Sequence record: MN642089.1
Length of the DNA: 64,000 nt
From: Klebsiella phage N1M2
Strand: one strand, 5' to 3'
Part shown: positions 1-64,000 of the stretch, piece after piece
How the letters are laid out: every line of letters begins with the position of its first letter
Position numbering within the stretch: position 1 is the stretch's first letter
Program-made: the position numbers and the translations under genes
Notes under the pieces: generated by a model
What the model was told of the DNA's origin: nothing
The model's input: only the letters and a program-made list of their open reading frames with translations
Databases searched by the model: none

Positions 1-594
1 CAACTTCAGAAATATAGTCTTCCCAGATTTGGAATAGACCTTGTATAACTGAAGGTTTGGGGTTGAAGTAAGTTTGGTTGATAGTGAATGCACTGTTATC
101 TTCCAGCTTACTAGAGACTCGTTGGTAAACCTGTTGACGCAAACCTGGATCAGTTGTATCTATTTGGAGTTGTAAATCTCCGAATCCTGTAGAGGTTTTA
201 AGATATTCTGTCAGGCACGTAATAAAAGGCATTTGGTTATCAAGAGCAACATTGGGATTACTTGCAGCCCAACGCTCATCCAACATCCCTCTTATATATC
301 CCGACATACTGTATTGGCTAGCACCATATAAGCTAACTAATTTTTCTGAACGACTAATATTGTCATCGGTCAAATTGAGTTGCGGACGGGTCACAAGGGC
401 CAATCCTATGGTGTTATCGGCCAGAGGCATCATTGCCGGGCCTTTACCAAGTATCCTTAGTCCTCTTAAGGAATTGATAAGTGGTGAAGTATAACCAGGT
501 GAAGTACCCATCAAAAGGCTAGCGTCAAAGATCTCTCTGCGCTTTTCTAGGTTCTCCCCTGAATAATTTGTAAAATTATTTTCATCTTGATCCA
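1..594 (-). CDS. hypothetical protein (3' partial; runs off the window start)
   Basis: Reverse-complement translation from the ATG at 594-592 (MDQDENNFTNYSGENLEKRREIFD...) stays open to position 1. GAGG-like RBS lies upstream on the - strand. No entry in the ORF track because there is no in-window stop. Confidence 0.55.
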
Positions 595-621
595 TATATA
601 AACCTCGAACGGAGCATAGTA

Positions 622-1710
622 ATGATTCCTCAAATTCTTACCTTTGGGCCCATGATCGCCCAACTCGCCAAAAGCTTTGGCGCTAATAAGGATAAGGCAG
701 ACGCAGCCAAAACGATGTTGGAAGGTGCTGCCGCGACATATGATGTCCTAAAAACAGGTAGCATTTCCCAGTCCGCTGGTAAAACCCTTATCGCCCCGAT
801 GGTGGCTATTGAAGACACATTGATTCACCAGGAATACATGGCTGACTTAATGCAAGTTGTCAATATCCGCGATATCAAAGATACCTTAACTCACTTGTCC
901 ATGCAGGGTGAAGTAAATGGTATTAAAATCAGCCAACTGGTAGATTCTATCAACCCACGTCGTGCTGGTCTGTTGTCTCTGGCTGGTGCTGAAGCTTTCG
1001 GCGCACCTGCAACCAAATCAGGTAAACAGGGTAATCAGGTAGTTGAAGGTCGTGTTACCGTTAATGGCAAACAAATGGCTGACCTGACCGAATACCAACC
1101 TCTTGCAGTTGGTCGTACCGTTGAAGCTTCCGTTTATATCGATGGTCACAACGTCACCTTCCCGCTGAACTTCCGTCAAATTCCAGTACCAGTCTCTGCA
1201 AATGATCTTCAAACGATCTTTGAAGCAGCTCGTCCAGAAGACGGTATGTACGCTCGTTTCATGATGTGGCGTGCTGGTGAGATCACCGGACCTGAGTTCC
1301 TGATGGGTACTGATGAAATCAAACGTGAATTCAATATCCGTAAAGATGACCTGTCTGGTTATTATGCTGAAGCTAACGCACGTGCAGAGAAAAACCGTAT
1401 CGCTTCCCTGCGTACTGGTGTAATGTCAGTAAACACCGAAGCTAACACCATCATCATGTCCGCCGATACCGCTCGCAACATCGAACTGGAATTGGGTGTT
1501 TCCTTTGATTCCAAAGGTATTGCTAAGATCCGTAAATCGGTGCTGGCAAATACCATTATTGTTGTAGATGACGGTATGGGCATCTTTACCTTCTATTCTT
1601 CTGCGACCTCTCGTCCTGAAGTCTATACTCGTCGTGAAATCACCGTGACTGCCAAGAAGGATACTTCTCTGGACCTGGCGTCTCTCATGAAAATGTTTAA
1701 CGGGCGTTAA
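622..1710 (+). CDS. abundant (likely virion) protein, 362 aa, function unknown
   Basis: Clean ORF with RBS GGAGCA 8 nt upstream. Codon usage is strongly biased to host-optimal codons (ctg, cgt, ggt, acc, aac), typical of highly expressed structural genes. Confidence 0.75.
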   Translation: MIPQILTFGPMIAQLAKSFGANKDKADAAKTMLEGAAATYDVLKTGSISQSAGKTLIAPMVAIEDTLIHQEYMADLMQVVNIRDIKDTLTHLSMQGEVNGIKISQLVDSINPRRAGLLSLAGAEAFGAPATKSGKQGNQVVEGRVTVNGKQMADLTEYQPLAVGRTVEASVYIDGHNVTFPLNFRQIPVPVSANDLQTIFEAARPEDGMYARFMMWRAGEITGPEFLMGTDEIKREFNIRKDDLSGYYAEANARAEKNRIASLRTGVMSVNTEANTIIMSADTARNIELELGVSFDSKGIAKIRKSVLANTIIVVDDGMGIFTFYSSATSRPEVYTRREITVTAKKDTSLDLASLMKMFNGR

Positions 1711-1712
1711 TA

Positions 1713-2597
1713 ATGATCATTATCTCAGAAACTCCAAAACTGGACGTACTGATTGCCATTGATACTGAAATGGCTACGGTAGCTGGTCTGCGTGATACCA
1801 TCGATCTGTTGAAAGATGGCGATCCAGAAAACATGAAGCTGGCTGAAGAAGCTGTACAGAAGAACGCTGTTCTGCGTGGTATCGAAAACGATCTGAAACG
1901 TACGCTGTCGCCTTCTGTTACTTTCCTTAGCGCTATTGAAGATGCTCTGGATCAATTGAACCTGTGGCTTCCTAAGCTGCGTGAACGTATCGCTAAATCT
2001 CCAACTAAGATTTACGATAAAGAAACTATTACGTTCCGTGAAAAAGGTGTGCTGGATACTGTCTCTAGCATTAACTTCTGGAACCGTTATGCTACTATGG
2101 CTATCGACATTATTATCGATCAAGCCACTAAACAGCAAGACGTTTCTAAGCTGCTGACCAAAGTTGATCTTCAGTTCTTCAATGACACCCCTAAATACTT
2201 CGGTCATCTGACTGTTAAGTTCTCTGACTCCATCAAGAATCTGGAAACGATGATTGATAACCTGTCTGATGAAACTTACGATGAGATCTCTGAACAGGTT
2301 ATTGAAGCCGCATCTGGTATCGATTCTGTTTCAGTACAGAAGAACCTGGCACCACACCAGCTGAACCCGCTGCACTGGTACAAAATGCGCCGTATGCGTA
2401 AAGACATCAACAAGATCCAATCTAACGTTGAAAGCATTAACATGCTGGCAATGAAGATTGCTCGTCTGAACAACCGTCGCAATGGTTCTGAAGATCCATC
2501 CCTGGATCGCCAGATCGAAACTTACCAGGACGCTATCATTAAGAAACGCGCCCAGAACATCGCAATCGAGGCTAAGTATAATGGCGACAGAGTTTAA
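1713..2597 (+). CDS. hypothetical protein, 294 aa, high-expression codon usage
   Basis: Starts 3 nt after the previous stop (TAATAATG). Same optimal-codon bias as its upstream neighbour, so likely co-expressed. Confidence 0.7.
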   Translation: MIIISETPKLDVLIAIDTEMATVAGLRDTIDLLKDGDPENMKLAEEAVQKNAVLRGIENDLKRTLSPSVTFLSAIEDALDQLNLWLPKLRERIAKSPTKIYDKETITFREKGVLDTVSSINFWNRYATMAIDIIIDQATKQQDVSKLLTKVDLQFFNDTPKYFGHLTVKFSDSIKNLETMIDNLSDETYDEISEQVIEAASGIDSVSVQKNLAPHQLNPLHWYKMRRMRKDINKIQSNVESINMLAMKIARLNNRRNGSEDPSLDRQIETYQDAIIKKRAQNIAIEAKYNGDRV

Positions 2598-3111
2598 GCA
2601 TCTTAAATTCGGTTTGGTTCCATCCTCGTTCGATACAGCTACTCTTGAAAACTCAGAAACCATCATTAAAGCTTTCCTGGCACAATTTGCTAGTTTCAAG
2701 CTGATGGATGATGCAAGCGCTCATGCTGAGATCTTTGTCACCACTCGCCGTTATATCGGTAGCGACTTCCGTAATTGGTTGATCGTTAACTTCCGTAATG
2801 GCGGTGGTGCTCGTAAAGAACTGTGTCGGAAAATCGTTGGTTGGATTGGCGGTCGTTTATCTGAACGTACTGTGCTTAACCAACTGGGGATCGATATCAA
2901 CTCCCTTAAAGGTACTTCGGTACGTAATGAGCCAATTAAGACCTCAGTGATCTACAATGAGTACGACGCTGCTCGCGATCATTTCAAAGTCGAGAATGTT
3001 GACTTCTCCATTATTGAAGATCGTCACTTGTATGATTTCCTGGCACTGATTGGTCCAGAACTGGCAGCTAAATTCTGCTTAAGTTTGGATGGTATCTACT
3101 ATGACCGATAG
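2581..3111 (+). CDS. hypothetical protein, 176 aa
   Basis: The track ORF 2482-3111 overlaps the upstream gene. The first ATG after a GAGG RBS is at 2581 (MATEFKHLKF...), giving a 17-nt overlap with the upstream stop, which suggests translational coupling. Confidence 0.6.
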   Translation: MATEFKHLKFGLVPSSFDTATLENSETIIKAFLAQFASFKLMDDASAHAEIFVTTRRYIGSDFRNWLIVNFRNGGGARKELCRKIVGWIGGRLSERTVLNQLGIDINSLKGTSVRNEPIKTSVIYNEYDAARDHFKVENVDFSIIEDRHLYDFLALIGPELAAKFCLSLDGIYYDR

Positions 3112-4384
3112 TAATGCTAATAACGTTATTAACGATCTGAAGATGGCCGAGATCTCCTTGGCCAAAGTTCCTAACATCGAACAGCTCGCAACTGACGCTA
3201 AAAGTGTTATGGAAAACTTCAGAACAAATATTAATATCAAAGAACAAGTTGAGAATGCGCTGGACACTATTGAACAGCGCAGTGACTATCAGCTTGATCT
3301 CGGTACTGTAGCTGAAGTAGATCAGGTCATTAGTAAATACTCCAATGTGGTTGTAAAGGACGGTACTCCATTAATTAGTGGAACAGAGGCATTCGGTTTA
3401 ACACTTATGCCTTCTGAGTGGCGTTCTACTCGTGCAGCTGCATTGAGAGAAATCCTGAGCGAGACTTATAAGAATATCAAACGTTGGGCTAACCAACTGT
3501 CTGATAACTTCCAAACTCGTTGGGTTGAACTGATGACAACTACCGATGTTTTAGAAAGTCGTTTAGAGTCTCTAGACGCCACTATGGACATCGTTACCAA
3601 TATTGTTGACGGAACTACATCTTTAGAGTTAAATGAGCTTATAGCTCGCTCTATCTCCAAAAATGGCCGTGTTCTGACTGGAGATGTTGGTAAGTCACTT
3701 CAAGGTGAGATTAATTACATCCTACTGTGTCTTCGTGCATGGGAAATGGAACAGGTTAAATTCAAGAACTCTGTTATCCGTTATTTTGGTAATGAGCGTA
3801 ATAAAGACATTACCGATATCGTACGCGAACTACCTAAGTTGTTTGACCAGCGTAATAAACTGGAAGATGACAACCAGGGAATGCTGACCAGTAAACTCAC
3901 CCGCCCTATGTTAGACGATTATGCTTTTGAAGGCATTACTCTTGAACCTAGCTGGATTAAGAGTAATATTAAATCAGAAGCTGATAACACCACTTATGCT
4001 GATGCGCTTTCCTATACCGGTTATCGCGTTAAAGCACCGAGTGACAAAAGTCGTGTAGGGAAGACTACAGTTCCGGTAATGCCATTGTCTCAAATGTATG
4101 TCATTCGTGACTCCATCGAGGCGATCATTAACAAACTGAAGAATATGAACGTTGAAGATGATCCGGTGAACTTCAATCCAGATGACGTCAAAGATGTCCT
4201 GAATACCTTGAAGAATTCTCCAACCACCGAAGATCAACGCGCATACCAATACGGTTTGATCACTGCTGATTATCAGTATGACGTTAACCAGTTCAAAACG
4301 CAGACTTCTAATATGCTGACTGTTCTGGCTAGTCATCTCATCACCATGTTAAATCAACATCTGGGATGTTACAATGTCGAGTAA
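3101..4384 (+). CDS. hypothetical protein, about 427 aa (alternative start at 3089)
   Basis: Long clean ORF. The ATG at 3101 overlaps the upstream stop (ATGACCGATAG). The track start at 3089 is also possible. Confidence 0.65.
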   Translation: MTDSNANNVINDLKMAEISLAKVPNIEQLATDAKSVMENFRTNINIKEQVENALDTIEQRSDYQLDLGTVAEVDQVISKYSNVVVKDGTPLISGTEAFGLTLMPSEWRSTRAAALREILSETYKNIKRWANQLSDNFQTRWVELMTTTDVLESRLESLDATMDIVTNIVDGTTSLELNELIARSISKNGRVLTGDVGKSLQGEINYILLCLRAWEMEQVKFKNSVIRYFGNERNKDITDIVRELPKLFDQRNKLEDDNQGMLTSKLTRPMLDDYAFEGITLEPSWIKSNIKSEADNTTYADALSYTGYRVKAPSDKSRVGKTTVPVMPLSQMYVIRDSIEAIINKLKNMNVEDDPVNFNPDDVKDVLNTLKNSPTTEDQRAYQYGLITADYQYDVNQFKTQTSNMLTVLASHLITMLNQHLGCYNVE

Positions 4385-5336
4385 TGACTTTCGTCAAGCT
4401 CAACGTGATTTAACCAAACAGCTACACACTGTGGAGGGATGTGAATCCCTCCTCGGTGACGCTTATTCAAAGGTTAAAGAAGCTGGAGCTACCATTAGTA
4501 AAAGTGTTGCTAATAAAGCTATTGATGCCACAGCAAGTGGTTTAAAGCGTGCAAACACTGAGCTAATTAAATTGGTAGGATCTCGTCGTTTGTTTATCTC
4601 CCATATCTTTAGTAAAGCCAAAAAAGATGACCGGGCACAGATTGAAGTTACATTTCCTAAAACTCTATTGAGCAAGATTACTCGTGACGGTAATCCCGAT
4701 GACATCATTCCTTCTGTTGATGTCCTGAGTAGAAATGTGGATTCTATACTGAAGTACGGTAAAGAACTCGAAGGCTATTATGCTAAAGAGCTAGAGATTC
4801 TCAAAGGCATCGAGAAAATTAAAACCACAGAAGACGCAGCCAGATTAGTCAACCGGCTGGAAGAGTTACGGTATCCAACAATGAAGTTGAATAACCAAAG
4901 TAATTCTATGTCTCAAAGTGAGTGGTTGCCAGGTGGATATGCGTTTGGTTTCAATTCTGAAACAGGGTCTATTACCTTTGTTGAAGATGAGGAATTCGCA
5001 ACGACTGAGATTGAAGATAACTTTACAGTAGCTGACATTAAGACACTTCTGACTAAGTTAAATACTTTGACCTCACATTACCAAGACGCCTCAAAGTTAT
5101 CCAATAGTTATGTGAATCATTTAAAAACCTTCAATACTGTGGTGGTTAAATCATTCAAACATTTGGACTCTCTTAAAGGTGAGATCTCAACTAGTTTGTT
5201 GAATGATCTCAAGGACCGTCTGAATGGAGACCAACTAGTCTTTACATTCTTTGTCGGATCTTTGCCAAAAGTAATGGTTCGCCTCGACGATTATGTGGAT
5301 ACATTGTCGTCCTACTTAAGTAAACAATTTAATTAA
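4374..5336 (+). CDS. hypothetical protein, 320 aa
   Basis: ATG overlaps the previous stop by 11 nt. Clean 320-aa ORF. Confidence 0.65.
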   Translation: MSSNDFRQAQRDLTKQLHTVEGCESLLGDAYSKVKEAGATISKSVANKAIDATASGLKRANTELIKLVGSRRLFISHIFSKAKKDDRAQIEVTFPKTLLSKITRDGNPDDIIPSVDVLSRNVDSILKYGKELEGYYAKELEILKGIEKIKTTEDAARLVNRLEELRYPTMKLNNQSNSMSQSEWLPGGYAFGFNSETGSITFVEDEEFATTEIEDNFTVADIKTLLTKLNTLTSHYQDASKLSNSYVNHLKTFNTVVVKSFKHLDSLKGEISTSLLNDLKDRLNGDQLVFTFFVGSLPKVMVRLDDYVDTLSSYLSKQFN

Positions 5337-5373
5337 ATCGTTTTAACTCTTTCTATAGAAAAAGGTATTAACT

Positions 5374-6597
5374 ATGTCTCTTAAGAACGTTTTCGCTTCT
5401 ATCGCTGGTCAAGAATCTGCAGATCTGGATCCGGCACTGGCTGGTATCGTTGAAGTAACCGCTGAAGAAGCAGCAGAAGCAGTGATCGATAAAGAAATCG
5501 CTGAAACTGAAAAATGCATCGCTGAACACGATCACGAAATCGAAAAGCATGAAGATGCTATCGAAGCGATCGAAGAAAAAGTTGAAGAACTGGAAGAAGT
5601 AATCGAAGGCATGGAATCTCAGATGTCTGGTTCTACTCCGTTCAACGCTGGCCTGTTCGCCCACCAGTACGCTCAGGGTGCTAAGATCGTTGCTAAGATG
5701 GGTGCTCCGGTTGAACTGCACGGCGCTGAAAGCTATGCAGACGCTTCTACCGCTAACCTGAACGCTCTGGCTGGTGTTGAGTCCATGAAAGAAACTGCTG
5801 TTAAAGCTGCTGCAGCTGCGAAGAAATTCTTCGTTGAACTGTACAACGGCTTCATCGCAGTTGTTACTGGTCTGTTCAACCGCTTCAAAGGCATCGAGAA
5901 GAAAGCTGCTAACCTGAAAGCTCAGGTTGCTGGTAAAGATGCAGACGCTATCAAAGGCGAAGTTACCCGTACCGGTTCTATGCGTTTCGTTGATGCTAAC
6001 GGTCATGCGCCGAAAGTTGTTGATGCTATCGTTGAAGCTGGTAACACCCTGGCTGCAACCATGGACACCATCAACGCAGGTGGCGTAGTTGACGGTATCG
6101 ATCGTGTTATCGATAAACTGGCTAAGATGGGTACCAAGAAAGTAAACGGCGACGTCGTTGAAATCCACATCAATGGTGGTGTAGTAGCTATCCACGCTCC
6201 TAAAGATGACGCTGATCTGCCTAAAGTTTCTCTGTCTGTTAAAGGCAGCGGTGAAGCTGCTAAAGGTCAGAAACTGGGTAAACCAGCTCTGGAAGCTCTG
6301 TGCAACGAAGTTGCTAAAGACGCTAAGAAACTGCAGATCGCTAAATTCGACAGCCGTGCTCTGACTGCTTCCCGCGACAAAGCTATCGCTCAGATGGAAA
6401 AACGTGGCGCAGAGAAAGACGAAGATCGTAAGAACGTCAAATCTGGCGTTGCTGCAATCAAGAACGGCCATCGTGCTGGTATGAAACTGATCCGTGGCGC
6501 ATTCGGCCTGGCAGGTGACGTACTGGACGGTCAGCTGGCGTTCGTTAAAGCTCACCTGGGTGGTGCCGCTAAGAAAGAAGAAGAAAAAGCTGAGTAA
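5374..6597 (+). CDS. very highly expressed acidic coiled-coil / Ala-Lys-rich protein, 407 aa; head-scaffold-like candidate
   Basis: Near-perfect optimal codon usage. RBS AAAAAGGT followed by ATGTCTC is shared with the gene at 17802. N-terminal acidic helical segment (EEAAEAVIDKEIAETEKCIAEHDHEIEKHEDAIEAIEEKVEELEE) then A/K/G-rich body. Strong terminator follows. Function is inferred only. Confidence 0.8.
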   Translation: MSLKNVFASIAGQESADLDPALAGIVEVTAEEAAEAVIDKEIAETEKCIAEHDHEIEKHEDAIEAIEEKVEELEEVIEGMESQMSGSTPFNAGLFAHQYAQGAKIVAKMGAPVELHGAESYADASTANLNALAGVESMKETAVKAAAAAKKFFVELYNGFIAVVTGLFNRFKGIEKKAANLKAQVAGKDADAIKGEVTRTGSMRFVDANGHAPKVVDAIVEAGNTLAATMDTINAGGVVDGIDRVIDKLAKMGTKKVNGDVVEIHINGGVVAIHAPKDDADLPKVSLSVKGSGEAAKGQKLGKPALEALCNEVAKDAKKLQIAKFDSRALTASRDKAIAQMEKRGAEKDEDRKNVKSGVAAIKNGHRAGMKLIRGAFGLAGDVLDGQLAFVKAHLGGAAKKEEEKAE

Positions 6598-6611
6598 TAT
6601 CAGTCTTCTTA

Positions 6612-6672
6612 AAGCATAATGCTTAATGAGAGTAGGGGCCTTCGGGCTCCTACTCTTATATGTTTGCTTTTA
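6612..6672 (+). terminator. rho-independent terminator (two hairpins plus T-run)
   Basis: aagcat-a-atgctt hairpin, then gagtaggggcc-ttcg-ggctcctactc (11 bp, GU allowed), followed by ttatatgtttgctttt. Confidence 0.7.
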
Positions 6673-6705
6673 AGAATACTTTGATCTCACATAGGAGTTA
6701 TTTTA

Positions 6706-7767
6706 ATGACACAAGTTCTTCCTAAGCCGAACGCTCCAAAAGAGTCGACGGATTACATTTATGGTAAGCGCTTAGCTAAATACGAAGATCGAATGAACTT
6801 CTTTCTTAATGAGAAAGTTGACATTGATAAAACCAATGTCAAGGATATTGACGCCGGTACTGTAGACGGTCTAGAAAACCTTGTACAACGTTTTACTAGT
6901 TATGGTAAGCCATCGTTCATTGAGGTGGACGATAGCGGCATGGTTGCCGGGACAGAGGCTTCTGGTAAAGCTAAACGTTTTATTGATATCATTATTCAAG
7001 CAGCCAAAGATGCGGTAGAGTTTATTCTTAACTTTATCAATAACCGTATCGCTAGACTTGATGTTCGTTCTCATCGTGCTGGTTTAGAGCGTAAACGTTC
7101 GGGTATCAAAGATGGGGAAGCTAGATATCCAGCTAGCATCCGTAGACTTATGTTACCGCAAATTACTGGGGGTGATCCTAACTGGGTTCCTCAGTCTCTT
7201 GATAAAGTTCTAGATATTTATAAGAACTCTGTTAAGGGTTATAAATACTTAACCAGTCGTATCGATAAGTGGGAAGGGGCTAATGCTTATGATGTCATCA
7301 AGGAATCTGTTAAAGGTTTCTCTGACATAATGGGTATGAGTTATAAGAATGGTGGTTATCAAACTGATACATTGCCTGGTGTACGACAATTGATCGTTTC
7401 AGCACCAAGCCAAGAAGATCCTACCAAAATAGATGTGTTCTTCAATACAGTTGATGTCGCTGTTAAATTACCTACCCCTACTTTCCATCCGACTAGTAAC
7501 CTGTTGGACAGCACGCTTAACAAAGTAAACTCAATCATTAAAGAAATACGTTCTAACCAATCTACTATGTCTCAGCTTTCACGTAACTTCGAAAAGGCTG
7601 TACGTAAGTTCGAAGCCAACAAGGGTGAAAAGATTGGACCTGAAGAACGTAAGTATTATGAATGGTTGATCCGTTTCAATAAACGAATGATGAACACGGT
7701 TATTCAGTACACTATTTCTGAACTGGATGCTGGGATTGATTTCGTTAATGCAGGGATTGATAAATGA
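6706..7767 (+). CDS. hypothetical protein, 353 aa
   Basis: RBS AGGAG 7 nt upstream. Clean ORF. Confidence 0.7.
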   Translation: MTQVLPKPNAPKESTDYIYGKRLAKYEDRMNFFLNEKVDIDKTNVKDIDAGTVDGLENLVQRFTSYGKPSFIEVDDSGMVAGTEASGKAKRFIDIIIQAAKDAVEFILNFINNRIARLDVRSHRAGLERKRSGIKDGEARYPASIRRLMLPQITGGDPNWVPQSLDKVLDIYKNSVKGYKYLTSRIDKWEGANAYDVIKESVKGFSDIMGMSYKNGGYQTDTLPGVRQLIVSAPSQEDPTKIDVFFNTVDVAVKLPTPTFHPTSNLLDSTLNKVNSIIKEIRSNQSTMSQLSRNFEKAVRKFEANKGEKIGPEERKYYEWLIRFNKRMMNTVIQYTISELDAGIDFVNAGIDK

Positions 7768-8276
7768 CAGTTGACGTAATTTCCATTAGTCGTGAAGATA
7801 TAAGAAACTATGTTGTTGACTTATATGAAATAGCTAATGGTTGTCGCGCTACTGTTGATACTAGTTCCTTAGAACCAGAACGGATTTGTGATGGAACGAC
7901 TATGATGCAGAACTCCCAAACTAAATCGGGAGTTCTTATCAACAAAATAAACATTGCTGACTTATTCCCTAACACTATAGATATAACGCAATATAAAGCA
8001 CCACACGGCGTTTTATCTGTAATGCAAGGCGATGATGCAGATTCGTTTAATAATAAGCATGGGAAGCTTCTGGTGAGTCCAGAGATGGACGTTCTTAAAT
8101 CACAAACACCGTTTGCTGTAGAAGACATTAAAGACTTTATTCTTTTTTGTCGTGTATATGGTTTCTGGGAATTGGATATCGGTAGCGTCACATTGATACG
8201 TTACAATGGTAAATTGAGAATTCAAGTTAACCAAGGTAATAAACTTTTTCATGGTTTTATAGAGGTTACTGTATGA
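7764..8276 (+). CDS. hypothetical protein, 170 aa
   Basis: ATGA start/stop overlap with the upstream gene. Confidence 0.6.
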   Translation: MTVDVISISREDIRNYVVDLYEIANGCRATVDTSSLEPERICDGTTMMQNSQTKSGVLINKINIADLFPNTIDITQYKAPHGVLSVMQGDDADSFNNKHGKLLVSPEMDVLKSQTPFAVEDIKDFILFCRVYGFWELDIGSVTLIRYNGKLRIQVNQGNKLFHGFIEVTV

Positions 8277-8881
8277 CCTATGATAACCAAGATCGATACT
8301 TGCTATTAAAACAATTGCTGGTGACAATCTGCTTGGCTGCTAAACAAGCTAAGCTATCTGTTAATGGTACCCCACTTACTTTAGATGAACAACAGGGTAA
8401 GGTAATTCGTCTTATCCAGGAAATCCAAGATAACTTTACTATCCCCTATGGGTTACTTCGTGGTGGACGTGTTTATCTTTATCTTGACCCTATTGTTGGT
8501 CATATTAGTGGTCTGGCTTCCGGTCGTCTTCCTGAAGACTGCTGGGAGAATGAATATCTAAAGAAACTGGAAGATCGTGAACTTTTAGCTGACTGTATTC
8601 TCCACTACCCACTCACTGAAGAGTATGTGGAAGAACACGCACAAAGTTTGAAAGATAAAAACTTCCACACCAATGGTCGTGAACGTGCCGGTGAACTTAT
8701 TGAGAAAACCGAAGCGGCTTTACGAGCTATTAGACGTTGGGCGGAAGGCCACCCAGGTATGACACTTGAACAGTGTGTTGTTCTTTGTAATGCCGTAGAG
8801 TTGGTTGACTGGATCTTTAGTTTCACTAATGACGTAATTGGAGTTGAGAATGTCCCAGACGACGACATCCCTGGATGCTGA
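8273..8881 (+). CDS. hypothetical protein, 202 aa
   Basis: ATGA start/stop overlap with the upstream gene. Confidence 0.6.
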   Translation: MTYDNQDRYLLLKQLLVTICLAAKQAKLSVNGTPLTLDEQQGKVIRLIQEIQDNFTIPYGLLRGGRVYLYLDPIVGHISGLASGRLPEDCWENEYLKKLEDRELLADCILHYPLTEEYVEEHAQSLKDKNFHTNGRERAGELIEKTEAALRAIRRWAEGHPGMTLEQCVVLCNAVELVDWIFSFTNDVIGVENVPDDDIPGC

Positions 8882-9689
8882 TTTCGATTACCTTGACTGG
8901 TGTTATGACGGTATGGAATCGTTGCTGAATAATTCCAGTCGTTCTTACTTCCAAGGTATGATGGGTGGTGAATCTTTCTATTGTCTCCACCTTGATGCTA
9001 ATAATTATGCTGGTATGGAAGATAAGTTTAGTGATGGAATCAAGAAGGCAGCAAGAACCCTTTATGATAACATCATCAACATGCTGAAGCGTATTCGTGA
9101 ATATTTCTTCGGTGATGGTGAGAAAGCTGCTGACGATGCTCAAGCTAATGCTGAATCATCCATAAGTGCTTTGATGGAAATGAGTGGTGATACACCTATC
9201 CCGGAAGATTCCCCAGCTCGTAATCCAGAAAACTACATCAAGTCTCTTGAAGGCGGTGTGGAGTTCAATGAACTCAAGGAAGAGAATGGTGCACTAAGTT
9301 CTGCACTAGACAAAGTTAAAGCAGCAGCCATGAAAGTAAAGGACGCTAAGACAGTTGGTCAACTTCGGTCAGTCTATACTGAAATTGGTAAAGCAGCAAC
9401 AGCCGGTAATCGCGTTGTAACTGAAACACTACGCAGTACTGTCTCTGCGGCCGAACAAGCTGCTCGTAAACTACAGAACGCCAAGATCCCTAAAGAGGAC
9501 GATACTTCCGAAGTTAAAGCAGCTATTAAAGCAGAAAACTCTGAAGTATCCGCTAAGGCTAAAGAGGAAACCAAGAAAGCTCGTTTAGTCGGTGGTGTTC
9601 GTAATAAATTTGTCGGTGCTTTGAATTCCATTAGCCGTATGTCTAAAGGTGTCAAAGAGAAACCTGTAGAACCTAAATTCAAGGGTTAA
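8850..9689 (+). CDS. hypothetical Ala/Lys-rich helical protein, 279 aa
   Basis: The track start at 8838 is TTG. The first ATG is at 8850, 6 nt after GGAG. Overlaps the upstream gene by 32 nt. Low-complexity A/K/E-rich C-terminal half. Confidence 0.6.
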   Translation: MSQTTTSLDADFDYLDWCYDGMESLLNNSSRSYFQGMMGGESFYCLHLDANNYAGMEDKFSDGIKKAARTLYDNIINMLKRIREYFFGDGEKAADDAQANAESSISALMEMSGDTPIPEDSPARNPENYIKSLEGGVEFNELKEENGALSSALDKVKAAAMKVKDAKTVGQLRSVYTEIGKAATAGNRVVTETLRSTVSAAEQAARKLQNAKIPKEDDTSEVKAAIKAENSEVSAKAKEETKKARLVGGVRNKFVGALNSISRMSKGVKEKPVEPKFKG

Positions 9690-9690
9690 C

Positions 9691-10398
9691 ATGACTTACT
9701 CATTTCAGAATGAGGTTATTAAAAGTCTACCTACTGGTCATCGCTTTATAAGAATGGTTTCTGGGGCTAACAATACCACCATTGTCTACACTGTGAAGAA
9801 TGCAGTTAAACATGAGCTGGTAATGCCCAAGATGGATATCAGTCGGTATTTTTACAAGATACCGACTATCTTCATACCTGAGAACAGCTCCTATAACGAC
9901 CTGTATGAACTCATCAGCGAGCGTTATGGATTAGGGTTACAGAAGAACATTGATTTCTACAATAGCGCCACAGTGCCCGTTACAGAGAGCCCTGTTTATA
10001 TGGAGCTTCCTGTCAATGAGTCTTGTTGCGCTTATTATGGAAACATCCGTTGTTATGTTCTTAAACATAACTTGTATAATGGTAACCTTAAACCCGTTCG
10101 TGATTTAACCAGTACAGACGGTAGTACTTACCTCAACAAACTAAAAATCAAATCTTACTTTATAGGTAAATTGATTTGTTTAGCTGATCATCTAACTATC
10201 GGTGATACACTAACTCCTGACATTGTTGAATTGTTAGTTAGTGATATGGATGGTCAAACTTATCCAGGTGCTTCAGATAGTTATCGCTATATCCTTTCTG
10301 ATGCTAAAGTTATTGATCTTTTTAATGATGGTATTTCTGACATACTTCTAATTGAAACATTTCAAGGTTTACTTTCTATTCGTTATTCTCTTAATTAA
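9691..10398 (+). CDS. hypothetical protein, 235 aa
   Basis: ATG sits 1 nt after the upstream TAA. Clean ORF. Confidence 0.6.
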   Translation: MTYSFQNEVIKSLPTGHRFIRMVSGANNTTIVYTVKNAVKHELVMPKMDISRYFYKIPTIFIPENSSYNDLYELISERYGLGLQKNIDFYNSATVPVTESPVYMELPVNESCCAYYGNIRCYVLKHNLYNGNLKPVRDLTSTDGSTYLNKLKIKSYFIGKLICLADHLTIGDTLTPDIVELLVSDMDGQTYPGASDSYRYILSDAKVIDLFNDGISDILLIETFQGLLSIRYSLN

Positions 10399-10595
10399 AA
10401 ACGATGGTATTGATCTTGAGACTGATACTGCGAGAGTGGTGTTAGTTGGTTGAGTTAGATGTGTTGCGGAGAAACCGAGTGAGGGGAAAGGGGATTTATT
10501 ATATACAGCAGAGCGTAGCGATATCTCTATTCCTATCTCTTCTCTTTACAATGATCAAGAAATAAAAAGATTCAATAATAAACTTTAAATATCAT

Positions 10596-10635
10596 TTCCT
10601 CTACTCCTTTTATCGGGAGTAGGGGTTTGATGTTA
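10596..10635 (+). terminator. hairpin plus T-rich tract inside a long non-coding spacer
   Basis: cctctactcc-ttttatcg-ggagtagggg followed by tttgatgtt. Belongs to the GAGTAGGGG/GGGGTAGGGG hairpin family. Confidence 0.4.
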
Positions 10636-10660
10636 TGATTGTTCTAAAGAGGAATTAATT

Positions 10661-12247
10661 ATGTTTAAAGTAAAGATTCCTTCCTTTGAGACTTACAAGA
10701 TAGCTACAAGACCAGTTGTCTTAACTTCACTCAAACAAGTACTTGAGTATTTCAATATTGATTTAAATCAGAAAATTTATTTCAATGGTGAAGCAGAAGT
10801 TTCTAAACTCTTAGGTGGGGAATATAACGATAAACGTGGTGGGGACTTAAAGACTGATGTAGGGTATGACAACAAGATATTTGTTGAACTAGAAAGAGAG
10901 ATGGGTGATTATAACAATGAACTAGACGGGAACACAACGGATGATACTATCCCACCTGTTTGGTTTGAGCCCATTACCAAATCTAGAATCACACCTAAGT
11001 TCAGTACACGTATCTATCGCGTTACTGTCAATAAGTATATGAAGGATCGTGTTACAGCTGAACGATACCTTGAAGATATCAGAGCTAAAACCTTTGGTGT
11101 TAACTTCAATAGCTTGTTCAGTATGGAAACGCATTACCCAGTTACTTATCCTGTTCTTCAGTGCTTTAAAGAAATCTTCGACAGACTCATTAAAGCCAAA
11201 CAGGTTCCGGAAGACACTAACTTCATTGATTGGATGTTAAAGAACTCTGTCATTCCTTCTGGAATCTTGAGAAACGTCATTGGTAATAACCCAGTATACG
11301 TTTTCAAACAGTGCATTGACAATATCGGAATCAATATGGAAAACCCCAATATGGCCACCGTAACAAGTGGTGCTTATATTGGTAAGTTTGAAGTTAGCTT
11401 CCAATATTGGTTCTATTGGTCAGAACACAAGAACTGGATCTTTGAATACCCACTGCAAGTATATCAACAACCTATGCCGTATGAGTATATGCCAGAAGTA
11501 TTCGAAGAGAATATCCAGAGCAATACCAACAAACAGTTCTTCGAGTCGGCAGCTGCTAGATCTGTTTGGGGTAGTTCAGATATCATGCCTCTATATCACG
11601 TTCTTCCTAATTTTGATAACTGGAGACCTGAACCAACTAAATGGATTTCTCCCCAGTTACAAATTGTGACGAATGTTGAAGATGTACAAGAACAAGTATT
11701 GATCAACATCAAAGATATTCATGGCTTTGATTGGGATCCTACTTTTATTCATTACATCATGAAGTACCGTGATAAAGTGACTAACCGTCATAATAACCCG
11801 ATGCAGTTCAAAGTTTATTCTGATGAAACAGAAGTTTTAAATAGTCAGATACAGCTGAGAGAGAACGGCGATCTAGTTATTATACGTCCACCGAGAATGT
11901 CCAGTATTTACCGTGTTACATTTAACTTAGATTATGCTTTACGTTTATACAGTGAAATCTGCATAAAGGATTTCCTGGATGATCCTGAGTATACTAAATG
12001 GATTATTGGGATTCTCTACCCGCATTGGCACTTACGTGATGATTGGGGTAACGGTGGGATAGATGATTGGTGGGAGATTCATAACGGGATTGATGTCGGT
12101 GATGGGGATGAGATTGATTTCTATCTTCCATATGGCATGATGGGCTTGACTATTATCGCCCATAATTCAGAAACCTACCAGAAGTACATAACACTTAAAG
12201 AAAGAGGCATTATTAATGGCGCAGACTATTATTGGCCGCGAACCTGA
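10661..12247 (+). CDS. hypothetical protein, 528 aa (Trp/Tyr-rich)
   Basis: RBS AGAGGA upstream. Long clean ORF. Confidence 0.7.
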   Translation: MFKVKIPSFETYKIATRPVVLTSLKQVLEYFNIDLNQKIYFNGEAEVSKLLGGEYNDKRGGDLKTDVGYDNKIFVELEREMGDYNNELDGNTTDDTIPPVWFEPITKSRITPKFSTRIYRVTVNKYMKDRVTAERYLEDIRAKTFGVNFNSLFSMETHYPVTYPVLQCFKEIFDRLIKAKQVPEDTNFIDWMLKNSVIPSGILRNVIGNNPVYVFKQCIDNIGINMENPNMATVTSGAYIGKFEVSFQYWFYWSEHKNWIFEYPLQVYQQPMPYEYMPEVFEENIQSNTNKQFFESAAARSVWGSSDIMPLYHVLPNFDNWRPEPTKWISPQLQIVTNVEDVQEQVLINIKDIHGFDWDPTFIHYIMKYRDKVTNRHNNPMQFKVYSDETEVLNSQIQLRENGDLVIIRPPRMSSIYRVTFNLDYALRLYSEICIKDFLDDPEYTKWIIGILYPHWHLRDDWGNGGIDDWWEIHNGIDVGDGDEIDFYLPYGMMGLTIIAHNSETYQKYITLKERGIINGADYYWPRT

Positions 12248-13517
12248 ACCACAAAAGCCAGAGACAGCGTTGCCTGAGTCATATCAGAACACGATCATAG
12301 AGTCTCGTTATATTCCTCATACCAGTCTACTTTCTTTTGTACCTGGTATGCCAACGAGAACTATCTACTACCGTGGTTCTTATGGACGTGATGAAGAACA
12401 GCAGGGATTTGAACCAGAGTCTATTCAAACCTATGCTTCCTATAAACGGGTTCATAACCTAATCATCAAAATCGATAACGGTAATGGTAACTATAACTTT
12501 GATGCGATGAACGGTCAAGGCAGTAACCAACTTACTGGTTATGTTCTTTTCGACCTGACTCCTAACAAAGGTGACTTGTTCGTTAAAGATATTGGCGATG
12601 GTCGTGCTGGACTTTACGTTCTGACACAACAGCCTGAATTGAGAACCATCCATGCTGACAAATGTTATTATATTGAAGCCGAACTAACGGCGATAATGAC
12701 AAATGAAATACAGCTTAATCTGGACCAGAAAGTTATAGAAGAACTTTACTATTCCAAAGATTCTGCTGTAGATGGTGGTAATGCGGTTCTCACTAAAGAC
12801 GATTACAGTCTTAATAAGAAACTGTATGATTTGCAGTTTGCCATTGTGGACGATATTCTCGCTAACCACTATTTCATGGACGAAGATACAATCATTATCC
12901 CTAATGATGATGACGATCGTCTGTACGATCCATATTTAGCTAAATTCTTGAGTTACGTATTCCCACAGAAAGTTATCGGGGCACGTAGAAAGATCAAGCT
13001 ACTGGATCCAAACTACTATGTCGATAACCGTAGAGCTAACCAACCATTAACTGTTTGGGATATGTTCTACCGCAACGACTTCAGTATGCCTAAACGATAT
13101 CAACAAAAGTATTGGGTTCATAATCGTCGTGATATGTTGAACACCCGTATGTATGGTAACATCTTCTTCTCCAAAATGGATAGAATGATAAACGTGTATG
13201 AAGAGTCTGCTAAACGTGGTCCCTATTCATTCACTGGTGCATTGTTACCTAACTTAGTACCTCCAGGTTATGACGGTCCTCGTGAACCTGGTCAACCATG
13301 GGAATACTTCTTCTCTGAAGAATTCTACTCTGGTGGTGGGACTGAGACAGAGCAGTTCGTTTGGAAAATGTTTAAAGATAAAACAATCGATAAACGTGGA
13401 CTAGTGAATGTGCTTGAGAAATACTGGGATCTGGACGATAAGGCCAAACTTTATATGTCGGGCATATATGTCGGTGCAATCAAACAAGCTTTGATCACCA
13501 ATAGCAGCTACACATAA
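12216..13517 (+). CDS. hypothetical protein, 433 aa
   Basis: Strong RBS AAAGAAAGAGG 9 nt before the ATG. 32-nt overlap with the upstream gene. Confidence 0.7.
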   Translation: MAQTIIGREPEPQKPETALPESYQNTIIESRYIPHTSLLSFVPGMPTRTIYYRGSYGRDEEQQGFEPESIQTYASYKRVHNLIIKIDNGNGNYNFDAMNGQGSNQLTGYVLFDLTPNKGDLFVKDIGDGRAGLYVLTQQPELRTIHADKCYYIEAELTAIMTNEIQLNLDQKVIEELYYSKDSAVDGGNAVLTKDDYSLNKKLYDLQFAIVDDILANHYFMDEDTIIIPNDDDDRLYDPYLAKFLSYVFPQKVIGARRKIKLLDPNYYVDNRRANQPLTVWDMFYRNDFSMPKRYQQKYWVHNRRDMLNTRMYGNIFFSKMDRMINVYEESAKRGPYSFTGALLPNLVPPGYDGPREPGQPWEYFFSEEFYSGGGTETEQFVWKMFKDKTIDKRGLVNVLEKYWDLDDKAKLYMSGIYVGAIKQALITNSSYT

Positions 13518-13527
13518 AGGTAAAGTT

Positions 13528-14166
13528 ATGGAACTAGAACGTTACACTTTTCTTCGCAATGAACTCCGTAAAATGTACACCATTCTTACTGAGCAAACTT
13601 TTATTGTTTCAATTCCACTAAGTTCATTTATGACACTTAAGCAATTGGACAGAGCGAAGAACAATCCGCCGTTGACGGGATTTGAAACGTATGAGACTGC
13701 AGTGGAACGTCCTTTCACCGTCCAGCGTATTTTGCAAGCAGTAGAGATCATGGGGGATGACCTTCAAATTGGTTTCCGCAATGCCCGTCAGGATATCCCC
13801 TTCCTCTACAACACCATCCAAACATGGATTCAGTATTGGATTGAAATTAAAAGAGATATTGGTTACTTAAGAACACCAGACTTAAGTGAGCTAGAACTCA
13901 TTGAGAGACTCGCTAAGCACTTGTTTAGTGCGTATGCTCACTACCACTATGAGAAGATCAATAAAACGCTTGGTGTTGGTCATAGCGGCGAAATGACACT
14001 TCTTGATGCACTTCGTGGTAGAATGATGTTTGGTACTGATATGGATGAAGGACTATCATTCATTTCCCATGTTGACGAATACCGTTCATTGACAGGTCAA
14101 ACTGGTGGTGCTGGAATGTCCTTCGGTAGTGCAAGTGGATTGCTTCAAGGACTTGGAGGTCTTTAA
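13528..14166 (+). CDS. hypothetical protein, 212 aa (Gly-rich C-terminus)
   Basis: RBS AAGG upstream. Clean ORF. Confidence 0.65.
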   Translation: MELERYTFLRNELRKMYTILTEQTFIVSIPLSSFMTLKQLDRAKNNPPLTGFETYETAVERPFTVQRILQAVEIMGDDLQIGFRNARQDIPFLYNTIQTWIQYWIEIKRDIGYLRTPDLSELELIERLAKHLFSAYAHYHYEKINKTLGVGHSGEMTLLDALRGRMMFGTDMDEGLSFISHVDEYRSLTGQTGGAGMSFGSASGLLQGLGGL

Positions 14167-15509
14167 TGTTAGCTACACAGATTCAAGCTTTCTTAAAGCA
14201 AGCTAAATCCACAGCTGACTATGCCAACAACGCAGCTAGTACAGTTACCATGACTGCTGTGTTTATAACTCCTGAGGGCCAATATACGGCCCTAGGTGTT
14301 GAAAGGTTTATGGAGTATGGGGATTTCGTAAATAACCGCTCAGATGTTATTCAGATTCGCGTAAGGTTGCAACCAGGAATCTACTTTAACAAGATCGTCC
14401 CTTTCCGTGATGATTTAACTGTTCAGGTATTTGTGGATTCAGAAAGTGATCGTGTTTTGCGTGAGTTTGTTGGGGTCCCTCTTGTTTCCACTGACGTAAG
14501 AGCTGAGGGGAACAACACAGCTGCTGTTAATATAGATGGACTCAATGATACCAACCTGGTTCCCTATGAGTTCCAGTTGATGTCCCGCGGCTTTGCTAAA
14601 TTGAAAACGATACCTGTTTCCAATATTTATCAAATGGGAACTATTGGGGATGTTATCGCTACTGCCATGGAAACTTATTCTGCACAAGCAGGGTTAACCG
14701 GGTGGGATGCTTACAAAGGTATGCAATTCCATCAACCTATCGATAACACTAACCGTTATGACTCTATAGAGATTCCCAATGGAACGAAACTCATTAACGT
14801 TCCTGTCATACTTCAGAATGATAACGATTATGGTGTTTATACCAAAGGTCTTTGTTGTTACTATAAACAAAACTATTGGTGGGTTGTTCCCTTGTATAAC
14901 ACTGAGCTTGTGGAAACACATCCAAGACCGTTAGATATTATCAGAGTACCTGAAAATAAAATACCTGATCTGGATGCTACATTCTATCGATCCAATGTCG
15001 CTATGACAATCATTGCTTGTGGTAAAGCTACGCACACTGATAATGCGGATATCGATAAACAGAACGAAGGTGTTGGTCAAAGATTAGTTATGGGTGACGC
15101 TATTGCCGGTGATACAGGTTATCACTATAACAATGGTCGTGCCATTACAACTCGTGCAGATACTGTTCAGGAATATAAATTAAGTAACCGTAGAGATGGT
15201 GATCAGTGGATACCACTAAACCAAGCACCAACTGGAAACCTTTGTGTACCTCTAACACAGAACGCCATAAACGAAGGTGAGATCATCGAAGTGGAGTGGC
15301 GCAATGGAGATGTGGGTTATTTAGAGCCAGGGCACCCTGTACGTTATCAATACATGTACAGTGATAGTGAGATGATGGTCAGACGTGGAGTCCTATTAGG
15401 ATACCGTACAGACTACATACCAATCACTAGCTATGCAAAACCAATGCTTAAAAGAACTACTATTTTAAAACTGTTTGTTAAACGTCGTTCTGAATTTAAA
15501 GTTGATTAA
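14166..15509 (+). CDS. hypothetical protein, 447 aa
   Basis: TAATG stop/start overlap with the upstream gene. Confidence 0.7.
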   Translation: MLATQIQAFLKQAKSTADYANNAASTVTMTAVFITPEGQYTALGVERFMEYGDFVNNRSDVIQIRVRLQPGIYFNKIVPFRDDLTVQVFVDSESDRVLREFVGVPLVSTDVRAEGNNTAAVNIDGLNDTNLVPYEFQLMSRGFAKLKTIPVSNIYQMGTIGDVIATAMETYSAQAGLTGWDAYKGMQFHQPIDNTNRYDSIEIPNGTKLINVPVILQNDNDYGVYTKGLCCYYKQNYWWVVPLYNTELVETHPRPLDIIRVPENKIPDLDATFYRSNVAMTIIACGKATHTDNADIDKQNEGVGQRLVMGDAIAGDTGYHYNNGRAITTRADTVQEYKLSNRRDGDQWIPLNQAPTGNLCVPLTQNAINEGEIIEVEWRNGDVGYLEPGHPVRYQYMYSDSEMMVRRGVLLGYRTDYIPITSYAKPMLKRTTILKLFVKRRSEFKVD

Positions 15510-15515
15510 CAACTA

Positions 15516-15547
15516 CTAGAACTAGGGGCACCAGCCCCTAGTTCTAG
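15516..15547. terminator. bidirectional hairpin terminator between convergent genes
   Basis: ctagaactaggggc-acca-gcccctagttctag, a perfect 14-bp stem, lies between + gene end 15509 and - gene end 15558. Confidence 0.7.
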
Positions 15548-15557
15548 ATTATCTTAT

Positions 15558-17096
15558 TTAGATGTCGTCAAAGTCTGAGCCACCGCCCATTGCTTCACTT
15601 CTGTGTGCTAATGATTTACGATAAATCTTTTTATCAAAGTTAATATCATGAACAAGACCATTAACAGGGTCTAATGGATAGATACCGAAACGACTACTTT
15701 CTTGAGCACCTTCACCACGCATCTTACCAACGTAATAAGTAAACCAACATTCGTTGTTTTGAAGTTTAGCTACATGCAGACCGATTACACAGTCGACTTC
15801 GTTAGTAAGTTTAGTACAACCTTCAGTCATTGACTTACCGCCAACATCACGGATGAAGTAAATCTCTGAATCATCATCTTGTTCACGGATGAATTTCTTA
15901 GCATCCGGGTTAAGCTGGTGAGGAGTAAGGAAAGCTGCACCACGAGAGGTAAAGAAGTTACGAGCACGGTTATACAGGTTCTGTAGTTTATCAGAACGTG
16001 ATTCACCTTGACAGCCAGTTAAGTCTGCCATTGCCAGATAGTCATATGCACCAACAATGATTTCATGACCTTTCAGTTCTAATGTGCGAACACGTTGCAT
16101 GATCTCATGGATATTATCGTGAGATGGGTTAACGCGATAGAATTTGAAAGACCAACCATTCTCATCAAAGGTATCGATAATTGTAGATACAACTTCATCT
16201 GTAGTTGCTTCGAAGAAGTTAGGCTTAGTACCAGTCTTAGCAGTAACGAACAATTCGTACATACGTTTAAAGATCAGACCTAAGCTATCCTCAGCAGACA
16301 TTAATACAACAGTTGGAATCTTGGACTTATTACGAAGAACCGGTTTGTTGTATAACGGAACAGATGCGATGAGGTGTGCAAGACCAAATGACTTACCGCG
16401 GTTAGTCAGTGCTTCGATCATGTACATCAAGCCACGACGTAGACCGCAGTCAGGATATAAAGCTTCGTTAAGACCAGCTAAGCCAGTTTTGATAATACCT
16501 TCTGGAGAAGTCTCAACTTTAAGTTGATCAATAACTGTCTTGATGCCATCAGGGTTATCAGAACCAGTAGCTTCAACAACAGCCTTATCGAATGTATTAT
16601 CATTCAGGTCAGCAATCTTTTCATTAATCAGTTCGTTGATCTTCATCCAATCATCTTTGGAGAGATCATCTTCACCTTCAAACAAGAATGGACGAACCAT
16701 ACTTTTGAATTGGAACGCGAACTTGTTACTTGTTGCTACATCACGCAGCTCTTTAATAATTTGGAAGATTAGCTGTCGCGAGTCTTCATTACCCAAATCT
16801 GATTTAAAAGCGTCTGTGAGTAGTTTCTCAAGTTCAGGAGAAAGGAGAATAATCTCAGTTAACTTAGGGGTCAACAGTGATGTTATGATATTAGAGTCAT
16901 TCGGTTGCTCTCTAAACCACCCCAGTAATTTGCGGAGCAGAGCTTCTGTTTTCTTGTCTTGTTGAACTAGACTTTCTTTACTCTTAGGAACGTCCTCAGA
17001 TAACAAAAGGATTTCATCCATTAAATCTTTGTCATCTAAACGCCAAGCTTGGAACATTGCTTGTGCAAGTTTGACGAGACGAATCAGGTTGTTCAT
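15558..17096 (-). CDS. DnaB-family replicative DNA helicase, 512 aa
   Basis: Walker A EALTNRGKS at aa 228-236 (DNA 16390-16415), i.e. central as in DnaB. H2-like IIVGAYDYLAMAD and H3-like LTPHQLNPDAKK (compare DnaB SQLNR) are present. Acidic C-terminal tail. Confidence 0.6.
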   Translation of the reverse strand: MNNLIRLVKLAQAMFQAWRLDDKDLMDEILLLSEDVPKSKESLVQQDKKTEALLRKLLGWFREQPNDSNIITSLLTPKLTEIILLSPELEKLLTDAFKSDLGNEDSRQLIFQIIKELRDVATSNKFAFQFKSMVRPFLFEGEDDLSKDDWMKINELINEKIADLNDNTFDKAVVEATGSDNPDGIKTVIDQLKVETSPEGIIKTGLAGLNEALYPDCGLRRGLMYMIEALTNRGKSFGLAHLIASVPLYNKPVLRNKSKIPTVVLMSAEDSLGLIFKRMYELFVTAKTGTKPNFFEATTDEVVSTIIDTFDENGWSFKFYRVNPSHDNIHEIMQRVRTLELKGHEIIVGAYDYLAMADLTGCQGESRSDKLQNLYNRARNFFTSRGAAFLTPHQLNPDAKKFIREQDDDSEIYFIRDVGGKSMTEGCTKLTNEVDCVIGLHVAKLQNNECWFTYYVGKMRGEGAQESSRFGIYPLDPVNGLVHDINFDKKIYRKSLAHRSEAMGGGSDFDDI

Positions 17097-17133
17097 TTAT
17101 TGCTCCTAGGTATAAAACTTTAAAGGTAAGGTT

Positions 17134-17685
17134 ATGATCTTTAAATCCGGTCAAAGTGACATCGAGGTGTACTTCCTACAAGAACATCACCTTGAACTGT
17201 TGAATTCTTTAGGTCTTGAATTATCACAGTTGCCACTACTTCCTAAGTTCCCAGAGGTCTCAGATGAAGACTGCCTGGAATGGCTTAAGTTCCAACGTGG
17301 TGTAGAAAAACAATTATGTGGTTTCAAGAGTACAACTTATGATTATGCCAGTGATATTACAATCGGTGACATTAATCGTAAAGGCGTGGTATATAAAACA
17401 AAATATGATGAAGTAATTAATTCAGACTCTCGTATTAATTTAGGTCATCAGTTCTATTACCATATCTTTAACGGGAAGTTGTTTATTCTAAACAGTAATA
17501 ATACTGTGAATAGCAACTGGTTTACGAATGTGCAGGGGAACCTGGCCAGTTCTCTTTATCAGGCACTGCTGTCTTCCTTTAGTATCTTTGAATTGTACTT
17601 CCGTCCAACCAAAGATTTAAAAGAAACAGTAAGCCAAAGAAATTACATTGACTTAGGTTATTTGATTTCTAAAGTAATCAGCTAA
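17134..17685 (+). CDS. hypothetical protein, 183 aa
   Basis: Divergent from the helicase gene with a 37-nt spacer. RBS AAGGTAAGG upstream. Confidence 0.6.
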   Translation: MIFKSGQSDIEVYFLQEHHLELLNSLGLELSQLPLLPKFPEVSDEDCLEWLKFQRGVEKQLCGFKSTTYDYASDITIGDINRKGVVYKTKYDEVINSDSRINLGHQFYYHIFNGKLFILNSNNTVNSNWFTNVQGNLASSLYQALLSSFSIFELYFRPTKDLKETVSQRNYIDLGYLISKVIS

Positions 17686-17751
17686 TACTTTGTGGAACAG
17701 TTGATATCAAGCGCTTATCTATCTTATGCGTAAAAATATTAACTACCGCGA

Positions 17752-17765
17752 ACAAATATATTTGT
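17752..17765. promoter_or_regulatory. perfect 14-bp palindrome ACAAATATATTTGT upstream of the major virion gene
   Basis: Read directly. Centre lies about 43 nt upstream of the ATG at 17802. Could be an operator or AT-rich late-promoter element. Confidence 0.35.
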
Positions 17766-17801
17766 TTTCAAAAAGACTTTTTGTAAAAAGGTATTTTAAC
17801 T

Positions 17802-19979
17802 ATGTCTCAAGAACAATCCAAGAACTTCCATTTCATCACCTCTAAATCTGGTGCTGATCTTAAAGCGATGATCAACGGTTTTGCAACCAACCCATCTGTA
17901 CACACTGGTAAAGATCTGGGCCTGGAAAGCATCGTTGGTAAAGAGTCCATGTCTCCGACTCTGCGTAACTTTGAAAAAGGTATGGGCTTCAACCAGCGTA
18001 ATGCTGTTAGCTCTGCTATCAGCGGTATTGCTAACTTCAACCAGCGCGCTCAACAGCTGCAGGACATGATCAAACACGGTGGTATGGAATCTTTCTCCAT
18101 GCAGCTGGATCAAGGTGCTGTTGCTCGTCAGAAAGCTGCTACCATCGACCTGAACGCCCGTTCTAACCGTCAGTGGGCTGCTGCTGAAGCTCTGTTCCCG
18201 ACCCTGGTTGTTCCTTACGATCAAGAAGCTCTGGTTCTGCCAATCGACATCGCTGGTGTTGGTGCATATAACAGCTCCGGTAACGCTAACGAAGCTTGGG
18301 AAGATCTACGTCCGATCGCTTCCGTTCTGGCTGACTCCACCTTCAACGCTGGTGACGACCTGAAACTGGTTCCGGTTCTGCCTGCTAACCCTGCTGATGC
18401 AAACACCGCTATGTTTGTTCCTTCAGCTGATTGGGCTCCGTGGGATGCTACTTATGACACTAACGACCTGCTGGGCCGTGAAACTCATAAAACCAACTAC
18501 CTGGCTATTCGCAAAATCAACAACCTGCTGAGCCTGTGCCGTGCTCCTGGTGCTGCTCCGTTCGAGCAGAACGATGAAATCGAAGCTTCTTCGATCCGTC
18601 TGCAGTCCCTGCTGTTCAAAGTTAAAACCAAAGATGGTGAAGGCTTTGTAACTCTGGACACCGAAAACATGGCTGGTGTTGCAGCTCGTCCTTCTACCGG
18701 TGTTACTTCCGATGAAAAACGTCAGATCAACTTCGTTCTGAACGGCATCAACGTAACCAACCTGAAAGACAAAGATGGTAAAGCTACCGAACTGTTCAAG
18801 TCTCTGACCGACGCTGGTCTGAAAGTATTCCTGAGCTTCGAACTGAGCGCTACCTATAGCCGTTCTACCCGTAGCTGGTCTCCGACTGTTTCTCCTGTTG
18901 CTATCGCTTACGTGATCAACAAAGACGGCGACAAACTGGTCCCAGGTACTCCAGGTATGCCAGAAGACATCACCAACCTGATCACTGCTCAGGCACTGGA
19001 AGCTTCTATCCACGGTATCCTGCTGAAACTGAACCATGCTAACACCAACCGTAGCCGTTACGGTACTACTGTTGTTTACGCTAACACCGTTAAGTCTTAC
19101 AACATCAACCGTCGCCAGCCGATCTCCGTTAAGTATCCGATGCTGAACGAAGATAACAACGCTGACGTTCTGGCAATGCTGGTTCAGCAGATGGACGTAA
19201 TGGTTACCCGTAACATGTCTCACGATGCATTTAAAGCGGCTAACATCCACTTTAACTACGTCTACGACAACAACGGTATGAAGATCGTTAACATCAACGA
19301 CGATTCCTCTTCTGTCCTGCCTGGTCAGCACTTCCTGGGTACCACTGGTATCGAAGCGAAACTGAACCTGGTTAAAGAAGTATCTACTCTGGATAGCAAA
19401 GATACTCGTGATAACATCGAAGCAACTCTGGTCAACAAGATCTATGACGTGATCACTGCGCTGCGTGTTAACTCTAACATCTCTGCTCTGAAAGAACTGG
19501 ATAACCGTCCTGAGTCTTACACCATCGTAGCTCACGCTGCTCTGGCTCCGTTCCTGATGACCACCGGTGACTACCGTACCTTCGGTGAAAATGTTAAGTT
19601 CAACATCGTTGAAACTAACATCAGCTCTGAAGTAGGTCGTATGTGGATCGTTCCGACTTCCATGACCAAAGAAGGTTCTGTTGATATCTTCGGTGGTATG
19701 GGCGTCTGTGTAGCTAAAGAACTGCTGGTAATCGAAGGTTCTGTAAACCAGGCCGATCGTCAATACCGCATGATCATCACTCAGCCTGCATACCAGCACC
19801 ACCCGCTGTGCCCAGTTGTTGGCCGTGTGACCATCGAAGACATCCAGGATCTGCTGGGTGACGAAGGTCTGATCACCAAGGTGAACAAACACCTGGCTGA
19901 AATCAGCGGCAAGATTGCTGTTGACAACGGTACTACTGGTACTGGTAAAGAAGTTGCTATCGAAATCCCTAAAGGTTAA
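17802..19979 (+). CDS. major virion protein, 725 aa; most likely major capsid protein of jumbo-phage type (tail sheath not excluded)
   Basis: Extreme optimal-codon bias over 2.2 kb. 116-bp AT-rich leader. RBS and ATGTCTC start context shared with the gene at 5374. Strong terminator follows. The size fits the 700-750-aa major capsid proteins of jumbo myoviruses. No motif-level proof. Confidence 0.85.
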   Translation: MSQEQSKNFHFITSKSGADLKAMINGFATNPSVHTGKDLGLESIVGKESMSPTLRNFEKGMGFNQRNAVSSAISGIANFNQRAQQLQDMIKHGGMESFSMQLDQGAVARQKAATIDLNARSNRQWAAAEALFPTLVVPYDQEALVLPIDIAGVGAYNSSGNANEAWEDLRPIASVLADSTFNAGDDLKLVPVLPANPADANTAMFVPSADWAPWDATYDTNDLLGRETHKTNYLAIRKINNLLSLCRAPGAAPFEQNDEIEASSIRLQSLLFKVKTKDGEGFVTLDTENMAGVAARPSTGVTSDEKRQINFVLNGINVTNLKDKDGKATELFKSLTDAGLKVFLSFELSATYSRSTRSWSPTVSPVAIAYVINKDGDKLVPGTPGMPEDITNLITAQALEASIHGILLKLNHANTNRSRYGTTVVYANTVKSYNINRRQPISVKYPMLNEDNNADVLAMLVQQMDVMVTRNMSHDAFKAANIHFNYVYDNNGMKIVNINDDSSSVLPGQHFLGTTGIEAKLNLVKEVSTLDSKDTRDNIEATLVNKIYDVITALRVNSNISALKELDNRPESYTIVAHAALAPFLMTTGDYRTFGENVKFNIVETNISSEVGRMWIVPTSMTKEGSVDIFGGMGVCVAKELLVIEGSVNQADRQYRMIITQPAYQHHPLCPVVGRVTIEDIQDLLGDEGLITKVNKHLAEISGKIAVDNGTTGTGKEVAIEIPKG

Positions 19980-20014
19980 TATAGCGACCGAACAAAAATA
20001 AGTGATTACGCTTT

Positions 20015-20054
20015 CCTCCTACCTCACCTTCGGGTGGGGTAGGGGGTTTTTGTT
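20015..20054 (+). terminator. rho-independent terminator
   Basis: cctcctacctcacc-ttcg-ggtggggtagggg (about 14-bp stem) followed by gttttt. Confidence 0.8.
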
Positions 20055-20083
20055 GTCTATTGAAAATAACTTCTAAAAATGTT

Positions 20084-20113
20084 TAGGCAGATATTATCTA
20101 CTTGTAAACGTAT
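20084..20113 (+). promoter_or_regulatory. candidate phage promoter motif AGGCAGATATTATC-N3-TGTAAA
   Basis: TAGGCAGATATTATCTACTTGTAAACGTAT lies 29 nt upstream of the GTG start at 20142. The same 14-mer and spaced TGTAAA recur at 56158-56190. Confidence 0.45.
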
Positions 20114-20141
20114 GATCGTTTATAAACAAGAGGATATATAA

Positions 20142-21230
20142 GTGGCTAGAGTTAGTGGTGATAATTGGCATCACGGCTGGGACACTCCATATGTCGAAGG
20201 TATTGAATATTTCAACTATACTGACTTTGATATCACTGTGACTGATAAGTTAGGTGTAGAGTGTGAGATATTGCGATCTGACGAACGCCCTGCAAGGTTA
20301 GAAGACCGAGGTAAGGTGATTGTTAGGATTACTCGCTTAATCGATCCTAGACGTGTTAGAGTCCCAAGTACTGATGCACAACTTGCAGCCGATAGAATGT
20401 ATCTTGAATCTTTCAAGGAAGCTGTCGAGAATGCAAGTAAAAATAGGATAGGGATTTATGAATCTGAACATAATCAGATCAGAGTTACGTGTCAAGCAGA
20501 AATTCGGTTAGACTTCTATCTTCAGAATACCGTTGTTAAATCCAACCTGTTGGGGATTACTGTCCGTGCAACGAATAATGTCGTTGATAAATCGCACGGT
20601 AACACACCAGAAGGATATATCAATGATGTCATTCTGAATGAATTAAAGGATGCCGATGAACAAGCGGATGAAGGGCAGGATAAAGGTATCCGAACTTTAT
20701 TCTCCGCTAGATTAATTGATAACCATAATCGGGTCGGTACTTTATGGACCACAGGGTTCGGTGAAGTGACCAGGATTATCCCAGTAAAAGATGAGGAGCA
20801 AGCAGAAGGGCTATATTTAGCCGGTGGATTAGGATTACAACATAAAGAATTTATTCCAATTGAAGAACTCATTCAACCCAAAAGAATGCTGGGACTGAAT
20901 GTTCATCGTACTGAAATAGATGCCAGGAAATTTGGCTTAGGAGAATATACCATTTCGGTTATGACCGAACGAGATAAAATTAGAAAAGAATGTAAAGATC
21001 TACGTACTGAAAACAAGAAGCTTGCTAGTAAAGTGGATGACTTGGAAAACAAGATCAGTATCGAAAAGATCAATAAGGCCCATGGTGATTTTAAACACAC
21101 AGTCTCTATGGAATATATAAAAGAAAACAACGTTAATAATGCTTTAGGTGGATTTTCGAGGTTAGTTTCTCTCGTCGTGTCCAACATTAAAACATTTATA
21201 AGCCTTGCTTCTATACTAAGAGCGATGTAA
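20142..21230 (+). CDS. hypothetical protein, 362 aa (GTG start; C-terminal coiled coil)
   Basis: RBS AAGAGGA 8 nt before GTG. Clean ORF. Confidence 0.6.
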   Translation: MARVSGDNWHHGWDTPYVEGIEYFNYTDFDITVTDKLGVECEILRSDERPARLEDRGKVIVRITRLIDPRRVRVPSTDAQLAADRMYLESFKEAVENASKNRIGIYESEHNQIRVTCQAEIRLDFYLQNTVVKSNLLGITVRATNNVVDKSHGNTPEGYINDVILNELKDADEQADEGQDKGIRTLFSARLIDNHNRVGTLWTTGFGEVTRIIPVKDEEQAEGLYLAGGLGLQHKEFIPIEELIQPKRMLGLNVHRTEIDARKFGLGEYTISVMTERDKIRKECKDLRTENKKLASKVDDLENKISIEKINKAHGDFKHTVSMEYIKENNVNNALGGFSRLVSLVVSNIKTFISLASILRAM

Positions 21231-21242
21231 CTAGGAGTTAAA

Positions 21243-22937
21243 ATGGATCCACAATTTCTGAAGAAAGTGAGAAAGCAACGCGGAGGCTTTACTCAAGCTT
21301 TAGTTGATGGGTGGCATAAAAAGGACATGGACAGGATTGTTCCACACCTGACCAAGTGCTTTGAAAATATGTTCAGGTCTCTACAGGAAAAGGGCTATTA
21401 TTTCGATGGGATTGAGGAAGTGTGTCCTCTTGAGTTCTATAACTCGATCACTCGTTCTAGTAGTAGTGGGACCAAGGATTTTGAAATCGCCAAGAACAGT
21501 TTCTTTGGAGTTCGTATCAAGAACCATTTCAAAGATCCTGTAACTGGTATTGAATCAGAATTAAAATGCCCTCTGATGTTCTTACCTTATACCAATATCT
21601 ACGGTGACATCTATACACGTAACTCCACATATTCCATGCAATATGTGTTGTCTGAACGTGGTCCTTCTGTTGATGGTGGTCGTGACAAAACCATTTTCAT
21701 CAGGGTGTTGGGTTATAAGTTTAAAGTAACTAAAGAGATCCACACATTTAACCGTGTATTCCGCAGTGGAAACAAAGTTAATACTGGTGCGATCAATATG
21801 ACGCTTCCAGCTAACCGTTTCTATAACTCCAAAAATGATCGCAAGATCACCAGTAAGAAAGTTCCAATTCCATTACTGGCCTGGTACGTGTTTGGTAAAT
21901 ATGGATTCACACACTGCATGAAACAATTTGCAGAATGTGATTACATGATCGACACCTTAGACACTCTGCTCGATATTTGTCCAGAGTCTGATGGTTGGCA
22001 GATCTATTCCAACACAGGTTGCATTCATCCAAAAGCATTCGATCGCCCTAAAGGCGCTCCGCTGTTAGATGAACCAGCAATTGCGATTAAGAGCATTAAC
22101 AAAGGTGGTGAAATCTCCAACCTTGCACTGCAATATACCGCAGGGCTGTTGTTCATGTTTGGTGTCTTCAGTCACGAATTAGATATTCGTCGTCTGGATG
22201 ATATTAACTATTGGCGTCTGATCATTGGCAGGTGTTCTATTCGCCTACCAGCTAAAACTCTACCTGATGTTTATCTGCGTCAGATGAACGAGCACTTCAG
22301 CTCTGTAGAGGAATATGCTGATGACATCACCATCGACAAGTATAATAAGTTTGACATTGAAGTTCGTGACACTTATGAGTTACTGAACTATCTCATGATG
22401 AACTATTCTAACTTGATCAAACTGTATGACCCTGCGAACATGCTTCATAAAGAAGTAGCCTCTATGGAATTCATCGTCGACTTCCTGATTCACCAGGCGA
22501 ACGACTTTAAGTTCATGATTCGTAATAAAAGTAATATCACGCCGAAGATTATCAACCGAGAACTAGACGCTCACTTCCGTCTGTTTAATGCTGATAAATC
22601 CGTACGCGAAAATAACACCATACTCGAACAGACTGGTACCGATAATCCATTCATCGACTATGGACTGGGAATTATCCTTCAAACCAAATCCACCGTTAAC
22701 CGCGGTCCTGGTAAGAAGAAGGAAGAATTTGATCCCAACCATCCCGGTAGTATCATCCACGCATCTCAGCCTTTTGTTGTGTCTTATCAGTTCTCTACTA
22801 AACCTAACCCAGATGCTCGTGGTTTCTTCCAACCGCGTGTTCACTTGGATCAGGATAAGTATACTGGTTTAAGACCTGAAGACAGGGCGTTGTATGAAGC
22901 TACTGAACACAGACTTAAGTTTAGAGAAGGTAAATAA
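21243..22937 (+). CDS. hypothetical protein, 564 aa
   Basis: RBS AGGAG 6 nt upstream. Clean ORF. No polymerase or RNAP motifs found by eye. Confidence 0.7.
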   Translation: MDPQFLKKVRKQRGGFTQALVDGWHKKDMDRIVPHLTKCFENMFRSLQEKGYYFDGIEEVCPLEFYNSITRSSSSGTKDFEIAKNSFFGVRIKNHFKDPVTGIESELKCPLMFLPYTNIYGDIYTRNSTYSMQYVLSERGPSVDGGRDKTIFIRVLGYKFKVTKEIHTFNRVFRSGNKVNTGAINMTLPANRFYNSKNDRKITSKKVPIPLLAWYVFGKYGFTHCMKQFAECDYMIDTLDTLLDICPESDGWQIYSNTGCIHPKAFDRPKGAPLLDEPAIAIKSINKGGEISNLALQYTAGLLFMFGVFSHELDIRRLDDINYWRLIIGRCSIRLPAKTLPDVYLRQMNEHFSSVEEYADDITIDKYNKFDIEVRDTYELLNYLMMNYSNLIKLYDPANMLHKEVASMEFIVDFLIHQANDFKFMIRNKSNITPKIINRELDAHFRLFNADKSVRENNTILEQTGTDNPFIDYGLGIILQTKSTVNRGPGKKKEEFDPNHPGSIIHASQPFVVSYQFSTKPNPDARGFFQPRVHLDQDKYTGLRPEDRALYEATEHRLKFREGK

Positions 22938-22940
22938 GAA

Positions 22941-25352
22941 ATGACTATGAACAATGGCCCACAAGTATTAACTGGTCGTAACCCTCAGACTCAAACCCTG
23001 ATGGGTAATCAACAAAATGGTAACCTGGGTGGGCAGCCCCAGCAACCACAAATACAGCAAAACAATAACCCACTTGCTCAGCTGGCAGGTTTCTCTGCTA
23101 AGATCGCAGGTCAGGTTAATAACCCTAATAGTCAGACAAGTTTGTATTCCACTGTAACTTCCCGTAACAACTATGCACATCTGTTGTGTCTGGAAGATAA
23201 CGCAGCCGAAGAACAAATGAAAGCGCAAGCATTGGCAGATGCTGGCAACCTGGCTACTAACATCTTTAATATCTGTGCACGTCGTATTGTTCAGAACCCG
23301 TTCTATCGTGTTCACTGTGCGGCTAAGGAACGTTTCAAGTCCCCACGTAAAAATCTTCCACCTGATCAAACTCTGAGTGCGTTTATCGACGAGATCGATA
23401 GTAACCAGATTCTGTATCAATTCATCCTGGCAAACGTCTCCATTATGTTCACCGCAGAATTTGCAAACGCAATCATGCGTGGTGATGAGCGTGTGCGTAC
23501 CGATCGTGCTGTTGTAGATGATATGTATTATCGTTGTACTATCGATGCAATCTACATGCAGTATTTCGATTTCCTGGCGCAGCATCCAGATGGTTCCCAG
23601 ATTTATTATAACGCAGCTCCAGTTGTTAAGGAAGTGTTGAATGATCTTGAACCAAAACTGTATGACATGGTCCTGAGCAAGTTTACTTTTGTAAACGTTC
23701 AATGTCCATGGCGTAAAGGTCGTCTGGGTGAATTGCAACAGCGCTCTACTCAGTCTAATCCATTGTTGGATAATTCCAATATCATGGATATGGGTTTTGC
23801 TGGGACTTATTATGATCCTAACTATAATCCAAACATGGCTGGACTGGCAGGTCAGACTAATGATGCTGGTCTGCGGGAGCTTCAGGAATATGTCCGTCAG
23901 AAAGCTGCAGGTTATACTCCTAAGCCACAACAGCCGACAGAGGAAAACCGTATCCTGCAAACTACTTATGGCGGGTATGATCAGCCAGAACTGAAACTGG
24001 AAGATATGACTCGTGAGAACCGCCTGCGTTATTCGCTGGATAAATGGGGTTCTCAGATTCCTGGTACTGAGTGGTGGGTGATGCGTGAGAAGGACGTGGT
24101 TCACTTTGCTCGTGTTATGGATATGGATGATGGCATTCCATTCCGTGTTCGTGATACACGTTGTGTAGGAACTGTTCCTGTATATCGTTTCAACTGGCAG
24201 AACGGTACATTTAACTTCCGTCTTGTTAAACATAAACTACAGGCATTTGATATCATGGGAACTTTGATCAGTAATCCTGATAAACTGTTACCGTACATGT
24301 ATGAAGAAGATGGTGTTCAGAAAACTACTTTCGATCCAACCATTCTGGAAACTAGCAAGTTCGTAAATGAAGGACATGTTATCCCAGTTGGTGAAATGAA
24401 AGAGCTGGAGAAAGAACCTGATATTCTGATCGGCAACAAACCGATGAAAGCTAATCAGGGAAATGAACACATCCTGAATCGCATGGACGTTATTACTCAA
24501 ACTTATGATCCAAAGAACAAACTGGACGCATTTGTAATGCCGATGGTTATTACTCGTGAATGGCAGATGGATTCCCATGTTAATATGGATCGTTTCTATT
24601 CCCAGTTCCGTGTAATGGTTCAAGGTAATACTGCTGGTATGGATGATACCATCCAGGTACTGCGCAGCATTCGTGCAGCATATAACGAATGTGAAGACCA
24701 AGAATTTAAAGATTTCATTAAACCATATATCACCAACCTGGTTAACCGTTATCTGATCGAAGTTCGTGGTTATGCAGAAACCAAACAAGAATCTATCGAT
24801 TCTGGTGTGATCTGTTATCTGAAGTCTTCCGACATCTTTGAAGATCTGGAAGATTGGATTGAATGTCTGAAAAACGACGACCTTCCTACTCTGCGTGCTT
24901 TTGCTGACTATCGTTTCAATACTTTCATGCGCATGGGTATTGAAGTTCTGTGTGGACCAGAACAAGTAAAAGAAGAGTATCAAGAAAAATATGGTAAAGA
25001 CGATGATGAGATCTTTGTGGCTGCAATGCTGAAGTCTGCAGAGAAAGCAGTAATCATCAAACGTAACACCGTGTTCTTCAATCTCCGTAAACAACCAGCC
25101 CCACATACCGTAGAAGCAATTACCATTAAAGAGTCAGTAAACCCAGAACTGTTTGCAATTATCCGTGAAGCTACTCGTATCACAGCGAAACACTTCAAAG
25201 ATACTCCGCAAATCCTGGTACGCTTTGAAACCGATTCCGGTAACAAAGTCTTTACTGTAACTCCAAGTGGTTTCGATCCAGAATCCGTAGTGACCTTACG
25301 CCCTGTTGATGCAGGACAAACGTATTGCCACCCATATCCGATTGTGGACTAA
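22941..25352 (+). CDS. hypothetical protein, 803 aa, with Q/N-rich low-complexity N-terminus
   Basis: Starts 3 nt after the upstream stop. The first ~70 aa are Q/N/P-rich (QQNGNLGGQPQQPQIQQNNNP). No NADFDGD or other RNAP motifs. Confidence 0.7.
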   Translation: MTMNNGPQVLTGRNPQTQTLMGNQQNGNLGGQPQQPQIQQNNNPLAQLAGFSAKIAGQVNNPNSQTSLYSTVTSRNNYAHLLCLEDNAAEEQMKAQALADAGNLATNIFNICARRIVQNPFYRVHCAAKERFKSPRKNLPPDQTLSAFIDEIDSNQILYQFILANVSIMFTAEFANAIMRGDERVRTDRAVVDDMYYRCTIDAIYMQYFDFLAQHPDGSQIYYNAAPVVKEVLNDLEPKLYDMVLSKFTFVNVQCPWRKGRLGELQQRSTQSNPLLDNSNIMDMGFAGTYYDPNYNPNMAGLAGQTNDAGLRELQEYVRQKAAGYTPKPQQPTEENRILQTTYGGYDQPELKLEDMTRENRLRYSLDKWGSQIPGTEWWVMREKDVVHFARVMDMDDGIPFRVRDTRCVGTVPVYRFNWQNGTFNFRLVKHKLQAFDIMGTLISNPDKLLPYMYEEDGVQKTTFDPTILETSKFVNEGHVIPVGEMKELEKEPDILIGNKPMKANQGNEHILNRMDVITQTYDPKNKLDAFVMPMVITREWQMDSHVNMDRFYSQFRVMVQGNTAGMDDTIQVLRSIRAAYNECEDQEFKDFIKPYITNLVNRYLIEVRGYAETKQESIDSGVICYLKSSDIFEDLEDWIECLKNDDLPTLRAFADYRFNTFMRMGIEVLCGPEQVKEEYQEKYGKDDDEIFVAAMLKSAEKAVIIKRNTVFFNLRKQPAPHTVEAITIKESVNPELFAIIREATRITAKHFKDTPQILVRFETDSGNKVFTVTPSGFDPESVVTLRPVDAGQTYCHPYPIVD

Positions 25353-25377
25353 TTGATTTAAAGGTGAACTGTAGAAA

Positions 25378-25402
25378 AATTAACTAAGTTAATTCATGAA
25401 TT
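25378..25402. promoter_or_regulatory. two abutting perfect palindromes (AATTAACT-A-AGTTAATT and AATTCATGAATT)
   Basis: Read directly in the 215-bp intergenic region upstream of the gene at 25568. Possible operator sites. Confidence 0.35.
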
Positions 25403-25418
25403 AAAATAGCTATAGATT

Positions 25419-25455
25419 GGAGAACTGGGCGGAGGCTCGGTTCTCCTTTCTGCCT
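25419..25455 (+). terminator. putative terminator hairpin
   Basis: ggagaac-N14-gttctcc followed by tttctgccttctg. Confidence 0.4.
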
Positions 25456-25567
25456 TCTGTATCGTCCTGTAGAGACTTTAGTTATAAAGACCGATAAGTA
25501 TTAGCCTTTATAGATAAAGCTTCTCAGAAGCTCTTACATAACCGTTAAACATATATAGGAAATAGCA

Positions 25568-25996
25568 ATGAAAACCTTTACCACTTCTATCTTCGTTCCT
25601 TCCGTAGCCAAAGAAGAAATGAACTTGATTGATAGACTGGAATTGGCAAGTAACCTGAACAAACCAGTTAACCTACCTGACAACTTAATGCACGGTGGTT
25701 TGGATGATGTTCAGGAAGGTGAAGAATTCATTCTGGTTGTAAATGGACTTCATGAACGTCACGAAATTAAAATGCGTGGTTGTAATAAAGTAGCGGGTAA
25801 AGTACGCTTCATGTTTGTTGAACCTGAGAAGCCTGAAGTATTCCGCTTTGCTCAGTGGCGGTTACGCTCAGCTAACTTAATGAGTATGAAGAATGGCAAA
25901 GAGTTACAACTACGTAATTTCTCTGCTCAAGATCTTCGTCGCTTGATTCGTCACAGTGTCGCCAACCAAGAACGCAAAATGGTAGAATATCGTTAA
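25568..25996 (+). CDS. hypothetical protein, 142 aa
   Basis: RBS AGGAAATAG upstream. Clean ORF. Confidence 0.6.
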   Translation: MKTFTTSIFVPSVAKEEMNLIDRLELASNLNKPVNLPDNLMHGGLDDVQEGEEFILVVNGLHERHEIKMRGCNKVAGKVRFMFVEPEKPEVFRFAQWRLRSANLMSMKNGKELQLRNFSAQDLRRLIRHSVANQERKMVEYR

Positions 25997-26007
25997 GGAA
26001 TAGAATT

Positions 26008-26190
26008 ATGTCCGCAGAAGAAAAGTTTGATGATTACCTGAAAGAAAACAGAGATGCCTCTTATGCAGAGATCCAAAGTAAGATGGAAGAGATCTTAGGT
26101 GCTGAAGGGGAATGTAACCGTGAAGAGTTAGAGGAAATGTTGGATGAACATTTTGAAGATTACCAAAGCACTCCCGAAGATTTCGAGTAG
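26008..26190 (+). CDS. hyperacidic 60-aa protein (net charge about -17); DNA-mimic-like
   Basis: RBS AAGGAATAG upstream. 22 of 60 residues are D/E. Confidence 0.5.
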   Translation: MSAEEKFDDYLKENRDASYAEIQSKMEEILGAEGECNREELEEMLDEHFEDYQSTPEDFE

Positions 26191-26191
26191 C

Positions 26192-26533
26192 ATGGTGCTT
26201 TATGATGATGAGTTATCTCTGAGAGAGTTAGCTAGAGATATCGAGTCGATGAACTGTAAGTTAGAAATATTCGAAATAATTAATGAAAGAATAGCTAACT
26301 ATCATCCGGTGATGTCACATGCAATGATCGAGTTGCTCCCAGGTGAAATTGAACATATGTTTGGTCAATACCTTATACAAGTTCTCGAATCGAATAAAAC
26401 ACCTTGGGCAATTGCTTTAGAATTCCAGGATAAATACTGGGATCTTTTAAAGGGTAATGTGATCAATATACTTAGACTTAAACTAGGTATAATTGGATAT
26501 GATCCTAAAGTCTGGTTAGAAGCAGGTAAGTAA
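26192..26533 (+). CDS. hypothetical protein, about 113 aa (alternative start 26144)
   Basis: The first ATG after the upstream stop. The track ORF start at 26144 overlaps the previous gene by 47 nt. Confidence 0.5.
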   Translation: MVLYDDELSLRELARDIESMNCKLEIFEIINERIANYHPVMSHAMIELLPGEIEHMFGQYLIQVLESNKTPWAIALEFQDKYWDLLKGNVINILRLKLGIIGYDPKVWLEAGK

Positions 26534-26622
26534 AATAATGGCCTGAGATTCAGTTGAAAGAAATTTCAGGTCTATATCATCTAAGTGTATAAGACAATAA
26601 ATATTTATACATGGAGATCTAT

Positions 26623-27285
26623 ATGTCTCGTAATATCAAATACTTAGGTTCTAACTGTAAACCGGTAACAACCGAGACTGTAGAATCTAAACAAACAAAT
26701 CAATTAAACTCTAGTAAGGAAATCAAAATGGAAAACGTACAAACTGCAGCTATCGAACTGAACACCACTGTTGAAGCAGTAGAAACCGCTCAACCTGAAA
26801 CCATCGAAGTTACCGCACCTACCAACAACCAACCTGTGGAAGAGAAAGACATGAACATCGAAACTAAAGAAGACAAACTGAAAGAAGCCGCGCAGATCGC
26901 TTCCGAAGTCAGAACCCGTAATGTTAACTGGCACGCTGTATCTGCATCAGCAGTAATTGCCGGCGTGGCTGTGGGCTCTCGCCTGATCGTTGAAAACAAA
27001 ACCACTGAAGAAAATCACAGTGCTCTGGAAATCGTAGGTCGCGTAGCAGCAGTATCAACTGTTGCTGCTGGTATGAGCTTCGTTACTCAGAAGCTCGCTC
27101 CTTCCATTGCAAATAACGACAGCTATAACCTGATGACCACTGCAACAATTGCAAATGGTCTGAGTGTAGCTGACGCATTCTTCGGTGATGACCTGGTTGC
27201 CATGATGAATGGCGCGGGTGCTAAGGTTACTGAAACTGTAACCGAAATGTTCAACAAAGAAGAAGCAGCAGAACTGGAAGCATAA
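26623..27285 (+). CDS. acidic Ala-rich protein, 220 aa, high-expression codons
   Basis: GGAG sits 7 nt before the ATG at 26623. The track start at 26611 lies inside the RBS. Optimal codons through most of the gene. Confidence 0.65.
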   Translation: MSRNIKYLGSNCKPVTTETVESKQTNQLNSSKEIKMENVQTAAIELNTTVEAVETAQPETIEVTAPTNNQPVEEKDMNIETKEDKLKEAAQIASEVRTRNVNWHAVSASAVIAGVAVGSRLIVENKTTEENHSALEIVGRVAAVSTVAAGMSFVTQKLAPSIANNDSYNLMTTATIANGLSVADAFFGDDLVAMMNGAGAKVTETVTEMFNKEEAAELEA

Positions 27286-27292
27286 TAGCTAA

Positions 27293-27347
27293 CCTCCTAC
27301 TCACCGATTGGTGAGTAGGAGGATTAACTTAGTTACTTATTTTTTTT
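27293..27347. terminator. bidirectional terminator between convergent genes
   Basis: cctcctactcacc-gatt-ggtgagtaggagg (13 bp, perfect) followed by T8. Confidence 0.8.
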
Positions 27348-30234
27348 ATGATGACCAGAGATCGTCACCGGTAGCTTTAAGATCACCACCAAGATCCGCA
27401 TCTAAGGTTTCTGTTTCTGCATCTGTCAACTCAGCTTGTCCTTCCTCTTTTTGTTCCTGAGGAGTTTCTAAGCCAGTTTCATTATCAGCGTTAGCTTCCA
27501 GGTCTTCATCCAGACTTACTTGAGCTGGATTTTCATCAAGAATAGGTTCTTCTTCTCCTGGCATTGTTTCATCAACACCGGCATTGAACTTATCTTGTTC
27601 TTCTTTCTCAATCTTATCTTTCAGCTTCTCAACTTTAGTCTCAGTCTTCTTACCAGACTTATGGTAATCAGCCAGGAATTTAACAACGTTAGCATCAAGA
27701 TCAGATGCCTTGTTAATGATGTTGAGAATACCACCTGCTTGACCATTGCTAAGGATATCTTCAAACGGCATTGGAAGATTAAAGCGAGTGAAAGCTTCAT
27801 TAAGCAATACAGCTTTAATGGATTCGATGATAGCTTCACCATCAAGTCCAACTTCTTCAGCACGTTTACGAAGCATCTTAGAACCACCACCCAACTCAAC
27901 CCAAGTAGCAGCCAGTTTTTCAACTGCTTCAATCTTGTCTTCAAGTTTGTTAAGGGAATCGGTGATTGCAGGAGTAGGAAGTACAACATAGAAGGTATTC
28001 ATGAAGTCTTTCAGAACAACACGAATAATATCCATTTCTTCTGGAGAGATATCATCATCCCCATCAGTGTTAACTTTCTCTTTAACTTCGTCAGTAATAT
28101 CCAGAGCGCCTTGGTCTGGTTTCATGTACAGCTGTTTGTTTTCTTTAATGATGTCAACCAACTCACCAATGAATGGTTCATTGACGCGCATATGTTTACG
28201 CATGATGTCAGTAAAGTAACGAGAGAATGTACGAGAATAATCGTTAGTTTGGTTACGGAGTAATTCCTGGTCAGCAAGAGCTTCAATAGCGAAGTCATTA
28301 CCCTCACCAGTATCTTCCAGCCAACTACGTTTCAGACCGAAGTAACCTGCAATGGTATTTAACAAGTTATCACGAGTATCGCGATCGATAGACTTGAGAG
28401 GTTCACGTTGCATTTGACCAGCTTGGAAATCAGGAGCAGCCACATATGGGTTATCACCTGGGTTAACCTTAATGGTCAGTGTCTGTTCTTTAAAACGGTC
28501 GAGAACAGCATCAATGGAAACGTTGTTATAACCAATGATATCATGAAGTGTCGGGTTATTAGCGAACCACTCATCACGAGCCATGGCAATGGTGTTACGA
28601 ACATCAATATCTTCACGTTCAGGAGTAATCTCCAATAACGTATGAGAAATGGAGTTCTCTACCTGAGCCAGAGCATCAGCAGTATCAAGTACAGCCAAAC
28701 GAGTAATGTGAAGTTTAGCTTCATCAACTAATGAACGACCAGTACCCAGACGGTTAAAGTCAATAGCGACATAGGTAACATAGTCAGAAGGAATGAATAC
28801 CGCACGAACACCTTGATCACGCATAGCACGAGACCAGAAGAGTTTCTTGTTTTCCTCAGTCAAGGAAATGGTAACATCCTTATGAAGATCACCGTTGATA
28901 AAACCTTCGATCAGTTCTTTCTCAAGAGTAGCTGATGCGAAGTTAACCATCCACTCCATATCTTCATTACACTCAGAACCCTGAGCGACGTTTCGGATAT
29001 GTTCAACGATATCGTTGATAGATCCCATCTTAGGACCATTGGTATCTTGTTCAGCACCTTTGGTCTTCTGATAGAACTTAACGTCAGAGGTAGATTTAAG
29101 TGGTTCACCAGTTTCTGGATCAAGCAGGAAGATATGACCGAATGGTTTACCAATCTCACCGTTGATGTTTACAGGAATAGCTGCTTCAGAAGGCCAGTGG
29201 TAATCAATACCAATACCACGACCATCACCAGTGTAGTATTTACCTTTACGAACAGATAAGGTTTCATTCTTATCGTAATGACGATCTGGATAAAGTTCAT
29301 CCAGCTCTTGTTCTAAGGTTTTTCTGGAAACGGCATTAACGTGGTTGTTGTTGGTCTTGTGGCGTTTTCCTTTCTCTTTAGTCCAGCGGTTATTGATAGC
29401 GTCATCAATACCTTCCAGACCACTGATCTTCTTAAGACGTTCTTCACGTAACTTAGAAGCCAGTTCACCAACTTTAAGAACAACCGGGTTATCAGTAAAA
29501 GTAAACTTAAGCGATGGATGAACGAGATTATATTCTGGTTCCCTTTCACCAACACCACCGTATAAAGCCTCAAAGCCTACAAAGCTACCAGCAGTGTTTT
29601 TCTTTTCTTTGCGGATATAACCAACGTTCTTAGCCTTGTTCCAATCACCACCAACAAACTGATCATTAAGAATGTTCATGGTGGTGGCTTTGATTGCAGA
29701 TTCTTGACCAGCAACATCTACTTCCATACCGTTAATCAAATGGTCGAGAGCAGCATGAGACAGACTTAAATGGACATAAGAACCAGTGCGGAAAAGAACA
29801 TCTTTAATAATTTGAGGCGCTAACTCTTCAAAAGGGTATTTTGTTGTAAAGTAATTTTCAACTTTAGTCAACAATAACTCATGAAGCTTACTGTTTTTGA
29901 TATCAGAACTTTCTGTATCATAGATGAGAAGGTTTCTCTGATCACCGTTAGGTTTCAGCAGAAGGGTAGTCCAGATCTGTTCAGCGCGTTTGATAAAGTG
30001 AGTAATGGTACGCAGGTCATTATTGGCCTGAATGTTATTACTGATAATATCAGAGAGGTTCTTTACCTTAGCCACAGGAGGCTTGGATTTATTCTCTCTA
30101 TCTTTATCATTACGAATAGTGCTATCTTTTACTAGCAAAGAACGCATACTTTTGTCTAAAGGAGACAGGTTATTTAATCTGCCTCTTACTTTAGCCCTGT
30201 CGATCGGTTTTACCCCTTTGGGTAATCTAGACAT
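27346..30234 (-). CDS. large protein, 962 aa, with highly acidic C-terminal tail; portal or internal head protein candidate
   Basis: Clean 2.9-kb ORF. No Walker A or polymerase motifs. The last ~90 aa are D/E/T-rich. Function is speculative. Confidence 0.75.
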   Translation of the reverse strand: MSRLPKGVKPIDRAKVRGRLNNLSPLDKSMRSLLVKDSTIRNDKDRENKSKPPVAKVKNLSDIISNNIQANNDLRTITHFIKRAEQIWTTLLLKPNGDQRNLLIYDTESSDIKNSKLHELLLTKVENYFTTKYPFEELAPQIIKDVLFRTGSYVHLSLSHAALDHLINGMEVDVAGQESAIKATTMNILNDQFVGGDWNKAKNVGYIRKEKKNTAGSFVGFEALYGGVGEREPEYNLVHPSLKFTFTDNPVVLKVGELASKLREERLKKISGLEGIDDAINNRWTKEKGKRHKTNNNHVNAVSRKTLEQELDELYPDRHYDKNETLSVRKGKYYTGDGRGIGIDYHWPSEAAIPVNINGEIGKPFGHIFLLDPETGEPLKSTSDVKFYQKTKGAEQDTNGPKMGSINDIVEHIRNVAQGSECNEDMEWMVNFASATLEKELIEGFINGDLHKDVTISLTEENKKLFWSRAMRDQGVRAVFIPSDYVTYVAIDFNRLGTGRSLVDEAKLHITRLAVLDTADALAQVENSISHTLLEITPEREDIDVRNTIAMARDEWFANNPTLHDIIGYNNVSIDAVLDRFKEQTLTIKVNPGDNPYVAAPDFQAGQMQREPLKSIDRDTRDNLLNTIAGYFGLKRSWLEDTGEGNDFAIEALADQELLRNQTNDYSRTFSRYFTDIMRKHMRVNEPFIGELVDIIKENKQLYMKPDQGALDITDEVKEKVNTDGDDDISPEEMDIIRVVLKDFMNTFYVVLPTPAITDSLNKLEDKIEAVEKLAATWVELGGGSKMLRKRAEEVGLDGEAIIESIKAVLLNEAFTRFNLPMPFEDILSNGQAGGILNIINKASDLDANVVKFLADYHKSGKKTETKVEKLKDKIEKEEQDKFNAGVDETMPGEEEPILDENPAQVSLDEDLEANADNETGLETPQEQKEEGQAELTDAETETLDADLGGDLKATGDDLWSS

Positions 30235-30262
30235 TGATGGGATTCTCCTTCAAGGGATCTTT

Positions 30263-32383
30263 ATGCTTAACAATATCGAGTTTAAAGCTTACATTAAAAA
30301 CACGATTGCTTTCGCAAGAACTATCGTTATAAAATGTAATGATATTGCGCTACTTGATAACAGGTTGATGGAGCAACACTATGGGATAAACCCAGGTACC
30401 GATCCAGCTAAGTGGCGGTACTACATGAACCTGAATGGCGAATATCACGTAACAGATGAAAAAATGTACGTACAGTCTTTGGACAACGGTGATACGATAG
30501 AGTTTACTAAAGCCAATTTAGATTTGCACTTGGCAACTAAACGAGCTTATCGCCTGGGTTCTTATTACTATACCCGACTAGTCGAAAAATATCCGTCTCA
30601 GTCAAATCTTATTAACGGTGTAATAAACCCAATTCCGCAGTCTGAATCTGTACCAGCAAAGGATTACCAAATCCTAAGGTATAACACTGATTATGTTCAA
30701 TGGAACGAATATCAGTTAATGCCTGCTTTACAGAAGCACATTGATGCAATGGTATTAGGGTCATTTCAAACAGAATACCTCTTAACCGATAACTTGATGT
30801 TGCCTTCTCTTTTAATGACCTTACACGCTTCATTAGTTTCCAACATTCTGATGTTGAGAAAAGAAGCAGCCCATACTCGTTATGCACATGACTTTTATAT
30901 ATGGAGTAAATTAAACTCCGTAGGTATTTCCAGTGTGTATAAAAAGTTCCTGGATAATAAACAAACGATGTGGTTGTTCCGTAACGTAGATTACGTTCTT
31001 CGGAAACTAGGTCGTAGAGCAACCTTTGATGATGTATTGGAAATAGTCCTTACACATCGCCGTATACCTTTATCACGTTATGAAACCATCCAGACAACTA
31101 CTGGAATGGATGAGTCATTTGAACCTCAACCTATGATGCTCAGAAGACCTATTAACCTGATAAAAGACTTCGGTATGGATAATAGGCTATTTACGATACC
31201 GGATGTACTCAAGAAAGAGAACCCCCTGGCACTCGATAACGAGGACAATTACCCAGAAGGTGAATCTCAGACTGACTACTTGATTCGGTATGGTCTTTTT
31301 GGCGAAGTACCTTCTAAGGTGCTAGAATCCAACATGACAGATACCACAGGTAGAAACCCAGATCGGTTGATGCGTGTCCTTCATAATGAATGGGTTTATT
31401 TAACATTCAACAAGTTGTACAACATCAATATCGACGTTACAGATATTCGAACAGGTAAACGATTCCGTCTAGCAATGCCTGATGCCATTATACTCTGGTA
31501 CTATTTGATTGACAGAGCACGTGGCATCGACAAGCCAGGGAAGATTCCTGAATATGAATACTGGCACGTCAGAAAGATCAAAGATCCTACCTGGCAGGAA
31601 CTAAGATTACTCGGCCATAAAGATATACTTACAGAAACTGTCTGTAAAGACATTCTTAAAGTCCATATCGATTTCCCTAACTTGATCACCCCAGACGGCT
31701 TCTTCCACAAATGTAAAGAAGTTCAGGATGGAATGTGGGATCATAAGAAACTTTATTCCAGAATACTCAACCTATTCTCTGCAACCAGGCGTAAGAATGC
31801 CGTAGACGCCTGCTATGCTGATGGTTTGGCTAAGATAGGTAATTATGCCACTTATGACGAATTCCTCACTAAGCTCGATTTAGACTTCTTAGACTATAAC
31901 CAAGATGAGTGTCTGGATTTGGCATGGTCGATCTGGAGTAAGGCAACGGGTTGGGAATATAACGATATCCAGTCGATTGGTGAACAACAGCGTATGCTGA
32001 TTAACTTGATGAAAGATTTAACAAGTTATACCGTTCAATACATCGGCTCTACAGAAACACTGGATGGTCAATTCAACTTACCATACATGATGTTAATGGA
32101 TGGGGACTATTGGTTACCAGATGGGGAAACATCACTTGAGCATGATAATGACCTCGTGTTTATTCCTCTACATAACCACGGTATCCCTGAAGCATCATTA
32201 ACAGCTAAAGAACTTACTGGGGAACTCCCTGGTGATAACTGGGGTACCGTTAATGCGGTATCAATAGGCTGTGGTAAAATTGATCTTCCTATGGTTCTTT
32301 ATCGTGTCGAGACACTTCCTCAGGTATCTGTCAATCAGATTAATTCTGCAATGACATTGAGAGAAGCTAAAACTAATGGATAG
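30263..32383 (+). CDS. hypothetical protein, 706 aa
   Basis: The track ORF 30032 overlaps the divergent gene. The first ATG past it is 30263 (MLNNIEFKAY...). AT-rich, non-optimal codons argue against an abundant sheath protein. Confidence 0.7.
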   Translation: MLNNIEFKAYIKNTIAFARTIVIKCNDIALLDNRLMEQHYGINPGTDPAKWRYYMNLNGEYHVTDEKMYVQSLDNGDTIEFTKANLDLHLATKRAYRLGSYYYTRLVEKYPSQSNLINGVINPIPQSESVPAKDYQILRYNTDYVQWNEYQLMPALQKHIDAMVLGSFQTEYLLTDNLMLPSLLMTLHASLVSNILMLRKEAAHTRYAHDFYIWSKLNSVGISSVYKKFLDNKQTMWLFRNVDYVLRKLGRRATFDDVLEIVLTHRRIPLSRYETIQTTTGMDESFEPQPMMLRRPINLIKDFGMDNRLFTIPDVLKKENPLALDNEDNYPEGESQTDYLIRYGLFGEVPSKVLESNMTDTTGRNPDRLMRVLHNEWVYLTFNKLYNINIDVTDIRTGKRFRLAMPDAIILWYYLIDRARGIDKPGKIPEYEYWHVRKIKDPTWQELRLLGHKDILTETVCKDILKVHIDFPNLITPDGFFHKCKEVQDGMWDHKKLYSRILNLFSATRRKNAVDACYADGLAKIGNYATYDEFLTKLDLDFLDYNQDECLDLAWSIWSKATGWEYNDIQSIGEQQRMLINLMKDLTSYTVQYIGSTETLDGQFNLPYMMLMDGDYWLPDGETSLEHDNDLVFIPLHNHGIPEASLTAKELTGELPGDNWGTVNAVSIGCGKIDLPMVLYRVETLPQVSVNQINSAMTLREAKTNG

Positions 32384-32714
32384 ACTCCTTAGACAATACC
32401 CAAATGAACAACGGTTAGATGTGCTCGTAAATAATGAAACTAAACTTTTGTTATTACTCGATGCGCGACATGTTGAATATGAAAAACAGGATCTTTCATT
32501 TATCAACAAACACTCCATCAAAACTGATATCAAAAATATCAGACCTTCCGATGTTGTGAGACTAGTACGTCCTTTGGGTGTTACTCTTTATTCAACCGAT
32601 ATTGAATCGATCACTGAAGTTCCAGGTGGGTATGAAGTTAATATCCACCCTCATTGTTTGGTTCATTACGGTACCTTTAAAATCAAATATCGTGAATACG
32701 TAAACGAAGGATAA
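32376..32714 (+). CDS. hypothetical protein, 112 aa
   Basis: ATG overlaps the upstream stop by 8 nt. Confidence 0.55.
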   Translation: MDRLLRQYPNEQRLDVLVNNETKLLLLLDARHVEYEKQDLSFINKHSIKTDIKNIRPSDVVRLVRPLGVTLYSTDIESITEVPGGYEVNIHPHCLVHYGTFKIKYREYVNEG

Positions 32715-32720
32715 TTCAGA

Positions 32721-33653
32721 ATGGCTAATGAAAGTGGGCGCGACTCCCAGAAACTTCCTAACCAGTTGGTAACTCCGAACGCGCTGGGTGTAATTATTAA
32801 CGCCGCTGTTTCTACAGGGCAAACCGTAGATATCCCTAAATGGACTACGATGAACGAACTTTACGACATTCTGGCTGATGAGTCTGTTGGTCGTAAGAAC
32901 GGTAAAGACTTTAAACTGGCTTACTACGGTATTGGTATTGGCGGTTCCCGTTCCATTGGTGTTGACTCTAATGGTCTGGAAGGTAGAAAAGTTTATCAAC
33001 ACAAAGCAACTGACTTCGGTGCTTTCTATCCTATTCCTTTTGTTATCCGTGAAATTGATGATGATATCGATCCAGTAATGCGTGATAACTACCGTATGCG
33101 TGTTGTTCGTAAAATCGGTGATAAGATCTACGTCATGTATTACCTGAAGTTGATTGGTTGGACTGAATTTGATCCAAGCATGAAAATTGGTGAGCGTGAT
33201 CCAGCAACTGGTAATGAAACCGAACGTCCGTACATTCCTGTTAAGGAAGACTTGACTCCTAAGCCTTATGAACTGTTGTCTACCAACAACATTCCAATTA
33301 CCAACACTTATGTGAACGGTACTGGTAAAATGGATCTGTCTCTGGACGGTAACGACCTGGAAGAAGTTCGTAACGTTTGTCGTGTTCTGTTCAACGATGC
33401 TGGTAAAGCAGCAATCAACGAAATGTATCTGGCTTACGGTATTGAATCTCGTAACACTGGTTCTATTGCCGGCGGCGGTACTGTTGAATATAAAGAACTA
33501 CAATCTGCTTGCGTTTCTTTCCAGATCACTGAAGCATATGCTCGTGATGCCAACTCCAACAGCAAAATGCCTTACTTCTTCTGGTACGGTAACTCCCTGC
33601 CGCTGCTGGTTGATCCATCTGCTGTTTCTCAGGGTGGTGCTGGTATCAAATAA
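32721..33653 (+). CDS. abundant virion protein, 310 aa (tail-tube-like size); function unknown
   Basis: Strong optimal-codon bias. RBS AAGGA upstream. Confidence 0.75.
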   Translation: MANESGRDSQKLPNQLVTPNALGVIINAAVSTGQTVDIPKWTTMNELYDILADESVGRKNGKDFKLAYYGIGIGGSRSIGVDSNGLEGRKVYQHKATDFGAFYPIPFVIREIDDDIDPVMRDNYRMRVVRKIGDKIYVMYYLKLIGWTEFDPSMKIGERDPATGNETERPYIPVKEDLTPKPYELLSTNNIPITNTYVNGTGKMDLSLDGNDLEEVRNVCRVLFNDAGKAAINEMYLAYGIESRNTGSIAGGGTVEYKELQSACVSFQITEAYARDANSNSKMPYFFWYGNSLPLLVDPSAVSQGGAGIK

Positions 33654-33672
33654 GCTTTAAGGGGATAAAGCA

Positions 33673-34290
33673 ATGACCGATCAACAAGTCCAGCTTACCC
33701 CACGTCATCTTAAACTTTCTAAATGGACCACGGTTTCGGCCGTGGTCAGTTCTATTTATGAAATGTACGGTGAACTCATCGACCCTCGTGAATTTGAAGA
33801 TCGTCATGCCTTTATAGACAAAGACGGTTTACTCACACTCCACTTGGTTGAGATAGGCACCGGTAAAGTACATTGGGTATTTAAGGACAGATATACAATA
33901 GAACGCGAGCTAAACCAAAACACCACACTGGGAAATCCTAAGGACTTCCCTTATCCAGAAGTGATGAAAAACTTTGGTATCACCGTTAATACGGAAAAGG
34001 AACTGGACTTCCTTAAAGGTTTGCCTTTAGATGTTTATTATGATTCAGGTAAGTTTAATGCAGATAAGTCACGTAAGTTGGCTGATCTTTTGAATCGTTA
34101 TGGTGTAGGTGACGGCTGGTCCGCTAACCCAAGTGGTGGGAACAGTACAGCTTACTTCATGTTGCGGTATTTTGGTCCGGGCGATAAAGCTCCGGATATT
34201 TATAACTTCAACCGAGATACTAGTCTTTTAGTTGTGGTGGAGTTAGCGATGTATGGGGGTTATAAAACCCATGCACTTTTTGTAGGATAA
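33673..34290 (+). CDS. hypothetical protein, 205 aa
   Basis: RBS AAGGGGA upstream. Clean ORF. Confidence 0.6.
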   Translation: MTDQQVQLTPRHLKLSKWTTVSAVVSSIYEMYGELIDPREFEDRHAFIDKDGLLTLHLVEIGTGKVHWVFKDRYTIERELNQNTTLGNPKDFPYPEVMKNFGITVNTEKELDFLKGLPLDVYYDSGKFNADKSRKLADLLNRYGVGDGWSANPSGGNSTAYFMLRYFGPGDKAPDIYNFNRDTSLLVVVELAMYGGYKTHALFVG

Positions 34291-34294
34291 GACT

Positions 34295-34888
34295 ATGACA
34301 GTACGCATACTAGGAATAGATCCAGGCATTACTAATCTTGGTGCGGCGGCATTGGAAGTAGACTGTTATGAAAGGAAACCGTTCAAACTTATTTATGCTG
34401 ACACATTACAGGGTGAGTATAATGAGTTTGGGGTAAGGCAGGATAACCCACAGCAAGTACGTGCACTTGGACTCACACGAGTCTATGGTCATGTGTTTGA
34501 GTTAATTGAACCTGCCGTAGTTTCTTGTGAGGATAACTTCTTAGGGATATCCCCTTCGAGTTTTAAACGCCTTATCGAAATAGTTTCTTTCATCCACCAG
34601 TACACTGTAACTAATCAGAAAGATGTTGCCTTTAGACAAGTTCTTCCTCGTCTAGCTAAAAAGATCGTTGATGCAGATTTCAGAGGGACAACTAAAGACG
34701 ATGTTACTAAAGGTCTATTGAAATGTCCTTTCTTAGATCTTAATGGTTTCGATCTGAATAAGTTAACTGAGCACGCTAATGACGCCATATTGTTAGGTCT
34801 TTATACTGCAGTTCAGTATTACCGAGATTTAGGCTGGGACGTGCTTGATGGAAAAGACATCGACAAAACAACCAAGTATCCAAAGTAA
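34295..34888 (+). CDS. RuvC-like Holliday-junction resolvase, 197 aa
   Basis: N-terminus MTVRILGIDPGITNLG matches the RuvC ILGIDPG motif holding the catalytic Asp (DNA 34307-34327). ANDAILLGL near the C-terminus matches the RuvC ADALAIA region. Confidence 0.55.
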   Translation: MTVRILGIDPGITNLGAAALEVDCYERKPFKLIYADTLQGEYNEFGVRQDNPQQVRALGLTRVYGHVFELIEPAVVSCEDNFLGISPSSFKRLIEIVSFIHQYTVTNQKDVAFRQVLPRLAKKIVDADFRGTTKDDVTKGLLKCPFLDLNGFDLNKLTEHANDAILLGLYTAVQYYRDLGWDVLDGKDIDKTTKYPK

Positions 34889-35498
34889 TGTTAATCATTG
34901 GGATAAATTCCCAATTGGTTTAAAAGCGATATCTGGGTTCAGCTCCTGTGTTACAGTTAACGCAGAAAGTGCTATTTTCATTCTATCCATTCACCTATCT
35001 GTTACTGCAGGTGTGGCGACATGGCCTGGAATTATTACAGCACTTATAATGATGGTCGGTCCGATTATCATTGCCTGGAACTTTGTTAACGCTAGAGCGA
35101 TCATAACAACTATTCTTACTCCTTCAGAAGAAGGTGGTAAGCCTGTGGAACAACAAGTTAAGGTACCACAAATACCTTCCATTGTTACTGCCACAGATTT
35201 TGCTATTGAACGTGAGTTAGTGGGACCTACCTCAGTTATCCTGAGAGCTATAGCTGGTGCCATTTCAACACATGTTATTTGTTTCTGCAGTTTGTTGTTT
35301 ACCTGGACGATACACGAGTCCATGATTGCAGGTAAACCACTACCAAGCAATACAGAATTGTTATTGGTTGTTATTGGACCTGTGGTGACGTCTTGGAACT
35401 TTGTTCGTGCAAGTGCCACTATTAATACTGTGATGCAAGGCGCTAATAAAATTGAGAAGTACCGTACTAAGCTGGCTAGTTGGATACAACCAAAATAA
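34848..35498 (+). CDS. 4-TM membrane protein with internal duplication, 216 aa; holin candidate
   Basis: Four hydrophobic helices. Two internal repeats (VGPIIIAWNFVNARAIITTIL and IGPVVTSWNFVRASATINTVM). Ends 53 nt from the spanin pair in convergent orientation. First ATG at 34848; the track start is TTG. Confidence 0.55.
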   Translation: MEKTSTKQPSIQSNVNHWDKFPIGLKAISGFSSCVTVNAESAIFILSIHLSVTAGVATWPGIITALIMMVGPIIIAWNFVNARAIITTILTPSEEGGKPVEQQVKVPQIPSIVTATDFAIERELVGPTSVILRAIAGAISTHVICFCSLLFTWTIHESMIAGKPLPSNTELLLVVIGPVVTSWNFVRASATINTVMQGANKIEKYRTKLASWIQPK

Positions 35499-35507
35499 AC
35501 AACATAC

Positions 35508-35545
35508 ACCCCTACCCCTCCAATTAAGGATGGGGTAGGGGTTAT
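35508..35545. terminator. bidirectional terminator
   Basis: cccctacccctcc-aattaa-ggatggggtagggg (13 bp plus bulge) followed by ttatgcttactattt. Near-identical to the copy at 51874-51910. Confidence 0.75.
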
Positions 35546-35550
35546 GCTTA

Positions 35551-36036
35551 CTATTTGACCAATTTAAGAGAGAGTTTAGTTTTCTCTGTAGACCCATCAT
35601 CGAAGTTGTCAATAATGGCATTGATATTTCCTATTAATCTATCAACAACTTCATTGAGTCCATTGATACGATCATTAGAAGCATCTAACTCCTTAGTGGT
35701 GCCGATCAGCAGGAGTCGAGTATGTAAGTAACACATTTCAAAATCAGGGGAACTAAGGCAATCATTGGTAGCTAGGAATTGATCCAAGTTTCCAATCATA
35801 GGTCCGATAGGTTTCCAATCTTTATTATAGATGTTACTAGGGATGTCAGTTAGTGCCGGCTTTAGAGCTACTAGCTGGCTTTTGTACAGGGTTAGTTTTT
35901 GAAGTTCCGTCTTCGCTTCCACGTACGTCTCCGCTTCCGATATTTTCGGACCGGCGCAACCGGAGATCGTAAAGATCAGAAAGAGTCCCGCTATCCCTTT
36001 TAGGATCATACCCATATTTCTCATAAAGGTTTTCAT
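35551..36036 (-). CDS. o-spanin (outer-membrane lipoprotein), 161 aa
   Basis: The ORF is out of frame with, and partly inside, the i-spanin gene. The internal ATG at 36036 follows GAAGG. Signal peptide MKTFMRNMGMILKGIAGLFLIFTISG|C has lipobox ISGC. The mature part holds 2 Cys and many Pro. Confidence 0.5.
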   Translation of the reverse strand: MKTFMRNMGMILKGIAGLFLIFTISGCAGPKISEAETYVEAKTELQKLTLYKSQLVALKPALTDIPSNIYNKDWKPIGPMIGNLDQFLATNDCLSSPDFEMCYLHTRLLLIGTTKELDASNDRINGLNEVVDRLIGNINAIIDNFDDGSTEKTKLSLKLVK

Positions 36037-36295
36037 AATCGCCTTCGCGTTTAAGATTATTAGCATAAGTAGACTTCTGTAAGTTTTCTGTCCACTCTCG
36101 TTGGGCATTGGCTGTCTTAGTCATATTCTCAGCAGTAACAGAGATACGGTCAACAGCAATAGTTAGTTTATCGATAGTATCTTTACTTACCGTACTATCT
36201 TGCTTAAAGATCAACCACCCACCAATGAATAAAACTAATATCCAAAGTGCAATGGTGTTCAAAGCAGCTAACTTATTTTTCAAAGCGTCATTCAT
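35846..36295 (-). CDS. i-spanin (type-II inner-membrane protein), 149 aa
   Basis: Short cytoplasmic N-terminus, one TM (IALWILVLFIGGWLIF), then a charged helical periplasmic domain. Its 3' half overlaps the lipoprotein ORF. ATGA-coupled to the upstream gene. Confidence 0.55.
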   Translation of the reverse strand: MNDALKNKLAALNTIALWILVLFIGGWLIFKQDSTVSKDTIDKLTIAVDRISVTAENMTKTANAQREWTENLQKSTYANNLKREGDYENLYEKYGYDPKRDSGTLSDLYDLRLRRSENIGSGDVRGSEDGTSKTNPVQKPASSSKAGTN

Positions 36296-37521
36296 CTTGT
36301 CTTTCCTAGATCAACAGCGTGAATCTTAAACATCCACCCTTTCATTAATGTTCCTGGATCACCTGGGTTAATGCTGTCGTTTGGAACAACGTTACCATCA
36401 AGAGTACCAGTAGTTAACATGGGGTATTTGTTATAGACACGCAAGTCGTGAGACCAGAGACGTTGACCAATACCATACGTCCTGATGTATGGAACTGGGA
36501 ACATCCCATTATCCACTACTAAAGGATGTTGGAACTTCTCTTCAGTGTGGAGCACAGTCGGGTAATGGAAGGTAGTCATAGGACTGACATCCACACCCAC
36601 ACTAGGGTTATCGATTAACACGATGAAACTATTATCAGCCAAGAGAGCTTGCTGCTTGTAAGTATCGAACTTAGTGAGGTTCGTTAACTTAGGTGTTCTG
36701 GTGTAGTGTTGATAGTTGAAGTAATGATGGATAACATCAAAAGCTGTGAGATCAATAGAGATACGATCATCAGCAACTTTATAAACAATATCTGTATCAA
36801 CCATCAGCTGTCCATTAACGACAACATAAATGGTTTTAGCATTCAAGTCATCTTTTACTTTTACTTCCCAACGTTTATTAGAAGTAGTCGAGACTTCTTG
36901 AAGAATATCCTTAGTAATCGGGATCGTTTTAACTTTACCGATTTTCTGGAAATTGAGAGCGCCAATGCGCAGGTCTTTACGATTCTTAATATAATCAAGA
37001 CCAGCGCCTAATAAATAGATTCCATCTTTACGTCCAACCGACCGAGTAAAGACACCATTAACTTGGAACAATGCATGATCATTAATATGATTGTAATCGA
37101 TATTTTGATACCTGTATTGTTCTATTCTGATATCAGGTGCACCATCAGAAGTGAGTAGGTCCTGTCTATCATTTGCGAGGTTTATGTTAGCCGGATAGTG
37201 GAAGTAACCATAGGTGAAAATACGTTCCAACTTAACATAACGGTACTTATCACCAGGCATAACGTCAGATAAAGTCAAGACATCATTTACTTTGGTATCT
37301 AACCATTTCTGAATAGTTAATGTTGGATTTTTGGCGAAGTCAAGTCGGTAATCTTGAAGAGTTATACAAACCTTATCTTTGAACATACTGTCATCAATGA
37401 CAATATAAAGAAGGTCAAACAACTTCTCAAGATCAGCGACGCTATAGTCAGCAATATCAACTATGTGATAGCCTGGTCTATAGTCTCTGTATCGCCCCAC
37501 TGAGTATTTGTATGTATACAT
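36292..37521 (-). CDS. hypothetical protein, 409 aa
   Basis: Clean ORF with RBS GAGG upstream. Its stop overlaps the i-spanin start (TCATGA). Confidence 0.7.
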   Translation of the reverse strand: MYTYKYSVGRYRDYRPGYHIVDIADYSVADLEKLFDLLYIVIDDSMFKDKVCITLQDYRLDFAKNPTLTIQKWLDTKVNDVLTLSDVMPGDKYRYVKLERIFTYGYFHYPANINLANDRQDLLTSDGAPDIRIEQYRYQNIDYNHINDHALFQVNGVFTRSVGRKDGIYLLGAGLDYIKNRKDLRIGALNFQKIGKVKTIPITKDILQEVSTTSNKRWEVKVKDDLNAKTIYVVVNGQLMVDTDIVYKVADDRISIDLTAFDVIHHYFNYQHYTRTPKLTNLTKFDTYKQQALLADNSFIVLIDNPSVGVDVSPMTTFHYPTVLHTEEKFQHPLVVDNGMFPVPYIRTYGIGQRLWSHDLRVYNKYPMLTTGTLDGNVVPNDSINPGDPGTLMKGWMFKIHAVDLGKTR

Positions 37522-37550
37522 GTTCTAAACCTTATAGAGGAACATAGCTA

Positions 37551-38315
37551 ATGTCAAAAGATTCAAGGGTTCAAGTATCTGGCAAAATAGTTTATCCATG
37601 GAACCCGTTCCAGGATTTAGCTGATTGTCGTGTTACTGGAGAACCAGTACACGTTGAAGGTGGAAACAAAGGAGCAATTGTTGTTCCTCGTAATGGTCCA
37701 TTCTTCAGCCGTAACTTTGTTATTAAAAAGAAAGGGTCTGATCGCCCCCTTAGTATGGAAGCAGGTGAATATAGTTTCATCCATCCATTCGGTGCCTTCA
37801 TTAAACGTTACAACCGTTTAGCCTGGGGCGCTATTGTTATTAAGGGTGTTGCTACCCCTACTGATTACATTATTGAGTATGACACCATTGGTGGTGATTT
37901 TGTACTAAATGATGCAGCTTATGCGGAAGCAGTAGCTAATACTCTTACAGCCCCACGTACGATTGACTGGAACGATATTGTCAATCTACCTCTGGTATGG
38001 CCACCAGATCCACACGAACACCCAGCATCAGATACCATGAACTATGGTGACTTGATCGCTTGGATGCAATCTTACTTGGATGCCATCACAGATACCGACA
38101 CCAGTGTTAGTTTCGTATCTGAATTCAAGAAACACTTAGAAGCGGATCTTCAGGATGCCCACAAAGCAACCCTGGAGATGTTAGGTGTTGCGCATCTTAA
38201 AGACTGGGCGATGGCAGAGGTTAAAGATATCGAAGGTAACTCTACCGAACTGCTTGTTAACATCGCTGTCTTGAAAGAAGCCATTCGTGGGTATAGTCGT
38301 GGTGATTGGCGTTAA
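37551..38315 (+). CDS. small tail-fibre-module protein, 254 aa, carrying one phage tail-fibre repeat motif
   Basis: TIDWNDIVNLPLVWPPDPHEHPASD (DNA 37963-38040) matches the DW..I.NKP....H.H motif of T4/lambda fibre repeats and of the next two genes. Confidence 0.6.
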   Translation: MSKDSRVQVSGKIVYPWNPFQDLADCRVTGEPVHVEGGNKGAIVVPRNGPFFSRNFVIKKKGSDRPLSMEAGEYSFIHPFGAFIKRYNRLAWGAIVIKGVATPTDYIIEYDTIGGDFVLNDAAYAEAVANTLTAPRTIDWNDIVNLPLVWPPDPHEHPASDTMNYGDLIAWMQSYLDAITDTDTSVSFVSEFKKHLEADLQDAHKATLEMLGVAHLKDWAMAEVKDIEGNSTELLVNIAVLKEAIRGYSRGDWR

Positions 38316-38378
38316 ATGATATTCACCTTAACCGGAATCTTCGGGTTCCGGTTAAATATATGAAAAGGGTTATATCCA

Positions 38379-41300
38379 ATGATCAAAGAAGACATTCCTT
38401 TATATAAACTTGACTTAACCGGTGAAGATCGGTTTAACAAAGTTAATATGGAATACATGTATCGTCAGGATGTAAAGAATAATAACATCGTCATACCTAA
38501 TTTCGCTCCATTCTATCAGAAGTCAGTAAGACTTTATGATAAGAACAAGAAGCCATTGATTGAAGGTGATGACTATGAGTTCTACGGGATTATGGGTAAG
38601 CTAACCAAGTTTACCGGTAAGCCTGTTGGATTGTTTATTCGTATCTTGAAAGATGAGATTACCGATTGGTATATCGATTACCAAGTTGTCGGTAACTTTA
38701 ATAAAATCACCAATGAAATCCTCAATATGCTTAAGAGCATTCATGAGGATGACCGTTATGTTGATTGGGAAAATATTAAGAATAAGCCATTGTGGTTTAT
38801 TCCTGAAATTCACCAACATGACCTGGCATATCAGATTTATGGTTTCACTGACTTAGTCCGTGAACTTAATCGTATTGCTGAACTGCAAGCCACCATGATC
38901 TCTGCACAAGACTTCATGGTTCAGACATTAAAACAACACTTGTTAGTTTATGTCGAAGGTTACCGTAAAGTTATTTATGATTTGGTTGACTCCCACATCA
39001 ATAACAAACATGATGCGCATGGTAACTATAAAGACAAGATAGGATTACCACTTGTTGACAACATCCCAGCAGCGACTCTACAAGAGACTCTGGAAGGTGT
39101 TCGTGATGACCTTACAATAACTCCGTTTAATGCCAAGCGTGCTGCTATGGCCGCTTCTGGGACCAATGAAAGGTTATATCCTTCTGGTTCTTTACCTATC
39201 CTTCGTTACGGTTCAGATACATTCATTCCTCCAACTATTTCAGGTTCCTTTGAAGGTCTTGGTGGGTTGAATAGACAGTCTGGTGCGATTGTTGAAACAG
39301 ATGGTACCTTGCTGATGCTTCAACACCGTAATAACGGTAAGATTCGTGGATTGTACTTCATTCGCTCTATCAACTGGCGTTCGCAAGACCCAGATTATGA
39401 ATTCACCTCTTATCAATACATCCATCCAACAGCTATAGCTGATGGCGCGCAACTTGATACCATTGTAAATGGCTCCAACCGTTATATCATGGTGGTAGGT
39501 GACTCAGTTAAAAATATCTGGTACTGGTGTGAAACTAAAGGTACGTTTAACCCTAACCGACACATCCTCCACCGTATTACTGGTGAATGGGTGGATAGAG
39601 ATCTGGCGGATAGGCGTGGTGGTTGGATTGATTACCCTACTTCTAAAATGTGTCTATTGGCTGACTCCAATTATGCGAATACTTGGTGTATTGTGCAGGG
39701 ATTTAACCTTTGGCAATTTGAAGAACGTAGACAATTGGAACATCCTTCTAACTGGTATAACGTTCGTGGGTGTAACCTGGGTGAAGCTGGTTTCTCATTC
39801 CATGTCTTCCATAACCTTTCCAGTAAAGGGATACGAGCTAAGGTAGATTTCACCCATCCCGTTTTTGGTAACAAGAACGATCAGTACTTCACACCTTGGT
39901 GGCCGCAGTTTGGTAAAGACGGTGAAGAGGACTATGAGATTATTTCTCATTATGCCAAATATGAACCTCCGGTTAAGGTAGTTTGGGGGCACCGTAGTAT
40001 TTTCAGTTATTGGAAAAAAGATCCTAAAGAAGATATTTGGAACTTTAGACTCCAATTTACAACTGCTGAAAGTGATAAACCCGGTGGTTGGAATGGTTAT
40101 CACGCAAACTTCAGAGCCAAGTTAACATTTGACTTTAATGGCGATAATGTTACCGTTCACGTCAGACCTACTGAAGGTAACCAAAGACTTTATACCATCG
40201 ACCCTTATAACCGCAAACCTGGGGTTAAAGAGTACGATGAGTATTATAAATGGATCTTTACTAACAGTTATCCTGATGGTTGTGACTTGATTGGTCATGC
40301 AATGGTTGCAGATGACCTGATCATATTTGCAGATGGGGCGTCAAACGGGACATTCCCAAGTCCTTATTTTTTATTGCACGCGGACTGGTTAAAATCTGCT
40401 GAAAACTTCCTGATGCCCATGGGGCAGAGTAGTTATTACGATGGACCGAAAGGTCATTATCGTACCTTTGATGAGTTAAACCCTCTTGGGTTAAGCGCAG
40501 GTTTCGTTGGTAACTATTATTTCCCTATGAATAGTAACGATCCTAAGTCTGGTTGCATTATGACCAAACAACTCATTGTTAAAAATGGTCAAAGTGTACC
40601 AGAATGGGTGGGTCGTAAGACCGACATCTATAATGATGATTTCAGCTGCCGTAAACCACCACAAATCTCGAACTATGATGGGAATAATGTAGAGCACTAT
40701 CCTTACCTTTCAGAAGTACACCGCACCAACCTAGGTCAACAGGTTAGATTTAATAACATCTCTAAACCTGTAGGTGTTGCGAACCCATATAACAGACCAA
40801 ATATCTATGCGGTATCTATGATGGGTGCATCAGCGGGTACACGGTTAATGGGTAATGGGGATGGTGGGTTTGGATTTGTTGGTGATGGGTTGTTAGCTTG
40901 GGAAATGGAAACCAAGTTACAGGATGATATTATCACATTCACTCCCAAAGTTGTATTTGATCTGAATACATTCGTAAGAAACCAGTTGGTTCAAATATTC
41001 GCCCCTCTTGGGTTTACTGCCGAGCAGGTAAGAGATTCTTGGAACGTATCTCGCTTCGTTGATACGCGAGGATACATTAGAGAGATATTCGGGGTTTATC
41101 GTATTGATCCTAATGGTCATTGTATCACTGGGGTAGTTGTTGGAATGTTGGGTGGGTATTCGTCCCCTACCAATAAAGATGGATATACCTACTACCGGGA
41201 TGTTATTTGGAACCAAGCATCGCCACCTAAGAGTGTCCTTACTGACAAGTTGGGTGCTCCAGGCGGTGGAGACTATTGGTATAATTATTGGAATGCCCCA

Positions 41301-42098
41301 GGTGGTTCCAAAATTTATCAAGGCGCTTGCACTTCAATTCCATTTAAGAAACGTGACCCAGATACGGGACAGGTAACTGACAACTCCACGTATCTTATCA
41401 ATCTTCGTTTCGATGGTAAATATTCCGCCCTTTATGGGGATGGTCGACCCAATATCTTTATCGAGATGGATGCCGCTACACACGGTATTATTCAATTACA
41501 ACAGTCATTTGGAGCATACTGGAATCTTATCGGTTCTGTAGATCACATGCCTTGGTATGGAGTGATTAATACCACAAAAGGATTGAATCTATTTGAAACA
41601 GCTGGTAACGGTGGACAAGTTCTGAACCAATATAAAGGAGCTTGGGAAGCAGCCGCACCAAGTGACTACTCCGGACCTATGGCTGTTGGTGCGACGAACA
41701 TCATCACACCAGCCTATACAGTCTATTTCCAGAAAATGACCAACATACTGTTAGCAGGAAAGATGTACAATATCCCGGCTCAGTATATCGACATCCTTGA
41801 CCAAGATCCAGATCCGGCTAATAAGGTTTATTATATTTACCTTTATTATACCGGTGGTATGGCCAAATATGTCGTCACTAATGAAGTACGACCAGAAACA
41901 TCAAGTCAGTCATTAATCGCTACTGTTTATTGTGGACCTACCCAGATTGACAGAATCGTTCCTTATAACAGATTCTCTCTTGATGGCGCTTCCTTCACAA
42001 CCAACAGACAAGGTTCTTCTGTACTTGGTTCTACTGGTTCTGTATTTGAAATTGGTGATACGGATGCTATTTTGAAACCTGGTGACTTTATACCTTAA
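38379..42098 (+). CDS. tail fibre / tail spike protein, 1239 aa
   Basis: N-terminal fibre motif VDWENIKNKPLWFIPEIHQHDLAY (about 38757-38830). Paralog-level similarity to the next gene (PPTISGSFEGLGG vs PPPITGSFEGLGG, GLYFIRS vs NLYYIYK). Size and position fit a fibre or spike. Confidence 0.75.
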   Translation: MIKEDIPLYKLDLTGEDRFNKVNMEYMYRQDVKNNNIVIPNFAPFYQKSVRLYDKNKKPLIEGDDYEFYGIMGKLTKFTGKPVGLFIRILKDEITDWYIDYQVVGNFNKITNEILNMLKSIHEDDRYVDWENIKNKPLWFIPEIHQHDLAYQIYGFTDLVRELNRIAELQATMISAQDFMVQTLKQHLLVYVEGYRKVIYDLVDSHINNKHDAHGNYKDKIGLPLVDNIPAATLQETLEGVRDDLTITPFNAKRAAMAASGTNERLYPSGSLPILRYGSDTFIPPTISGSFEGLGGLNRQSGAIVETDGTLLMLQHRNNGKIRGLYFIRSINWRSQDPDYEFTSYQYIHPTAIADGAQLDTIVNGSNRYIMVVGDSVKNIWYWCETKGTFNPNRHILHRITGEWVDRDLADRRGGWIDYPTSKMCLLADSNYANTWCIVQGFNLWQFEERRQLEHPSNWYNVRGCNLGEAGFSFHVFHNLSSKGIRAKVDFTHPVFGNKNDQYFTPWWPQFGKDGEEDYEIISHYAKYEPPVKVVWGHRSIFSYWKKDPKEDIWNFRLQFTTAESDKPGGWNGYHANFRAKLTFDFNGDNVTVHVRPTEGNQRLYTIDPYNRKPGVKEYDEYYKWIFTNSYPDGCDLIGHAMVADDLIIFADGASNGTFPSPYFLLHADWLKSAENFLMPMGQSSYYDGPKGHYRTFDELNPLGLSAGFVGNYYFPMNSNDPKSGCIMTKQLIVKNGQSVPEWVGRKTDIYNDDFSCRKPPQISNYDGNNVEHYPYLSEVHRTNLGQQVRFNNISKPVGVANPYNRPNIYAVSMMGASAGTRLMGNGDGGFGFVGDGLLAWEMETKLQDDIITFTPKVVFDLNTFVRNQLVQIFAPLGFTAEQVRDSWNVSRFVDTRGYIREIFGVYRIDPNGHCITGVVVGMLGGYSSPTNKDGYTYYRDVIWNQASPPKSVLTDKLGAPGGGDYWYNYWNAPGGSKIYQGACTSIPFKKRDPDTGQVTDNSTYLINLRFDGKYSALYGDGRPNIFIEMDAATHGIIQLQQSFGAYWNLIGSVDHMPWYGVINTTKGLNLFETAGNGGQVLNQYKGAWEAAAPSDYSGPMAVGATNIITPAYTVYFQKMTNILLAGKMYNIPAQYIDILDQDPDPANKVYYIYLYYTGGMAKYVVTNEVRPETSSQSLIATVYCGPTQIDRIVPYNRFSLDGASFTTNRQGSSVLGSTGSVFEIGDTDAILKPGDFIP

Positions 42099-42158
42099 AA
42101 CTAAATAACTACTGGGGCGATCTTTTGATCGCTCCAATAGTTTATTATCGAGGTTGAA

Positions 42159-45100
42159 ATGAAAGATTTAGATATTGTCGATATCGATTACTCGGCTAAG
42201 AAAGCTGAGTTTAAGAAAGAAGACAAAGTAGATCTTGCTAAAATTTCTCCACCATGGATAGTACCAGAAGAAGGTCCGATGTATGGGGACAATACTCTTC
42301 GGGTTATCAGAGGTGGATTGGATTTAGTAAGAGGTAAGGATTGGGTTCCTGTAACGGACGTCCCAAAATTATCAGAGCTTACTGGTAAACCTGTTTATCT
42401 TTATATCGAATTAAAAGACCACGTCCTGGCAACAGGTGGTGAAGTAAGTGTTGTTTATCAGCGAGTGGGTAAACCAGTAATATCTGTTAAGACATTATTG
42501 GATATGCTTCAGCAAATGGTTATTGAAGGGAAACCAGTTGACTGGGAAACCCAGATCAATAACAAGCCAGACACTTACTACCCAGCGTGGCACTCTCACG
42601 ACATTCAAAACCCAAATGAGTTAGTTGGGTTTGGTGGTCTGGTTGAACTGTTTAGTATGTTTACTTACAGAGCAAAAGCCGACGGTGGGAAGGTTCGTGA
42701 GTTACTGGAAAAACTCCAGAAAGAAGTTTGGGATAAATTAAACTATACCCAGAAACTTCTTTGGGGTGTAATTATGGATCATAGCCGTAATTACCAAAAC
42801 CCACATAAGTTAAAGCCAGCCGATATCGATCTGGGTAATGTTGGGAACTTTGCAACTGCAACTCCTCAACAAGATGCCGACGCAATGCGTGATGATCTGT
42901 ACTCGACTCCAGCTGGTCTGAAAAGACTCACTGAAGAACTTGCGCCAGATACAGAAGACTTCATTGTTCAGTCCGAATTACCTTTCGGGTACTTTGGTTC
43001 TGGCATCTATATCCCGCCACCAATCACAGGTTCTTTCGAAGGACTGGGTGGTGACTATGAGAACTCGGCTTTCTGTCAGGAAGGGAATGGTTGGACTGTT
43101 GGGTTGTTAAGAGCATTTGATGGTCGTGTTAAGAACCTGTATTACATTTATAAGACAGATGTAAGAAACAGGGACGAGAAACTTGTTCCTTGGTTACACA
43201 CCTACGTCCAATACCAGCATCCAACAATTACTGCTGACGGCTTGGAACCTAACTACGTTATTAACGGTTCTAATAACGATATCATCATGTTGGGTGTTAG
43301 TGATAACCCGACAGAACAATTGAAAGCGGATGAGAAGTTTTATATAAGCTTATCCAACTCAACTTTCGATCCAAATAGCCATGAGTTTAAAGAAACCAAC
43401 TTTGCTGAATTAAGAGGTCCTGAGGATTTAGTTCCGGCCGCTGGTTATACCACAATAGCACATGTTGGTTCTTGGGTTTATCTGATTGTTTCTTATAACA
43501 CCAAAGAAGGATTCACCCAACCAGATGGTGTTGGTGTAACCAACTATCAGCAATGGTTCTATCGTGCTAAATACTCAGACATCAATAATAAAGATGTTGA
43601 CAAAGTAGTATTCCAGCAAGTTGATGTTACCTATGATAATGTCTCCAGAGTGAGAAAATCTGGTAAGGCAATGGCGATGATAGATTATCAGGCCAATGCT
43701 GCTGGCGAAATAACACGAGGGTTGGTTAACTACATCCCTTCTGTAACCACTGCAGAATCTCACAGACGTCGACAATTTATCATTGTTAACAATCCAAATA
43801 ACCCAGCTTTGTCACGGGTGAGGATACTAGCTATCTCATACGCGACCAAGACAACTCAAAACTCAGCGTATGCTGGTTGGGCGAACTTGATCGTCGATTA
43901 TGAATGGAACGGGGAAACGAATACCTGGACACTCTCTCCTCATTGGGAGTTTGGGACCTGGAGCGTTGAAACTGGGTCCATCATAAGTCCTACCAAAAGT
44001 TGGTTAGAATGGTGTAACGGGAATAATGAATCCCGATATCATTCTCAGTCATTCGCTATTAACGCCGGTAGTTATATTCCTGGGTTTGGTTTTGTTAGTA
44101 TCGGTTCTAGACAAACAGGTACACCGCCACTAATGGCGATATCTACGATCTATAACCGTGATGGTGATCCTCAACGCGATTATGAGTATATGGGTTTACC
44201 TCCTAACTGGACCACTGATTCTGGACTGTATAATGGTTGGTGGAACCAAATGGTATTAAGATCTCCATTTGGTGTATCTGGGTTCCCTCGTTTCTATGCT
44301 GACCTGTATCGCTTGGATGGTAAGATCAGACAAACCCCAATAGAAATATTCATGGCAGAAACTGAAGATCAGGATACTGCTAGTTTCTATCGTATTACTG
44401 AAGGTGGGGAAGGTGACAATTACGATAAACGTGATTCTCTCCAATCCAAATACATTCAGATGCCAATCTATGGTCGTAAAACAAACTCTAATTTTGGTAA
44501 GGTTAGTGGAACTCACTACGATGTGGCTACTGTTAACAGACCTAAGAAGAAGGATGTTAAAAGTAGAGAGACAGGTGTGTTTGGATATTTAAGACGCGGG
44601 ATCATTAAGAACCCTGGCGCACCATACATGTTCAGTCGTAAAACTTATGACGACGGAAGCATTAAAGAAATTGTTCAGGAAAATGATGGCAGTATTATTG
44701 TTAACCTGAACCTTAACTTTACAATGGAGCCACTGTCAAAAGTAATCTACGCCAAACCTATCGCTCAAGAGAAATTGAGAATACCTAAAGCAATTTGGGA
44801 AGGTGTGATTAAAACAGCTTTAGAAACCCACTATAGCAAAACTATAGATATGGGTGTCAGTTTCTATGTCTGTCAAGACCCAGGAACTAATGCTGACCAA
44901 CCATACTGCATGTTCTCAATTATTTACCACATCACCGACAATCCTAGGTTAACCAGATCTATCATTGGTCGGTTTAATTGGGATGTTGAGTCGGTAGGAG
45001 CGGATGGTATCAGAGTCATGAAGATGGGTGCTATTGATTATCCATTTAGTGGTTCTAACTACGCCAAGCAACGGTTAGTTCCTCCTTCTCAAAACCCAGA

Positions 45101-45923
45101 GAACGTTATCTCTTATAATGAACACCAAACTAATACTGATGGATCATGGGCTGGTTTGGAATATCGTTATGGTCTTAACATCTGTTATCCACATGTCGAA
45201 ATTCTTGACTTCCCAGAGGAAGGACCTAGAAATATGGAGATATGCTGGTTTACAGGAATACAGATTAAGACAACAGGTAACGCCACCACTCAACGTACAT
45301 TCTTAAGGGTGCGTAATAACCAAACCATCGAGGCTACTTCAGCCACTGGTAATGGTCAGTCCTTTAACGAATACTACTGGCAAGTCCAGGCCAACCCACA
45401 GTGGGGATGGTTGCAAGGTGTTCCTGCTGCTGAGTCTGGTGGTGCGATGGACTTGATGGTTCCATGGAAAGGTCCTGAGGGAAGTCTCCAAGCAGACCAA
45501 GACAAGTACGTTATGCTTGGCGCTACTTACGTTGAGGGTAACTGGTCTGTATTTATCAATGCCGATATTAATGTAACCTTTAATGGATACTCGATGCCGG
45601 CTAAGATGACCAACTGGGATTTGAGAGATCTTACCGATGTCTATCGTGATTCAACATTTTACCTTTACTGTGTCTCTGATGGTTCTGCTGCTCGGTATGA
45701 TATATCCAAGGTTTTAAGACACCATAACCCATCAGCTATTCTGGTTGGTGTCATTACGACAGATTCCTTTGGTATTGTTACCATTCAGCGTTATCAAAGT
45801 TTCACCATTAGTGGTTATCCTTTAACCCGTCAGCGTGATACAGGTGTGCCAGTATCTTCTGGAGCTATCACGGAACAAGGTACATATAAGTTCCTGAAAC
45901 GTAGCGAGTTGTATACAGGTTAA
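42159..45923 (+). CDS. tail fibre / tail spike protein, 1254 aa (paralog of the preceding gene)
   Basis: Fibre motif PVDWETQINNKPDTYYPAWHSHDIQN (about 42535-42606). Shared GSFEGLGG block with the preceding gene. Confidence 0.75.
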   Translation: MKDLDIVDIDYSAKKAEFKKEDKVDLAKISPPWIVPEEGPMYGDNTLRVIRGGLDLVRGKDWVPVTDVPKLSELTGKPVYLYIELKDHVLATGGEVSVVYQRVGKPVISVKTLLDMLQQMVIEGKPVDWETQINNKPDTYYPAWHSHDIQNPNELVGFGGLVELFSMFTYRAKADGGKVRELLEKLQKEVWDKLNYTQKLLWGVIMDHSRNYQNPHKLKPADIDLGNVGNFATATPQQDADAMRDDLYSTPAGLKRLTEELAPDTEDFIVQSELPFGYFGSGIYIPPPITGSFEGLGGDYENSAFCQEGNGWTVGLLRAFDGRVKNLYYIYKTDVRNRDEKLVPWLHTYVQYQHPTITADGLEPNYVINGSNNDIIMLGVSDNPTEQLKADEKFYISLSNSTFDPNSHEFKETNFAELRGPEDLVPAAGYTTIAHVGSWVYLIVSYNTKEGFTQPDGVGVTNYQQWFYRAKYSDINNKDVDKVVFQQVDVTYDNVSRVRKSGKAMAMIDYQANAAGEITRGLVNYIPSVTTAESHRRRQFIIVNNPNNPALSRVRILAISYATKTTQNSAYAGWANLIVDYEWNGETNTWTLSPHWEFGTWSVETGSIISPTKSWLEWCNGNNESRYHSQSFAINAGSYIPGFGFVSIGSRQTGTPPLMAISTIYNRDGDPQRDYEYMGLPPNWTTDSGLYNGWWNQMVLRSPFGVSGFPRFYADLYRLDGKIRQTPIEIFMAETEDQDTASFYRITEGGEGDNYDKRDSLQSKYIQMPIYGRKTNSNFGKVSGTHYDVATVNRPKKKDVKSRETGVFGYLRRGIIKNPGAPYMFSRKTYDDGSIKEIVQENDGSIIVNLNLNFTMEPLSKVIYAKPIAQEKLRIPKAIWEGVIKTALETHYSKTIDMGVSFYVCQDPGTNADQPYCMFSIIYHITDNPRLTRSIIGRFNWDVESVGADGIRVMKMGAIDYPFSGSNYAKQRLVPPSQNPENVISYNEHQTNTDGSWAGLEYRYGLNICYPHVEILDFPEEGPRNMEICWFTGIQIKTTGNATTQRTFLRVRNNQTIEATSATGNGQSFNEYYWQVQANPQWGWLQGVPAAESGGAMDLMVPWKGPEGSLQADQDKYVMLGATYVEGNWSVFINADINVTFNGYSMPAKMTNWDLRDLTDVYRDSTFYLYCVSDGSAARYDISKVLRHHNPSAILVGVITTDSFGIVTIQRYQSFTISGYPLTRQRDTGVPVSSGAITEQGTYKFLKRSELYTG

Positions 45924-45966
45924 TAGAATGGGGAGGAAACTCCCCTTTCTTATTTAGGAGATTTTC

Positions 45967-48900
45967 ATGTTTGTAGATCCAGATAAACCCTTACCGCCTG
46001 CTGGTGCTAAGGTTGATACACTTGGTTCTGTTCTGGAAGCAATTATTGAAATTGGAAATGCTAAAGCTGTTAGCACCGGTGATGCGGTAGAGTTTGAAAA
46101 ACGTATTACTGAAGCATTACAGGAAACTGATAAAGTAATTGATGGTTTCAGACAAGACGCCACCAACAAAATTAAAGAACACACCGATAAAGAAGGTGCT
46201 GTTCATGGCGAGACCAAAGAAACTGCTGGTTTGGGTTTAAAAGAAAACTGGAAGATGGCGACACCCCAGGAACATTTGGATGGTGAATCACAAGAGAGCT
46301 TCTGTAACCCCCTTGGATTAGCTGCGTTAGTTAAACGCTACATGTCCATCGATCCAACCAACTATATTCGTTCTCGTCTGATGCCAATTGCATCAGGTGG
46401 TCAATTGGGTAATGTCCCTCAGTGGCCATTTAACTGGCGTGAAGGTGAGGTGGTAGAATCACCATTATCATCTATGGATTATTATACACAAACTCCTTGG
46501 CAGTTCTCTACAGACCAAGGTGTGCGTTTATATCCTTCTATGAACGGTTCAGATATCCTTACTCAGAAAAGACCTGACGTAGGGCGTGCTAGACGAGCTG
46601 TAACGCCTTGGGGCGGTACCGATGTTCGTATTTATAATAGCACCTTAGATATCCGTAGAACACGTCCTGGTGTCTTACGTGCAGAATCTAACATAGAACC
46701 AAATAACCAATTGTTAAAAGGTTCACCGCATCTTTTCGATAGACACAGCGTTTTCTACATAGAAAACCAAGATGTCAAGGTCAGAGCGTTTAACAAAATC
46801 AGATTGCCATTCGACACACTTAAGAATGATGGGGCGTTCGCTAAGAACTGGGATGGGATTGTGGAATCTAGAGAGTCCACTATCTATAACCCGGTAATTA
46901 CAATGCAACGTGGTAACTTAGGTGCTGGTGAAAGTATTTATCTTTCAATCAATCTGGATTTGTATAGCTTCACTGAGCATGGCACGGCTGCCAAAGACGG
47001 CCCTGGTAACCCAGCTGAAACAGTCGCCACACTAGGTGACAAATATGACACCATCAACTGGTTGGTGGGTAACAAGAAGTTCGTCATTTATAATCGTCCT
47101 AATGGAGCAGGTAAAGGTATTTTCCTTGACTTGAGAAGTATTCTTAATTTCACTCCTGCGCAATTGGATGGATTCTGGGTCAATGCTGACCATTCCCACG
47201 AACTTCATGTAGCGTTTACCTGGTTGAACAGACTCAAGGGTGAGTTCGCCATTCGTGTTCCATTGGGTTTCTACTCTAAAGACCGTAAATACTACATCAA
47301 CTACTACATGGACTTGTCATTCAAATCCAAAGAACTTGGTGATGGTAAGACAGCAACTATCACTATTGATTCACTGCGAGATATTGATACCAATATCCAG
47401 ACCTTGAATGATAACTTCCAGGTAGAACCAGACGGGCGTTTTGTTGAGTATCCTGCCGATGTCACTAACGATATCTTCCACCCACGTATTTTTGATGGGA
47501 TCTTTGAATCTCAGGGTGGGCATATCAAAACCTATACGTACTATAACCGTCAGTACGTTGGTTACTACCAACATAATGTTGGTGGGACTAAAGAGTGGAT
47601 CGCTAATGGTGATGAGATTAAACCTAAGTTGATTAAATACAACTACGGTCAAATCTCCACACTTAACCAAGACGGTCTGTATGGTGACCACCTAAGACAT
47701 ATCCCGCTGGGTGTAACTGGCGATACCGTCAACTATCTGACATTAACTCGTGATTGGTCAAACACCTATCGCTGGGGTATCGTGAATGCAGAACTGGATA
47801 ACAAGCCAGTTATGTATAGCAGTGCTGATCATGCATATGGTCCTTGGCGTAATACCTTGATCTGGGTAAACCCTAACTACACTAGAGTTCCAGACTTCTT
47901 AGTTGTGAATGAGGAAAACTCCTCCAACTTTGATGTGAACTGTATGGTGTTCAATACCCAGAATGAGTTTAAGGGTTATGCTCAATTCTCTTATAGTACT
48001 GCAGATAGTCAGTCTACTATAGAGGGTGTTGATCCAGTTGAGATAGATGACCAAATCCTGTCTTACATCGCTACCTTTGGTGGTGGTTGGACAAAGAACC
48101 ATCGACAGATGTTCTACTTCCAAAACAGACTGTACTTCTTTAGTCAGTGTCTGTCCATCCCAGAATGGCCGGCTGATGACGTTGACTGTTACTATGGTTG
48201 GATTAGCGGTGCTTACATCGACGTGACCGATGGCGTCAAAACCATCAAGATCAACGGTAATTTAAAAGATCAAACCGTAGCTAAACCGCTCAAAGTAAAT
48301 AACAAGAAGTCAGCAACTAACGATTGGAATAGCGTATTTGGACGAGATCGTTTCGACTCTACCGATACATACCTTATGTTGATGAACCGTAATGGTAACG
48401 TTTCCAAATACAAACTGATGGTTAACCTGGCGCCTCATAACAACTTCTACTTCGAATTTGAATTGGTCGTTGATGCGGGTAATGGAACTACCACTCTGCA
48501 ACCTGACCCTAGTGCTATCGATCCAGTGTTCCCATATGACCCTGCAAAAGGTTATGCGGTTGACTATGAAGCCGTCTCTGCATATGGCACATTAGTTCCA
48601 CACCACATGCACGTAAACTTCCAGTCCCCGGTAATGATGAAGAAATCTCTTTGGAGTTATCGCAAGACGCCTGGTGTTTATGGTGTGTTCTCAATGTCAG
48701 GGAAAACTACCATTGTTAATGGTGGGTTGATGAATGCCATTGAGGGAACTAACATTTATCCAATGGGATCGTTATTAACCATTGGTGGTGGTAACACACT
48801 AGTTAAAATTCCGGTAGATGCCAAAGATTCATTCTATCCTGCAAGTGATGAACTGTTTGTAAGACAGAACGGTACCATTCTTGAGTTGTATGGTCGTAAC

Positions 48901-51864
48901 TATAACCCTAACAACTACGAGACAGAACCTAACGCTGGTGTTGTTCCATGTGGGTTCTTGAAGAATGGAACATTTACTCATTACGACCCGGAAGGTTGGA
49001 GAAACGCATTACTCCCAGTTATTGATAGTTTAAGAATGAACTTTTATGGTTATGGTTCATCCTTCCCTGCCTTTATGGGTATTTATGGTGAAGGTAAACC
49101 AATTAACCGTTTCTTCTTGAACATCAAAGGGACTAAGTTGAAATGGGATACTGCGCAAGGTAGAGTAATACCTCTCAGTGGTTCCAACTCAATTAAAATC
49201 AACGATCAAGTTGTTCAGCCAAATGGTAGTGGGATTTATACAATACCTAATAACTATACTGGCGTATTGAACATTGAGATTTCAGGTTTGCTGGAATTGA
49301 AATGGGCTAAAGGTATGGTTGAATTGGTTGACATTGGTTCTAGTGTTAACAAGTTGAACTTTAAAGGTTCTACTGACTTCACTATCACTAGTGAATTACC
49401 TGGAAACATCGTCGATTTGGATTATGTCTTCGAAGGCGCTACCGGCTCTACTTATCCAGGTATCGAGAAATGGAATACGCAATACGTTCTGAGTATGGAA
49501 GGGACGTTTAAGAATACCGCCAACTTCAATGCCCCATTAGACTCATGGAACGTTAGTGGTTGTAAATCCATGAAAGAGATGTTCATGGGAACTAAGAAAT
49601 TTAATCAACCTATCAATAGTTGGGACGTATCCAATGTGACCACAATGGAATCTATGTTTGAAAACGCCGTGCTTTTCAATCAACCATTGAATAATTGGAA
49701 GTGCGAAAAACTCACTACCGCATCTAAAATGTTCAAAGGGACGATTTCATTTGATGGGGACATGACAGGCTGGTTAACAAAAACCACTTCTGATCTATCA
49801 GAGATGTTTATGAATACCCAGGCATTCACTGGGAAAAGCATTACCAAGTGGTATGTCCAATTTGTAACCGATGTCTCTAGTATGTTCAAAGGTTCCCAAA
49901 AGTTCATGACTAGCGGAGATTTGAGTTATTGGAGATTGGCTAGATGTAGTAATTTTAGTCGGATGTTTGAAGATTCTACTTTCAATGCCGCCGTTAACGG
50001 ATGGGTTTTTGGAAAGTTGTCTGATTGTAGTTATATGTTTAGCGGAACAACTAATTTTAACCGCCCACTTACACAATGGGAATTTGATAACGTTAAAATA
50101 GCCAAAGGAATGTTCCAACAATCTAAAGCTTTCAATCAGGACCTGAAAGATATTTTCTGGGTAAATTGTATTTCATTTAACTCGATGTTTTATGCCTCTA
50201 AGTTTAATGCCTCGGTTTCCGGCTGGATGTTCGCTAGAGAACAAGACCCGGCATCAAAAACAGGAATAGATATGAACTATATGTTCGCATTTACTTCTGA
50301 CTTTATAGGGGATGGATTGGAAACATGGAACACTGAATACGTGACAAGCATGGAAGGTATGTTTAAAAATTGCAACATCTTGGATAAAGACTTATCCATG
50401 TGGGATGTTTCTAAAGTTAAAAACATGGCCTATATGTTTACAGCTTGTAAAGTTTATAACCAATCGGTTAATGACTGGGATGTGAGTAATCTCCTGTACG
50501 CACGCTACATGTTCTCGGAAACAACCCTTTACAACCAGCCTATGGATAAATGGACTACTTCGTCACTCCAGACCATCCAAGGTATGTTCCGTGGCACTAA
50601 GGCATTCAACCAAGATATATCCATGTGGGATACTTCTAAAATTCGTGATATGTCAGAAGCATTTATGAAAGCTGAGAAGTTCAACTACGACTTATCTAGC
50701 TGGAATACTGATTCTGTAACCACGATGCGTGGAATGTTTGAAACCACAGGTGCGTTTGGTACCGGTGATAATAAGTTCTCACTGAGTAAATGGAATACCA
50801 CACAGGTTAGAGACGCGGGTAGAATGTTTGCTGAAAGTAAATATAATGCCAGTGTTGAAGGGTGCTCATGGAGTACTTCTGCTGACCTGACTGGGATGTT
50901 CCAGAATAACCCAGTGTTCAACCAGCCACTTACTGGTTGGGTAGTTAATAACGTTAGATACGTTAAGAATATGTTCTATGGAGCCACTTCCTTTAATAGT
51001 TCTCTTGAAGGACTAAACTGGGAAAAATGTGAAGACTTCAGTTCCATGTTTGAAGGCTGTACTTCCTTCAACCAAGACTTGGGATCTTGGCAGTTTAACA
51101 AATGGTTAAATGGATCTATTCTTTCATCCAACATGTTTAAGAACTGTTTCGCTTTCAAAGGGACCGGTCTTGAAAAATGGGATGGGCTTAACTTCACTAA
51201 CGTCGCTGGAATGTTTAACGGTTGTACCAAGTTTGCAGCAGACATTAGTGGTTGGAAAATCACTCGTATCACCAACTTGGTTAGTACATTTGAAGGATGT
51301 GCTTCGTTTAACTGTGACCTCACTAATTGGGATGTTTCCAAAGTAACATTGTTGACTTCTACCTTTAAAGGTTGTTCAATGTTTAATGGTGATATCAGTA
51401 ATTGGAATACTGGTCTCGTTACAGATATGAACGGAACATTCATGGATTGTACCAACTTCAAAGGTGACATTAGCAAGTGGAATGTTAGAAACGTTATCAG
51501 ATTTGTTGATACGTTCAATACAGCATCTTCATTCGCTGGTGATCTGTCTGGTTGGGATGTAACTACTTCCATTAACTTCTCTGGTATGTTTAAAGCCGCT
51601 GTATCGTTTAACTCTAATATCGGTAGCTGGAATACTGGACGTGCTGTTAATATGAATGACATGTTCAATGGTGCTGTTAAATTCAACCAACCTATCGGTG
51701 GGTGGAACACAAGTATCACTACTGACATGATTTCTATGTTCAATGGTGCATTGGCGTTCAACCAAGACTTGAGTAAGTGGGATGTTAAACGTGTTAACAA
51801 ACACGCTGACTTCGCTACGAACACTCCTTCTTGGGTTGCTCCAAAACCAAACTTTGTAGTATAA
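45967..51864 (+). CDS. giant tail fibre / adhesin, 1965 aa, with C-terminal array of about 25-28 DUF285-like repeats
   Basis: RBS AGGAGA upstream. About the last 800 aa are 26-30-aa units of the form FNQPL..WDVSNVT.M..MF....FN. Confidence 0.85.
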   Translation: MFVDPDKPLPPAGAKVDTLGSVLEAIIEIGNAKAVSTGDAVEFEKRITEALQETDKVIDGFRQDATNKIKEHTDKEGAVHGETKETAGLGLKENWKMATPQEHLDGESQESFCNPLGLAALVKRYMSIDPTNYIRSRLMPIASGGQLGNVPQWPFNWREGEVVESPLSSMDYYTQTPWQFSTDQGVRLYPSMNGSDILTQKRPDVGRARRAVTPWGGTDVRIYNSTLDIRRTRPGVLRAESNIEPNNQLLKGSPHLFDRHSVFYIENQDVKVRAFNKIRLPFDTLKNDGAFAKNWDGIVESRESTIYNPVITMQRGNLGAGESIYLSINLDLYSFTEHGTAAKDGPGNPAETVATLGDKYDTINWLVGNKKFVIYNRPNGAGKGIFLDLRSILNFTPAQLDGFWVNADHSHELHVAFTWLNRLKGEFAIRVPLGFYSKDRKYYINYYMDLSFKSKELGDGKTATITIDSLRDIDTNIQTLNDNFQVEPDGRFVEYPADVTNDIFHPRIFDGIFESQGGHIKTYTYYNRQYVGYYQHNVGGTKEWIANGDEIKPKLIKYNYGQISTLNQDGLYGDHLRHIPLGVTGDTVNYLTLTRDWSNTYRWGIVNAELDNKPVMYSSADHAYGPWRNTLIWVNPNYTRVPDFLVVNEENSSNFDVNCMVFNTQNEFKGYAQFSYSTADSQSTIEGVDPVEIDDQILSYIATFGGGWTKNHRQMFYFQNRLYFFSQCLSIPEWPADDVDCYYGWISGAYIDVTDGVKTIKINGNLKDQTVAKPLKVNNKKSATNDWNSVFGRDRFDSTDTYLMLMNRNGNVSKYKLMVNLAPHNNFYFEFELVVDAGNGTTTLQPDPSAIDPVFPYDPAKGYAVDYEAVSAYGTLVPHHMHVNFQSPVMMKKSLWSYRKTPGVYGVFSMSGKTTIVNGGLMNAIEGTNIYPMGSLLTIGGGNTLVKIPVDAKDSFYPASDELFVRQNGTILELYGRNYNPNNYETEPNAGVVPCGFLKNGTFTHYDPEGWRNALLPVIDSLRMNFYGYGSSFPAFMGIYGEGKPINRFFLNIKGTKLKWDTAQGRVIPLSGSNSIKINDQVVQPNGSGIYTIPNNYTGVLNIEISGLLELKWAKGMVELVDIGSSVNKLNFKGSTDFTITSELPGNIVDLDYVFEGATGSTYPGIEKWNTQYVLSMEGTFKNTANFNAPLDSWNVSGCKSMKEMFMGTKKFNQPINSWDVSNVTTMESMFENAVLFNQPLNNWKCEKLTTASKMFKGTISFDGDMTGWLTKTTSDLSEMFMNTQAFTGKSITKWYVQFVTDVSSMFKGSQKFMTSGDLSYWRLARCSNFSRMFEDSTFNAAVNGWVFGKLSDCSYMFSGTTNFNRPLTQWEFDNVKIAKGMFQQSKAFNQDLKDIFWVNCISFNSMFYASKFNASVSGWMFAREQDPASKTGIDMNYMFAFTSDFIGDGLETWNTEYVTSMEGMFKNCNILDKDLSMWDVSKVKNMAYMFTACKVYNQSVNDWDVSNLLYARYMFSETTLYNQPMDKWTTSSLQTIQGMFRGTKAFNQDISMWDTSKIRDMSEAFMKAEKFNYDLSSWNTDSVTTMRGMFETTGAFGTGDNKFSLSKWNTTQVRDAGRMFAESKYNASVEGCSWSTSADLTGMFQNNPVFNQPLTGWVVNNVRYVKNMFYGATSFNSSLEGLNWEKCEDFSSMFEGCTSFNQDLGSWQFNKWLNGSILSSNMFKNCFAFKGTGLEKWDGLNFTNVAGMFNGCTKFAADISGWKITRITNLVSTFEGCASFNCDLTNWDVSKVTLLTSTFKGCSMFNGDISNWNTGLVTDMNGTFMDCTNFKGDISKWNVRNVIRFVDTFNTASSFAGDLSGWDVTTSINFSGMFKAAVSFNSNIGSWNTGRAVNMNDMFNGAVKFNQPIGGWNTSITTDMISMFNGALAFNQDLSKWDVKRVNKHADFATNTPSWVAPKPNFVV
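49440..51790 (+). repeat. protein-level tandem repeat array (DUF285/PF03382-like, W[DN][VT]S..T.M..MF)
   Basis: Repeats are visible in the translation of 45967-51864. They are degenerate at DNA level. Confidence 0.8.
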
Positions 51865-51873
51865 ACCATAAAC

Positions 51874-51910
51874 TCCCTACCCTTCCTTTCGGAGGGGTAG
51901 GGGTTATGTT
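51874..51910. terminator. bidirectional terminator
   Basis: tccctacccttcc-tttc-ggaggggtagggg (13 bp with GU pairs) followed by ttatgtttactttatt. Confidence 0.75.
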
Positions 51911-51914
51911 TACT

Positions 51915-52910
51915 TTATTGCGGTCCGGCAGAAGTATCACCACCAGATTTAACACCACCGTGTCTGTGACCAAGATAGGAAATCCCACCAATAGTCCAGT
52001 CACCTTCAGATGTACCAGTACCACCTTTCTGACTAAATCCACCATCAAGAGATTGATTACCTTTAATGGTGTAATTACCAGTCTGTTCGTAGTTACCGGT
52101 TTGCTTAGTGTTACCTTTGTGTGTGATGTCGCCTTCTATCATAATTGTTGGAGACTTCCAAGTAGTTGTCTGTGTTTCAATTGCGATAGAGTTATCAGCT
52201 TTGATCTTCAAATCTTTACACTGAAGATCTACATTGTTTTTGCCCTTTAACAACATACTGTCTTCACAGGACATTGTGATATTCTTTTTCTCAATATTCA
52301 AGAATGATTTTTCTTCATTGATAAATGAGAAGGCATGATCCATAGAGTTAATAGAAAGAATATTATTCTCACCATCCACTATACCAAATTGACCATTCCC
52401 TGTATCGAGAGAAAGACAATATGAAGTAGGTTCCCCATTACCTTGACCAGTAACTAACTGGATCATTTTTTTATGGGAAGATATCATGAATATGTAGTAG
52501 TTATCCGGTGTTACTGGGGTATTCGCATCAACATTGGGAGAAGAGGAAAATGCATAAATAACAGTTTCAAGTCTGAGGGTTCCGTCCATACCGAAATAAG
52601 TCCAACGGTATTTAGACTGACCCACAAACTTATAGACAACTACCTTACTACCATTTCTAACATCGGGTGCTGTCACACGGTTCGTATTCAAAGCCAACCA
52701 TGTCGCAGGAACTGTGTTAGAACTTAAAGTTGTACTGGAGCTGGTATCTCCTGTAGGTGTTCTGGTTGTTACGGTTTGTGTTTGGGTTTGGGTCGTGACC
52801 TCACCATCACCCTCAGGAAACATTGATGGGATATAAACTTGTATCTCATCAGTATTAGTTTCCTTATCCATAGCAACAATGCCGACACCCAGGCATTCTA
52901 ATACATTCAT
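51915..52910 (-). CDS. baseplate central spike protein (gpV/gp5-like), 331 aa
   Basis: C-terminus is Gly/Thr-rich beta-strand repeats ending LGHRHGGVKSGGDTSAGPQ. HxH near the tip resembles the iron-binding apex of P2 gpV-type spikes (DNA about 51950-51965). Confidence 0.5.
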   Translation of the reverse strand: MNVLECLGVGIVAMDKETNTDEIQVYIPSMFPEGDGEVTTQTQTQTVTTRTPTGDTSSSTTLSSNTVPATWLALNTNRVTAPDVRNGSKVVVYKFVGQSKYRWTYFGMDGTLRLETVIYAFSSSPNVDANTPVTPDNYYIFMISSHKKMIQLVTGQGNGEPTSYCLSLDTGNGQFGIVDGENNILSINSMDHAFSFINEEKSFLNIEKKNITMSCEDSMLLKGKNNVDLQCKDLKIKADNSIAIETQTTTWKSPTIMIEGDITHKGNTKQTGNYEQTGNYTIKGNQSLDGGFSQKGGTGTSEGDWTIGGISYLGHRHGGVKSGGDTSAGPQ

Positions 52911-52931
52911 ATTTGACCCTTTGAGGTTTCA

Positions 52932-55412
52932 ATGATTACTAAGCTAATTATTAAGAACAATGCGGCGTTATCTAAAAAGGGTGCAACGTACCTAGAGTTA
53001 GATACTAAAGATGTATTTAACATCATAGTGGGTAGAAACGGTTTTGGTAAAACCACCTTGATGGGTGAACTTACCATGCTTCCACCGGATAACGCAGATT
53101 ATTTACCAGGCGGTTATAAAGAAGTACATGCAGTAGTTGGTAAAGATACTTACATCGTTAAATCGACGACAGGTAAGTCCTCTGAACACTTCTTTATCCA
53201 TAATGGAAAAAACCTTAATGAAGGTAACACATTATTGGTTCAACGTGAATTAGTCAAGATTCACTTTGGTGTAACTCCGTTTATCAAGGACGTCATTACC
53301 GGTTTAGATGTGCGTAATCTATTCACCACATTATCAGCACCTAAGCGTAAAGATTTCTTAATGACAGTTAACCCAAATGACACCTCTTATGCTTTAAAGA
53401 TTCATGACAAGTTGAAGTCGAATCTTAATGCACTTAAAGGTGGGTTAAAAACTCAACGTCAGCGTTTAGCTGTTGAAGAAGGTCGTTTGGTACAACTGGC
53501 TTCTATGGATCCTGCAAAGCTCCAAGAAGAGATCAGGGTGATGGACGATCAGATTAAAAATGCTTTAATCATTCACGGTACTTTACAGAACGTTCAACGT
53601 AATGAGTTAACAGGACTTAAGAATGACATTGCAAATATCATTTCATTTTTAATGTCCTCTCATACTCAAGTTAAGCATTCCAAACCTACCTTACTAAAGT
53701 TAAAGATCCAATCAGAGTCCACGCTTGATTATTACAAAACTCGTGAAATCAAGTTAAGTTCTTTGTTGGGTGAATTAGCAAGTCAGTTATCTGGTTTGGA
53801 TTTGGCTAACAACAACCTGGAGACTTATCGTTCTCGCTTAGAACTGAATAACAGGGCTATTGAGATTAACAGGGAAGAACTTCATGCTTTAACACGCAAG
53901 TATGAAGAACATGAGCTGTTTAAGGGAGTCTATAACGATCCTGATTTCCAGGCTTCTGCTTCTGAGTTAGTTAACTATCTTCACGGTGTTAATAAGACCA
54001 ATGACCAGTCAATCACTTCTACGATTTACCAGTCTAAGCAGGAGAGAGCCAGAGAACTCGATAATGAACTTCAAGGGATTCGTCGTAAACTGTCAGATAT
54101 CCAACATCAGTTAGATCATTTTGAGAAAGCTGATTCAGTTGAGTGTCCTAAGTGTACAACTCGTTTCAAAGTTGGGATGGAGAAAGTTAATCCCCAACAA
54201 ATAAGAAATGAAGGAAACATCTTACAGGAACGTAAAGATGTGGTTGAGAAGGAACTGAAAGTTATTTCTGAATGGTTGGAAGATAACCAAGGTTGGTATG
54301 AGTCAATGGGATCTTTGACTCGTTATGCACGTCGTTTCTATAACCCACAGTTAATCATCAGCATGATTTCTGAGTATCGTATCGGTAAAGCTGATATTAG
54401 CATTCTTATCGATCTTATTCGGAGCACTGTGAATTATGGCGAGATCTCGAAAACACTTTCTGTCCTCGAAGAGGAAAATCAGAATGTCGAGAAGCAGATT
54501 AAATTTCTGGAGAGCAGTGATGTTGAAACATTGTTCAAAAGGGCACAGTTTGTGGAACGTGAGTTGGGCTCAGTCCAACGTTCGGTTCGCCGAGTGCTCA
54601 ATGAAATCAATGACTACGACATGCAACTCGATATCATCGAACTCGATGTCCAGAAAAGAGATCGACTTGGTTACCTGATTCAAGAACTGGAAGATAAGTT
54701 AATCGAGAACGGACAATGGCGTATTAAGGTAAGAGTAGAAGAGATCATCCAGGATTTAACCCCTCGTAAAGATCAGCTCATCTCTAACTTGATTCGTTCA
54801 GAATCGCTTAACTCAGTTATCGAATCTATCAAAGAAAATATCGCAGATATGGAACGCCGTGAAAAGCACACTGCTTTGTTACTCGATGGACTATCACCTG
54901 TTAAGGGATTGATTGGTTATTTGATGAATGACTTTCTTAAGTCAGTTGTTGCTAACGTCAACGCTATCATTCAACCTATCTGGACAAACCGTTTACACGT
55001 ACTCAACTGCTCCACCAGTAAAACAGAAGAAGATGTAGATTTAAATTACAGCTTCCCTGTACTTACTGGTTCATCTGATAAACCTAATAAGGATATTGGT
55101 AACTGTAGTGGCGGTGAACGTGAGATCATTAACTTTGCATTCCGTTTAGTCTTACACCGTTATCTTGGAAAACGAACTTGTCTTCCTTTGATGATGGATG
55201 AAGTGGGTGTTGCATTTGATGAACTTCACCGTGGGCGATTCAATGCATATATAGCCGAACAAATCAGACTGGATAAACTACCCCAGACATTTATGATTTC
55301 CCATAGTCATAAAGAGATCTGTTCAGCTGTTCAAACAGCAAACTTCATAGCCTTGAACACTGAAGGTTTGAGACTTGGTTTTGAAATGAACAAGAAGTCA
55401 GTTATTCGTTAA
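52932..55412 (+). CDS. SbcC/Rad50-like SMC-family ATPase, 826 aa, with central CxxC zinc hook
   Basis: N-terminal Walker A GRNGFGKTT (53022-53048). Long coiled-coil middle. CPKC zinc hook at the coiled-coil centre (54144-54155). C-terminal Walker B/D-loop LPLMMDEVGVAFDE (55188-55208) and H-loop-like MISHSH. Confidence 0.6.
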   Translation: MITKLIIKNNAALSKKGATYLELDTKDVFNIIVGRNGFGKTTLMGELTMLPPDNADYLPGGYKEVHAVVGKDTYIVKSTTGKSSEHFFIHNGKNLNEGNTLLVQRELVKIHFGVTPFIKDVITGLDVRNLFTTLSAPKRKDFLMTVNPNDTSYALKIHDKLKSNLNALKGGLKTQRQRLAVEEGRLVQLASMDPAKLQEEIRVMDDQIKNALIIHGTLQNVQRNELTGLKNDIANIISFLMSSHTQVKHSKPTLLKLKIQSESTLDYYKTREIKLSSLLGELASQLSGLDLANNNLETYRSRLELNNRAIEINREELHALTRKYEEHELFKGVYNDPDFQASASELVNYLHGVNKTNDQSITSTIYQSKQERARELDNELQGIRRKLSDIQHQLDHFEKADSVECPKCTTRFKVGMEKVNPQQIRNEGNILQERKDVVEKELKVISEWLEDNQGWYESMGSLTRYARRFYNPQLIISMISEYRIGKADISILIDLIRSTVNYGEISKTLSVLEEENQNVEKQIKFLESSDVETLFKRAQFVERELGSVQRSVRRVLNEINDYDMQLDIIELDVQKRDRLGYLIQELEDKLIENGQWRIKVRVEEIIQDLTPRKDQLISNLIRSESLNSVIESIKENIADMERREKHTALLLDGLSPVKGLIGYLMNDFLKSVVANVNAIIQPIWTNRLHVLNCSTSKTEEDVDLNYSFPVLTGSSDKPNKDIGNCSGGEREIINFAFRLVLHRYLGKRTCLPLMMDEVGVAFDELHRGRFNAYIAEQIRLDKLPQTFMISHSHKEICSAVQTANFIALNTEGLRLGFEMNKKSVIR

Positions 55413-55434
55413 CCCCGGAAACGGGGTTTTATTC
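55411..55434 (+). terminator. rho-independent terminator
   Basis: aaccccg-gaaa-cggggtt followed by ttatt. Confidence 0.6.
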
Positions 55435-55450
55435 ATTAAGGAATTTAATC

Positions 55451-56008
55451 ATGAAAAAGCTTTTCCCACTCGCCAATAAAGAAACTCGTTCTCTGTTCGT
55501 TCACCCATCCATTTGTCAGGCATGGGAAATTGGTAGCGAGCATGAAGGTTATGGCCCAGAGCACGAAACCAGTTTCCTGAAACCTGGATTGGTTCCTAAC
55601 CTGGCTAAGCTGTGTAAACCTGATAATGTTTACTTCACGGTAACCGAGGAACCTAATCCAGATACCATGACCATTGATGAACTCCTTATCGGGATCAAAG
55701 ATAAAGAAGGATTCTGGCATAATGTAACACTGTCCAACCTGGAAGTTAAGTTAGAACGTCTTAATGCAGCTCAGTGGGGCATTGATGGCGTTGTTTCTGT
55801 TCCAGTAGATGAAGACCTCACTTGCCGATATGATGGTACCTATATCCATTTGGGCGAAACCAAAGTTATCAACGTTCCTATCAAACTTCGTTATGACCGT
55901 GCTACTCGTGCTCTGTCTTTCTCCAGTCCTATCAGTTATGACGTCGAAGGAATGGAACTTTTAGGTATGGTTCTCGATATTGACTGGCGTGACGCTAAAT
56001 CAGTATAA
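55451..56008 (+). CDS. hypothetical protein, 185 aa
   Basis: RBS AAGGAA upstream. No phosphoesterase (Mre11/SbcD) motifs. Confidence 0.6.
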   Translation: MKKLFPLANKETRSLFVHPSICQAWEIGSEHEGYGPEHETSFLKPGLVPNLAKLCKPDNVYFTVTEEPNPDTMTIDELLIGIKDKEGFWHNVTLSNLEVKLERLNAAQWGIDGVVSVPVDEDLTCRYDGTYIHLGETKVINVPIKLRYDRATRALSFSSPISYDVEGMELLGMVLDIDWRDAKSV

Positions 56009-56017
56009 TACATGATA

Positions 56018-56065
56018 CCCCTCAGACTTCCTAGGTGAAAGCCTAAGAGGTCTGAGGGTTTGGTA
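56018..56065 (+). terminator. terminator hairpin
   Basis: cccctcagac...gtctgaggg outer stem with an inner imperfect helix, followed by tttggtaat. Confidence 0.55.
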
Positions 56066-56157
56066 ATATGATTTATTGTTTGTTTCAATACTTTGCTAAC
56101 ACACAGCGTATACGCCGTCTAACAACGGTTGTATAACTTTATTACTGTCACATATTT

Positions 56158-56190
56158 TCAGGCAGATATTATCATTATGTAAAAGTAAAA
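56158..56190 (+). promoter_or_regulatory. second copy of candidate promoter motif AGGCAGATATTATC-N3-TGTAAA
   Basis: TCAGGCAGATATTATCATTATGTAAAAGTAA lies 36 nt upstream of the ATG at 56226. 14/14 identity to 20086-20099, with TGTAAA at the same spacing. Confidence 0.45.
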
Positions 56191-56225
56191 CTTTTATTCT
56201 TTTTAACAACTTATAGGTAATAAAA

Positions 56226-57035
56226 ATGAACAGTAAGACCCAGACCAACCTAATGAGTATCTTTTTATTACTCATGTCACTTGTATGGATCTCCACTGTT
56301 TCGACTGCATATGCATCCGTCGGAGCTAATCCAAACGAGTACACTACCAAAATAGTGATGAAACGTTTTGATGGTTTGAAGGAGCATCTCTATGAAGCTT
56401 CTAAAGTAAGTGGGATGGATATGGCTGACTTAGTCGCTATATCGAGTATCGAATCCACCTTACGTACCAATACCCGTTCAAAGTTTTCAAGTGCATCCGG
56501 TGTAATGCAATACACCCGTTCAACTTGGAAACAAGATCGTAAGTTGTATGCTAAACAACTAGGTCTTTCAGAATCGGCTAATGTTTTAAATCCAAGAGCT
56601 AATCTCTTGATCGGTGCCACATCGCTAAACAACCTTAAGCAATTCCTCATAGAAAAATCACACTTGACCGACAAAACTGTCCGTGTAGGTGATCTTTATA
56701 TGAGCCATTTGGTTGGGGCCAACGGTGCACTAGCTGTTATTAACTCTAACAGCAACAAACCAATCAATAAGATCTTAAGAGTTACTAAAGGTAATTATTC
56801 CATGTACTACAAGCCGAATGGTCAGATTCGTACTGCCCGTGAATTCCGCTCTTATATGGATTACCTTGTAAAACGTGAACGCAGCTTCTATGAAAAAGAA
56901 GTAAGACGTTTCCAGATTGCCAAAGTAACTGCCCCTATTATTCGTCCGATCGAAGAAAACTTGTGGGGTAAGCAGTTAGCCATAGCTATCGCAAACACCA
57001 CTAAGTATGTCGGATATAACGATTTAAATAGTTAA
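56226..57035 (+). CDS. lytic transglycosylase (SLT domain) with N-terminal signal peptide or signal-anchor-release (SAR) segment, 269 aa; candidate endolysin
   Basis: N-terminus MNSKTQTNLMSIFLLLMSLVWISTVSTAYA|S has an AxA signal peptidase site. SLT catalytic-region pattern SIESTLRTNTRSKFSSASGVMQYT (E-S...GxMQ). Confidence 0.65.
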   Translation: MNSKTQTNLMSIFLLLMSLVWISTVSTAYASVGANPNEYTTKIVMKRFDGLKEHLYEASKVSGMDMADLVAISSIESTLRTNTRSKFSSASGVMQYTRSTWKQDRKLYAKQLGLSESANVLNPRANLLIGATSLNNLKQFLIEKSHLTDKTVRVGDLYMSHLVGANGALAVINSNSNKPINKILRVTKGNYSMYYKPNGQIRTAREFRSYMDYLVKRERSFYEKEVRRFQIAKVTAPIIRPIEENLWGKQLAIAIANTTKYVGYNDLNS

Positions 57036-57096
57036 TATCTACGCACGTGATGATGTTGTGATAGGAACAATAATTTTCACAACGAGAACAGTTCAC

Positions 57097-57360
57097 ATGA
57101 ATACTAAACAAATTCACTGTCTTTGTGATCAGCAACTTGTGCTGACACCTTCGATGGTTCAAGGTCCGAATAGCATTATCGTTAATGTCCAATACCAACA
57201 AACTCAAGCTTCTGGTAAAACAGCAGTTGTTAGTTGGGGTGGTGGAGTAAGAGCATTCATTACTTTTGATCCCACTGGCAATCAGGTGCTTAGTTACACT
57301 CTGGCTGTTCAGGACTACGCCACACAACAATCGATTGAAAACATCATCAGTGCACTTTAA
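57097..57360 (+). CDS. small hypothetical protein, about 87 aa (alternative GTG start 57058)
   Basis: ORF with 3 Cys. Start is ambiguous. Confidence 0.4.
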   Translation: MNTKQIHCLCDQQLVLTPSMVQGPNSIIVNVQYQQTQASGKTAVVSWGGGVRAFITFDPTGNQVLSYTLAVQDYATQQSIENIISAL

Positions 57361-57370
57361 TATGAAAACC

Positions 57371-57416
57371 TAACTAGGACTGGTTAACACCAGTCCTAGT
57401 TAACCTATGTTTATTT
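57371..57416 (+). terminator. rho-independent terminator
   Basis: taactaggactgg-ttaaca-ccagtcctagtta (13 bp, perfect) followed by acctatgtttattt. Confidence 0.8.
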
Positions 57417-57426
57417 GGAGAAACCA

Positions 57427-58149
57427 ATGAACTTTGAAAGCAGTATCATCTTCACTGAAGGTCCGTTACAGGTAACTTTAAAAGGTCTGTATCCGACAAA
57501 AGGTAAGAAAAGGGAAAAACTAATTATCGATCATGTAGGACATCCTGTAATAGAGTGGTCGGTAGAAGGAGAAGGGTTGGAACCAATCAGTAGCCGCCAA
57601 ACTGTTATTCGTGCTTTAGGTGTCTGTGCTAATGACATGTTTAATGGATTCCCTGAATGTCATAAGGACTATAAACGTTCTTGGCATATGTTGATTCAGA
57701 AGTTAGGTAAACGTTCTTATGCTTCAACTCTACAGGCCGAACTTGATCGTTATCGTTCAGAAATGAAACCATCTTATCATTCCGAGCCGACATTCAAAGT
57801 GAGGGAAAGAGATGCTGTTATTACTCTGTTTAAACCTGATACGGGCGACGATGAATTTAAACTCAGCTTTAAGGTTAGCAAACCAAGTCACTACAGTGTG
57901 CACGGTAATATCGCGATCCGTTGCAATGGGGTTATTCGCCGTATTACTTACGCTCGTGATTTTGGGGTAGATAACATTCCTTACTTACTCAACCAAATTA
58001 AAGAGTGGTTGGATATCGCCGCTGAATCACATCGTTTAGATAAATCGCGTGTCAACATTATGTTGAACAACATAGAAGGTTATCTGAACAAGAAAGAACC
58101 AGCAATTAATTACTTGCTTAGCAATCTTAATGCTGGCAATAATCTATAG
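57427..58149 (+). CDS. hypothetical protein, 240 aa
   Basis: GGAG sits 6 nt before the ATG at 57427. The track start at 57415 is TTG. Confidence 0.6.
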   Translation: MNFESSIIFTEGPLQVTLKGLYPTKGKKREKLIIDHVGHPVIEWSVEGEGLEPISSRQTVIRALGVCANDMFNGFPECHKDYKRSWHMLIQKLGKRSYASTLQAELDRYRSEMKPSYHSEPTFKVRERDAVITLFKPDTGDDEFKLSFKVSKPSHYSVHGNIAIRCNGVIRRITYARDFGVDNIPYLLNQIKEWLDIAAESHRLDKSRVNIMLNNIEGYLNKKEPAINYLLSNLNAGNNL

Positions 58150-58156
58150 GTTAAAT

Positions 58157-60130
58157 ATGGATACTGAAAAATTACGTCGTATACTTGATTTGGAAGCTAA
58201 GATCAAATATCACGATTACATGTACTTCAATCAAGACATGCCAGTTATCTCTGATGCTGAGTATGATGATCTGGTTAGAGAATATAAAGAACTTCTTGAA
58301 CAGGTGCCTGATTATAAATCTCAACTGCGTGTTGGGTTTGTTGAAGTCGATTCTAAACTTTCTACTGTGGAAATCACTGAACCAATGATTTCTATTAGTA
58401 AGAAGAAAACCCCTAAGGACTTTAAAGTATGGATAGCAAGAAATGCTCATGCCAATGAAGTCTACGAAGATAAGCTCGATGGTGTTGCAATACGTCTTGT
58501 ATACACTAACGGCGTGCTTACTGCTGGTCATACCCGTGGTCGTGGAGATATAGGTGAAGATGTAACTCACCGCATGGGTCTGGTTGTTAATATCCCAACT
58601 GAAATTGAAGCTTATAAAGGTTTCGAGAAACGTACAGTTACTGGTGAATGTTTCTGTTTGTTCACAGACTTTGACGAGTATTTAAAACGTCACAGTTTAG
58701 ACCCTAAAGAAACCGACACCCGTTCCCTGGTCTCTGGCTTACTTCGCCGTCAAACACCTGGTGACCGTGAAGACCTACCTATTCAGTTCAAGGTATATAA
58801 CACAGACCTGGAAACTCGTAAAGGCTTTAAGACCTACGATGAACTAATGGGGCATCTTTGTTCTATTGGGTTCGATATCCCTAAACGGTTCACTGAACAA
58901 GAAGTTGAAGAAATGTTATCTTTAGCTTCTAAACCTGTTGGGGAATATCCTATCGACGGGATAGTGGTTAAGATTAACGATCTTCGTGAGTGGGAGAAAG
59001 AACAAACTGGCGAGTATTATACTTATGCCACTTGTTATAAGTTCCCCACATTAAGTTATGAAACTAAAGTCACTGGGATTGATTGGTCTTTAAGTAATGA
59101 AGGTCAATTGATCGGTACATTGATGTACGAATCAGTTGAGTATGATGGAACCAAACTTACACGTTGTAAGTTGGATTACGCAGGAAGTTATTTCGAGAAA
59201 GGGTTGCGAATGGGATCTATCATTCGTATCACCAAGGCTAATGAAATCATTCCTAACTTAGTAGGATTGGTTGACCCAGGTGATGGTGAACGTTTGCACT
59301 ATCCTGAGAACTGTCCTTTCTGTAACAAACCTGTTGAATATTATCAGCTATATGGAACAGCTTATTGTAAGAACGATAGTTGTGAAGGTCAGCTGATAAA
59401 ACAACTTACACGTTTAGTTTCTAAACAAGGTCTGAATATCAAAGGTCTTGGAGATGAACGTGTTCAATCGTTAGTAGATAACGGGTTCTTATCTCAACCT
59501 GCAGATCTGTTTAAACTAACAGAATCTGATTTCATTAACTCTGGTATTGGTAAAGGTGATGCGGAAAATATCCTCAATCAAATCAGTCGGGCTTCTGACC
59601 GGGATATTGTCCATTGGTTATTTGGTCTGGCTATCCCTGGACTTGGACTCGTACGTGCTGCGGATATTAGCAATCTGGCTGCGACCAACGGGTTAAATGA
59701 TGGCTTGCAGTTACACGATGCCAAGTCATTCGTAACGGTACTCAGTGACGCCAAATACATGTCCGACATGTTTGGTCTCGATGGGTTACCTATGGTAACC
59801 CATGTTAAGAAACATGCTGATGAAATATTGGACTTCTTAAGTCATTATGATTTTAACAGGCAGAGTGTTGTTAAAGAAGTTGGGATTCCAATTGCTATTA
59901 CTGGTGCTTGGGCTGCCCTACCTCGTAGCATGATGGAAGAAGGTTTGGCTAATGCTGGATATACAGTAACTGATTCTGTTACTAAGAGTTCTAAGTGTTT
60001 GTTGATTGGTGACAAACCAGGAGCTTCCAAACTAGAGAAAGCAAACCGGTACGGTATCCCTAAGTACAACATTACTCAGGTTCATACCATGAATGGCTTA
60101 ATCGCTTTAATTGAAAGTAAACCACAGTAA
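58157..60130 (+). CDS. ligA: NAD-dependent DNA ligase (LigA family), 657 aa
   Basis: N-terminal Ia domain signature HDYMYFNQDMPVISDAEYDDLVREYKELL (compare E. coli LigA [25 protein letters not shown]). Adenylation motif EDKLDG (58471-58488). Four-Cys zinc finger CPFCNKPV...C..C. C-terminal BRCT-like region. Confidence 0.85.
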   Translation: MDTEKLRRILDLEAKIKYHDYMYFNQDMPVISDAEYDDLVREYKELLEQVPDYKSQLRVGFVEVDSKLSTVEITEPMISISKKKTPKDFKVWIARNAHANEVYEDKLDGVAIRLVYTNGVLTAGHTRGRGDIGEDVTHRMGLVVNIPTEIEAYKGFEKRTVTGECFCLFTDFDEYLKRHSLDPKETDTRSLVSGLLRRQTPGDREDLPIQFKVYNTDLETRKGFKTYDELMGHLCSIGFDIPKRFTEQEVEEMLSLASKPVGEYPIDGIVVKINDLREWEKEQTGEYYTYATCYKFPTLSYETKVTGIDWSLSNEGQLIGTLMYESVEYDGTKLTRCKLDYAGSYFEKGLRMGSIIRITKANEIIPNLVGLVDPGDGERLHYPENCPFCNKPVEYYQLYGTAYCKNDSCEGQLIKQLTRLVSKQGLNIKGLGDERVQSLVDNGFLSQPADLFKLTESDFINSGIGKGDAENILNQISRASDRDIVHWLFGLAIPGLGLVRAADISNLAATNGLNDGLQLHDAKSFVTVLSDAKYMSDMFGLDGLPMVTHVKKHADEILDFLSHYDFNRQSVVKEVGIPIAITGAWAALPRSMMEEGLANAGYTVTDSVTKSSKCLLIGDKPGASKLEKANRYGIPKYNITQVHTMNGLIALIESKPQ

Positions 60131-60135
60131 TGATT

Positions 60136-60172
60136 AGGAGAGGGGAAACTCTCTCCTACATTTTTGTTTATA
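60136..60172 (+). terminator. rho-independent terminator
   Basis: aggagaggg-gaaa-ctctctcct followed by acatttttgttt. Confidence 0.7.
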
Positions 60173-60189
60173 TAACTGGAGATAATAAA

Positions 60190-60513
60190 ATGGTTTCAAC
60201 TATAGCTAAAACTATCCTGACCTTTAAACGCCGTATGGGCGAAGCTACCATTTCTGTTATTGAAGAAATTGTGGAACGTCACGATGGTATTATGTTAATC
60301 AACATGAACTCCCATTCCGTTGAACTGGCATGTGATACAAGCCTCACTAATGATATCAACAGCATTGTCCGTCAGATTGCTGACCGTCAACGTGTTCGTA
60401 TCGACCGTGTTTGGTTTGATGAAGCCAGCAACACTACTTATGTTCCATTTATTTCTATTGTTGACTCCGGTCTTCAGGGAACTGCAGCCAATAAGATTAA
60501 GGAACTGTTCTAA
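60190..60513 (+). CDS. hypothetical protein, 107 aa
   Basis: GGAG sits 9 nt before the ATG at 60190. The track ORF start at 60130 would read through the terminator hairpin. Confidence 0.5.
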   Translation: MVSTIAKTILTFKRRMGEATISVIEEIVERHDGIMLINMNSHSVELACDTSLTNDINSIVRQIADRQRVRIDRVWFDEASNTTYVPFISIVDSGLQGTAANKIKELF

Positions 60514-61088
60514 TGTTAGTAGCTAATGGAAATGATTGGCACTTTGGTCCTGATGTTACCATTTGTCAAACCCACCAAACAGTAAAACGTAATCTGGGTA
60601 GTGGCGAATACAGTGATGATATCTATGGTTCTAAAATCATCACCTCGGAAGGTGGGACCTCTATCAAAATCAACAACCCTAAAGAACCAAATATCGAAAT
60701 GAGTTTGGTTAATATTCTCAAACTTCATAAACAGCAATGCGATTATTTTGCTGTGATTGTTCCTGGTGAATATAGTCCAATCCCTCAAACTCTCACTGAT
60801 ATCCTGGTTTATCTGGGCGAAGAACCACATTCCCATATTCGTGGTTGGTCTCCTATCGTATTCATTGACGGTCACTGGGAGCATTGTGAGAACGGTCTCC
60901 GGTTTACTCTCGAACGTAAGTATGGGGGTGGTTGGTTTACCCGTATAACCGCTACTAAAGAACACGACAGAATTAAACCTAATAACGGCTGCCAGTTCCT
61001 GACAACCAGTTCTGATATCAGAACACTGTTCTCCACTACTGTAGCACCAGTTAGCTTTGAAGATGTGAAACGTCTATACGACATGTAA
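60513..61088 (+). CDS. hypothetical protein, 191 aa
   Basis: TAATG stop/start overlap with the upstream gene. Confidence 0.6.
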   Translation: MLVANGNDWHFGPDVTICQTHQTVKRNLGSGEYSDDIYGSKIITSEGGTSIKINNPKEPNIEMSLVNILKLHKQQCDYFAVIVPGEYSPIPQTLTDILVYLGEEPHSHIRGWSPIVFIDGHWEHCENGLRFTLERKYGGGWFTRITATKEHDRIKPNNGCQFLTTSSDIRTLFSTTVAPVSFEDVKRLYDM

Positions 61089-61093
61089 CGGAG

Positions 61094-61145
61094 TACCTAG
61101 AGAGGGAATTCCCTCTCTAGGACTTTATATTGTTTATTTTTATTA
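61094..61145 (+). terminator. rho-independent terminator
   Basis: cctagagaggg-aatt-ccctctctagg (11 bp, perfect) followed by actttatattgtttattttt. Confidence 0.8.
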
Positions 61146-61190
61146 CACGTTAAATACTAAGTACGGAGTTTAATATCCTGGAGAAAATGT

Positions 61191-61712
61191 GTGGTCTATG
61201 AGATATTTACTGATGGTAGTTGTTTAGACAACAACCCAGCAGGTGGTCCAGGTGGATTAGCTTGGGTTGCTACTTACGGAGATATCCGAGCTGAACATAG
61301 CAGAGGGTTCTTTAAATCAACTAACAACCGAATGGAGATTATGGCGGTAGTGGATGCTTTATCTAGCATTCAAGAAAAGTCTGTTGTTAAGATTTATACT
61401 GATAGTCAATACACTATTGATGGTGCTACAAAGTGGGTGTGGGGCTGGATTAAAAATGGATGGGTAAGAAAGACCCAATTTGGTGCGACCGAAGATGTTA
61501 AGAACAAAGATCTGTTCCAACGTCTTCATGCACTCACTCGCTTTCATAAAGTTGAATTCATTAAAGTAAAGGCGCACTGTGGTATTCCTGATAACGAACG
61601 TTGTGATGTGTTAGCTAAATTAGCAGCCGCAAATCCCAACGAAATAGATGAAGGATTTATCCCCACAGTGAAAGATCCAAACAAACCAAAGTTTAATTAT
61701 TGGCGTAAATAA
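61191..61712 (+). CDS. rnhA: ribonuclease HI, 173 aa (GTG start)
   Basis: EIFTDGSCL.NPAGGPGG, TNNRMEIMA, IYTDSQY and VKAHCGIPDNERCD align to E. coli RNase HI catalytic motifs (D10, E48, D70, H124, D134 equivalents). GGAG sits 8 nt before the GTG. Confidence 0.85.
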   Translation: MVYEIFTDGSCLDNNPAGGPGGLAWVATYGDIRAEHSRGFFKSTNNRMEIMAVVDALSSIQEKSVVKIYTDSQYTIDGATKWVWGWIKNGWVRKTQFGATEDVKNKDLFQRLHALTRFHKVEFIKVKAHCGIPDNERCDVLAKLAAANPNEIDEGFIPTVKDPNKPKFNYWRK

Positions 61713-61761
61713 AGGATAATATGAGAAGGACGCTGGGTAATGCCTTCGTCCTTTATCCTTT
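61711..61761 (+). terminator. putative terminator (long imperfect hairpin)
   Basis: aaaggata...gaaggacg-N14-cgtcctt...tatccttt. Confidence 0.4.
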
Positions 61762-61781
61762 CTTATATAAGTGAGTTAAAC

Positions 61782-63539
61782 ATGCAATTAGTTTTCTCTG
61801 TGTTCCCAGGTGGTGGAAAATCCACTATCTGTAATCGTGCTGGGCAGTATGGGATGAAACATGTTGGTGTTTCTGCTGAAGGCTTTGTTGAGCCAGTACC
61901 GGTCCCTGCTGGAACTGTTCCAGTATTTGATTCAGATAGTTCTTTATTCGATAAAGAATATTTTCCAGGTAATTATGTCGAACACATTAAGGAAGTTCTT
62001 AGTAACTACCCTAATGTTGTCATCATGGTGTCTAGCCATGACAACGTCCGTAAGGCTATGGCCGAAGCGGGTATCCCGTACACTCTTGTTTATCCACAGC
62101 GTGAACTCAAGGGTGAATACCTAGAACGTTATGAAGGACGTGGTTCTCCAGAAGCGTTTGTTAACATGATGGACAATAAGTGGAACGACTTTATCGATTC
62201 CTCTGAGTCAGATCCTACTCAGGATCGCATCGTTTTATCCGAGGGGGAATATCTCGTGGATAGAATTTCTGATCGTATTAAACAAGCTGTTGAAGCAGCC
62301 CAAGAAACTCCAGTTGTTGCTGATCCAGTTGAAACTACCGCAGCTATTGTTGATGTTGTTGCTGATTTTCAAGACCCAGTGCAAATTCCTGCTGAACCTG
62401 ATGGTGGTGTCGTTGTCGCTGTTCTGGATACTCCAGAGACTGGCGATGGTGCAACTGTAGATGCACCAGGTAATGTTGATGGTCAGCCGGCTGTAGATGC
62501 ATCTACCGTTGACGATTCAGCTTTAGGCCCTCAGGATCCAGCTGAACCAACTCCAGTTACTGATGATCGTTATGAGATGATCGAAGCTAAATTCGATATG
62601 CAGAATGATATCGAAATGCTGGATAAAGTTATCGTAGTTGCCAAAGATCCAGAACAAGCTGGATTTGAATCACTGGCGGATAATAGTGAGATGATGGTTT
62701 CCATCGCTACTGACATCAAAGATCGCTATGACGTCGAAGTAGAACCTACCGTTTCCGGTATGGAAGGATTCGTTGAAACTCTGAAAGAAGCCTATGACAA
62801 ACTCAAAGAGAAAGTCAAAGGTATTCCTTCTAAGAAGGTCAACGCTCAGATCATCAAAAACATGGAAGATGCTGGTAAACAATTCGCTGAATATGACAGT
62901 GAAGAGTGGCAGTCAGAGCAGAAGTTTAAGAACGTAGGTAAGGTTAAACTCCAAACCCCTAAAGCGTTCAATGAAGTCAACTCTATCTCTGATGTTAAAA
63001 CCATCATTAAGATGACTACTCAGCGTGCAGTAGATATCTATGATCGTCACCACACCAACGCTCAAGCTCGTCTGGTCCCAGCAATGAAAGTATTCAATGC
63101 TTTCAAAGATAAACCTGCTGATACCCCGATCTCTGAAGTTGATGAAATGCTTCCGATCAAACCTGATCTGCTGACAGGTGGTCTAGTTGATTCCGGCGTT
63201 AAGGATTTCGATACCACTCTCGAACCTGTAGAACTTCCGGTCTTAACGAAAGCTGATATCAAAGAAGCAAAAGGTATCATTGATTATATCCTTGATACTC
63301 AGATCTACTTCATTCATGAAGAAGAGAAGTATTACGATCATTCTGCTGATGAAGATGCTTTCTTTAATAGCAAGTTCTGGGATGCGCATCTTAAGTCAGA
63401 ACAAGCTAAACAAGTTTGGAATGCCACCGAGTATCATTCTGTCATCGATCAGATGGATGAAATCGAAGACACTTACCGTGACAAAGTTCTTAATGTCGCT
63501 AAGTTCCTGCAACGTTGGGTGCTGTCTTCCATTAAGTAA
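61782..63539 (+). CDS. P-loop NTPase/kinase-like protein, 585 aa, with acidic Pro/Val/Asp-rich linker
   Basis: N-terminal Walker A VFPGGGKST (T4 Pnk-like context). Central low-complexity PVVADPVETT...PAEPTPVTDD region. First ATG downstream of the hairpin is 61782; the track start at 61740 lies in the hairpin. Confidence 0.55.
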   Translation: MQLVFSVFPGGGKSTICNRAGQYGMKHVGVSAEGFVEPVPVPAGTVPVFDSDSSLFDKEYFPGNYVEHIKEVLSNYPNVVIMVSSHDNVRKAMAEAGIPYTLVYPQRELKGEYLERYEGRGSPEAFVNMMDNKWNDFIDSSESDPTQDRIVLSEGEYLVDRISDRIKQAVEAAQETPVVADPVETTAAIVDVVADFQDPVQIPAEPDGGVVVAVLDTPETGDGATVDAPGNVDGQPAVDASTVDDSALGPQDPAEPTPVTDDRYEMIEAKFDMQNDIEMLDKVIVVAKDPEQAGFESLADNSEMMVSIATDIKDRYDVEVEPTVSGMEGFVETLKEAYDKLKEKVKGIPSKKVNAQIIKNMEDAGKQFAEYDSEEWQSEQKFKNVGKVKLQTPKAFNEVNSISDVKTIIKMTTQRAVDIYDRHHTNAQARLVPAMKVFNAFKDKPADTPISEVDEMLPIKPDLLTGGLVDSGVKDFDTTLEPVELPVLTKADIKEAKGIIDYILDTQIYFIHEEEKYYDHSADEDAFFNSKFWDAHLKSEQAKQVWNATEYHSVIDQMDEIEDTYRDKVLNVAKFLQRWVLSSIK

Positions 63540-63560
63540 TTCGTAAAACAAAACTAAGAT

Positions 63561-63610
63561 AGGGAATAGATGGGGGAAACCCTGTCTATTCCTACTTTGT
63601 TGTCTATTTG
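63561..63610 (+). terminator. rho-independent terminator
   Basis: gggaatagatggg-gaaa-cccTgtctattcc(t) (13 bp, GAAA loop) followed by actttgttgtctatttg. Confidence 0.75.
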
Positions 63611-63675
63611 CAAAGTCTGAAAATACCGAGCCTAATTGCTCCGTTAAAATCACGCTTATTAAGGAAATATTTTAA

Positions 63676-64000
63676 ATGTCTCGTACTTCCGATATTCGTC
63701 ACTACATGGTTTCTCAGTACCCGTATATGTCTTATAGTCAAATGCTTGGTCAGGTTAAACGCATCCAAGACGAATTCAAAGTAGAAATAAATAAGGGTAA
63801 TGAAGTTGGTGACAGTTACACCTATGGTCTTATTGGCGACTCTTATGGTCGCGTTATGTTTAAGATCAAATCCAATACTGAATTTAGTGCTTTAGATGCG
63901 GATGCCAATTTCACGGCCTCTAATCTGAATGCATTCATCATCGAGTTGGAAGCACTTGTCAAACTAAATAAAGAAGGTCACTTCTATGACATGATCATTC
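63676..64000 (+). CDS. hypothetical protein (5' partial view; ORF continues past window end)
   Basis: AAGGAAAT RBS then ATG at 63676 (MSRTSDIRHYMVSQYPYMSY...). Open to position 64000. Confidence 0.55.
   Translation, partial: MSRTSDIRHYMVSQYPYMSYSQMLGQVKRIQDEFKVEINKGNEVGDSYTYGLIGDSYGRVMFKIKSNTEFSALDADANFTASNLNAFIIELEALVKLNKEGHFYDMII

Follow-up and report, generated by a model that had tools for sequence, protein, structure and literature searches.

Introduction

What is the function of a short sequence that recurs, letter for letter, ahead of two unrelated genes in the genome of a bacteriophage, and which RNA polymerase would read it? The question is raised by a stretch of phage DNA of 64,000 nucleotides, here called the window, whose positions are counted from its first letter. 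A first-pass annotation had noted two copies of the 14-mer AGGCAGATATTATC in it, each followed at a short distance by TGTAAA, each just downstream of a terminator and each upstream of a gene unrelated to the other. It implied a regulatory or promoter motif specific to the phage and different from the sigma70 consensus of E. coli.

Jumbo phages that encode RNA polymerases provide the background against which such a motif must be read. According to reviews, every one of them carries an A/T-rich motif of about 10 nt whose centre lies near -10, 5' of the early operons. This early motif is read by the virion polymerase, which is injected, and the early genes include those for the subunits of the second, non-virion polymerase. 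The polymerases of jumbo phages have no sigma homologue, and we found no account in the literature of how the virion RNA polymerase recognises its promoters.

Results and discussion

Source of the window and relatives used for comparison

Sequence similarity assigns the window to a phiKZ/OBP-like jumbo phage. It shares 90% identity with the Serratia phages vB_SmaM-Sureiya and Yubaba in the capsid region and 79% in a second region, and its capsid region is about 78% identical to those of Pseudomonas phage OBP and Shewanella phage SXP01. The records of OBP and of Yubaba, the close relative of the window, give the genus as Petsuvirus. Among the window genes, ORF 17802-19979 encodes a phiKZ-type major capsid protein (Pfam PhiKZ_MCP, E 3e-188) and ORF 21243-22937 a homologue of phiKZ gp123 (PHIKZ123; PDB 7OGP chain E, E 1e-9; phrog_2943 'polymerase', E 3e-151), which in phiKZ is a subunit of the non-virion RNA polymerase. 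Yubaba carries homologues of PHIKZ055, PHIKZ071 and PHIKZ074 and, at 149382-155338, additional genes that are RNA-polymerase-like by annotation. The capsid type and the polymerase genes together are those of a phiKZ-like phage with two multisubunit RNA polymerases. We took the census of the motif family in the complete Yubaba genome (assembled from six pieces), a relative 79-90% identical to the window.

The repeated 14-mer and the null expectation

Both copies of the 14-mer are present as described and lie on the + strand, at 20085-20098 (site 1) and 56160-56173 (site 2), in each case one position before the place first assigned to them. The gap between the 14-mer and TGTAAA (20103-20108 at site 1, 56178-56183 at site 2) was given as 3 nt and is in fact 4 nt, namely TACT at site 1 and ATTA at site 2. 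The downstream start codons, GTG 20142 and ATG 56226, agree with the ORF list. Between the last base of TGTAAA and the start codon there are 33 nt at site 1 but 42 nt at site 2, so that the range of 30-36 nt first given does not hold for both.

An identical pair of 14-mers is by itself unremarkable in 64 kb: about 57 such pairs were counted per dinucleotide shuffle, and a search of the window for the 14-mer with up to three mismatches returned 8 occurrences against 6.7 expected, which is no enrichment. Both figures are those that a functionless chance repeat would give. The same reading fails on the gapped match of 20 positions (14 + N4 + 6), which was seen in 0 of 30 shuffles, and on the conserved core AGATATTATYNNNNTG, which occurs twice in the window against 0.04 expected, with at least two copies in 0 of 100 shuffles. 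It fails again on the exact copies of that core in Yubaba and on the conservation of the sites at orthologous positions across genera. Statistics and conservation together refute the chance repeat, whose probability we put at practically nil.

The conserved unit and its genome-wide family

The Yubaba search and the weight matrix derived from it reveal that the 14-mer plus TGTAAA had been wrongly delimited as the functional unit. The conserved unit comprises an A/T-rich stretch, TTT-Y-A-R-R-Y, AGATATTAT-Y, four free bases and T-G, or TTTYARRY-AGATATTATY-N4-TG when written without the leading stretch, and the 14-mer is one variant of this larger family. The long match that first drew attention results from the AGGC and TAAA parts, in which two sites happen to agree at degenerate family positions. 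A separate subclass AGGC...TAAA was considered and dropped, because these positions (ARRY, and +2 to +5) are degenerate and a coincidence of two among about 25 sites is expected.

Exact copies of AGATATTATYNNNNTG number 13 in Yubaba, where base composition would predict about 0.2. Sixteen Yubaba sites were used to build a weight matrix, which at a hit threshold of 14.8 bits yields 26 matches in that genome, all on the + strand and all but one in annotated intergenic regions. In each of the 25 intergenic copies the conserved G precedes a + strand start codon by 9-78 nt, with a median of about 46. In Yubaba, the closest complete relative of the window, the element is a multi-copy one, confined almost wholly to intergenic DNA and oriented with the gene behind it. 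On the same matrix site 1 scores 37.8 bits, site 2 scores 35.7 bits and a third copy in the window scores 18.3 bits. Further copies, on whose existence the first-pass annotation had made its proposal depend, are found both in the window, as this weaker third member, and in Yubaba, as the 13 exact and 25 intergenic weight-matrix copies. The G exactly 6 nt past ATATTAT is invariant in six phages and present in nearly all family members. In the weight-matrix scan of the window, neither the major capsid gene nor any other structural gene has a copy ahead of it.

One further match, AGATATCATGAATATG at window position 52479 on the + strand (15.5 bits), lies within a - strand structural gene (51915-52910) and is conserved at Yubaba 49273. 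The likeliest reading is a false positive, an antisense start inside the gene being less favoured.

Outside the two genomes, IMG/VR was scanned with the 15-base pattern CAGATATTATCNNNNTGTA. Among the matches listed, most are single chance matches in unrelated contigs, and several per contig occur only in contigs of about 250-290 kb. Among the IMG/VR loci compared, none is closer to the window than Yubaba. A full-text literature search for AGATATTAT as a literal string returned unrelated papers only.

Site 1 lies between the capsid gene and a three-gene block

Site 1 and its surroundings comprise the following features.

20015-20056, + strand: intrinsic terminator of the capsid gene (17802-19979), with a 14-bp G+C-rich stem and a 4-nt loop at 20015-20046, then TTTTTGTTGT (T-run)
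20070-20088, + strand: predicted upstream part of the promoter, with an A/T-rich stretch, TTT at -22 to -20 and ARRY, here AGGC, at -19 to -16
20089-20098, + strand: core AGATATTATC at -15 to -6, with ATATTAT at -13 to -7
20099-20104, + strand: spacer TACT at -5 to -2, T at -1 and the predicted start G (+1) at 20104
20142-25352, + strand: block of three genes, ORFs 20142-21230, 21243-22937 and 22941-25352

The terminator that had been claimed just upstream of both sites is confirmed at this one, where it lies 38 nt away and folds with -27.4 kcal/mol (z -5.8). Its stem is kept in Yubaba, SXP01 and AH04 and carries compensatory changes among phages (CCTACCTCACC...GGTGGGGTAGG versus CCTACCCTGGGC...GCCTGGGGTAGG), which supports a functional hairpin.

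The upstream columns of the element are information-rich in the 16-site Yubaba alignment and have their counterpart in WWWWWTTTYARRY of the OBP and N1M2 consensus. The orthologous place, with capsid gene, terminator, motif and next gene, was aligned for the window, Yubaba, OBP, SXP01, Pantoea phage Survivor and Erwinia phage AH04. In these six phages of five host genera the core AGATATTATC is unchanged, as are TTTA, CAGATATTATC and the G six bases past ATATTAT; the spacer of four bases and the flanking sequence differ among them. The middle gene of the block behind site 1 is the PHIKZ123 homologue. ORF 22941-25352 falls in phrog_13213, and neither this ORF nor ORF 20142-21230 has a match in PDB or Pfam.

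Site 2 lies upstream of a lytic transglycosylase gene

56020-56057, + strand: stable hairpin past ORF 55451-56008 (-31.6 kcal/mol, z -5.7), with three T only after the stem
56150-56163, + strand: predicted upstream part of the promoter, ATATTTTC then AGGC (TTT-Y-A-R-R-Y), which fits the OBP consensus
56164-56179, + strand: core AGATATTATC, spacer ATTA, T at -1 and the predicted start G (+1) at 56179
56226-57035, + strand: gene for an SLT-domain lytic transglycosylase (Pfam SLT, E 1.8e-6, above cut-off)

At this site the terminator claim needs correction, the stable hairpin lying about 100 nt away and not being called by the terminator scan. Yubaba and four IMG/VR contigs, 260-271 kb in length, keep the site itself, with a free spacer. 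The product of ORF 56226-57035 also matches the transglycosylase family phrog_4067 (E 1e-43), its N-terminus looks on inspection like a signal peptide, and its Yubaba homologue is annotated as 'putative endolysin'. The ORF on the other side of the site, 55451-56008 (185 aa), has a sub-threshold Pfam match to positions 146-250 of the profile for the phiKZ major capsid family (E 4e-4; 19 bits, cut-off 27). This weak match could be due to chance or could mark a fragment of capsid origin.

A third, weaker copy

26558-26587, + strand: third family member, TTTCAGGT-CTATATCATC-TAAG-TG, with the matrix match at 26572-26587 (CTATATCATCTAAGTG) and the predicted start (+1) at 26587

This copy lies 5' of an ORF that starts at 26611 or 26623 and ends at 27285, and its Yubaba orthologue, at position 23511, lies 5' of YUBABA_00230. 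Its core deviates from that of the other two sites and reads ATATCAT. A predicted early promoter of AR9 can lose its activity through a single departure from the consensus, so the third copy may be inactive, and its activity as a promoter is uncertain.

The element matches a published promoter class

The motif class is already published, for OBP in 2012 and for N1M2 in 2020, and homologous motifs have been validated in phiKZ and AR9. The predicted OBP promoter, which derives from the 2012 OBP genome paper, is BSHAWWWWWTTTYARRYAKATATTATYWWADTG (PMC7058600, Table 2). The same table gives the predicted N1M2 promoter as TBYAWWWWWTTTCARRYAKATATTATYWAAGTGWA, with 31 copies, that of 201phi2-1 as ...TATATTACDWHDGTG and that of phiKZ as TATATTAC. 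The OBP motif was judged to be an early promoter from its location at the starts of early operons, which is a bioinformatic assignment (PMC7058600).

Both window sites (20082-20104 and 56156-56179) match the OBP consensus TTTYARRYAKATATTATYWWADTG (PMC7058600, Table 2). Over the stretch from TTT through TG, site 2 fits at 23 of 24 positions and site 1 has one or two mismatches; the orthologous site past the OBP capsid gene carries TTTAAGCAGATATTATCCTTATG, and the placement before operons is alike in the two phages. OBP differs in being another phage species with another host range, the nearest relatives of the window being Serratia phages. Its start sites are predicted, as are those of the window, which holds only three family members. 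Taken with the further copies, the match to the OBP and N1M2 early-promoter consensus bears out the original view of a promoter-like, phage-specific motif common to unrelated genes.

The N1M2 promoter shares with the window sites the core, the upstream TTTCARRY and the start region G-T-G-W-A. It also stands before the same kinds of gene, an RNA polymerase subunit and a lytic transglycosylase; the N1M2 motif precedes, among others, the genes for an RNA polymerase beta subunit and a lytic murein transglycosylase (PMC7058600). N1M2 is, however, distant at the DNA level, and its spacer is more constrained (WAAG) than TACT and ATTA of the window.

Mapped start sites come from other phages. The early promoters of AR9 have the form AAATATATATTAT-(6N)-G(+1), and the early transcripts accumulate despite chloramphenicol; in phiKZ and phiR1-37 the start likewise lies 6 nt downstream of the consensus. 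The mapped early promoters of phiKZ (TATATTAC, 28-32 copies) and AR9 resemble the window sites in having an A/T-rich core of about 10 nt with its centre near -10, a start 6 nt past that core, a T-rich stretch 5' of about -19, multiple copies and a placement before early operons, with the non-virion polymerase genes among their targets. They differ in that the phiKZ core is TATATTAC rather than AGATATTATY and that AR9 has uracil-containing DNA. Timing, chloramphenicol independence, independence of the host RNA polymerase and start sites were measured in those two phages, whereas the reading polymerase, the early timing and the exact start site of the window promoters are inferred by homology with them.

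We conclude that both sites, and with them the weaker copy at 26572-26587, are very probably early-class promoters read by the virion RNA polymerase, with starts at G 20104, G 56179 and G 26587. The starts are predicted from the arrangement of ATATTAT, then exactly six bases, then G, as in the AR9 and phiKZ layout.

Downstream genes and the choice between the two phage polymerases

The genes behind the element bear directly on which phage polymerase would use it. The motif stands before the operons of the PHIKZ123 homologue in the window and of the PHIKZ055, PHIKZ071 and PHIKZ074 homologues in Yubaba, where these lie in operons behind the family members at 211472 and 226530, and it is absent before the structural genes of the window. 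The scan of Yubaba found no motif copy before the late major capsid gene, nor before a 1446-aa RNA-polymerase-like gene that has no match to the non-virion enzyme.

The same promoter family might instead be read by the non-virion polymerase, in the middle or late phase, or by both phage polymerases. The gene at site 2 lends this some credit: a gene for an exported lytic transglycosylase looks out of place among early genes and counts against the early reading, and its relatives are annotated as endolysin. Site 1 lies in a neighbourhood of structural genes, and a review describes continuously expressed AR9 genes that bear early and late promoters together. The SLT transglycosylase gene looks like an exception to the rule of early function, but it has its parallel in N1M2 (PMC7058600). 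The middle and late promoters described in related phages also differ from the element. The phiKZ late promoter is TATG over the start site, with all four bases required; site 1 has CTTG there, site 2 has TATG, where Yubaba has CATG, and family members show AGTG, CGTG and CATG. The phiKZ middle promoters are weak and A/T-rich or have TACT near -22 to -24, and the AR9 late promoter, AACA-N6-TA/G, is unlike the window motif. Reviews hold, moreover, that middle and late promoters are not findable bioinformatically and that a strongly conserved motif is the early one. Finally, the genes for the subunits of the non-virion polymerase themselves lie behind the motif, which means that another enzyme must transcribe those genes first. 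We consider a middle, late or shared use of the element improbable, and favour early transcription by the virion polymerase.

Resemblance to host promoters

The original judgement that the motif does not have the sigma70 consensus needs qualification. No -35 element exists at site 1, yet the core does resemble the sigma70 -10 hexamer: TATTAT, at -12 to -7 from the conserved G, matches TATAAT at 5 of 6 positions, and in both systems specificity depends mainly on an A/T-rich -10 region. The sites could on this basis be '-10 only' promoters of the host RNA polymerase, with TATTAT as the -10 hexamer and G at -14, and site 2 contains a weak 9/12 sigma70-like match, CTGTCA-16-TATTAT. A sigma70 promoter in the full sense has -35 and -10 elements spaced by 16-18 bp; site 1 has no such match, site 2 has the 9/12 match only, and the information profile of the family shows no conserved -35 column. 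The window sites also lack TG at -15/-14. The conserved positions extend outside the sigma70 hexamer, to TTT at -22 to -20, RRY, A at -15, Y at -6 and G at +1, and the motif is common to phages of Pseudomonas, Shewanella, Serratia, Pantoea, Erwinia and Klebsiella. Infection by phages of the phiKZ type is, in addition, rifampicin-insensitive. Reading by the host polymerase is accordingly a very improbable account of the element.

Symmetry of the core

The core contains a near-palindrome, GATA-T-TATC, and might be thought an operator for a phage DNA-binding regulator, or else a signal in the leader RNA, rather than a promoter. The sequence GATATTATC is nearly its own reverse complement, a weak - strand match is found at 20090-20103, and small hairpins start directly past the motif. 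A symmetric operator would not, however, need the orientation that is observed, all 25 intergenic Yubaba copies pointing towards the downstream gene, and many members (AGATATTATT, CTATATTATT, ATATATAATT) have a broken palindrome, as do the phiKZ and AR9 versions. The symmetric operator was rejected on these two grounds, strict orientation and broken palindrome. The homologous motifs are, furthermore, mapped promoters, and Rfam holds no family that matches the site 1 or the site 2 region. There is scarcely any likelihood that an operator or leader signal accounts for the sites, and the early promoter remains the reading that we carry forward.

A model for early transcription from the window

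As an early promoter, the element would act at the very beginning of infection. A virion-packaged, multisubunit RNA polymerase would enter the cell with the injected DNA and read an element of about 30 bp, made up of the A/T-rich stretch, TTT-Y-A-R-R-Y, AGATATTAT-Y with its centre at about -10, four free bases and T-G. Initiation would take place at the G of T-G, in the window at 20104, 56179 and 26587, and would require neither the host polymerase nor new protein synthesis. At site 1, transcription would resume past the capsid-gene terminator, and a subunit of the non-virion polymerase would be made early.

The assignment is of immediate use for annotation, as it marks three putative early transcription units in the window and flags the ORFs within 20142-25352, ORF 26623-27285 and the gene for the secreted transglycosylase as genes that a nucleus-forming jumbo phage probably expresses early. 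The invariant TTTA, CAGATATTATC and G furthermore provide a compact list of candidate contacts for the virion RNA polymerase.

Hairpins at the predicted 5' ends and elsewhere

The predicted transcripts of all three window sites open with a small hairpin from +1.

20104-20123, + strand: hairpin at the predicted 5' end of the site 1 transcript, GUAAACG-uaugau-CGUUUAU, -5.5 kcal/mol
56179-56197, + strand: hairpin at the predicted 5' end of the site 2 transcript, GUAAAAGU-aaa-ACUUUUAU
26587-26610, + strand: hairpin at the predicted 5' end of the third-copy transcript, by folding prediction

The TGTAAA of the first description consists of T(-1), G(+1) and the 5' arm of the site 1 hairpin. This hairpin is kept in Yubaba, OBP and Survivor and absent in SXP01 and AH04; that of site 2, beginning at +1 or +2, is kept in all five orthologues checked, with a different apical sequence. 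When a 5' hairpin is defined by a folding energy of at most -2 kcal/mol and a first paired base at +1 or +2, 7 of the 26 Yubaba sites possess one against a shuffle mean of 2.3, a count of at least 7 being reached in 0.3% of 300 trials. The boundary is not sharp, similar counts being obtained when the start of the folded segment is shifted from -4 to +1. The signal is modest, the sequences are A/T-rich, and we treat the result as a lead only. That the G-TAAA part reflects a second, undescribed feature, a 5'-terminal hairpin in a subset of early transcripts, is a tentative idea that we think rather unlikely. If true, the hairpin could shield the earliest phage mRNAs from decay that depends on the 5' end or, alternatively, could influence initiation and escape by the virion polymerase.

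Hairpins of another kind, perfect or near-perfect palindromes with CTAG near the base of the stem, occupy short intergenic gaps at 15516-15547, 57371-57402 and 61096-61121. They are probably terminators, and the one at 15516-15547, which sits between the convergent genes 14166-15509 and 15558-17096, is possibly a bidirectional one. An exact inverted repeat of 18 nt, GCTGGTCAAGAATCTGCA and its reverse complement, occurs within coding regions at 5404-5421 and 29695-29712, about 24 kb apart.

Follow-up and report, generated by a model that had tools for sequence, protein, structure and literature searches.

An overlapped pair of candidate spanin genes with a long, predicted helical lipoprotein in Klebsiella phage N1M2

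Two overlapping minus-strand open reading frames of Klebsiella phage N1M2, an OBP-like, phiKZ-related jumbo phage, encode a candidate inner-membrane protein and a candidate outer-membrane lipoprotein that probably constitute the overlapped two-component spanin of this phage, orthologous to OBP_140 and OBP_139 of Pseudomonas phage OBP (probability about 0.78). An initial annotation of the window (the whole stretch of 64,000 nt that was analysed) had put forward this i-spanin/o-spanin reading, and it is supported by the topology signals in both proteins, the conserved overlap of their genes, selection in both frames and the listing of the OBP orthologues in SpaninDB. By analogy with the established spanin model, a spanin function is the most likely one for the pair. 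The pair itself is already known, having been catalogued in related phages, and is ordinary apart from its truncated public gene model.

A type II membrane protein and a lipoprotein in overlapping frames

The i-spanin candidate (35846..36295, minus strand, 149 aa) comprises an N-terminal transmembrane helix at about residues 10-30, a conserved periplasmic core and a variable tail. Signal-peptide and membrane-helix calls for both proteins follow hydropathy and motif rules, by which this protein has a single hydrophobic segment at about residues 7-33 (Kyte-Doolittle, 19-aa windows ≥1.6), kept in nine relatives, and is hydrophilic and highly charged over its other 119 residues, in agreement with the type II topology first proposed for it. 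The conserved core reaches an LYEKYGYDP motif at around residue 99, and 86% of the variable tail (residues 114-149) is made up of P/G/S/T/N/Q/D/E/K/R. The protein contains zero cysteines and matches phrog_21243 with E=1.1e-35.

The o-spanin candidate (35551..36036, minus strand, 161 aa) is read in the +1 frame relative to the i-spanin gene and begins with a predicted 26-aa lipoprotein signal peptide, MKTFMRNMGMILKGIAGLFLIFTISG|CA, ending in the lipobox I-S-G-C (35956..35967, minus strand; read from the sequence), in which the Cys27 codon at 35956-35958 specifies the predicted lipid-attachment site. Out-of-frame lipoprotein, signal peptide and lipobox had all been recognised correctly at the outset, as had a mature part of about 134 aa (135 aa counting the Cys). 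Residue +2 is Ala and not Asp, which fits sorting to the outer membrane, and by motif rules the protein is classed as a lipoprotein. Its only hydrophobic stretch by hydropathy covers residues 7-29, its proline content is 4.4%, and it matches phrog_17307 with E=5e-44. A unimolecular spanin of the T1 gp11 type was rejected, as the lipoprotein has no C-terminal hydrophobic segment. From stop to stop the frame is open over 35551..36120, the ATG at 36036 giving the 161-aa form; a longer form of 185 aa, starting from the ATG at 36108, was rejected because its upstream extension is interrupted by stop codons in the relatives SXP01, L006 and L008, and the start at gene nucleotide 260 is the sole one common to all genomes compared.

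The two genes share 191 nt (35846..36036, minus strand), which hold i-spanin codons 87-149 with the stop as well as o-spanin codons 1-63 and part of codon 64, and the DNA encoding the variable tail of the i-spanin also specifies the N-terminal part of the mature o-spanin. The lipoprotein frame extends 295 nt beyond the i-spanin stop, a figure that the initial annotation had exactly; its description of the architecture as embedded or overlapped stands only in the second term.

The mature o-spanin carries two cysteines in a C-X8-C arrangement (35731..35760, minus strand), Cys93 (35758-35760) and Cys102 (35731-35733), neither of which varies among the 44 aligned family members, and the i-spanin offers no periplasmic Cys. 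An AlphaFold2 model computed from this 44-sequence alignment has a mean pLDDT of 81 (a 10-sequence alignment gave 53 and was unusable) and shows three predicted helices at residues 31-63, 81-90 and 99-146, two of them long, with C93 and C102 placed between the second and the third. Foldseek comparison of the model with the PDB gave no match below E=3.7, and a profile search of PDB sequences none lower than E=0.19; the matches in BFVD are family members only, namely the N1M2 stub discussed below and the lipoproteins of Aeromonas phage LAh10 and Erwinia phage RisingSun.

On its 5' side the i-spanin gene is coupled by an ATGA junction (36292..36295, minus strand), in which its ATG shares nucleotides with the TGA that ends the upstream gene of 409 aa (36292..37521, minus strand); an identical 4-nt overlap is seen in L006, L008, L010 and L012. 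While this coupling bears out the initial annotation, the "unknown function" given there for the 409-aa gene can be amended: the gene is the orthologue of OBP_141 (phrog_3337, E=3.7e-99), and its orthologues in OBP, Yubaba and Sureiya are annotated as "putative virion structural protein". Co-transcription of this gene with the two spanin genes is probable. Past the o-spanin stop and before the convergent gene, a hairpin rich in G+C, CCCCTACCCC...GGGGTAGGGG, precedes a U-rich stretch (35501..35548, no strand assigned). This element has an RNA folding energy of -34.5 kcal/mol (z = -6.05 relative to 200 shuffled sequences) and looks like a terminator, although a consensus terminator scan returned nothing, this hairpin included. 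A scan for sigma-70 promoters gave matches at the level of shuffled sequence only.

Conservation of the arrangement and selection on both frames

The arrangement is conserved across the OBP/EL-like jumbo phage family, and both components are homologous along their full length to those of the OBP/EL type (phrog_21243 and phrog_17307). Nine related genomes, spanning down to ~53% amino-acid identity, all keep the o-spanin ORF, its start at gene nucleotide 260, the lipobox Cys and the +1 overlap; their mature o-spanins are 127-138 aa long and have two periplasmic Cys, and their i-spanins have none in the periplasm. The i-spanin of L006 has one Cys, located in the membrane helix. The overlap is further found in three more distant contigs, where an uncalled type II membrane ORF overlaps the lipoprotein gene by 296, 269 and 140 nt and is flanked on its other side by a gene of 412 aa (406 aa in L016). 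Residues 6-99 of the i-spanin align with these uncalled ORFs at an hhalign probability of 96%, the tail being unalignable. For the lipoprotein, a profile search of 1.84 billion representatives collected 58 clusters; the lipobox Cys is present in 27 of the 28 N-terminally complete members, and Asp never occurs at position +2.

OBP_140 and OBP_139 are direct orthologues of the N1M2 pair, with 51% (i-spanin) and 54% (o-spanin) identity, and share with it the order of genes following the structural gene of 409 aa, the +1 overlap (182 nt, and 191 nt in N1M2), the lipobox position, the length of the mature o-spanin (132 vs 135 aa) and the two Cys. They differ in the lipobox (LVAC vs ISGC) and in the host, Pseudomonas instead of Klebsiella. 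The 2018 SpaninDB lists the OBP genes as an overlapped two-component spanin with the flags "Too long?" and "doubtful" and a combined periplasmic length of 249 aa, and credits the i-spanin with 37% predicted helix and, unlike typical i-spanins, no coiled coil, and the o-spanin with two predicted coiled-coil segments (Kongari et al. 2018, PMC6139136). The pair of Pseudomonas phage EL is also listed there as an overlapped spanin, and at the 40% identity threshold of that database EL and OBP are separate singleton families (PMC6139136). By profile comparison, the EL and OBP o-spanins belong to one family: the EL o-spanin, with a 127-aa mature domain, is homologous to that of N1M2 (31% identity, E=2e-25, hhalign 99.2%) and has the Cys pair and a CY..TR..LI..T..LD motif in common with it.

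Long alternative-frame ORFs do occur, which as a general caution would be the one reason to regard the lipoprotein ORF as a chance reading frame and no gene. We consider the probability of this to be practically nil, and the conservation data refute it: the frame is open with its lipobox in 9/9 relatives, has 58 homologous clusters and yields a confident structure model, and in the 295 nt past the i-spanin stop, where only the o-spanin is encoded, divergence peaks at its third codon positions (0.58; Kruskal p=3e-13). Moreover, a crude filter for lipoprotein signals, applied to all six frames of the 64-kb window, retained 3 ORFs, compared with 0.4 on average in 30 shuffled sequences, with the o-spanin ORF as the sole long candidate; because of this excess over shuffles and the ninefold conservation of ORF, start and lipobox Cys, it lies beyond chance.

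Both frames are under purifying selection. Where only the i-spanin is encoded, divergence peaks at its own third codon positions (0.54; Kruskal p=2e-14). Within the overlap, no frame is significantly dominant over the signal-peptide part of the o-spanin (Kruskal p=0.2), and over the mature o-spanin the o-frame dominates, with divergence of 0.46 at its third and 0.17 at its second codon positions (p about 2e-5 to 4e-5). The o-spanin dominates selection across most of the shared DNA, and mean identity in the overlap with its mature part is 0.48 for the i-spanin vs 0.75 for the o-spanin. Together with a tail that cannot be aligned in distant relatives, this poor conservation would suit a reading in which only the lipoprotein matters functionally, the membrane protein encoded upstream has nothing to do with it, and the overlap is no more than a product of dense gene packing in a compact phage genome. 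We regard this as very improbable, given the clear purifying selection in the i-only region and the conservation of the i-spanin core (residues 1-99), which directly precedes and overlaps the lipoprotein gene in all 12 loci examined, by 140-296 nt and thus far more than the 1-4 nt of ordinary packing overlaps.

Relation to characterised spanins and proposed mechanism

An experimental precedent in a related nucleus-forming jumbo phage is the pair gp141/gp141.1 of phiKZ, likewise overlapped, which complements lambda Rz-am Rz1-am (Manohar et al. 2026, PMC12894885). The phiKZ pair directly follows gp139 and gp140, homologues of which are encoded in the window at 32721-33653 (E=8e-21) and 34295-34888 (E=4e-14), and DUF7208 and RuvC-like genes adjoin the pair in both phages. 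Yet no homology of the N1M2 proteins to gp141 or gp141.1 is detectable (hhalign probability 9% and 1%), and the phiKZ o-spanin is shorter, with a 100-aa periplasmic domain. The surroundings differ as well: the phiKZ pair stands first in an uninterrupted cassette with holin, regulator and endolysin genes, whereas that of N1M2 is inverted and follows a structural gene. By tblastn, the window contains no homologues of the phiKZ holin gp142 and regulator gp143; a weak gp142 match within a 962-aa gene was rejected as spurious, as was a neighbouring multi-pass membrane protein as a phiKZ-type holin, there being no similarity. Neither an endolysin nor a recognisable holin was found adjoining the pair, and a candidate endolysin with an SLT domain lies ~20 kb away.

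In these respects N1M2 resembles T4, where the spanin genes PseT.3/PseT.2 are also unlinked from holin and endolysin and the o-spanin also has a predicted helix. T4 also shares the distribution of cysteines, none in the i-spanin and two in the o-spanin, with C-X10-C in place of C-X8-C, but its genes are separated rather than overlapped and its o-spanin has a periplasmic domain of 83 aa; the T4 spanins were absent from the homologues found for the N1M2 pair. Both Cys of PseT.2 are essential, the 0/2 pattern is the commonest in SpaninDB, and at least one periplasmic Cys is available for homotypic disulfide links in 507 of 528 spanin systems (PMC6139136). By analogy with PseT.2, C93 and C102 probably form such links.

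Lambda Rz/Rz1 belong to the same topology classes, and there, too, the o-spanin gene is out of frame within the i-spanin gene. Rz1, however, is fully embedded, proline-rich and unstructured, with 40-41 aa in its mature form, whereas the N1M2 o-spanin has 135 aa, little proline and a mostly helical predicted structure and is longer than its own i-spanin. Neither N1M2 protein matches the Rz or Rz1 families, which we take to be PF03245 and PF06085, even at E≤1 in Pfam or NCBIfam, scans of which gave only sub-threshold noise for both. Among the SpaninDB entries compared, embedded o-spanins measure 32-76 aa (PMC6139136), and only Kappa (167 aa), Ea35-70 (148) and CR5 (134) have o-spanin periplasmic domains exceeding the 132 aa of OBP, which agrees with the unusual length noted initially. 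The family is a conserved outlier among spanins, with an o-spanin longer than the i-spanin and predicted to be mostly helical.

These peculiarities would also fit a genuine module of two envelope-anchored proteins that serves a purpose other than disrupting the outer membrane, for instance a single-helix holin (T4 T-like, class III) or lysis-timing sensor with a periplasmic lipoprotein regulator, or a lipoprotein for superinfection exclusion or receptor masking that has a partner in the membrane. Besides the helical, structured o-spanin (pLDDT 81), which is not short and proline-rich, the doubts of the SpaninDB curators, who judged the OBP pair too long, and the location among virion structural genes with no recognisable holin nearby point in this direction. 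Nevertheless, we consider such a module unlikely: an outer-membrane lipoprotein gene that starts out of frame within the gene for a type II inner-membrane protein is the signature of two-component spanins, the 0/2 Cys pattern is typical of them, and the pair occupies a position equivalent to the one held by the validated spanins of phiKZ. We know of no non-spanin system described with such a gene pair, and the known exclusion lipoproteins, such as T5 Llp and Cor, are small, early and unpaired. Furthermore, phages that infect Gram-negative hosts normally depend on a spanin, and the window offers no other candidate; for competing candidates genome-wide, we relied on the whole-genome curation of OBP in SpaninDB.

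For the spanin reading, a mechanism can be modelled on lambda Rz/Rz1, T4 PseT.3/PseT.2 and phiKZ gp141/gp141.1. The i-spanin would be anchored in the inner membrane and extend its C-terminal domain into the periplasm; the o-spanin would receive its lipid and be delivered to the outer membrane, in whose inner leaflet it would sit. Reaching through the meshwork of the peptidoglycan, the two would bind across the periplasm. Upon removal of the peptidoglycan by the endolysin, the spanin complexes would draw the two membranes together and fuse them, so that the outer membrane, the final obstacle to the release of virions, is eliminated. The long helices would be supplied by the o-spanin, the i-spanin contributing a conserved core of lesser length (residues 1-99) together with a tail that varies and is probably disordered. 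More tentatively, and with less than even confidence, OBP/EL-type pairs might represent a structurally "inverted" class of two-component spanins, in which a lipoprotein with long helices and an essential Cys pair supplies the membrane-apposing machinery and the inner-membrane partner only a short core and a disordered tail, the latter derived by overprinting as the i-spanin frame extended into the o-spanin gene. If true, this division of labour would be opposite to that in lambda, with the coiled coil in Rz and a short, proline-rich, overprinted Rz1. We found no report of complementation or knockout of OBP/EL-type members in the literature; the outcome of lambda complementation would either extend the structural range of spanins or show that their genetic signature can mislead, and neither would overturn the current picture of phage lysis.

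Public gene models

The significance of the pair lies chiefly in annotation, where o-spanin models are truncated and i-spanins mislabelled or uncalled. In the GenBank record of N1M2 both CDSs are named "lambda Rz1-like protein". Given the missing match to the Rz/Rz1 families and the differing architecture and size, "lambda Rz1-like" is to be read as a functional analogy; for the i-spanin, which carries the label in N1M2, OBP and SXP01, it is wrong. Several metagenomic relatives have no i-spanin call whatever. The N1M2 i-spanin is 100% identical to QGH71976.1, but the deposited o-spanin CDS (35551..35799, minus strand) is a 5'-truncated stub of 82 aa from Met80, without signal peptide and lipobox, whereas the OBP record has the full-length CDS. 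Truncated o-spanins without the lipoprotein signal also stand in the records of Yubaba, Sureiya and SXP01. Neither the 161-aa nor the 185-aa form has an exact match in the protein collection searched; the 82-aa stub was retrieved there by exact look-up as QGH71975.1 ("lambda Rz1-like protein", N1M2), in a cluster that includes the 82-aa "hypothetical protein" of Yubaba (UQT03237.1) and Sureiya (UQT02802.1).

Architecture and annotation of the gene pair

The candidate i-spanin is a 149-aa ORF at 35846..36295 on the minus strand, and the candidate o-spanin lies in its +1 frame, open from 36120 to a stop at 35551 (minus strand), both being evident in the ORF listing and on direct reading. Translation from the ATG at 36036 yields a 161-aa lipoprotein with the N-terminus MKTFMRNMGMILKGIAGLFLIFTISG|CAGPK..., in which a basic n-region is followed by a hydrophobic core and the lipobox ISGC; with Cys27 encoded at 35956-35958 (minus strand), the mature o-spanin measures 135 aa, in good agreement with the ~134 aa initially estimated. 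By hydropathy, each protein has one hydrophobic segment at its N-terminus and lacks one at its C-terminus, so that the type-II membrane protein and the lipoprotein signal of the initial annotation both hold. The genes overlap by 191 nt (35846-36036), and 295 nt of the lipoprotein gene lie beyond the i-spanin stop codon, as first described; the arrangement is thus overlapped, whereas "embedded", the other term originally applied, is wrong in spanin nomenclature. The ATGA coupling to the upstream 409-aa gene is also present (36292-36295, where the TGA of that gene overlaps the i-spanin ATG), but the gene itself, at first listed as of unknown function, is an orthologue of OBP_141 of Pseudomonas phage OBP, a putative virion structural protein.

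When the six frames of the window were passed through a crude filter for lipoprotein signals, three ORFs were retained against a mean of 0.4 in shuffled sequences; the two besides the o-spanin are short antisense artefacts. A 73-aa antisense ORF at 36108-36329 (plus strand) passes only because it mirrors the i-spanin transmembrane segment, and is almost certainly spurious.

The pair is already known. The i-spanin sequence matches QGH71976.1 of Klebsiella phage N1M2 at 100% identity, so that the window represents N1M2 or an almost identical isolate. Both CDSs are labelled 'lambda Rz1-like protein' in that record, the i-spanin is labelled 'Rz1-like' in the N1M2, OBP and Shewanella phage SXP01 records, and SpaninDB has curated entries for the orthologues; lysis genes are not discussed in the N1M2 genome paper. 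By megablast, the region is 86% identical to the Serratia phages Yubaba and Sureiya and about 72-74% identical to SXP01 and OBP. Of these, Yubaba, Sureiya and OBP belong to the genus Petsuvirus (OBP-like, phiKZ-related jumbo phages), and the SXP01 record carries no such classification. The deposited N1M2 o-spanin (QGH71975.1, 35551..35799, minus strand) covers only the last 82 codons. Equivalent 82-aa stubs, annotated as hypothetical, are deposited for Yubaba (UQT03237.1; locus L002, 4550-4798) and Sureiya (UQT02802.1; locus L004, 4550-4798), and an 89-aa stub for SXP01 (locus L001, 4405-4674). All four of these 5'-truncated models (82-89 aa) lack the signal peptide and lipobox; among these records, only OBP has a full-length model (OBP_139, 157 aa, with a 182-nt overlap with OBP_140). 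Neither the 161-aa nor the 185-aa form of the o-spanin was found in a collection of 15 billion proteins. Our analysis thus provides a corrected o-spanin gene model for N1M2, Yubaba, Sureiya and SXP01.

Selection in two frames

In an alignment of the locus across nine genomes (the window, Yubaba, Sureiya, SXP01, OBP and four metagenomic contigs), the overlapped lipoprotein frame, always +1 relative to the i-spanin, is kept in every one. Its start codon falls at gene nt 260 throughout (ATG in eight genomes, TTG in one), the lipobox Cys follows 25-26 codons 3' of it, and the mature protein has 127-138 aa with two further Cys. The i-spanin periplasmic domain is free of Cys in every genome, the single Cys in one metagenomic contig (L006) lying within the membrane helix.

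Mean pairwise divergence per codon position changes along the alignment. In the i-spanin-only region (gene nt 1-259), the third i-spanin position is the most variable (0.54, the others 0.33 and 0.20; Kruskal p=2e-14), and in the o-spanin-only region (nt 451-742) it is the third o-spanin position (0.58, the others 0.32 and 0.24; Kruskal p=3e-13). Over the o-spanin signal peptide (nt 260-340) no position dominates (0.34, 0.27, 0.42; Kruskal p=0.2), and over the mature o-spanin (nt 341-447) the third o-spanin position diverges at 0.46 as against 0.17 for the second, which is the third of the i-spanin (p=4e-5). Protein identities agree, with a mean of 0.75 for o-spanin residues 27-63 and 0.48 for the i-spanin tail read from the same DNA; both genes are therefore under selection. 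Where the overlap encodes mature o-spanin, the sequence is set by the o-spanin frame, and the tail of the i-spanin, 86% of which is P, G, S, T, N, Q, D, E, K or R, is a passenger, which provides a codon-phase account of how two frames share an overlap.

A family of long, mostly helical candidate o-spanins

A word-indexed search returned 9 o-spanin clusters, mostly 5'-truncated calls, and 16 i-spanin clusters, while the o-spanin profile, searched exhaustively by HMM against 1.84 billion representatives, gave 58 clusters at E<=1e-3, 27 of them at E<=1e-10. Of the members called as far as the N-terminus, 27 of 28 carry a Cys at the lipobox position of the alignment; the mature proteins span 122-151 aa (median 129), and Asp never occupies position +2. 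The pair C93 and C102 shows no variation across the 44 aligned family sequences. In three more distant metagenomic contigs (L013, L014 and L016) the lipoprotein is called in full and a gap is left after a 412-aa gene (406 aa in L016). This apparent gap of about 230-270 nt reflects an uncalled type-II membrane ORF: 190 aa at 3724-4296 in L013 (296-nt overlap with the lipoprotein gene), 178 aa at 3733-4269 in L014 (269 nt) and 124 aa at 2876-3250 in L016 (140 nt). The two compared, from L013 and L016, are homologous to i-spanin residues about 6-99 (hhalign probability 96%, E about 1e-9), and their tails do not align with the window i-spanin tail.

The SpaninDB o-spanin of phage EL is clearly homologous (31% identity, E=2e-25; hhalign 99.2%), and structure matches in BFVD bring in 'lipoprotein' entries of Aeromonas phage LAh10 and Erwinia phage RisingSun. 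The SpaninDB singletons OBP and EL, listed as separate families, are therefore one by profile: a single family of long, mostly helical o-spanins, spread across the OBP/EL-like branch of jumbo phages, to which the LAh10 and RisingSun lipoproteins also belong. An AlphaFold2 model from 44 sequences (mean pLDDT 81; 79-95 over residues 31-140) predicts three helices (31-63, 81-90 and 99-146), the Cys pair falling between the last two; a model from 10 sequences was unreliable. Foldseek found no PDB analogue of the model (best E=3.7), nor did a sequence-profile search of the PDB return anything. Proline makes up 4.4% of the mature N1M2 protein, in contrast to 10 Pro in 40 residues of lambda Rz1 in the SpaninDB article (Kongari et al. 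2018, PMC6139136).

In the SpaninDB entries consulted, OBP_140/OBP_139 is classed as a two-component spanin of the overlapped type, each component forming a singleton family: the i-spanin has 146 aa (periplasmic domain 117 aa, no Cys) and the o-spanin 157 aa (mature domain 132 aa, two Cys), the coiled-coil table predicting two segments in the o-spanin and none in the i-spanin (PMC6139136). The unusual o-spanin length that had been noted for N1M2 is borne out, and was already remarked upon there: among the o-spanin rows compared, only Kappa (167 aa), Ea35-70 (148 aa) and CR5 (134 aa) exceed the 132 aa of OBP, with EL at 127 aa, T4 at 83 aa and the embedded type at 32-76 aa, and the i-spanin is listed as the longer partner in 489 of 528 systems (PMC6139136).

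Proposed function and genomic neighbourhood

The original observation is confirmed and its interpretation supported; we consider a two-component spanin the best-supported explanation, with a probability of a little under four in five. Following the lambda, T4 and phiKZ paradigm, the type-II protein would accumulate in the inner membrane, the lipoprotein would be lipidated at Cys27 and then sorted to the outer membrane, and the two would connect across the periplasm; once the endolysin has cleared the peptidoglycan, the complexes would draw the inner and outer membranes into fusion. Most of the remaining probability falls to a real protein pair with a different envelope function; in the entries consulted, the SpaninDB curators express doubt about the OBP assignment (PMC6139136). 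Within the proposed spanin, the distinctive features, predicted long helices and a conserved Cys pair, both reside in the o-spanin, and the distal third of the i-spanin, a tail that varies and is probably disordered, is encoded within the DNA of the o-spanin; this may reflect an inverted division of labour between the two.

A 2026 study showed that the overlapped spanin genes of phiKZ, gp141/gp141.1, complement lambda Rz-am Rz1-am (PMC12894885). In phiKZ, gp139 and gp140 directly precede this pair (locus L005, 5010-6472); their homologues lie on the plus strand of the window, at 32721-33653 (DUF7208, E=8e-21) and 34295-34888 (RuvC-like, E=4e-14), and the N1M2 pair follows about 0.7 kb past the RuvC-like gene in inverted orientation, the whole block of spanin and 409-aa genes being inverted relative to phiKZ. 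The two pairs are thus positionally equivalent, although profile comparison detects no sequence homology between them.

No endolysin or recognisable holin adjoins the pair; in T4, likewise, the spanin genes are unlinked from holin and endolysin. Directly 3' lies a strong G+C-rich hairpin (35501-35548, -34.5 kcal/mol, z=-6) with a U-rich stretch after it, probably a bidirectional terminator between two convergent genes, which a consensus terminator scan does not list. Past it, a convergent gene (34845-35498, plus strand; orthologues OBP_138 and YUBABA_00300) encodes a 217-aa multi-pass membrane protein with an internal duplication (residues 26-103 and 133-205, BLASTP E=4e-11), both copies of which close with the motif GP(I/V)(I/V)..WNFV.A.A. 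Its PHROG matches are of unknown function, Pfam yields no hit, and comparison with the phiKZ holin gp142 shows no similarity; given its place beside the spanins, the protein is worth considering as a candidate holin or another membrane factor in lysis. About 20 kb away from the pair, a 269-aa protein with an SLT lytic transglycosylase domain (56226-57035, plus strand; Pfam PF01464, E=1.8e-6) begins with a hydrophobic signal or anchor, MNSKTQTNLMSIFLLLMSLVWISTVSTAYA..., matches the phiKZ endolysin gp144 (tblastn, E=1.2e-11) and carries an endolysin or transglycosylase annotation in relatives; it may be an endolysin of the secreted or signal-anchor-release type. Beyond it, a 666-aa ORF (58130-60130, plus strand) resembles, by eye only, an NAD-dependent DNA ligase.

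What the first reader, a model, noticed from the sequence alone, without database searches (positions are those of the whole stretch)
45967..51864. Giant 1965-aa tail fibre ending in about 25-28 tandem DUF285-like (WDVS..T.M..MF) repeats
About the last 800 residues are a regular array of 26-30-aa units (FNQPL..W[DN]VS.VT.M..MF....FN). This is the hallmark of the DUF285 family, best known from Mycoplasma and Firmicute surface lipoproteins. It is unusual as the distal domain of a phage fibre encoded with enterobacterial-type codon usage. The array is degenerate at DNA level, so it is old or under diversifying selection. It may be a modular receptor-binding solenoid.
Basis: partly seen in the sequence, partly recalled or inferred. 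Interest (0 to 1): 0.75.

Follow-up and report, generated by a model that had tools for sequence, protein, structure and literature searches.

The report
Jumbo-phage fibre protein with DUF285 solenoid
This is gene 118 of the known Klebsiella jumbo phage N1M2: a 1965-residue protein in the baseplate-fibre gene cluster that ends in about 31 copies of a 25-residue leucine-rich-type repeat, most likely a host-surface adhesin; the repeat type is already known in many large phages, so the finding is real but only moderately new.

Summary
The ORF (45967-51864, +, 1965 aa) and its C-terminal repeat array are real. Pfam DUF285 scores E=7e-201. The array is invisible as a DNA tandem repeat.

The protein is 100% identical to N1M2_118 of Klebsiella phage N1M2, a phiKZ-like jumbo phage. 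AlphaFold models the array confidently (pLDDT 90), and every top PDB match is a leucine-rich-repeat solenoid.

The gene is the last of four consecutive genes that share the phiKZ gp131-like fibre attachment module. Residues 19-135 of the giant match the second half of that module (hhalign 98.7%), and the cluster lies between gp130-like and spike genes as in phiKZ.

Across relatives the roughly 1050-1160-aa body is constant, while the array ranges from 0 to about 58 units. Changes occur in whole units, including an old block duplication of about 11 units.

The array evolves twice as fast as the body but is under overall purifying selection. DUF285 arrays occur in 111 phage records, including a virion-associated Goslar protein, so this one is not unusual. 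Virion location and ligand are inferred, not shown.

The parts
45967..51864 (+). Whole gene: 1965-aa protein, identical to N1M2_118 of Klebsiella phage N1M2
   Evidence: P0001, 100% identity and coverage. PHROG 17273 matches over the N-terminal 1314 aa.
45956..45960 (+). AGGAG ribosome-binding site, 6 nt upstream of the ATG
   Evidence: Sequence read.
46021..46371 (+). aa 19-135: helices plus the conserved 'HT..G.VHGETK..GL..K.NW.MAT' motif. This is the second half of the phiKZ gp131-like fibre attachment module; the first ~155 columns (globular part) are missing.
   Evidence: hhalign of A4 against A3: probability 98.7%, E=2.9e-16, query 19-135 to module columns 156-268. BLASTP against the 1254-aa paralogue gives E=0.002. 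PHROG 2163 and 14667 match aa 42-141. The model has helices at 18-35 and 40-73.
46744..49116 (+). aa ~260-1050: beta-rich body, conserved in length and sequence in all relatives, ending at the module boundary '...PINRFFL'
49132..49446 (+). aa 1056-1160: small beta domain and N-terminal cap leading into the array
   Evidence: The model has short strands at 1056-1131 with pLDDT 73-90, also covered with pLDDT 84-95 in the C-terminal model. It is present only in relatives that carry an array.
49447..51801 (+). aa 1161-1945: about 31 tandem DUF285/PARCEL units, modal length 25 aa. Consensus: x-F-N-x-[DP]-[LI]-x-x-W-[ND]-[TV]-S-x-V-T-[DN]-M-x-x-M-F-x-G-[TAC]-x.
   Evidence: AF2 model pLDDT 89.9, pTM 0.78. 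All top PDB Foldseek hits are LRR solenoids.
49447..50301 (+). Block A (aa 1161-1445, units 1-11): first copy of an old ~11-unit block duplication
   Evidence: The best internal offset is 285 aa, with 45% identity over 100 aa. A against B scores 492 (38% identity, in register), against 317 for A/C and B/C.
50302..51153 (+). Block B (aa 1446-1729, units 12-22): second copy. Yubaba lacks exactly two units here (aa 1471-1520).
51802..51861 (+). aa 1946-1965: conserved C-terminal cap, '...F..NTPSWVAPKPNF..'
   Evidence: The tail is about 16-29 aa in the orthologues counted. The W..P[KR]P motif is invariant or nearly so.
51874..51903 (.). 13-bp GC-rich stem-loop between the convergent giant gene and the spike gene; likely a bidirectional terminator
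37551..38315 (+). 254-aa protein made only of the gp131-like N-terminal module; first gene of the fibre cluster
   Evidence: BLASTP against phiKZ gp131 aa 8-227, E=8e-10. PHROG 2163 and 23008 'tail fiber protein'.
38379..42098 (+). 1239-aa fibre-cluster paralogue: full gp131-like module plus a ~1000-aa body
42159..45923 (+). 1254-aa fibre-cluster paralogue
36292..37521 (-). Homologue of phiKZ gp130, the baseplate protein beneath which the phiKZ fibres dock
   Evidence: BLASTP E=5e-14. Docking role from PMC13250141.
51915..52910 (-). Baseplate spike / assembly protein with a gpV apex motif; closes the cluster in the position that gp164 holds next to gp165 in phiKZ
50976..51869 (-). 297-aa antisense ORF inside the array: a by-product of the repeat's 'palindromic' coding, not a gene
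   Evidence: It has the same 25/50-aa periodicity and no significant Pfam hit. This property was described for PARCELs in PMC2996958.

Best explanation
The gene encodes a baseplate-fibre component of a phiKZ-like (Chimalliviridae, OBP/pEt-SU lineage) jumbo phage. It has four parts.

1. A short N-terminal helical segment carrying the conserved H..H/GL..N..AT motif. This is the part of the gp131-like module that forms the helical bundle at the fibre base in phiKZ. I infer that it joins the protein to the fibre complex built by the three upstream paralogues.
2. A conserved beta-rich body of about 800 aa (aa ~260-1050), which is a remote structural paralogue of the two upstream ~1240-aa proteins.
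3. A small cap domain.
4. A distal solenoid of about 31 turns made of 25-residue DUF285/PARCEL leucine-rich-type repeats.

I infer that the solenoid is an accessory adhesin for a host-surface component. The invariant F and W and the hydrophobic positions build the core, and the variable hydrophilic positions (1, 7, 8, 10, 12, 25) form the binding face. The array grows and shrinks in whole units between conserved caps, from 0 to about 58 units in relatives, which tunes its reach and its surface.

Shown here: the domain anatomy, the family membership of the repeats, the solenoid prediction, the homology and synteny with the phiKZ fibre cluster, and the copy-number variation. Inferred: presence in the virion, attachment through the helix bundle, and binding to the host. 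The ligand is unknown.
For: - Repeats: DUF285 at E=7e-201 and a PARCEL repeat hit.
- Structure: confident solenoid model (pLDDT 89.9, pTM 0.78). All PDB matches with E<=0.001 are LRR proteins such as TLRs, FLS2, MIK2, InlA and SHOC2.
- Cluster membership: four consecutive + strand genes share PHROG 2163. The 254-aa gene matches the phiKZ gp131 N-terminus (E=8e-10) and the divergent neighbour matches gp130 (E=5e-14). Giant aa 19-135 match the module profile at 98.7% probability.
- phiKZ precedent: cryo-EM shows gp131/133/134/135 N-termini forming a hetero-hexameric fibre base with a six-helix bundle beneath gp130 (PMC13250141).
- Synteny: the same cluster is conserved in Yubaba, OBP, ZPAH34 and PS1.
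- Body: it is fold-similar to ~1150-1250-aa virion and tail proteins of related jumbo phages.
- Modularity: the body length is constant while the array varies, at 0, ~2, 11, 15-21, 26, 29-32 and ~58 units. One relative carries an unrelated 680-aa C-terminus.
- Evolutionary rate: array dN is 0.22 against 0.10 for the body, and substitutions concentrate at non-core positions.
- Goslar precedent: gp161 is DUF7941 plus DUF285. It is one of the DUF7941 proteins that the Goslar preprint reports as virion-associated and proposes for host recognition.
Against: - No proteomic or imaging evidence places this protein in a virion.
- The N1M2 paper saw no tail fibres by EM.
- The OBP orthologue gp145 is annotated 'hypothetical protein', whereas gp141-144 are 'putative virion structural protein'. 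This may mean it was not detected in the OBP virion proteome. I could not read that paper.
- The giant lacks the globular first half of the gp131-like module, so its docking mode may differ.
- The array is absent in some relatives with identical synteny (PS1). It is therefore not essential for infection in this lineage.
- Global TM-scores to solved LRRs are low, at 0.10-0.21.
- No DUF285 protein has a solved structure that sequence search can detect, and none has a defined ligand that I could find.
Confidence: 0.55

Rival explanations
1. It is a virion fibre component, but the DUF285 array is not a specific receptor binder. It would act as a length-tunable spacer or shield, or as a low-affinity sticky surface for capsule, biofilm matrix or other environmental polymers. 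Specific recognition would be done by the other fibre paralogues.
For: The array length varies from 0 to ~58 units without loss of the gene. Selection is purifying overall, with no gene-wide positive-selection signal. The two upstream paralogues have their own large, divergent C-terminal bodies.
Against: Solenoids of the LRR type are, by established knowledge, typically binding scaffolds. Substitutions concentrate on non-core positions. One relative has swapped the array for an unrelated module, which is typical of receptor-binding tips.
Confidence: 0.22
2. It is not a virion protein at all. It would be made during infection and act inside or on the infected cell, for example as a protein-binding LRR scaffold or a superinfection-exclusion or host-manipulation factor. 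Its place in the fibre cluster would be historical.
For: OBP gp145 is annotated only as hypothetical while its neighbours are annotated as virion structural. No fibres were seen on N1M2. The giant has lost the globular half of the attachment module.
Against: The protein has no signal peptide or lipobox at its N-terminus (sequence read), so it is not exported like the Mycoplasma or Firmicute DUF285 lipoproteins. It keeps the conserved helix and motif segment under strong conservation; H72, G77, H80, E82, G88, L89 and N94 are invariant in 26 sequences. Synteny between the fibre paralogues and the spike is conserved across genera. The body has the fold of virion and tail proteins.
Confidence: 0.15
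3. It is a member of the DUF7941 'fibre cloud' family recently proposed for chimalliviruses, with an LRR effector domain.
For: Goslar gp161 combines DUF7941 with DUF285. The preprint describes LRR-bearing DUF7941 proteins.
Against: PF25613 (DUF7941) is in the library and detects phiKZ gp126, gp127 and gp143 and Goslar gp161. It gives no hit in this protein, even at E<=10 on the N-terminal 1160 aa, and none in its paralogues.
Confidence: 0.03

Closest known systems
Orthologues in OBP/pEt-SU-like jumbo phages: Serratia phages Sureiya and Yubaba, Pseudomonas phage OBP gp145, Erwinia AH04 gp144, Kosakonia Kc263, Edwardsiella pEt-SU, Aeromonas D3/D6/D9/LAh10/ZPAH34/PS1
   Same: They share the N-terminal ~1050-1160-aa body (33-79% identity), the position in the fibre cluster, the array caps and the C-terminal W..P[KR]P motif.
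   Different: Array length differs. The N1M2/Serratia clade has 29-32 units, against 20-21 in most orthologues, 15-17 in some, ~2-3 in ZPAH34 and none in PS1. None of these proteins has been characterised experimentally. Their annotations are 'hypothetical', 'outer surface protein' or 'BspA family LRR surface protein'.
phiKZ gp131-gp135 fibre paralogues (cryo-EM atlas, PMC13250141)
   Same: They are a cluster of consecutive paralogues next to gp130 that share an N-terminal attachment module but have different distal domains. The giant keeps the helix and motif half of that module.
   Different: The giant lacks the globular half of the module. Its distal domain is a DUF285 solenoid on a ~1000-aa body, whereas gp131 ends in a seven-bladed propeller. 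The proteins here are two to four times larger.
PARCEL / DUF285 (PF03382, TIGR02167) repeat proteins of Mollicutes, Firmicutes, marine bacteria, protists and giant viruses (PMC2996958)
   Same: They have the canonical 25-residue unit in tandem arrays, a conserved hydrophobic periodicity with variable hydrophilic positions, and an open antisense frame with the same period.
   Different: This protein has no signal peptide or lipobox. The array is the C-terminal part of a phage structural-cluster protein. It falls below the cut-off of the Mbov_0838 lipoprotein model (423 bits against 500).
Goslar gp161 (DUF7941 + DUF285), part of the proposed chimallivirus 'DUF7941 fibre cloud' (bioRxiv 10.64898/2026.04.21.720040)
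   Same: A chimallivirus protein in which a virion-anchoring N-terminal module carries a C-terminal DUF285 LRR, proposed for host recognition.
   Different: The anchoring module is different (DUF7941 against the gp131-like helix segment). Goslar gp161 has only about three units in 483 aa, against ~31 units in 1965 aa here.
Vibrio phage vB_VhaM_pir03 ORF 200 (19-kb PARCEL gene; PMC7765460)
   Same: A giant DUF285/PARCEL ORF in a jumbo phage. It has no sign of recent transfer by GC content, and its function is unknown.
   Different: It has no homology to the N-terminal body of the N1M2 protein. tblastn matches cover only the repeat region.

Membership tests
DUF285 / PARCEL repeat (PF03382, TIGR02167) | Profile HMM match above the curated threshold | tested here: met
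   PF03382 scores 655.5 bits against a cut-off of 25, in 9 stretches. TIGR02167 scores 101.9 bits against 30.
DUF285 / PARCEL repeat (PF03382, TIGR02167) | Tandem arrays of a canonical 25-residue unit with conserved hydrophobic and variable hydrophilic positions (PMC2996958) | tested here: met
   Autocorrelation peaks at lags 25, 50 and 75. W-to-W spacing is 25 in 19 intervals. F21 is invariant and W9 nearly so. Positions 1, 7, 8, 10, 12 and 25 are the most substituted.
DUF285 / PARCEL repeat (PF03382, TIGR02167) | 'Palindromic' coding: the antisense strand stays open and encodes a repeat of the same period | tested here: met
   An antisense frame is open for 295-297 codons with peaks at lags 25 and 50. 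Antisense stop density is 1.7 per 100 codons in the array, against 3.5-8.5 in the body.
Mycoplasma/Firmicute DUF285 surface lipoproteins (e.g. NF045896, Mbov_0838 family) | Full-length model above cut-off, and an N-terminal signal peptide with lipobox | tested here: not met
   NF045896 scores 423.5 bits, below its cut-off of 500. The N-terminus MFVDPDKPLPPAGAKVDTLGS... has no hydrophobic signal region and no lipobox cysteine (by inspection).
Leucine-rich-repeat solenoid fold | One turn per repeat, with a short beta-strand and hydrophobic core; structural similarity to solved LRRs | tested here: met
   The model has pLDDT 89.9, with roughly one short strand or bridge per ~25 residues over most of the array. 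All 29 PDB hits with E<=0.001 are LRR proteins, with probability up to 0.96. Global TM is only 0.10-0.21, so the curvature or twist differs. This rests on a prediction only; there is no solved DUF285 structure.
BspA / TpLRR family in the strict sense (Pfam LRR_5, PF13306) | Match to the LRR_5 profile | tested here: not met
   The Pfam scan at E<=0.01 returned DUF285 only. The 'BspA family' name comes from automatic database naming.
phiKZ gp131-like baseplate fibre paralogues | Helix plus H..(N)PH....GL..V.N...AT motif segment of the N-terminal module | tested here: met
   hhalign probability 98.7%, E=2.9e-16, for aa 19-135. The family-to-family comparison gives 96.1%.
phiKZ gp131-like baseplate fibre paralogues | Globular N-terminal domain (first ~155 module columns) | tested here: not met
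   The alignment starts at module column 156. The giant has only 18 residues before the matched segment.
phiKZ gp131-like baseplate fibre paralogues | Location in the paralogue cluster next to the gp130 homologue | tested here: met
   The cluster is conserved in OBP, Yubaba, ZPAH34 and PS1.
phiKZ gp131-like baseplate fibre paralogues | Physical presence in the fibre of the virion | not testable with these tools
   No proteome or map is available for N1M2. The OBP orthologue is annotated 'hypothetical', and the OBP paper is not held.
DUF7941 chimallivirus filament proteins (PF25613) | DUF7941 profile match | tested here: not met
   There is no hit in the giant or its paralogues. The positive controls phiKZ gp126, gp127 and gp143 and Goslar gp161 do hit.

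The most novel reading that the evidence does not exclude
The three large paralogues (1239, 1254 and 1965 aa) and the 254-aa module-only protein would assemble into one hetero-oligomeric baseplate fibre, analogous to phiKZ gp131x3/133/134/135. Only one chain would carry a freely expandable DUF285 solenoid (0 to ~58 turns in nature). Whole-unit and block duplications would then act as an evolutionary 'length and surface dial' for host adhesion. In this reading phages are also a main vehicle spreading PARCEL arrays between bacteria, protists and giant viruses.
Probability: 0.15. Interest if true: 0.6.

Novelty: new member of a known kind. Interest (0 to 1): 0.38.

Why it matters
Host recognition by nucleus-forming jumbo phages is still poorly understood, and these phages are candidates for therapy. 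In the phiKZ and Goslar cryo-EM work the fibre distal parts remained unmodelled or were fitted only at low resolution.

This protein family offers a clean natural experiment. It has a constant ~1050-1160-aa body, followed by no array, an array of 2 to 58 DUF285 turns, or an unrelated C-terminal module.

If the array binds the host surface, it would give DUF285/PARCEL, a widespread repeat with no solved structure and no defined ligand, its first testable function. It would also give engineers a modular handle on jumbo-phage host range. If it does not, the finding remains a routine annotation improvement for a protein currently labelled 'hypothetical'.

Tried and rejected
- **PDB sequence searches.** The protein and the family profile found nothing usable. 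The paralogues gave only chance-level hits.
- **Profile-profile comparison of the giant's body with the upstream paralogues' bodies.** Only aa 40-141 align. Body paralogy therefore rests on Foldseek matches alone.
- **DUF7941 membership.** Rejected.
- **Recent horizontal acquisition of the array.** Rejected: GC and GC3 equal the rest of the gene.
- **Antisense 297-aa ORF as a gene.** Rejected: it is a by-product of the repeat.
- **Gene-wide positive selection.** Not seen, but dS is saturated, so the test is weak.
- **OBP genome/proteome paper.** Could not be read by DOI or by a remembered PMC id.
- **ZPAH34 and N1M2 papers.** They contain no virion proteomics.
- **Sigma-70 promoter scan.** Uninformative: fewer hits than in shuffles, and phiKZ-like phages use their own RNA polymerases.
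- **Local BLAST against phiKZ proteins.** Three scripts failed because locus L004 was not exported to the sandbox. Protein comparison was used instead.
- **Listeria 'phage' hits.** They come from short unannotated contigs and were not used as precedent.
Full report
**1. Observation**

ORF 45967-51864 (+) is real and encodes 1965 aa. An AGGAG site lies 6 nt upstream of the ATG, and a 13-bp GC-rich hairpin follows the stop codon.

The C-terminal 40% is strongly periodic. Residue autocorrelation is 0.232 at lag 25, with harmonics at 50 and 75, against a background of 0.065. The first 1100 aa show no periodicity. Pfam DUF285 (PF03382) scores 655 bits, E=7e-201, and NCBIfam's PARCEL repeat model also passes its cut-off.

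A repeat HMM built from the protein tiles aa 1161-1945 with about 31 units. Most are exactly 25 aa. A few have insertions, around aa 1388-1445 and 1596-1649.

Tandem Repeats Finder sees no DNA-level array, so the repeats are old. No other DUF285 gene is present in the window.

**2. Identity of the window**

The protein is 100% identical to 'hypothetical protein N1M2_118' of Klebsiella phage N1M2, whose genome is 253,367 bp. [quoted passage not shown] N1M2 infects K. aerogenes, and its authors saw no tail fibres by EM and did not discuss this gene.

The nearest phage records are Serratia phages Sureiya (79% aa) and Yubaba (75% aa). Full-length orthologues at 32-45% identity occur in OBP, AH04, Kc263, pEt-SU, Shewanella SXP01 and Aeromonas D3/D6/D9/LAh10. 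These are phiKZ-like jumbo phages; OBP and Yubaba are classified in the genus Petsuvirus.

**3. Anatomy**

- **aa 19-135.** Two helices are followed by the conserved 'HT..GAVHGETK..GL..K.NW.MAT' motif. This segment aligns with 98.7% probability (E=2.9e-16) to columns 156-268 of a profile of the N-terminal module. That module is shared by the three upstream genes, their orthologues and phiKZ gp131/133/134/135. The first ~155 columns of the module are absent from the giant.
- **aa 122-241.** Low-confidence region, probably flexible.
- **aa 1056-1160.** A small beta domain and cap.
- **aa 1161-1945.** The array.
- **aa 1946-1965.** A conserved cap, 'W.APKPNF'.

**4. Structure of the array**

AlphaFold2, run on an alignment of 25 sequences, gives pLDDT 89.9 and pTM 0.78. 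The model has about one short strand or bridge per unit. All 29 PDB matches with E<=0.001 are leucine-rich-repeat solenoids: TLRs, FLS2, MIK2, BRI1-type receptors, internalin A and SHOC2. Global TM-scores are only 0.10-0.21, which implies a different curvature or twist. The solenoid reading stands, but on prediction only.

**5. Genomic context**

Four consecutive + strand genes carry the same N-terminal module, PHROG 2163:

- 254 aa at 37551-38315
- 1239 aa at 38379-42098
- 1254 aa at 42159-45923
- 1965 aa at 45967-51864

The 254-aa protein matches phiKZ gp131 residues 8-227 (E=8e-10). The divergently transcribed neighbour matches gp130 (E=5e-14). Downstream lie a spike/baseplate assembly gene with a gpV apex motif and an SbcC-like gene, in the arrangement of phiKZ gp164 and gp165.

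In phiKZ, cryo-EM shows that the N-termini of gp131 (x3), gp133, gp134 and gp135 form a hetero-hexameric fibre base with a six-helix bundle, docked beneath gp130. There are twelve such fibres per baseplate (PMC13250141). The whole N1M2-type cluster is conserved in Yubaba, OBP, ZPAH34 and PS1.

**6. Comparative behaviour of the array**

In 46 full-length homologues the array starts at residue ~1146-1177. The unit counts are:

- 15-17 in some
- 20-21 in most
- 26 in one
- 29-32 in the N1M2/Serratia clade

A search of 1.84 billion cluster representatives finds only 18 families with the body at E<1e-30. Their lengths run from 1049 to 2624 aa. Some have no array and end at '...PINRFF'. Others have ~2, 11, 18-24 or ~58 units. 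One has an unrelated 680-aa C-terminus with no Pfam family.

ZPAH34 keeps only two or three units between the same caps. PS1 has none, and no separate DUF285 gene follows.

Yubaba differs from N1M2 by an exact two-unit (50-aa) deletion. Within N1M2, units 1-11 and 12-22 are each other's best match: offset 285 aa, 38% identity, score 492 against 317 for the other block pairs. This indicates an old block duplication that accounts for the ~11 extra units of this clade.

**7. Evolutionary rate**

Against Yubaba, dN is 0.10 in the body and 0.22 in the array. dS is saturated at 1.5-2.6, which gives ratios of ~0.07-0.09. The array therefore evolves about twice as fast but shows no gene-wide positive selection.

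Among the five closest orthologues, F21 never changes and W9 almost never does. Positions 1, 7, 8, 10, 12 and 25 change in 38-51% of comparisons. GC and GC3 of the array equal those of the rest of the gene and the phage, so there is no sign of recent transfer or of 'enterobacterial' codon usage.

**8. How unusual is it?**

DUF285 arrays are detected in 111 of 50,697 phage records. They include Synechococcus myophages, Lak megaphages, Campylobacter CP220-type phages, Vibrio and Aeromonas jumbo phages, PAU, Butyrivibrio siphophages and Goslar.

A 19-kb PARCEL ORF was reported in Vibrio jumbo phage pir03 in 2020. DUF285 proteins are packaged in particles of the algal giant virus AaV.

Goslar gp161 is DUF7941 plus DUF285. 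It belongs to the virion-associated DUF7941 set that a 2026 preprint proposes as baseplate-anchored host-recognition filaments. The N1M2 protein itself has no DUF7941, and the positive controls do hit.

**9. Interpretation**

The best-supported reading is a baseplate-fibre paralogue whose distal DUF285 solenoid is an accessory host-surface adhesin. I put this at 0.55.

What is shown: the anatomy, the repeat family, the predicted fold, the homology and synteny with the phiKZ fibre cluster, and the modular copy-number variation. What is inferred: incorporation into the virion through the helix segment, and binding to the host. The ligand is unknown.

The main counter-evidence is as follows:
- There is no virion data.
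- No fibres were seen on N1M2.
- OBP gp145 is annotated 'hypothetical' next to neighbours annotated as virion structural.
- The globular half of the attachment module is lost.
- The array is dispensable in some relatives.

The rivals are a structural but non-specific spacer or sticky surface (0.22), a non-virion intracellular or cell-surface role (0.15) and DUF7941 membership (0.03, rejected at the sequence level).

**10. Verdict**

The 'tail fibre' label is plausible but indirect, and the claim that the arrangement is unusual does not hold. The protein is already in public databases with an automatic LRR name.

This analysis adds three things:
- placement of the gene in the gp131-like fibre cluster;
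- the module boundaries;
- the 0-58-unit variation with whole-unit and block changes.

Novelty: a new member of a known kind. Interest: moderate (0.38).

Noticed in passing
window 50976-51869 (-): A 297-aa antisense ORF lies inside the repeat array and has the same 25/50-aa periodicity. Antisense stop codons are depleted in one frame across the array (1.7 per 100 codons, against 3.5-8.5 over the body). This fits the 'palindromic' coding property described for PARCELs. It has no significant Pfam hit and is probably not a gene.
   Followed up: yes
window 42113-42136, 45930-45945, 51874-51903: A GC-rich hairpin follows each of the three large fibre-cluster genes. The last one (13-bp stem) sits between convergent genes and could terminate both. 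The hairpins may set the relative expression of the paralogues.
   Followed up: partly
window 38379-42098 and 42159-45923 (+): The two upstream ~1240-aa genes are paralogues of each other: 29% identity over the first ~400 aa and 22% over the last ~330 aa. Their middle regions are divergent. Neither has any Pfam family.
   Followed up: partly
window 37551-38315 (+): The 254-aa module-only protein carries a 'DW..I.N.P..(W/F)PP.PH.HP' motif. It resembles the repeated motif of a solved 'tail collar fibre gp4' (PDB 9d93) only at a chance-level E-value (0.056). In Yubaba the orthologue is annotated 'short tail fiber protein'.
   Followed up: partly
window 17802-19979 (+): The local GC peak (0.49, against ~0.41 for the window) coincides with the major head protein gene (PHROG 3231). 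Its GC3 is 0.51, against 0.37-0.42 in the fibre genes. A 489-aa antisense ORF (18423-19892) overlaps it and is probably spurious.
   Followed up: partly
window 51805-51864 (last 20 codons of the giant gene): Synonymous divergence from Yubaba drops to pS 0.21 here, against 0.65-0.73 elsewhere in the gene. With only 20 codons this may be noise, or it may reflect a DNA- or RNA-level constraint near the terminator.
   Followed up: no
window 5368-6555 (-) and 5374-6597 (+): Two long ORFs of ~400 aa overlap almost completely on opposite strands. At most one is likely to be a real gene.
   Followed up: no
L007 2855-4306 (Goslar gp161): Goslar gp161 combines DUF7941 (aa 4-186) with a short DUF285 segment (aa 385-456). 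DUF285 arrays have therefore been grafted onto two different chimallivirus anchoring modules.
   Followed up: yes
P0006: A 1708-aa orthologue (50% identity) sits on a 267-kb contig deposited as Salmonella enterica. This is probably a jumbo-phage genome carried in a bacterial assembly.
   Followed up: no

Follow-up and report, generated by a model that had tools for sequence, protein, structure and literature searches.

A Rad50/SbcC-type ATPase of Klebsiella phage N1M2, probable subunit of an SbcCD nuclease encoded at two separate loci

Rad50/SbcC-type ATPases are typically, though not by strict definition, encoded in an operon with their nuclease. Linked pairs of this kind are sbcDC in bacteria, mre11-rad50 in archaea and genes 46 and 47 in phage T4; the two T4 genes are adjacent, and gp46, at about 560 aa, is shorter than the protein described here. 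The annotations of RP12 and RP31 put SbcC and SbcD at distant sites (PMC5468394), and across jumbo phages the two are practically universal and have been read by Iyer et al. as core recombination apparatus (PMC7824862). In phiKZ, antisense knockdown of the core genes PHIKZ065 ('nuclease') and PHIKZ165 ('SbcC-like nuclease') gives a phenotype in each case (PMC12571901), and orf165, conserved and classed as non-virion, has no transposon insertions (bioRxiv 10.1101/2025.11.23.690004). The phiKZ orthologues are thus already listed as conserved, fitness-critical core genes, and there is little discovery value in N1M2 SbcC as such. The searchable literature holds no experiment on Chimalliviridae SbcC or SbcD that demonstrates complex formation, activity as a nuclease or a place in the cell; for 'gp165' it returns only an unrelated PhiPA3 numbering, and the N1M2 paper and its supplement mention neither protein.

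Klebsiella phage N1M2 is a phiKZ-like jumbo phage of the OBP group of Chimalliviridae. Within the 64-kb window, by which we mean the whole stretch of DNA that was analysed, one open reading frame encodes a Rad50/SbcC-type ATPase of 826 aa with a CxxC hook (Table 1). The translation is identical at 826 of 826 positions to the 'putative SbcC' of N1M2 (QGH71983.1 / YP_010665581.1, P0189), and both this protein and its SbcD partner are already annotated in the deposited genome. Against Pfam, the protein matched SMC_N above the gathering score (8.5e-12), and against PHROGs it matched the 'SbcC-like' subunit family phrog_77 (1.7e-69); an NCBIfam search returned nothing over the cut-off. Rad50 ranked first in the PDB, both with the single sequence (3.8e-5) and with a profile (1.2e-10). 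Rad50 from P. furiosus aligned in both searches, and SMC proteins were matched by the profile through the coiled coil only. By Foldseek, the AlphaFold2 (AF2) model of the protein aligned over its full length with Rad50 of the C. thermophilum MRN complex (7zr1_D), the first-ranked PDB match at 5.4e-17; since the margin over Smc5/6 (2.3e-16) is narrow, the family assignment gives more weight to the hook, the partner and the sequence profiles. The Rad50/SbcC identity proposed in an earlier note on this DNA is supported well beyond chance, and no family other than Rad50 provides a better match.

Table 1. Positions in the 64-kb window of the SbcC gene, its motifs and the genes and signals around it
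Feature	Position	Strand	Basis or remark
SbcC/Rad50-like ATPase gene	52932..55412	+	ATG start; ORF, Pfam SMC_N, phrog_77, AF2/Foldseek
Walker A / P-loop GRNGFGKTT, residues 34-42	53031..53057	+	Read from sequence
Q-loop glutamine Q104	53241..53243	+	Invariant in 32 homologues; kept in phiKZ gp165 and EL gp118
Hook motif C405-P-K-C408	54144..54155	+	Alignment, orthologues, AF2 model
ABC signature SGGE, residues 726-729	55107..55118	+	Aligns to P. furiosus Rad50 signature
Walker B and D-loop MMDEVGVAFDE, residues 754-764	55191..55223	+	Alignment
H-loop histidine H791	55302..55304	+	Invariant in 32 homologues
Terminator-like GC hairpin and T-run	55411..55428	+	Overlaps SbcC stop codon; consensus scan, pattern match only
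gpV-type baseplate central spike gene, divergent from SbcC	51915..52910	-	Pfam Apex 2.2e-5; phrog_3216 6.9e-95
185-aa ORF, 3' of SbcC	55451..56008	+	OBP group only; tblastn
SLT-domain lytic transglycosylase (the earlier note's 'lysis gene')	56226..57035	+	Pfam SLT 1.8e-6
NAD-dependent DNA ligase	58130..60130	+	Pfam DNA_ligase_aden 2e-29
RNase H, same block as DNA ligase	61191..61712	+	Pfam RNase_H 5.8e-38
RuvC-like Holliday-junction resolvase	34295..34888	+	phrog_159 1.3e-16

The AF2 model (pLDDT 83.8) comprises a head, a coiled coil and a hook. The ABC head is bipartite and complete, with Walker A, Q-loop, signature, Walker B, D-loop and H-loop, and its two lobes (residues 1-150 and 660-826) are separated by an inserted antiparallel coiled coil. 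Helical arms of about 240 aa each (residues 152-399 and 421-653) flank a β-hairpin at residues 402-413. At the apex, about 20 residues including this hairpin connect the arms, with no hinge domain in the model, and the hairpin carries C405-P-K-C408, the sole CxxC of the protein. Sequence and model thus agree with the Walker A motif, the CPKC, the Walker B/D-loop sequence and the coiled coil of roughly 500 aa bearing a hook at its centre that had been noticed earlier. In an alignment of 32 homologues reaching down to about 20% identity, residues N36, G37, G39 and K40 of Walker A, C405 and C408 of the hook, S726 of the signature, and D756, E757, G759 and D763 of Walker B and the D-loop are invariant, with P406, G727, G728 and E729 nearly so. 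The CPxC motif also occurs in phiKZ gp165 and EL gp118.

Identity of N1M2 SbcC to its relatives falls from 89% in Yubaba through 64% in OBP and 31% in EL to 24% in phiKZ gp165. These Chimalliviridae orthologues (OBP 'putative SbcC ATPase', phiKZ gp165, EL gp118 and Yubaba 'exonuclease subunit 2') are alike in length, motifs, hook and a divergent spike gene as neighbour. The phiKZ and EL clades depart from N1M2 in the signature, which is degenerate (SDSQ, SLGE) rather than the canonical SGGE; given this degeneracy, ATP-driven engagement of the heads may be different in those clades. With T4 gp46/gp47 and phage SbcCD-type nucleases, the N1M2 proteins share PHROG families 77 and 100 for the two subunits, the combination of ABC head, coiled coil, CxxC hook and Mre11-type partner, and a phage recombination context (a UvsX-type recombinase in the phage family, a resolvase and a ligase). 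The lineage differs from T4 in the distance between the genes, 81-115 kb, and in the length of SbcC and its arms. All catalytic motifs of E. coli SbcCD and of archaeal and eukaryotic Mre11-Rad50 are kept, and the best matches among solved structures are Rad50 from P. furiosus and C. thermophilum and Mre11/SbcD from T. maritima, S. aureus and E. coli; identity to these counterparts is very low (10-22%), and there is no operon.

The ABC head and long coiled coil are also shared with Smc5/6, MukB, JetC, Lamassu LmuB and MADS3, all with profile scores far weaker than that of SbcC. A canonical SMC protein (condensin, cohesin, Smc5/6 or MukB) was rejected on the missing hinge, on the CxxC hairpin at the apex, and because no kleisin-like gene was recognised on the flanks. 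A Lamassu LmuB or MADS3 defence ATPase was rejected on the PADLOC score and on the neighbouring genes (spike, hypothetical ORF, transglycosylase and ligase). More broadly, the protein could be SMC-like and independent of SbcD: by itself or with a different partner, it might tether or organise DNA, or serve in anti-defence or as a defence-like ATPase of the LmuB or MADS3 kind. The unlinked genes, weak PADLOC matches (mad3, 1.8e-12; LmuB, 2.6e-12) and structural matches that include LmuB, Smc5/6 and MukB are compatible with this, but we assign it a very small probability: the defence-model scores are tiny against that of phrog_77, neither flank has an LmuA-, MADS- or kleisin-type partner, the apex is a hook and not a hinge, and every lineage checked carries a bona fide SbcD that has a helix-loop-helix at its C terminus.

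Upstream, the start codons of SbcC and the divergent spike gene lie 21 nt apart; downstream, the 185-aa ORF is followed by the transglycosylase, which fits the placement between spike and lysis genes described previously. Of 25 loci, 23 keep the divergent spike/SbcC pair, at SbcC identities as low as about 23%; phiKZ gp164/gp165 and EL gp117/gp118 are examples. It is this close pairing that might point to a virion- or baseplate-associated protein, a reading that we regard as extremely improbable. The phiKZ transposon study (bioRxiv 10.1101/2025.11.23.690004) places orf165 among non-virion genes, the phiKZ record labels gp160, gp162, gp163 and gp164 as structural but not gp165, and the biology of ABC ATPases and SbcC offers no reason for packaging. 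Moreover, SbcC is transcribed opposite to the spike gene and has DNA ligase and RNase H downstream. The ligase marks a DNA-metabolism block on that side, and EL shows the same SbcC-to-ligase arrangement (gp118 to gp122). Structural and DNA-metabolism genes are interleaved in Chimalliviridae, and the position of SbcC beside the spike gene is a conserved, inherited synteny rather than evidence for a virion role.

The earlier note had described the gene as an orphan, with no Mre11/SbcD on either flank. The flanks are indeed empty in this respect: by tblastn with two Chimalliviridae SbcD proteins, the whole 64-kb window gave chance matches only (E > 1). A scan of the window's ORFs for strict metallophosphoesterase motifs (GD..D plus GN[HD][DE]) likewise found none, but that pattern is too strict for a lineage whose motif reads G-T-x-S-H-D, and the tblastn search is the valid negative. 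The orphan status itself does not hold, as the same 253,367-bp genome has a 'putative SbcD' in the database records (QGH71907.1, P0204), and the pair co-occurs, unlinked, across the phage family. By collinearity with Serratia phage Yubaba, we place the N1M2 SbcD gene about 33 kb to the left of the window and about 87 kb from SbcC. The annotated record thus supplies the Mre11-like gene that the note had proposed to seek in the rest of the genome, with a position derived from collinearity in place of exact coordinates; in substance such a gene does exist beyond the window, although some 33 kb out and not immediately adjacent. The suggestion that SbcC may work with a distant nuclease gains support from this partner, whereas the readings offered beside it (non-canonical repair, anti-defence or virion-associated protein) are left unsupported by the presence of SbcD and the non-virion status of orf165. 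Functional modules are scrambled in Chimalliviridae, so that a gene is not an orphan simply because its partner is missing from a 64-kb window.

The N1M2 SbcD is a genuine Mre11/SbcD protein by fold and motifs, and by PHROG family through its Yubaba orthologue. Its AF2 model has a pLDDT of 89, and by Foldseek its best 32 PDB matches are all Mre11/SbcD, with the next families more than five orders of magnitude worse. Across 37 sequences, the metal ligands of the calcineurin-like phosphoesterase motifs I-V are conserved: D12-x-H14, G49-D50, G89-T-x-S-H93-D94, H167 and G201-H-x-H204. A second domain (residues 254-315) is followed by a disordered linker (residues 321-337) and a C-terminal helix-loop-helix (residues 344-376), whose helices form a putative Rad50/SbcC-binding element. 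The Yubaba orthologue matched the 'SbcD-like' family phrog_100 (4.9e-41), and significant matches of the SbcD profile in the PDB were to Mre11/SbcD only. The same Yubaba protein had no NCBIfam match and no Pfam match, Metallophos being missed at E <= 0.01 because motif III is G-T-x-S-H-D and not GNHD; RP31 SbcD does reach Pfam Metallophos. SbcD of this lineage is therefore divergent enough in motif III to escape both motif scans and Pfam.

The two genes co-occur, 81-115 kb apart, in OBP, EL, phiKZ (gp165/gp65), RP31, Kc263 and six uncultivated genomes, with spacings of 88 kb in Yubaba, 97 kb in EL, 115 kb in phiKZ and 81 kb in RP31; phiKZ gp65 is the SbcD orthologue (9e-42). IMG/VR scans with SbcC and with SbcD reached different distant clades, and direct comparison covers six OBP-group genomes, all six of which carry both genes, 87-91 kb apart. 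Single-protein IMG/VR scans returned only a few close relatives, and the genome from which the window comes was not among them. At genus level, the record counts are near-equal (290 for SbcC and 307-311 for SbcD). The ENA sample accessions of the contig with an exact SbcC match (ERZ12343533) and of the nearest metagenomic SbcD contigs differ, giving no same-sample link. Operonic adjacency to the nuclease gene is thus absent from this lineage, and with the genes unlinked, co-regulation cannot be read from an operon.

Taken with the complete head, the hook and the family-wide SbcD, the comparison makes it highly probable that N1M2 SbcC is the ATPase subunit in a DNA-end-processing phage nuclease of the SbcCD (Mre11-Rad50) type, whose subunits are encoded at separate loci. 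By analogy with Mre11-Rad50, E. coli SbcCD and T4 gp46/gp47, two SbcC molecules would pair through their heads, with two ATP between them, and would also be joined at the apex of the coiled coils by a shared Zn2+ ion that the hook cysteines of both molecules, four in all, would bind. SbcD, likewise a dimer, would use its C-terminal helices to bind the SbcC coiled coils at their base, and ATP binding and hydrolysis would clamp DNA ends or hairpins and license cutting and resection by SbcD. The most likely role of such a complex, on the model of T4 gp46/gp47, would be to resect double-strand ends for the UvsX-type recombinase, feeding recombination-dependent replication and repair of a large, terminally redundant genome.

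SbcCD may in addition help to break down host DNA. That this should be its main task, with a cytoplasmic complex that degrades host chromosomal or other foreign DNA as the phage takes over and does not chiefly work on phage DNA in the phage nucleus, appears unlikely to us. A 'putative exonuclease' of phage RAY, possibly SbcD, is cytoplasmic; set against this, infection can usually do without host DNA degradation, yet SbcC and SbcD are core genes and apparently essential, the neighbouring or co-conserved ligase, RNase H, resolvase and helicase point to phage DNA transactions, and Iyer et al. read the pair as core recombination apparatus (PMC7824862). There is also a small chance that the split genes of these nucleus-forming phages, with SbcC locked to the spike gene, reflect separate regulation or compartments; SbcC might then work without SbcD at some stage, for instance as a tether or organiser of the phage DNA within the nucleus, or in some action on host DNA, and the complex would be conditional.

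Around the SbcC gene, the N1M2/OBP early-promoter consensus had no match upstream. A DnaB-like helicase is also encoded in the window, beside the resolvase, the NAD-dependent ligase and RNase H as recombination and replication genes, and the Yubaba orthologue of the SLT transglycosylase is annotated as a putative endolysin. The 185-aa ORF had no match in PHROGs; by tblastn, its only matches were in Yubaba, OBP, pEt-SU and four uncultivated OBP-group contigs, always directly 3' of SbcC.

The 826-aa SbcC/Rad50-like ATPase of the window, here SbcC, is identical at 826/826 residues to the Klebsiella phage N1M2 'putative SbcC' (QGH71983.1 / YP_010665581.1), whose genome is 253,367 bp long; N1M2 is an OBP-related jumbo phage (PMC7058600). 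By protein-level search, homologues occur in 290 phage records, nearly all from phiKZ-like jumbo phages, with identities of 64% in OBP, 31% in EL and 24% in phiKZ gp165. The motifs quoted in the earlier note are real, and all lie within the ORF: the Walker A sequence GRNGFGKTT at residues 34-42, the hook CPKC at residues 405-408 and MMDEVGVAFDE at residues 754-764. The protein matches Pfam SMC_N above its gathering score (8.5e-12) and phrog_77, the 'SbcC-like subunit of palindrome specific endonuclease', at 1.7e-69. Against solved structures, Rad50 of P. furiosus was the best match both for the single sequence (3.8e-5) and for a 32-sequence profile (1.2e-10). In the 32-sequence alignment, which reaches down to ~20% identity, the invariant or near-invariant residues comprise N36, G37, G39 and K40 of Walker A, Q104 of the Q-loop, the hook cysteines C405 and C408, the signature S726-G-G-E, D756-E757 of Walker B, D763 of the D-loop and H791 of the H-loop. 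The distant orthologues phiKZ gp165 and EL gp118 likewise carry a CPxC hook and the ATPase motifs.

An AlphaFold2 model of SbcC (mean pLDDT 83.8) comprises an N-terminal lobe, helical arms and a C-terminal lobe, with the arms (residues 152-399 and 421-653) flanking a small β-hairpin, residues 402-413, that bears the CxxC. In the Foldseek comparison that the earlier note had proposed, the best PDB match was Rad50 of the Chaetomium Mre11-Rad50-Nbs1 complex (5.4e-17), narrowly ahead of Smc5/6, condensin, MukB and Lamassu LmuB. Because these score so close to Rad50, the fold on its own says only 'SMC-like'; having a hook instead of a hinge, together with the sequence profiles, is what makes SbcC a member of the Rad50/SbcC family, as the note had proposed. 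The architecture is complete and its hook is conserved. The signature motif itself varies, being canonical SGGE in N1M2 SbcC and across the OBP and Aeromonas-phage group, and degenerate in EL gp118 (SLGE), phiKZ gp165 (SDSQ) and two metagenomic relatives (STSQ and SSSM). Only its serine is invariant across the relatives, with the remaining ATPase motifs and the hook conserved.

The earlier note described SbcC as an orphan with no Mre11/SbcD partner on its flanks. Searching the whole 64-kb window by tblastn with two Chimalliviridae SbcD proteins returned chance matches alone (E > 1); the window, flanks included, is free of such a gene. Elsewhere in the genome, where the note advised looking, N1M2 encodes an annotated 'putative SbcD' of 378 aa (QGH71907.1 / YP_010665505.1), with a GenBank protein number 76 lower than that of SbcC. 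The window is collinear with Serratia phage Yubaba, the closest genome compared, between 252,258 and 61,636 across the end of that record. By this collinearity the N1M2 SbcD gene falls ~32.6 kb left of where the window starts. Yubaba has a circular map of 255,663 bp, with SbcC at 49,726-52,206 and the SbcD orthologue, annotated merely as 'metallo-dependent phosphatase-like protein', ~88 kb away at 218,485-219,621.

Because the Pfam Metallophos model gave no match to the Yubaba protein at E <= 0.01, we tested the SbcD identity of the N1M2/Yubaba partner. The Yubaba protein matches phrog_100, 'SbcD-like', at 4.9e-41, and a small profile searched against the PDB had significant matches to Mre11/SbcD exclusively (T. 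maritima Mre11, 2.5e-4). The metal-ligand motifs D-x-H, G-D, G-T-x-S-H-D, H and G-H-x-H are kept in 37 family members. The AlphaFold2 model of the N1M2 protein (pLDDT 89, pTM 0.78) has a phosphoesterase core and a second α/β domain, followed by a disordered linker (321-337) and a C-terminal helix-loop-helix (344-376). Its best 32 PDB structure matches all belong to Mre11/SbcD, with E. coli SbcD in SbcCD complexes among them; LpxH and purple acid phosphatase come next, with E-values more than 5 orders of magnitude worse. N1M2 thus encodes a bona fide Mre11/SbcD, and the orphan appearance of SbcC is an artefact of the window limits and the scrambled gene order in this phage family.

Motif III in this lineage is G-T-x-S-H-D, replacing the canonical GNHD, and in many records the gene is labelled just 'metallo-dependent phosphatase-like' or 'hypothetical'. 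Since Metallophos misses the Yubaba protein and the labels are vague, SbcC can seem partnerless in annotation-based surveys. One member of the SbcD cluster (EBY9764067.1) is filed as a 'hypothetical protein' of Salmonella enterica serovar Saintpaul, on a 267,347-bp contig that is probably a complete jumbo-phage genome within a bacterial assembly, via a carrier state or contamination. In Yubaba/N1M2-like metagenomic contigs (L073-L076, ~895-1360), a 154-aa gene ~1.6 kb upstream of SbcD has a precomputed Pfam match to Acb1 (PF23474, a family of anti-CBASS phosphodiesterases) and is a candidate anti-defence gene of these phages.

The two genes strictly co-occur. Their record counts (SbcC/SbcD) are nearly equal host genus by host genus: Pseudomonas 81/81, Erwinia 62/62, Salmonella 24/24, Serratia 21/21, Klebsiella 14/14, Ralstonia 13/13, Vibrio 22/23 and Aeromonas 20/19. 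All six OBP-group IMG/VR genomes with an SbcC homologue (6/6) also have an SbcD homologue, 87-91 kb off. The two genes are 97 kb apart in EL and 115 kb apart in phiKZ, where gp65 is the SbcD orthologue (30% identity, 9e-42); for RP31 the spacing is 81 kb and for Kc263 89 kb. The split arrangement is therefore general in the family. It is also already in the literature, and both genes are already annotated and recognised as core genes: SbcC with its SbcD partner has been described as practically universal in jumbo phages, within the core recombination apparatus (Iyer et al., PMC7824862), the two are listed as ORFs far apart in RP12/RP31 (PMC5468394), and an antisense-knockdown screen counts PHIKZ065 'nuclease' as well as PHIKZ165 'SbcC-like nuclease' among core genes that gave phenotypes (PMC12571901).

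By analogy with Mre11-Rad50, SbcCD and T4 gp46/47, the complex would be (SbcC)2(SbcD)2, with two SbcC heads sandwiching ATP, zinc linking the hooks and SbcD docking at the coiled-coil base. DNA ends and hairpins would be cut and resected under ATP control, and this processing could supply UvsX-type recombination-dependent replication and repair. The enzyme may plausibly also, or instead, degrade host DNA. The phiKZ orthologues have essentiality or fitness phenotypes (bioRxiv 10.1101/2025.11.23.690004; PMC12571901).

SbcC sits between spike and lysis genes as the earlier note described, with a gpV-type spike gene to its left and, to its right, a 185-aa ORF followed by an SLT transglycosylase gene (see table). 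The head-to-head spike/SbcC pair was found in 23/25 loci compared, among them phiKZ gp164/gp165 and EL gp117/gp118, and represents an ancient synteny. The pair is kept family-wide, down to ~23% SbcC identity. NAD-dependent DNA ligase and RNase H follow downstream, as in EL, and elsewhere in the window genes for virion proteins (major head protein, internal head and structural proteins) are mixed with DNA-metabolism genes (DnaB-like helicase, polymerase and RuvC-like resolvase). SbcC thus lies at a conserved border where a tail block meets a DNA-metabolism block, in a family with scrambled modules. A virion-associated SbcC, which the note had entertained, is not supported by phiKZ, whose record calls gp160 and gp162-164 structural and gives gp165 no such label; a transposon study reports orf165 as non-virion (bioRxiv 10.1101/2025.11.23.690004).

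Features of the window around SbcC and elsewhere
Feature	Position	Strand	Remark
Major head protein gene	17802-19979		phrog_3231, 5.2e-173
G+C peak	18001-20000		0.49
Early-promoter match	26564-26587	+	2 mismatches
ORF	26611-27285		downstream of promoter match
1965-aa protein gene	45967-51864	+	C-terminal two-thirds many tandem ~25-aa repeats
Strong terminator-like hairpin	51874-51903		13-bp GC-rich stem
gpV-type spike gene	51915-52910	-	divergent from SbcC; Apex motif, phrog_3216
Gap between start codons 52910 (-) and 52932 (+)	52911-52931		21 nt
SbcC ORF	52932-55412	+	ATG start, 826 aa
SbcC signature motif	55107-55118	
Terminator-like hairpin	55411-55428		overlaps SbcC stop codon
185-aa ORF	55451-56008	+	
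Early-promoter match	56156-56179	+	3 mismatches
SLT transglycosylase gene	56226-57035		downstream of promoter match
Strong terminator-like hairpin	57370-57403	both	14-15-bp near-perfect palindrome
ORF	57415-58149		just after hairpin

With the spike and SbcC start codons so close, any promoter must be shared or lie within the opposite ORF; no sequence upstream of SbcC fits the published early-promoter consensus of N1M2. The core of the N1M2/OBP consensus has only two matches in the window, with 0 expected by chance. One strong hairpin lies between the convergent 1965-aa and spike genes.

The 185-aa ORF is restricted to the OBP group, constantly just 3' of SbcC. It matched none of the PHROG families, and its Pfam match to the phiKZ major capsid protein family (PF25620, E 4.4e-4) falls below threshold, at 19 bits vs a cut-off of 27. 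The gene for the 1965-aa protein, preceded by two more ORFs of ~1240-1250 aa, probably encodes a giant tail-fibre or host-recognition protein. Its orthologous region carries the label 'outer surface protein' in Yubaba, and in pEt-SU the label is 'BspA family leucine rich repeat surface protein'. The G+C peak, against ~0.41 elsewhere, falls on the major head protein gene.
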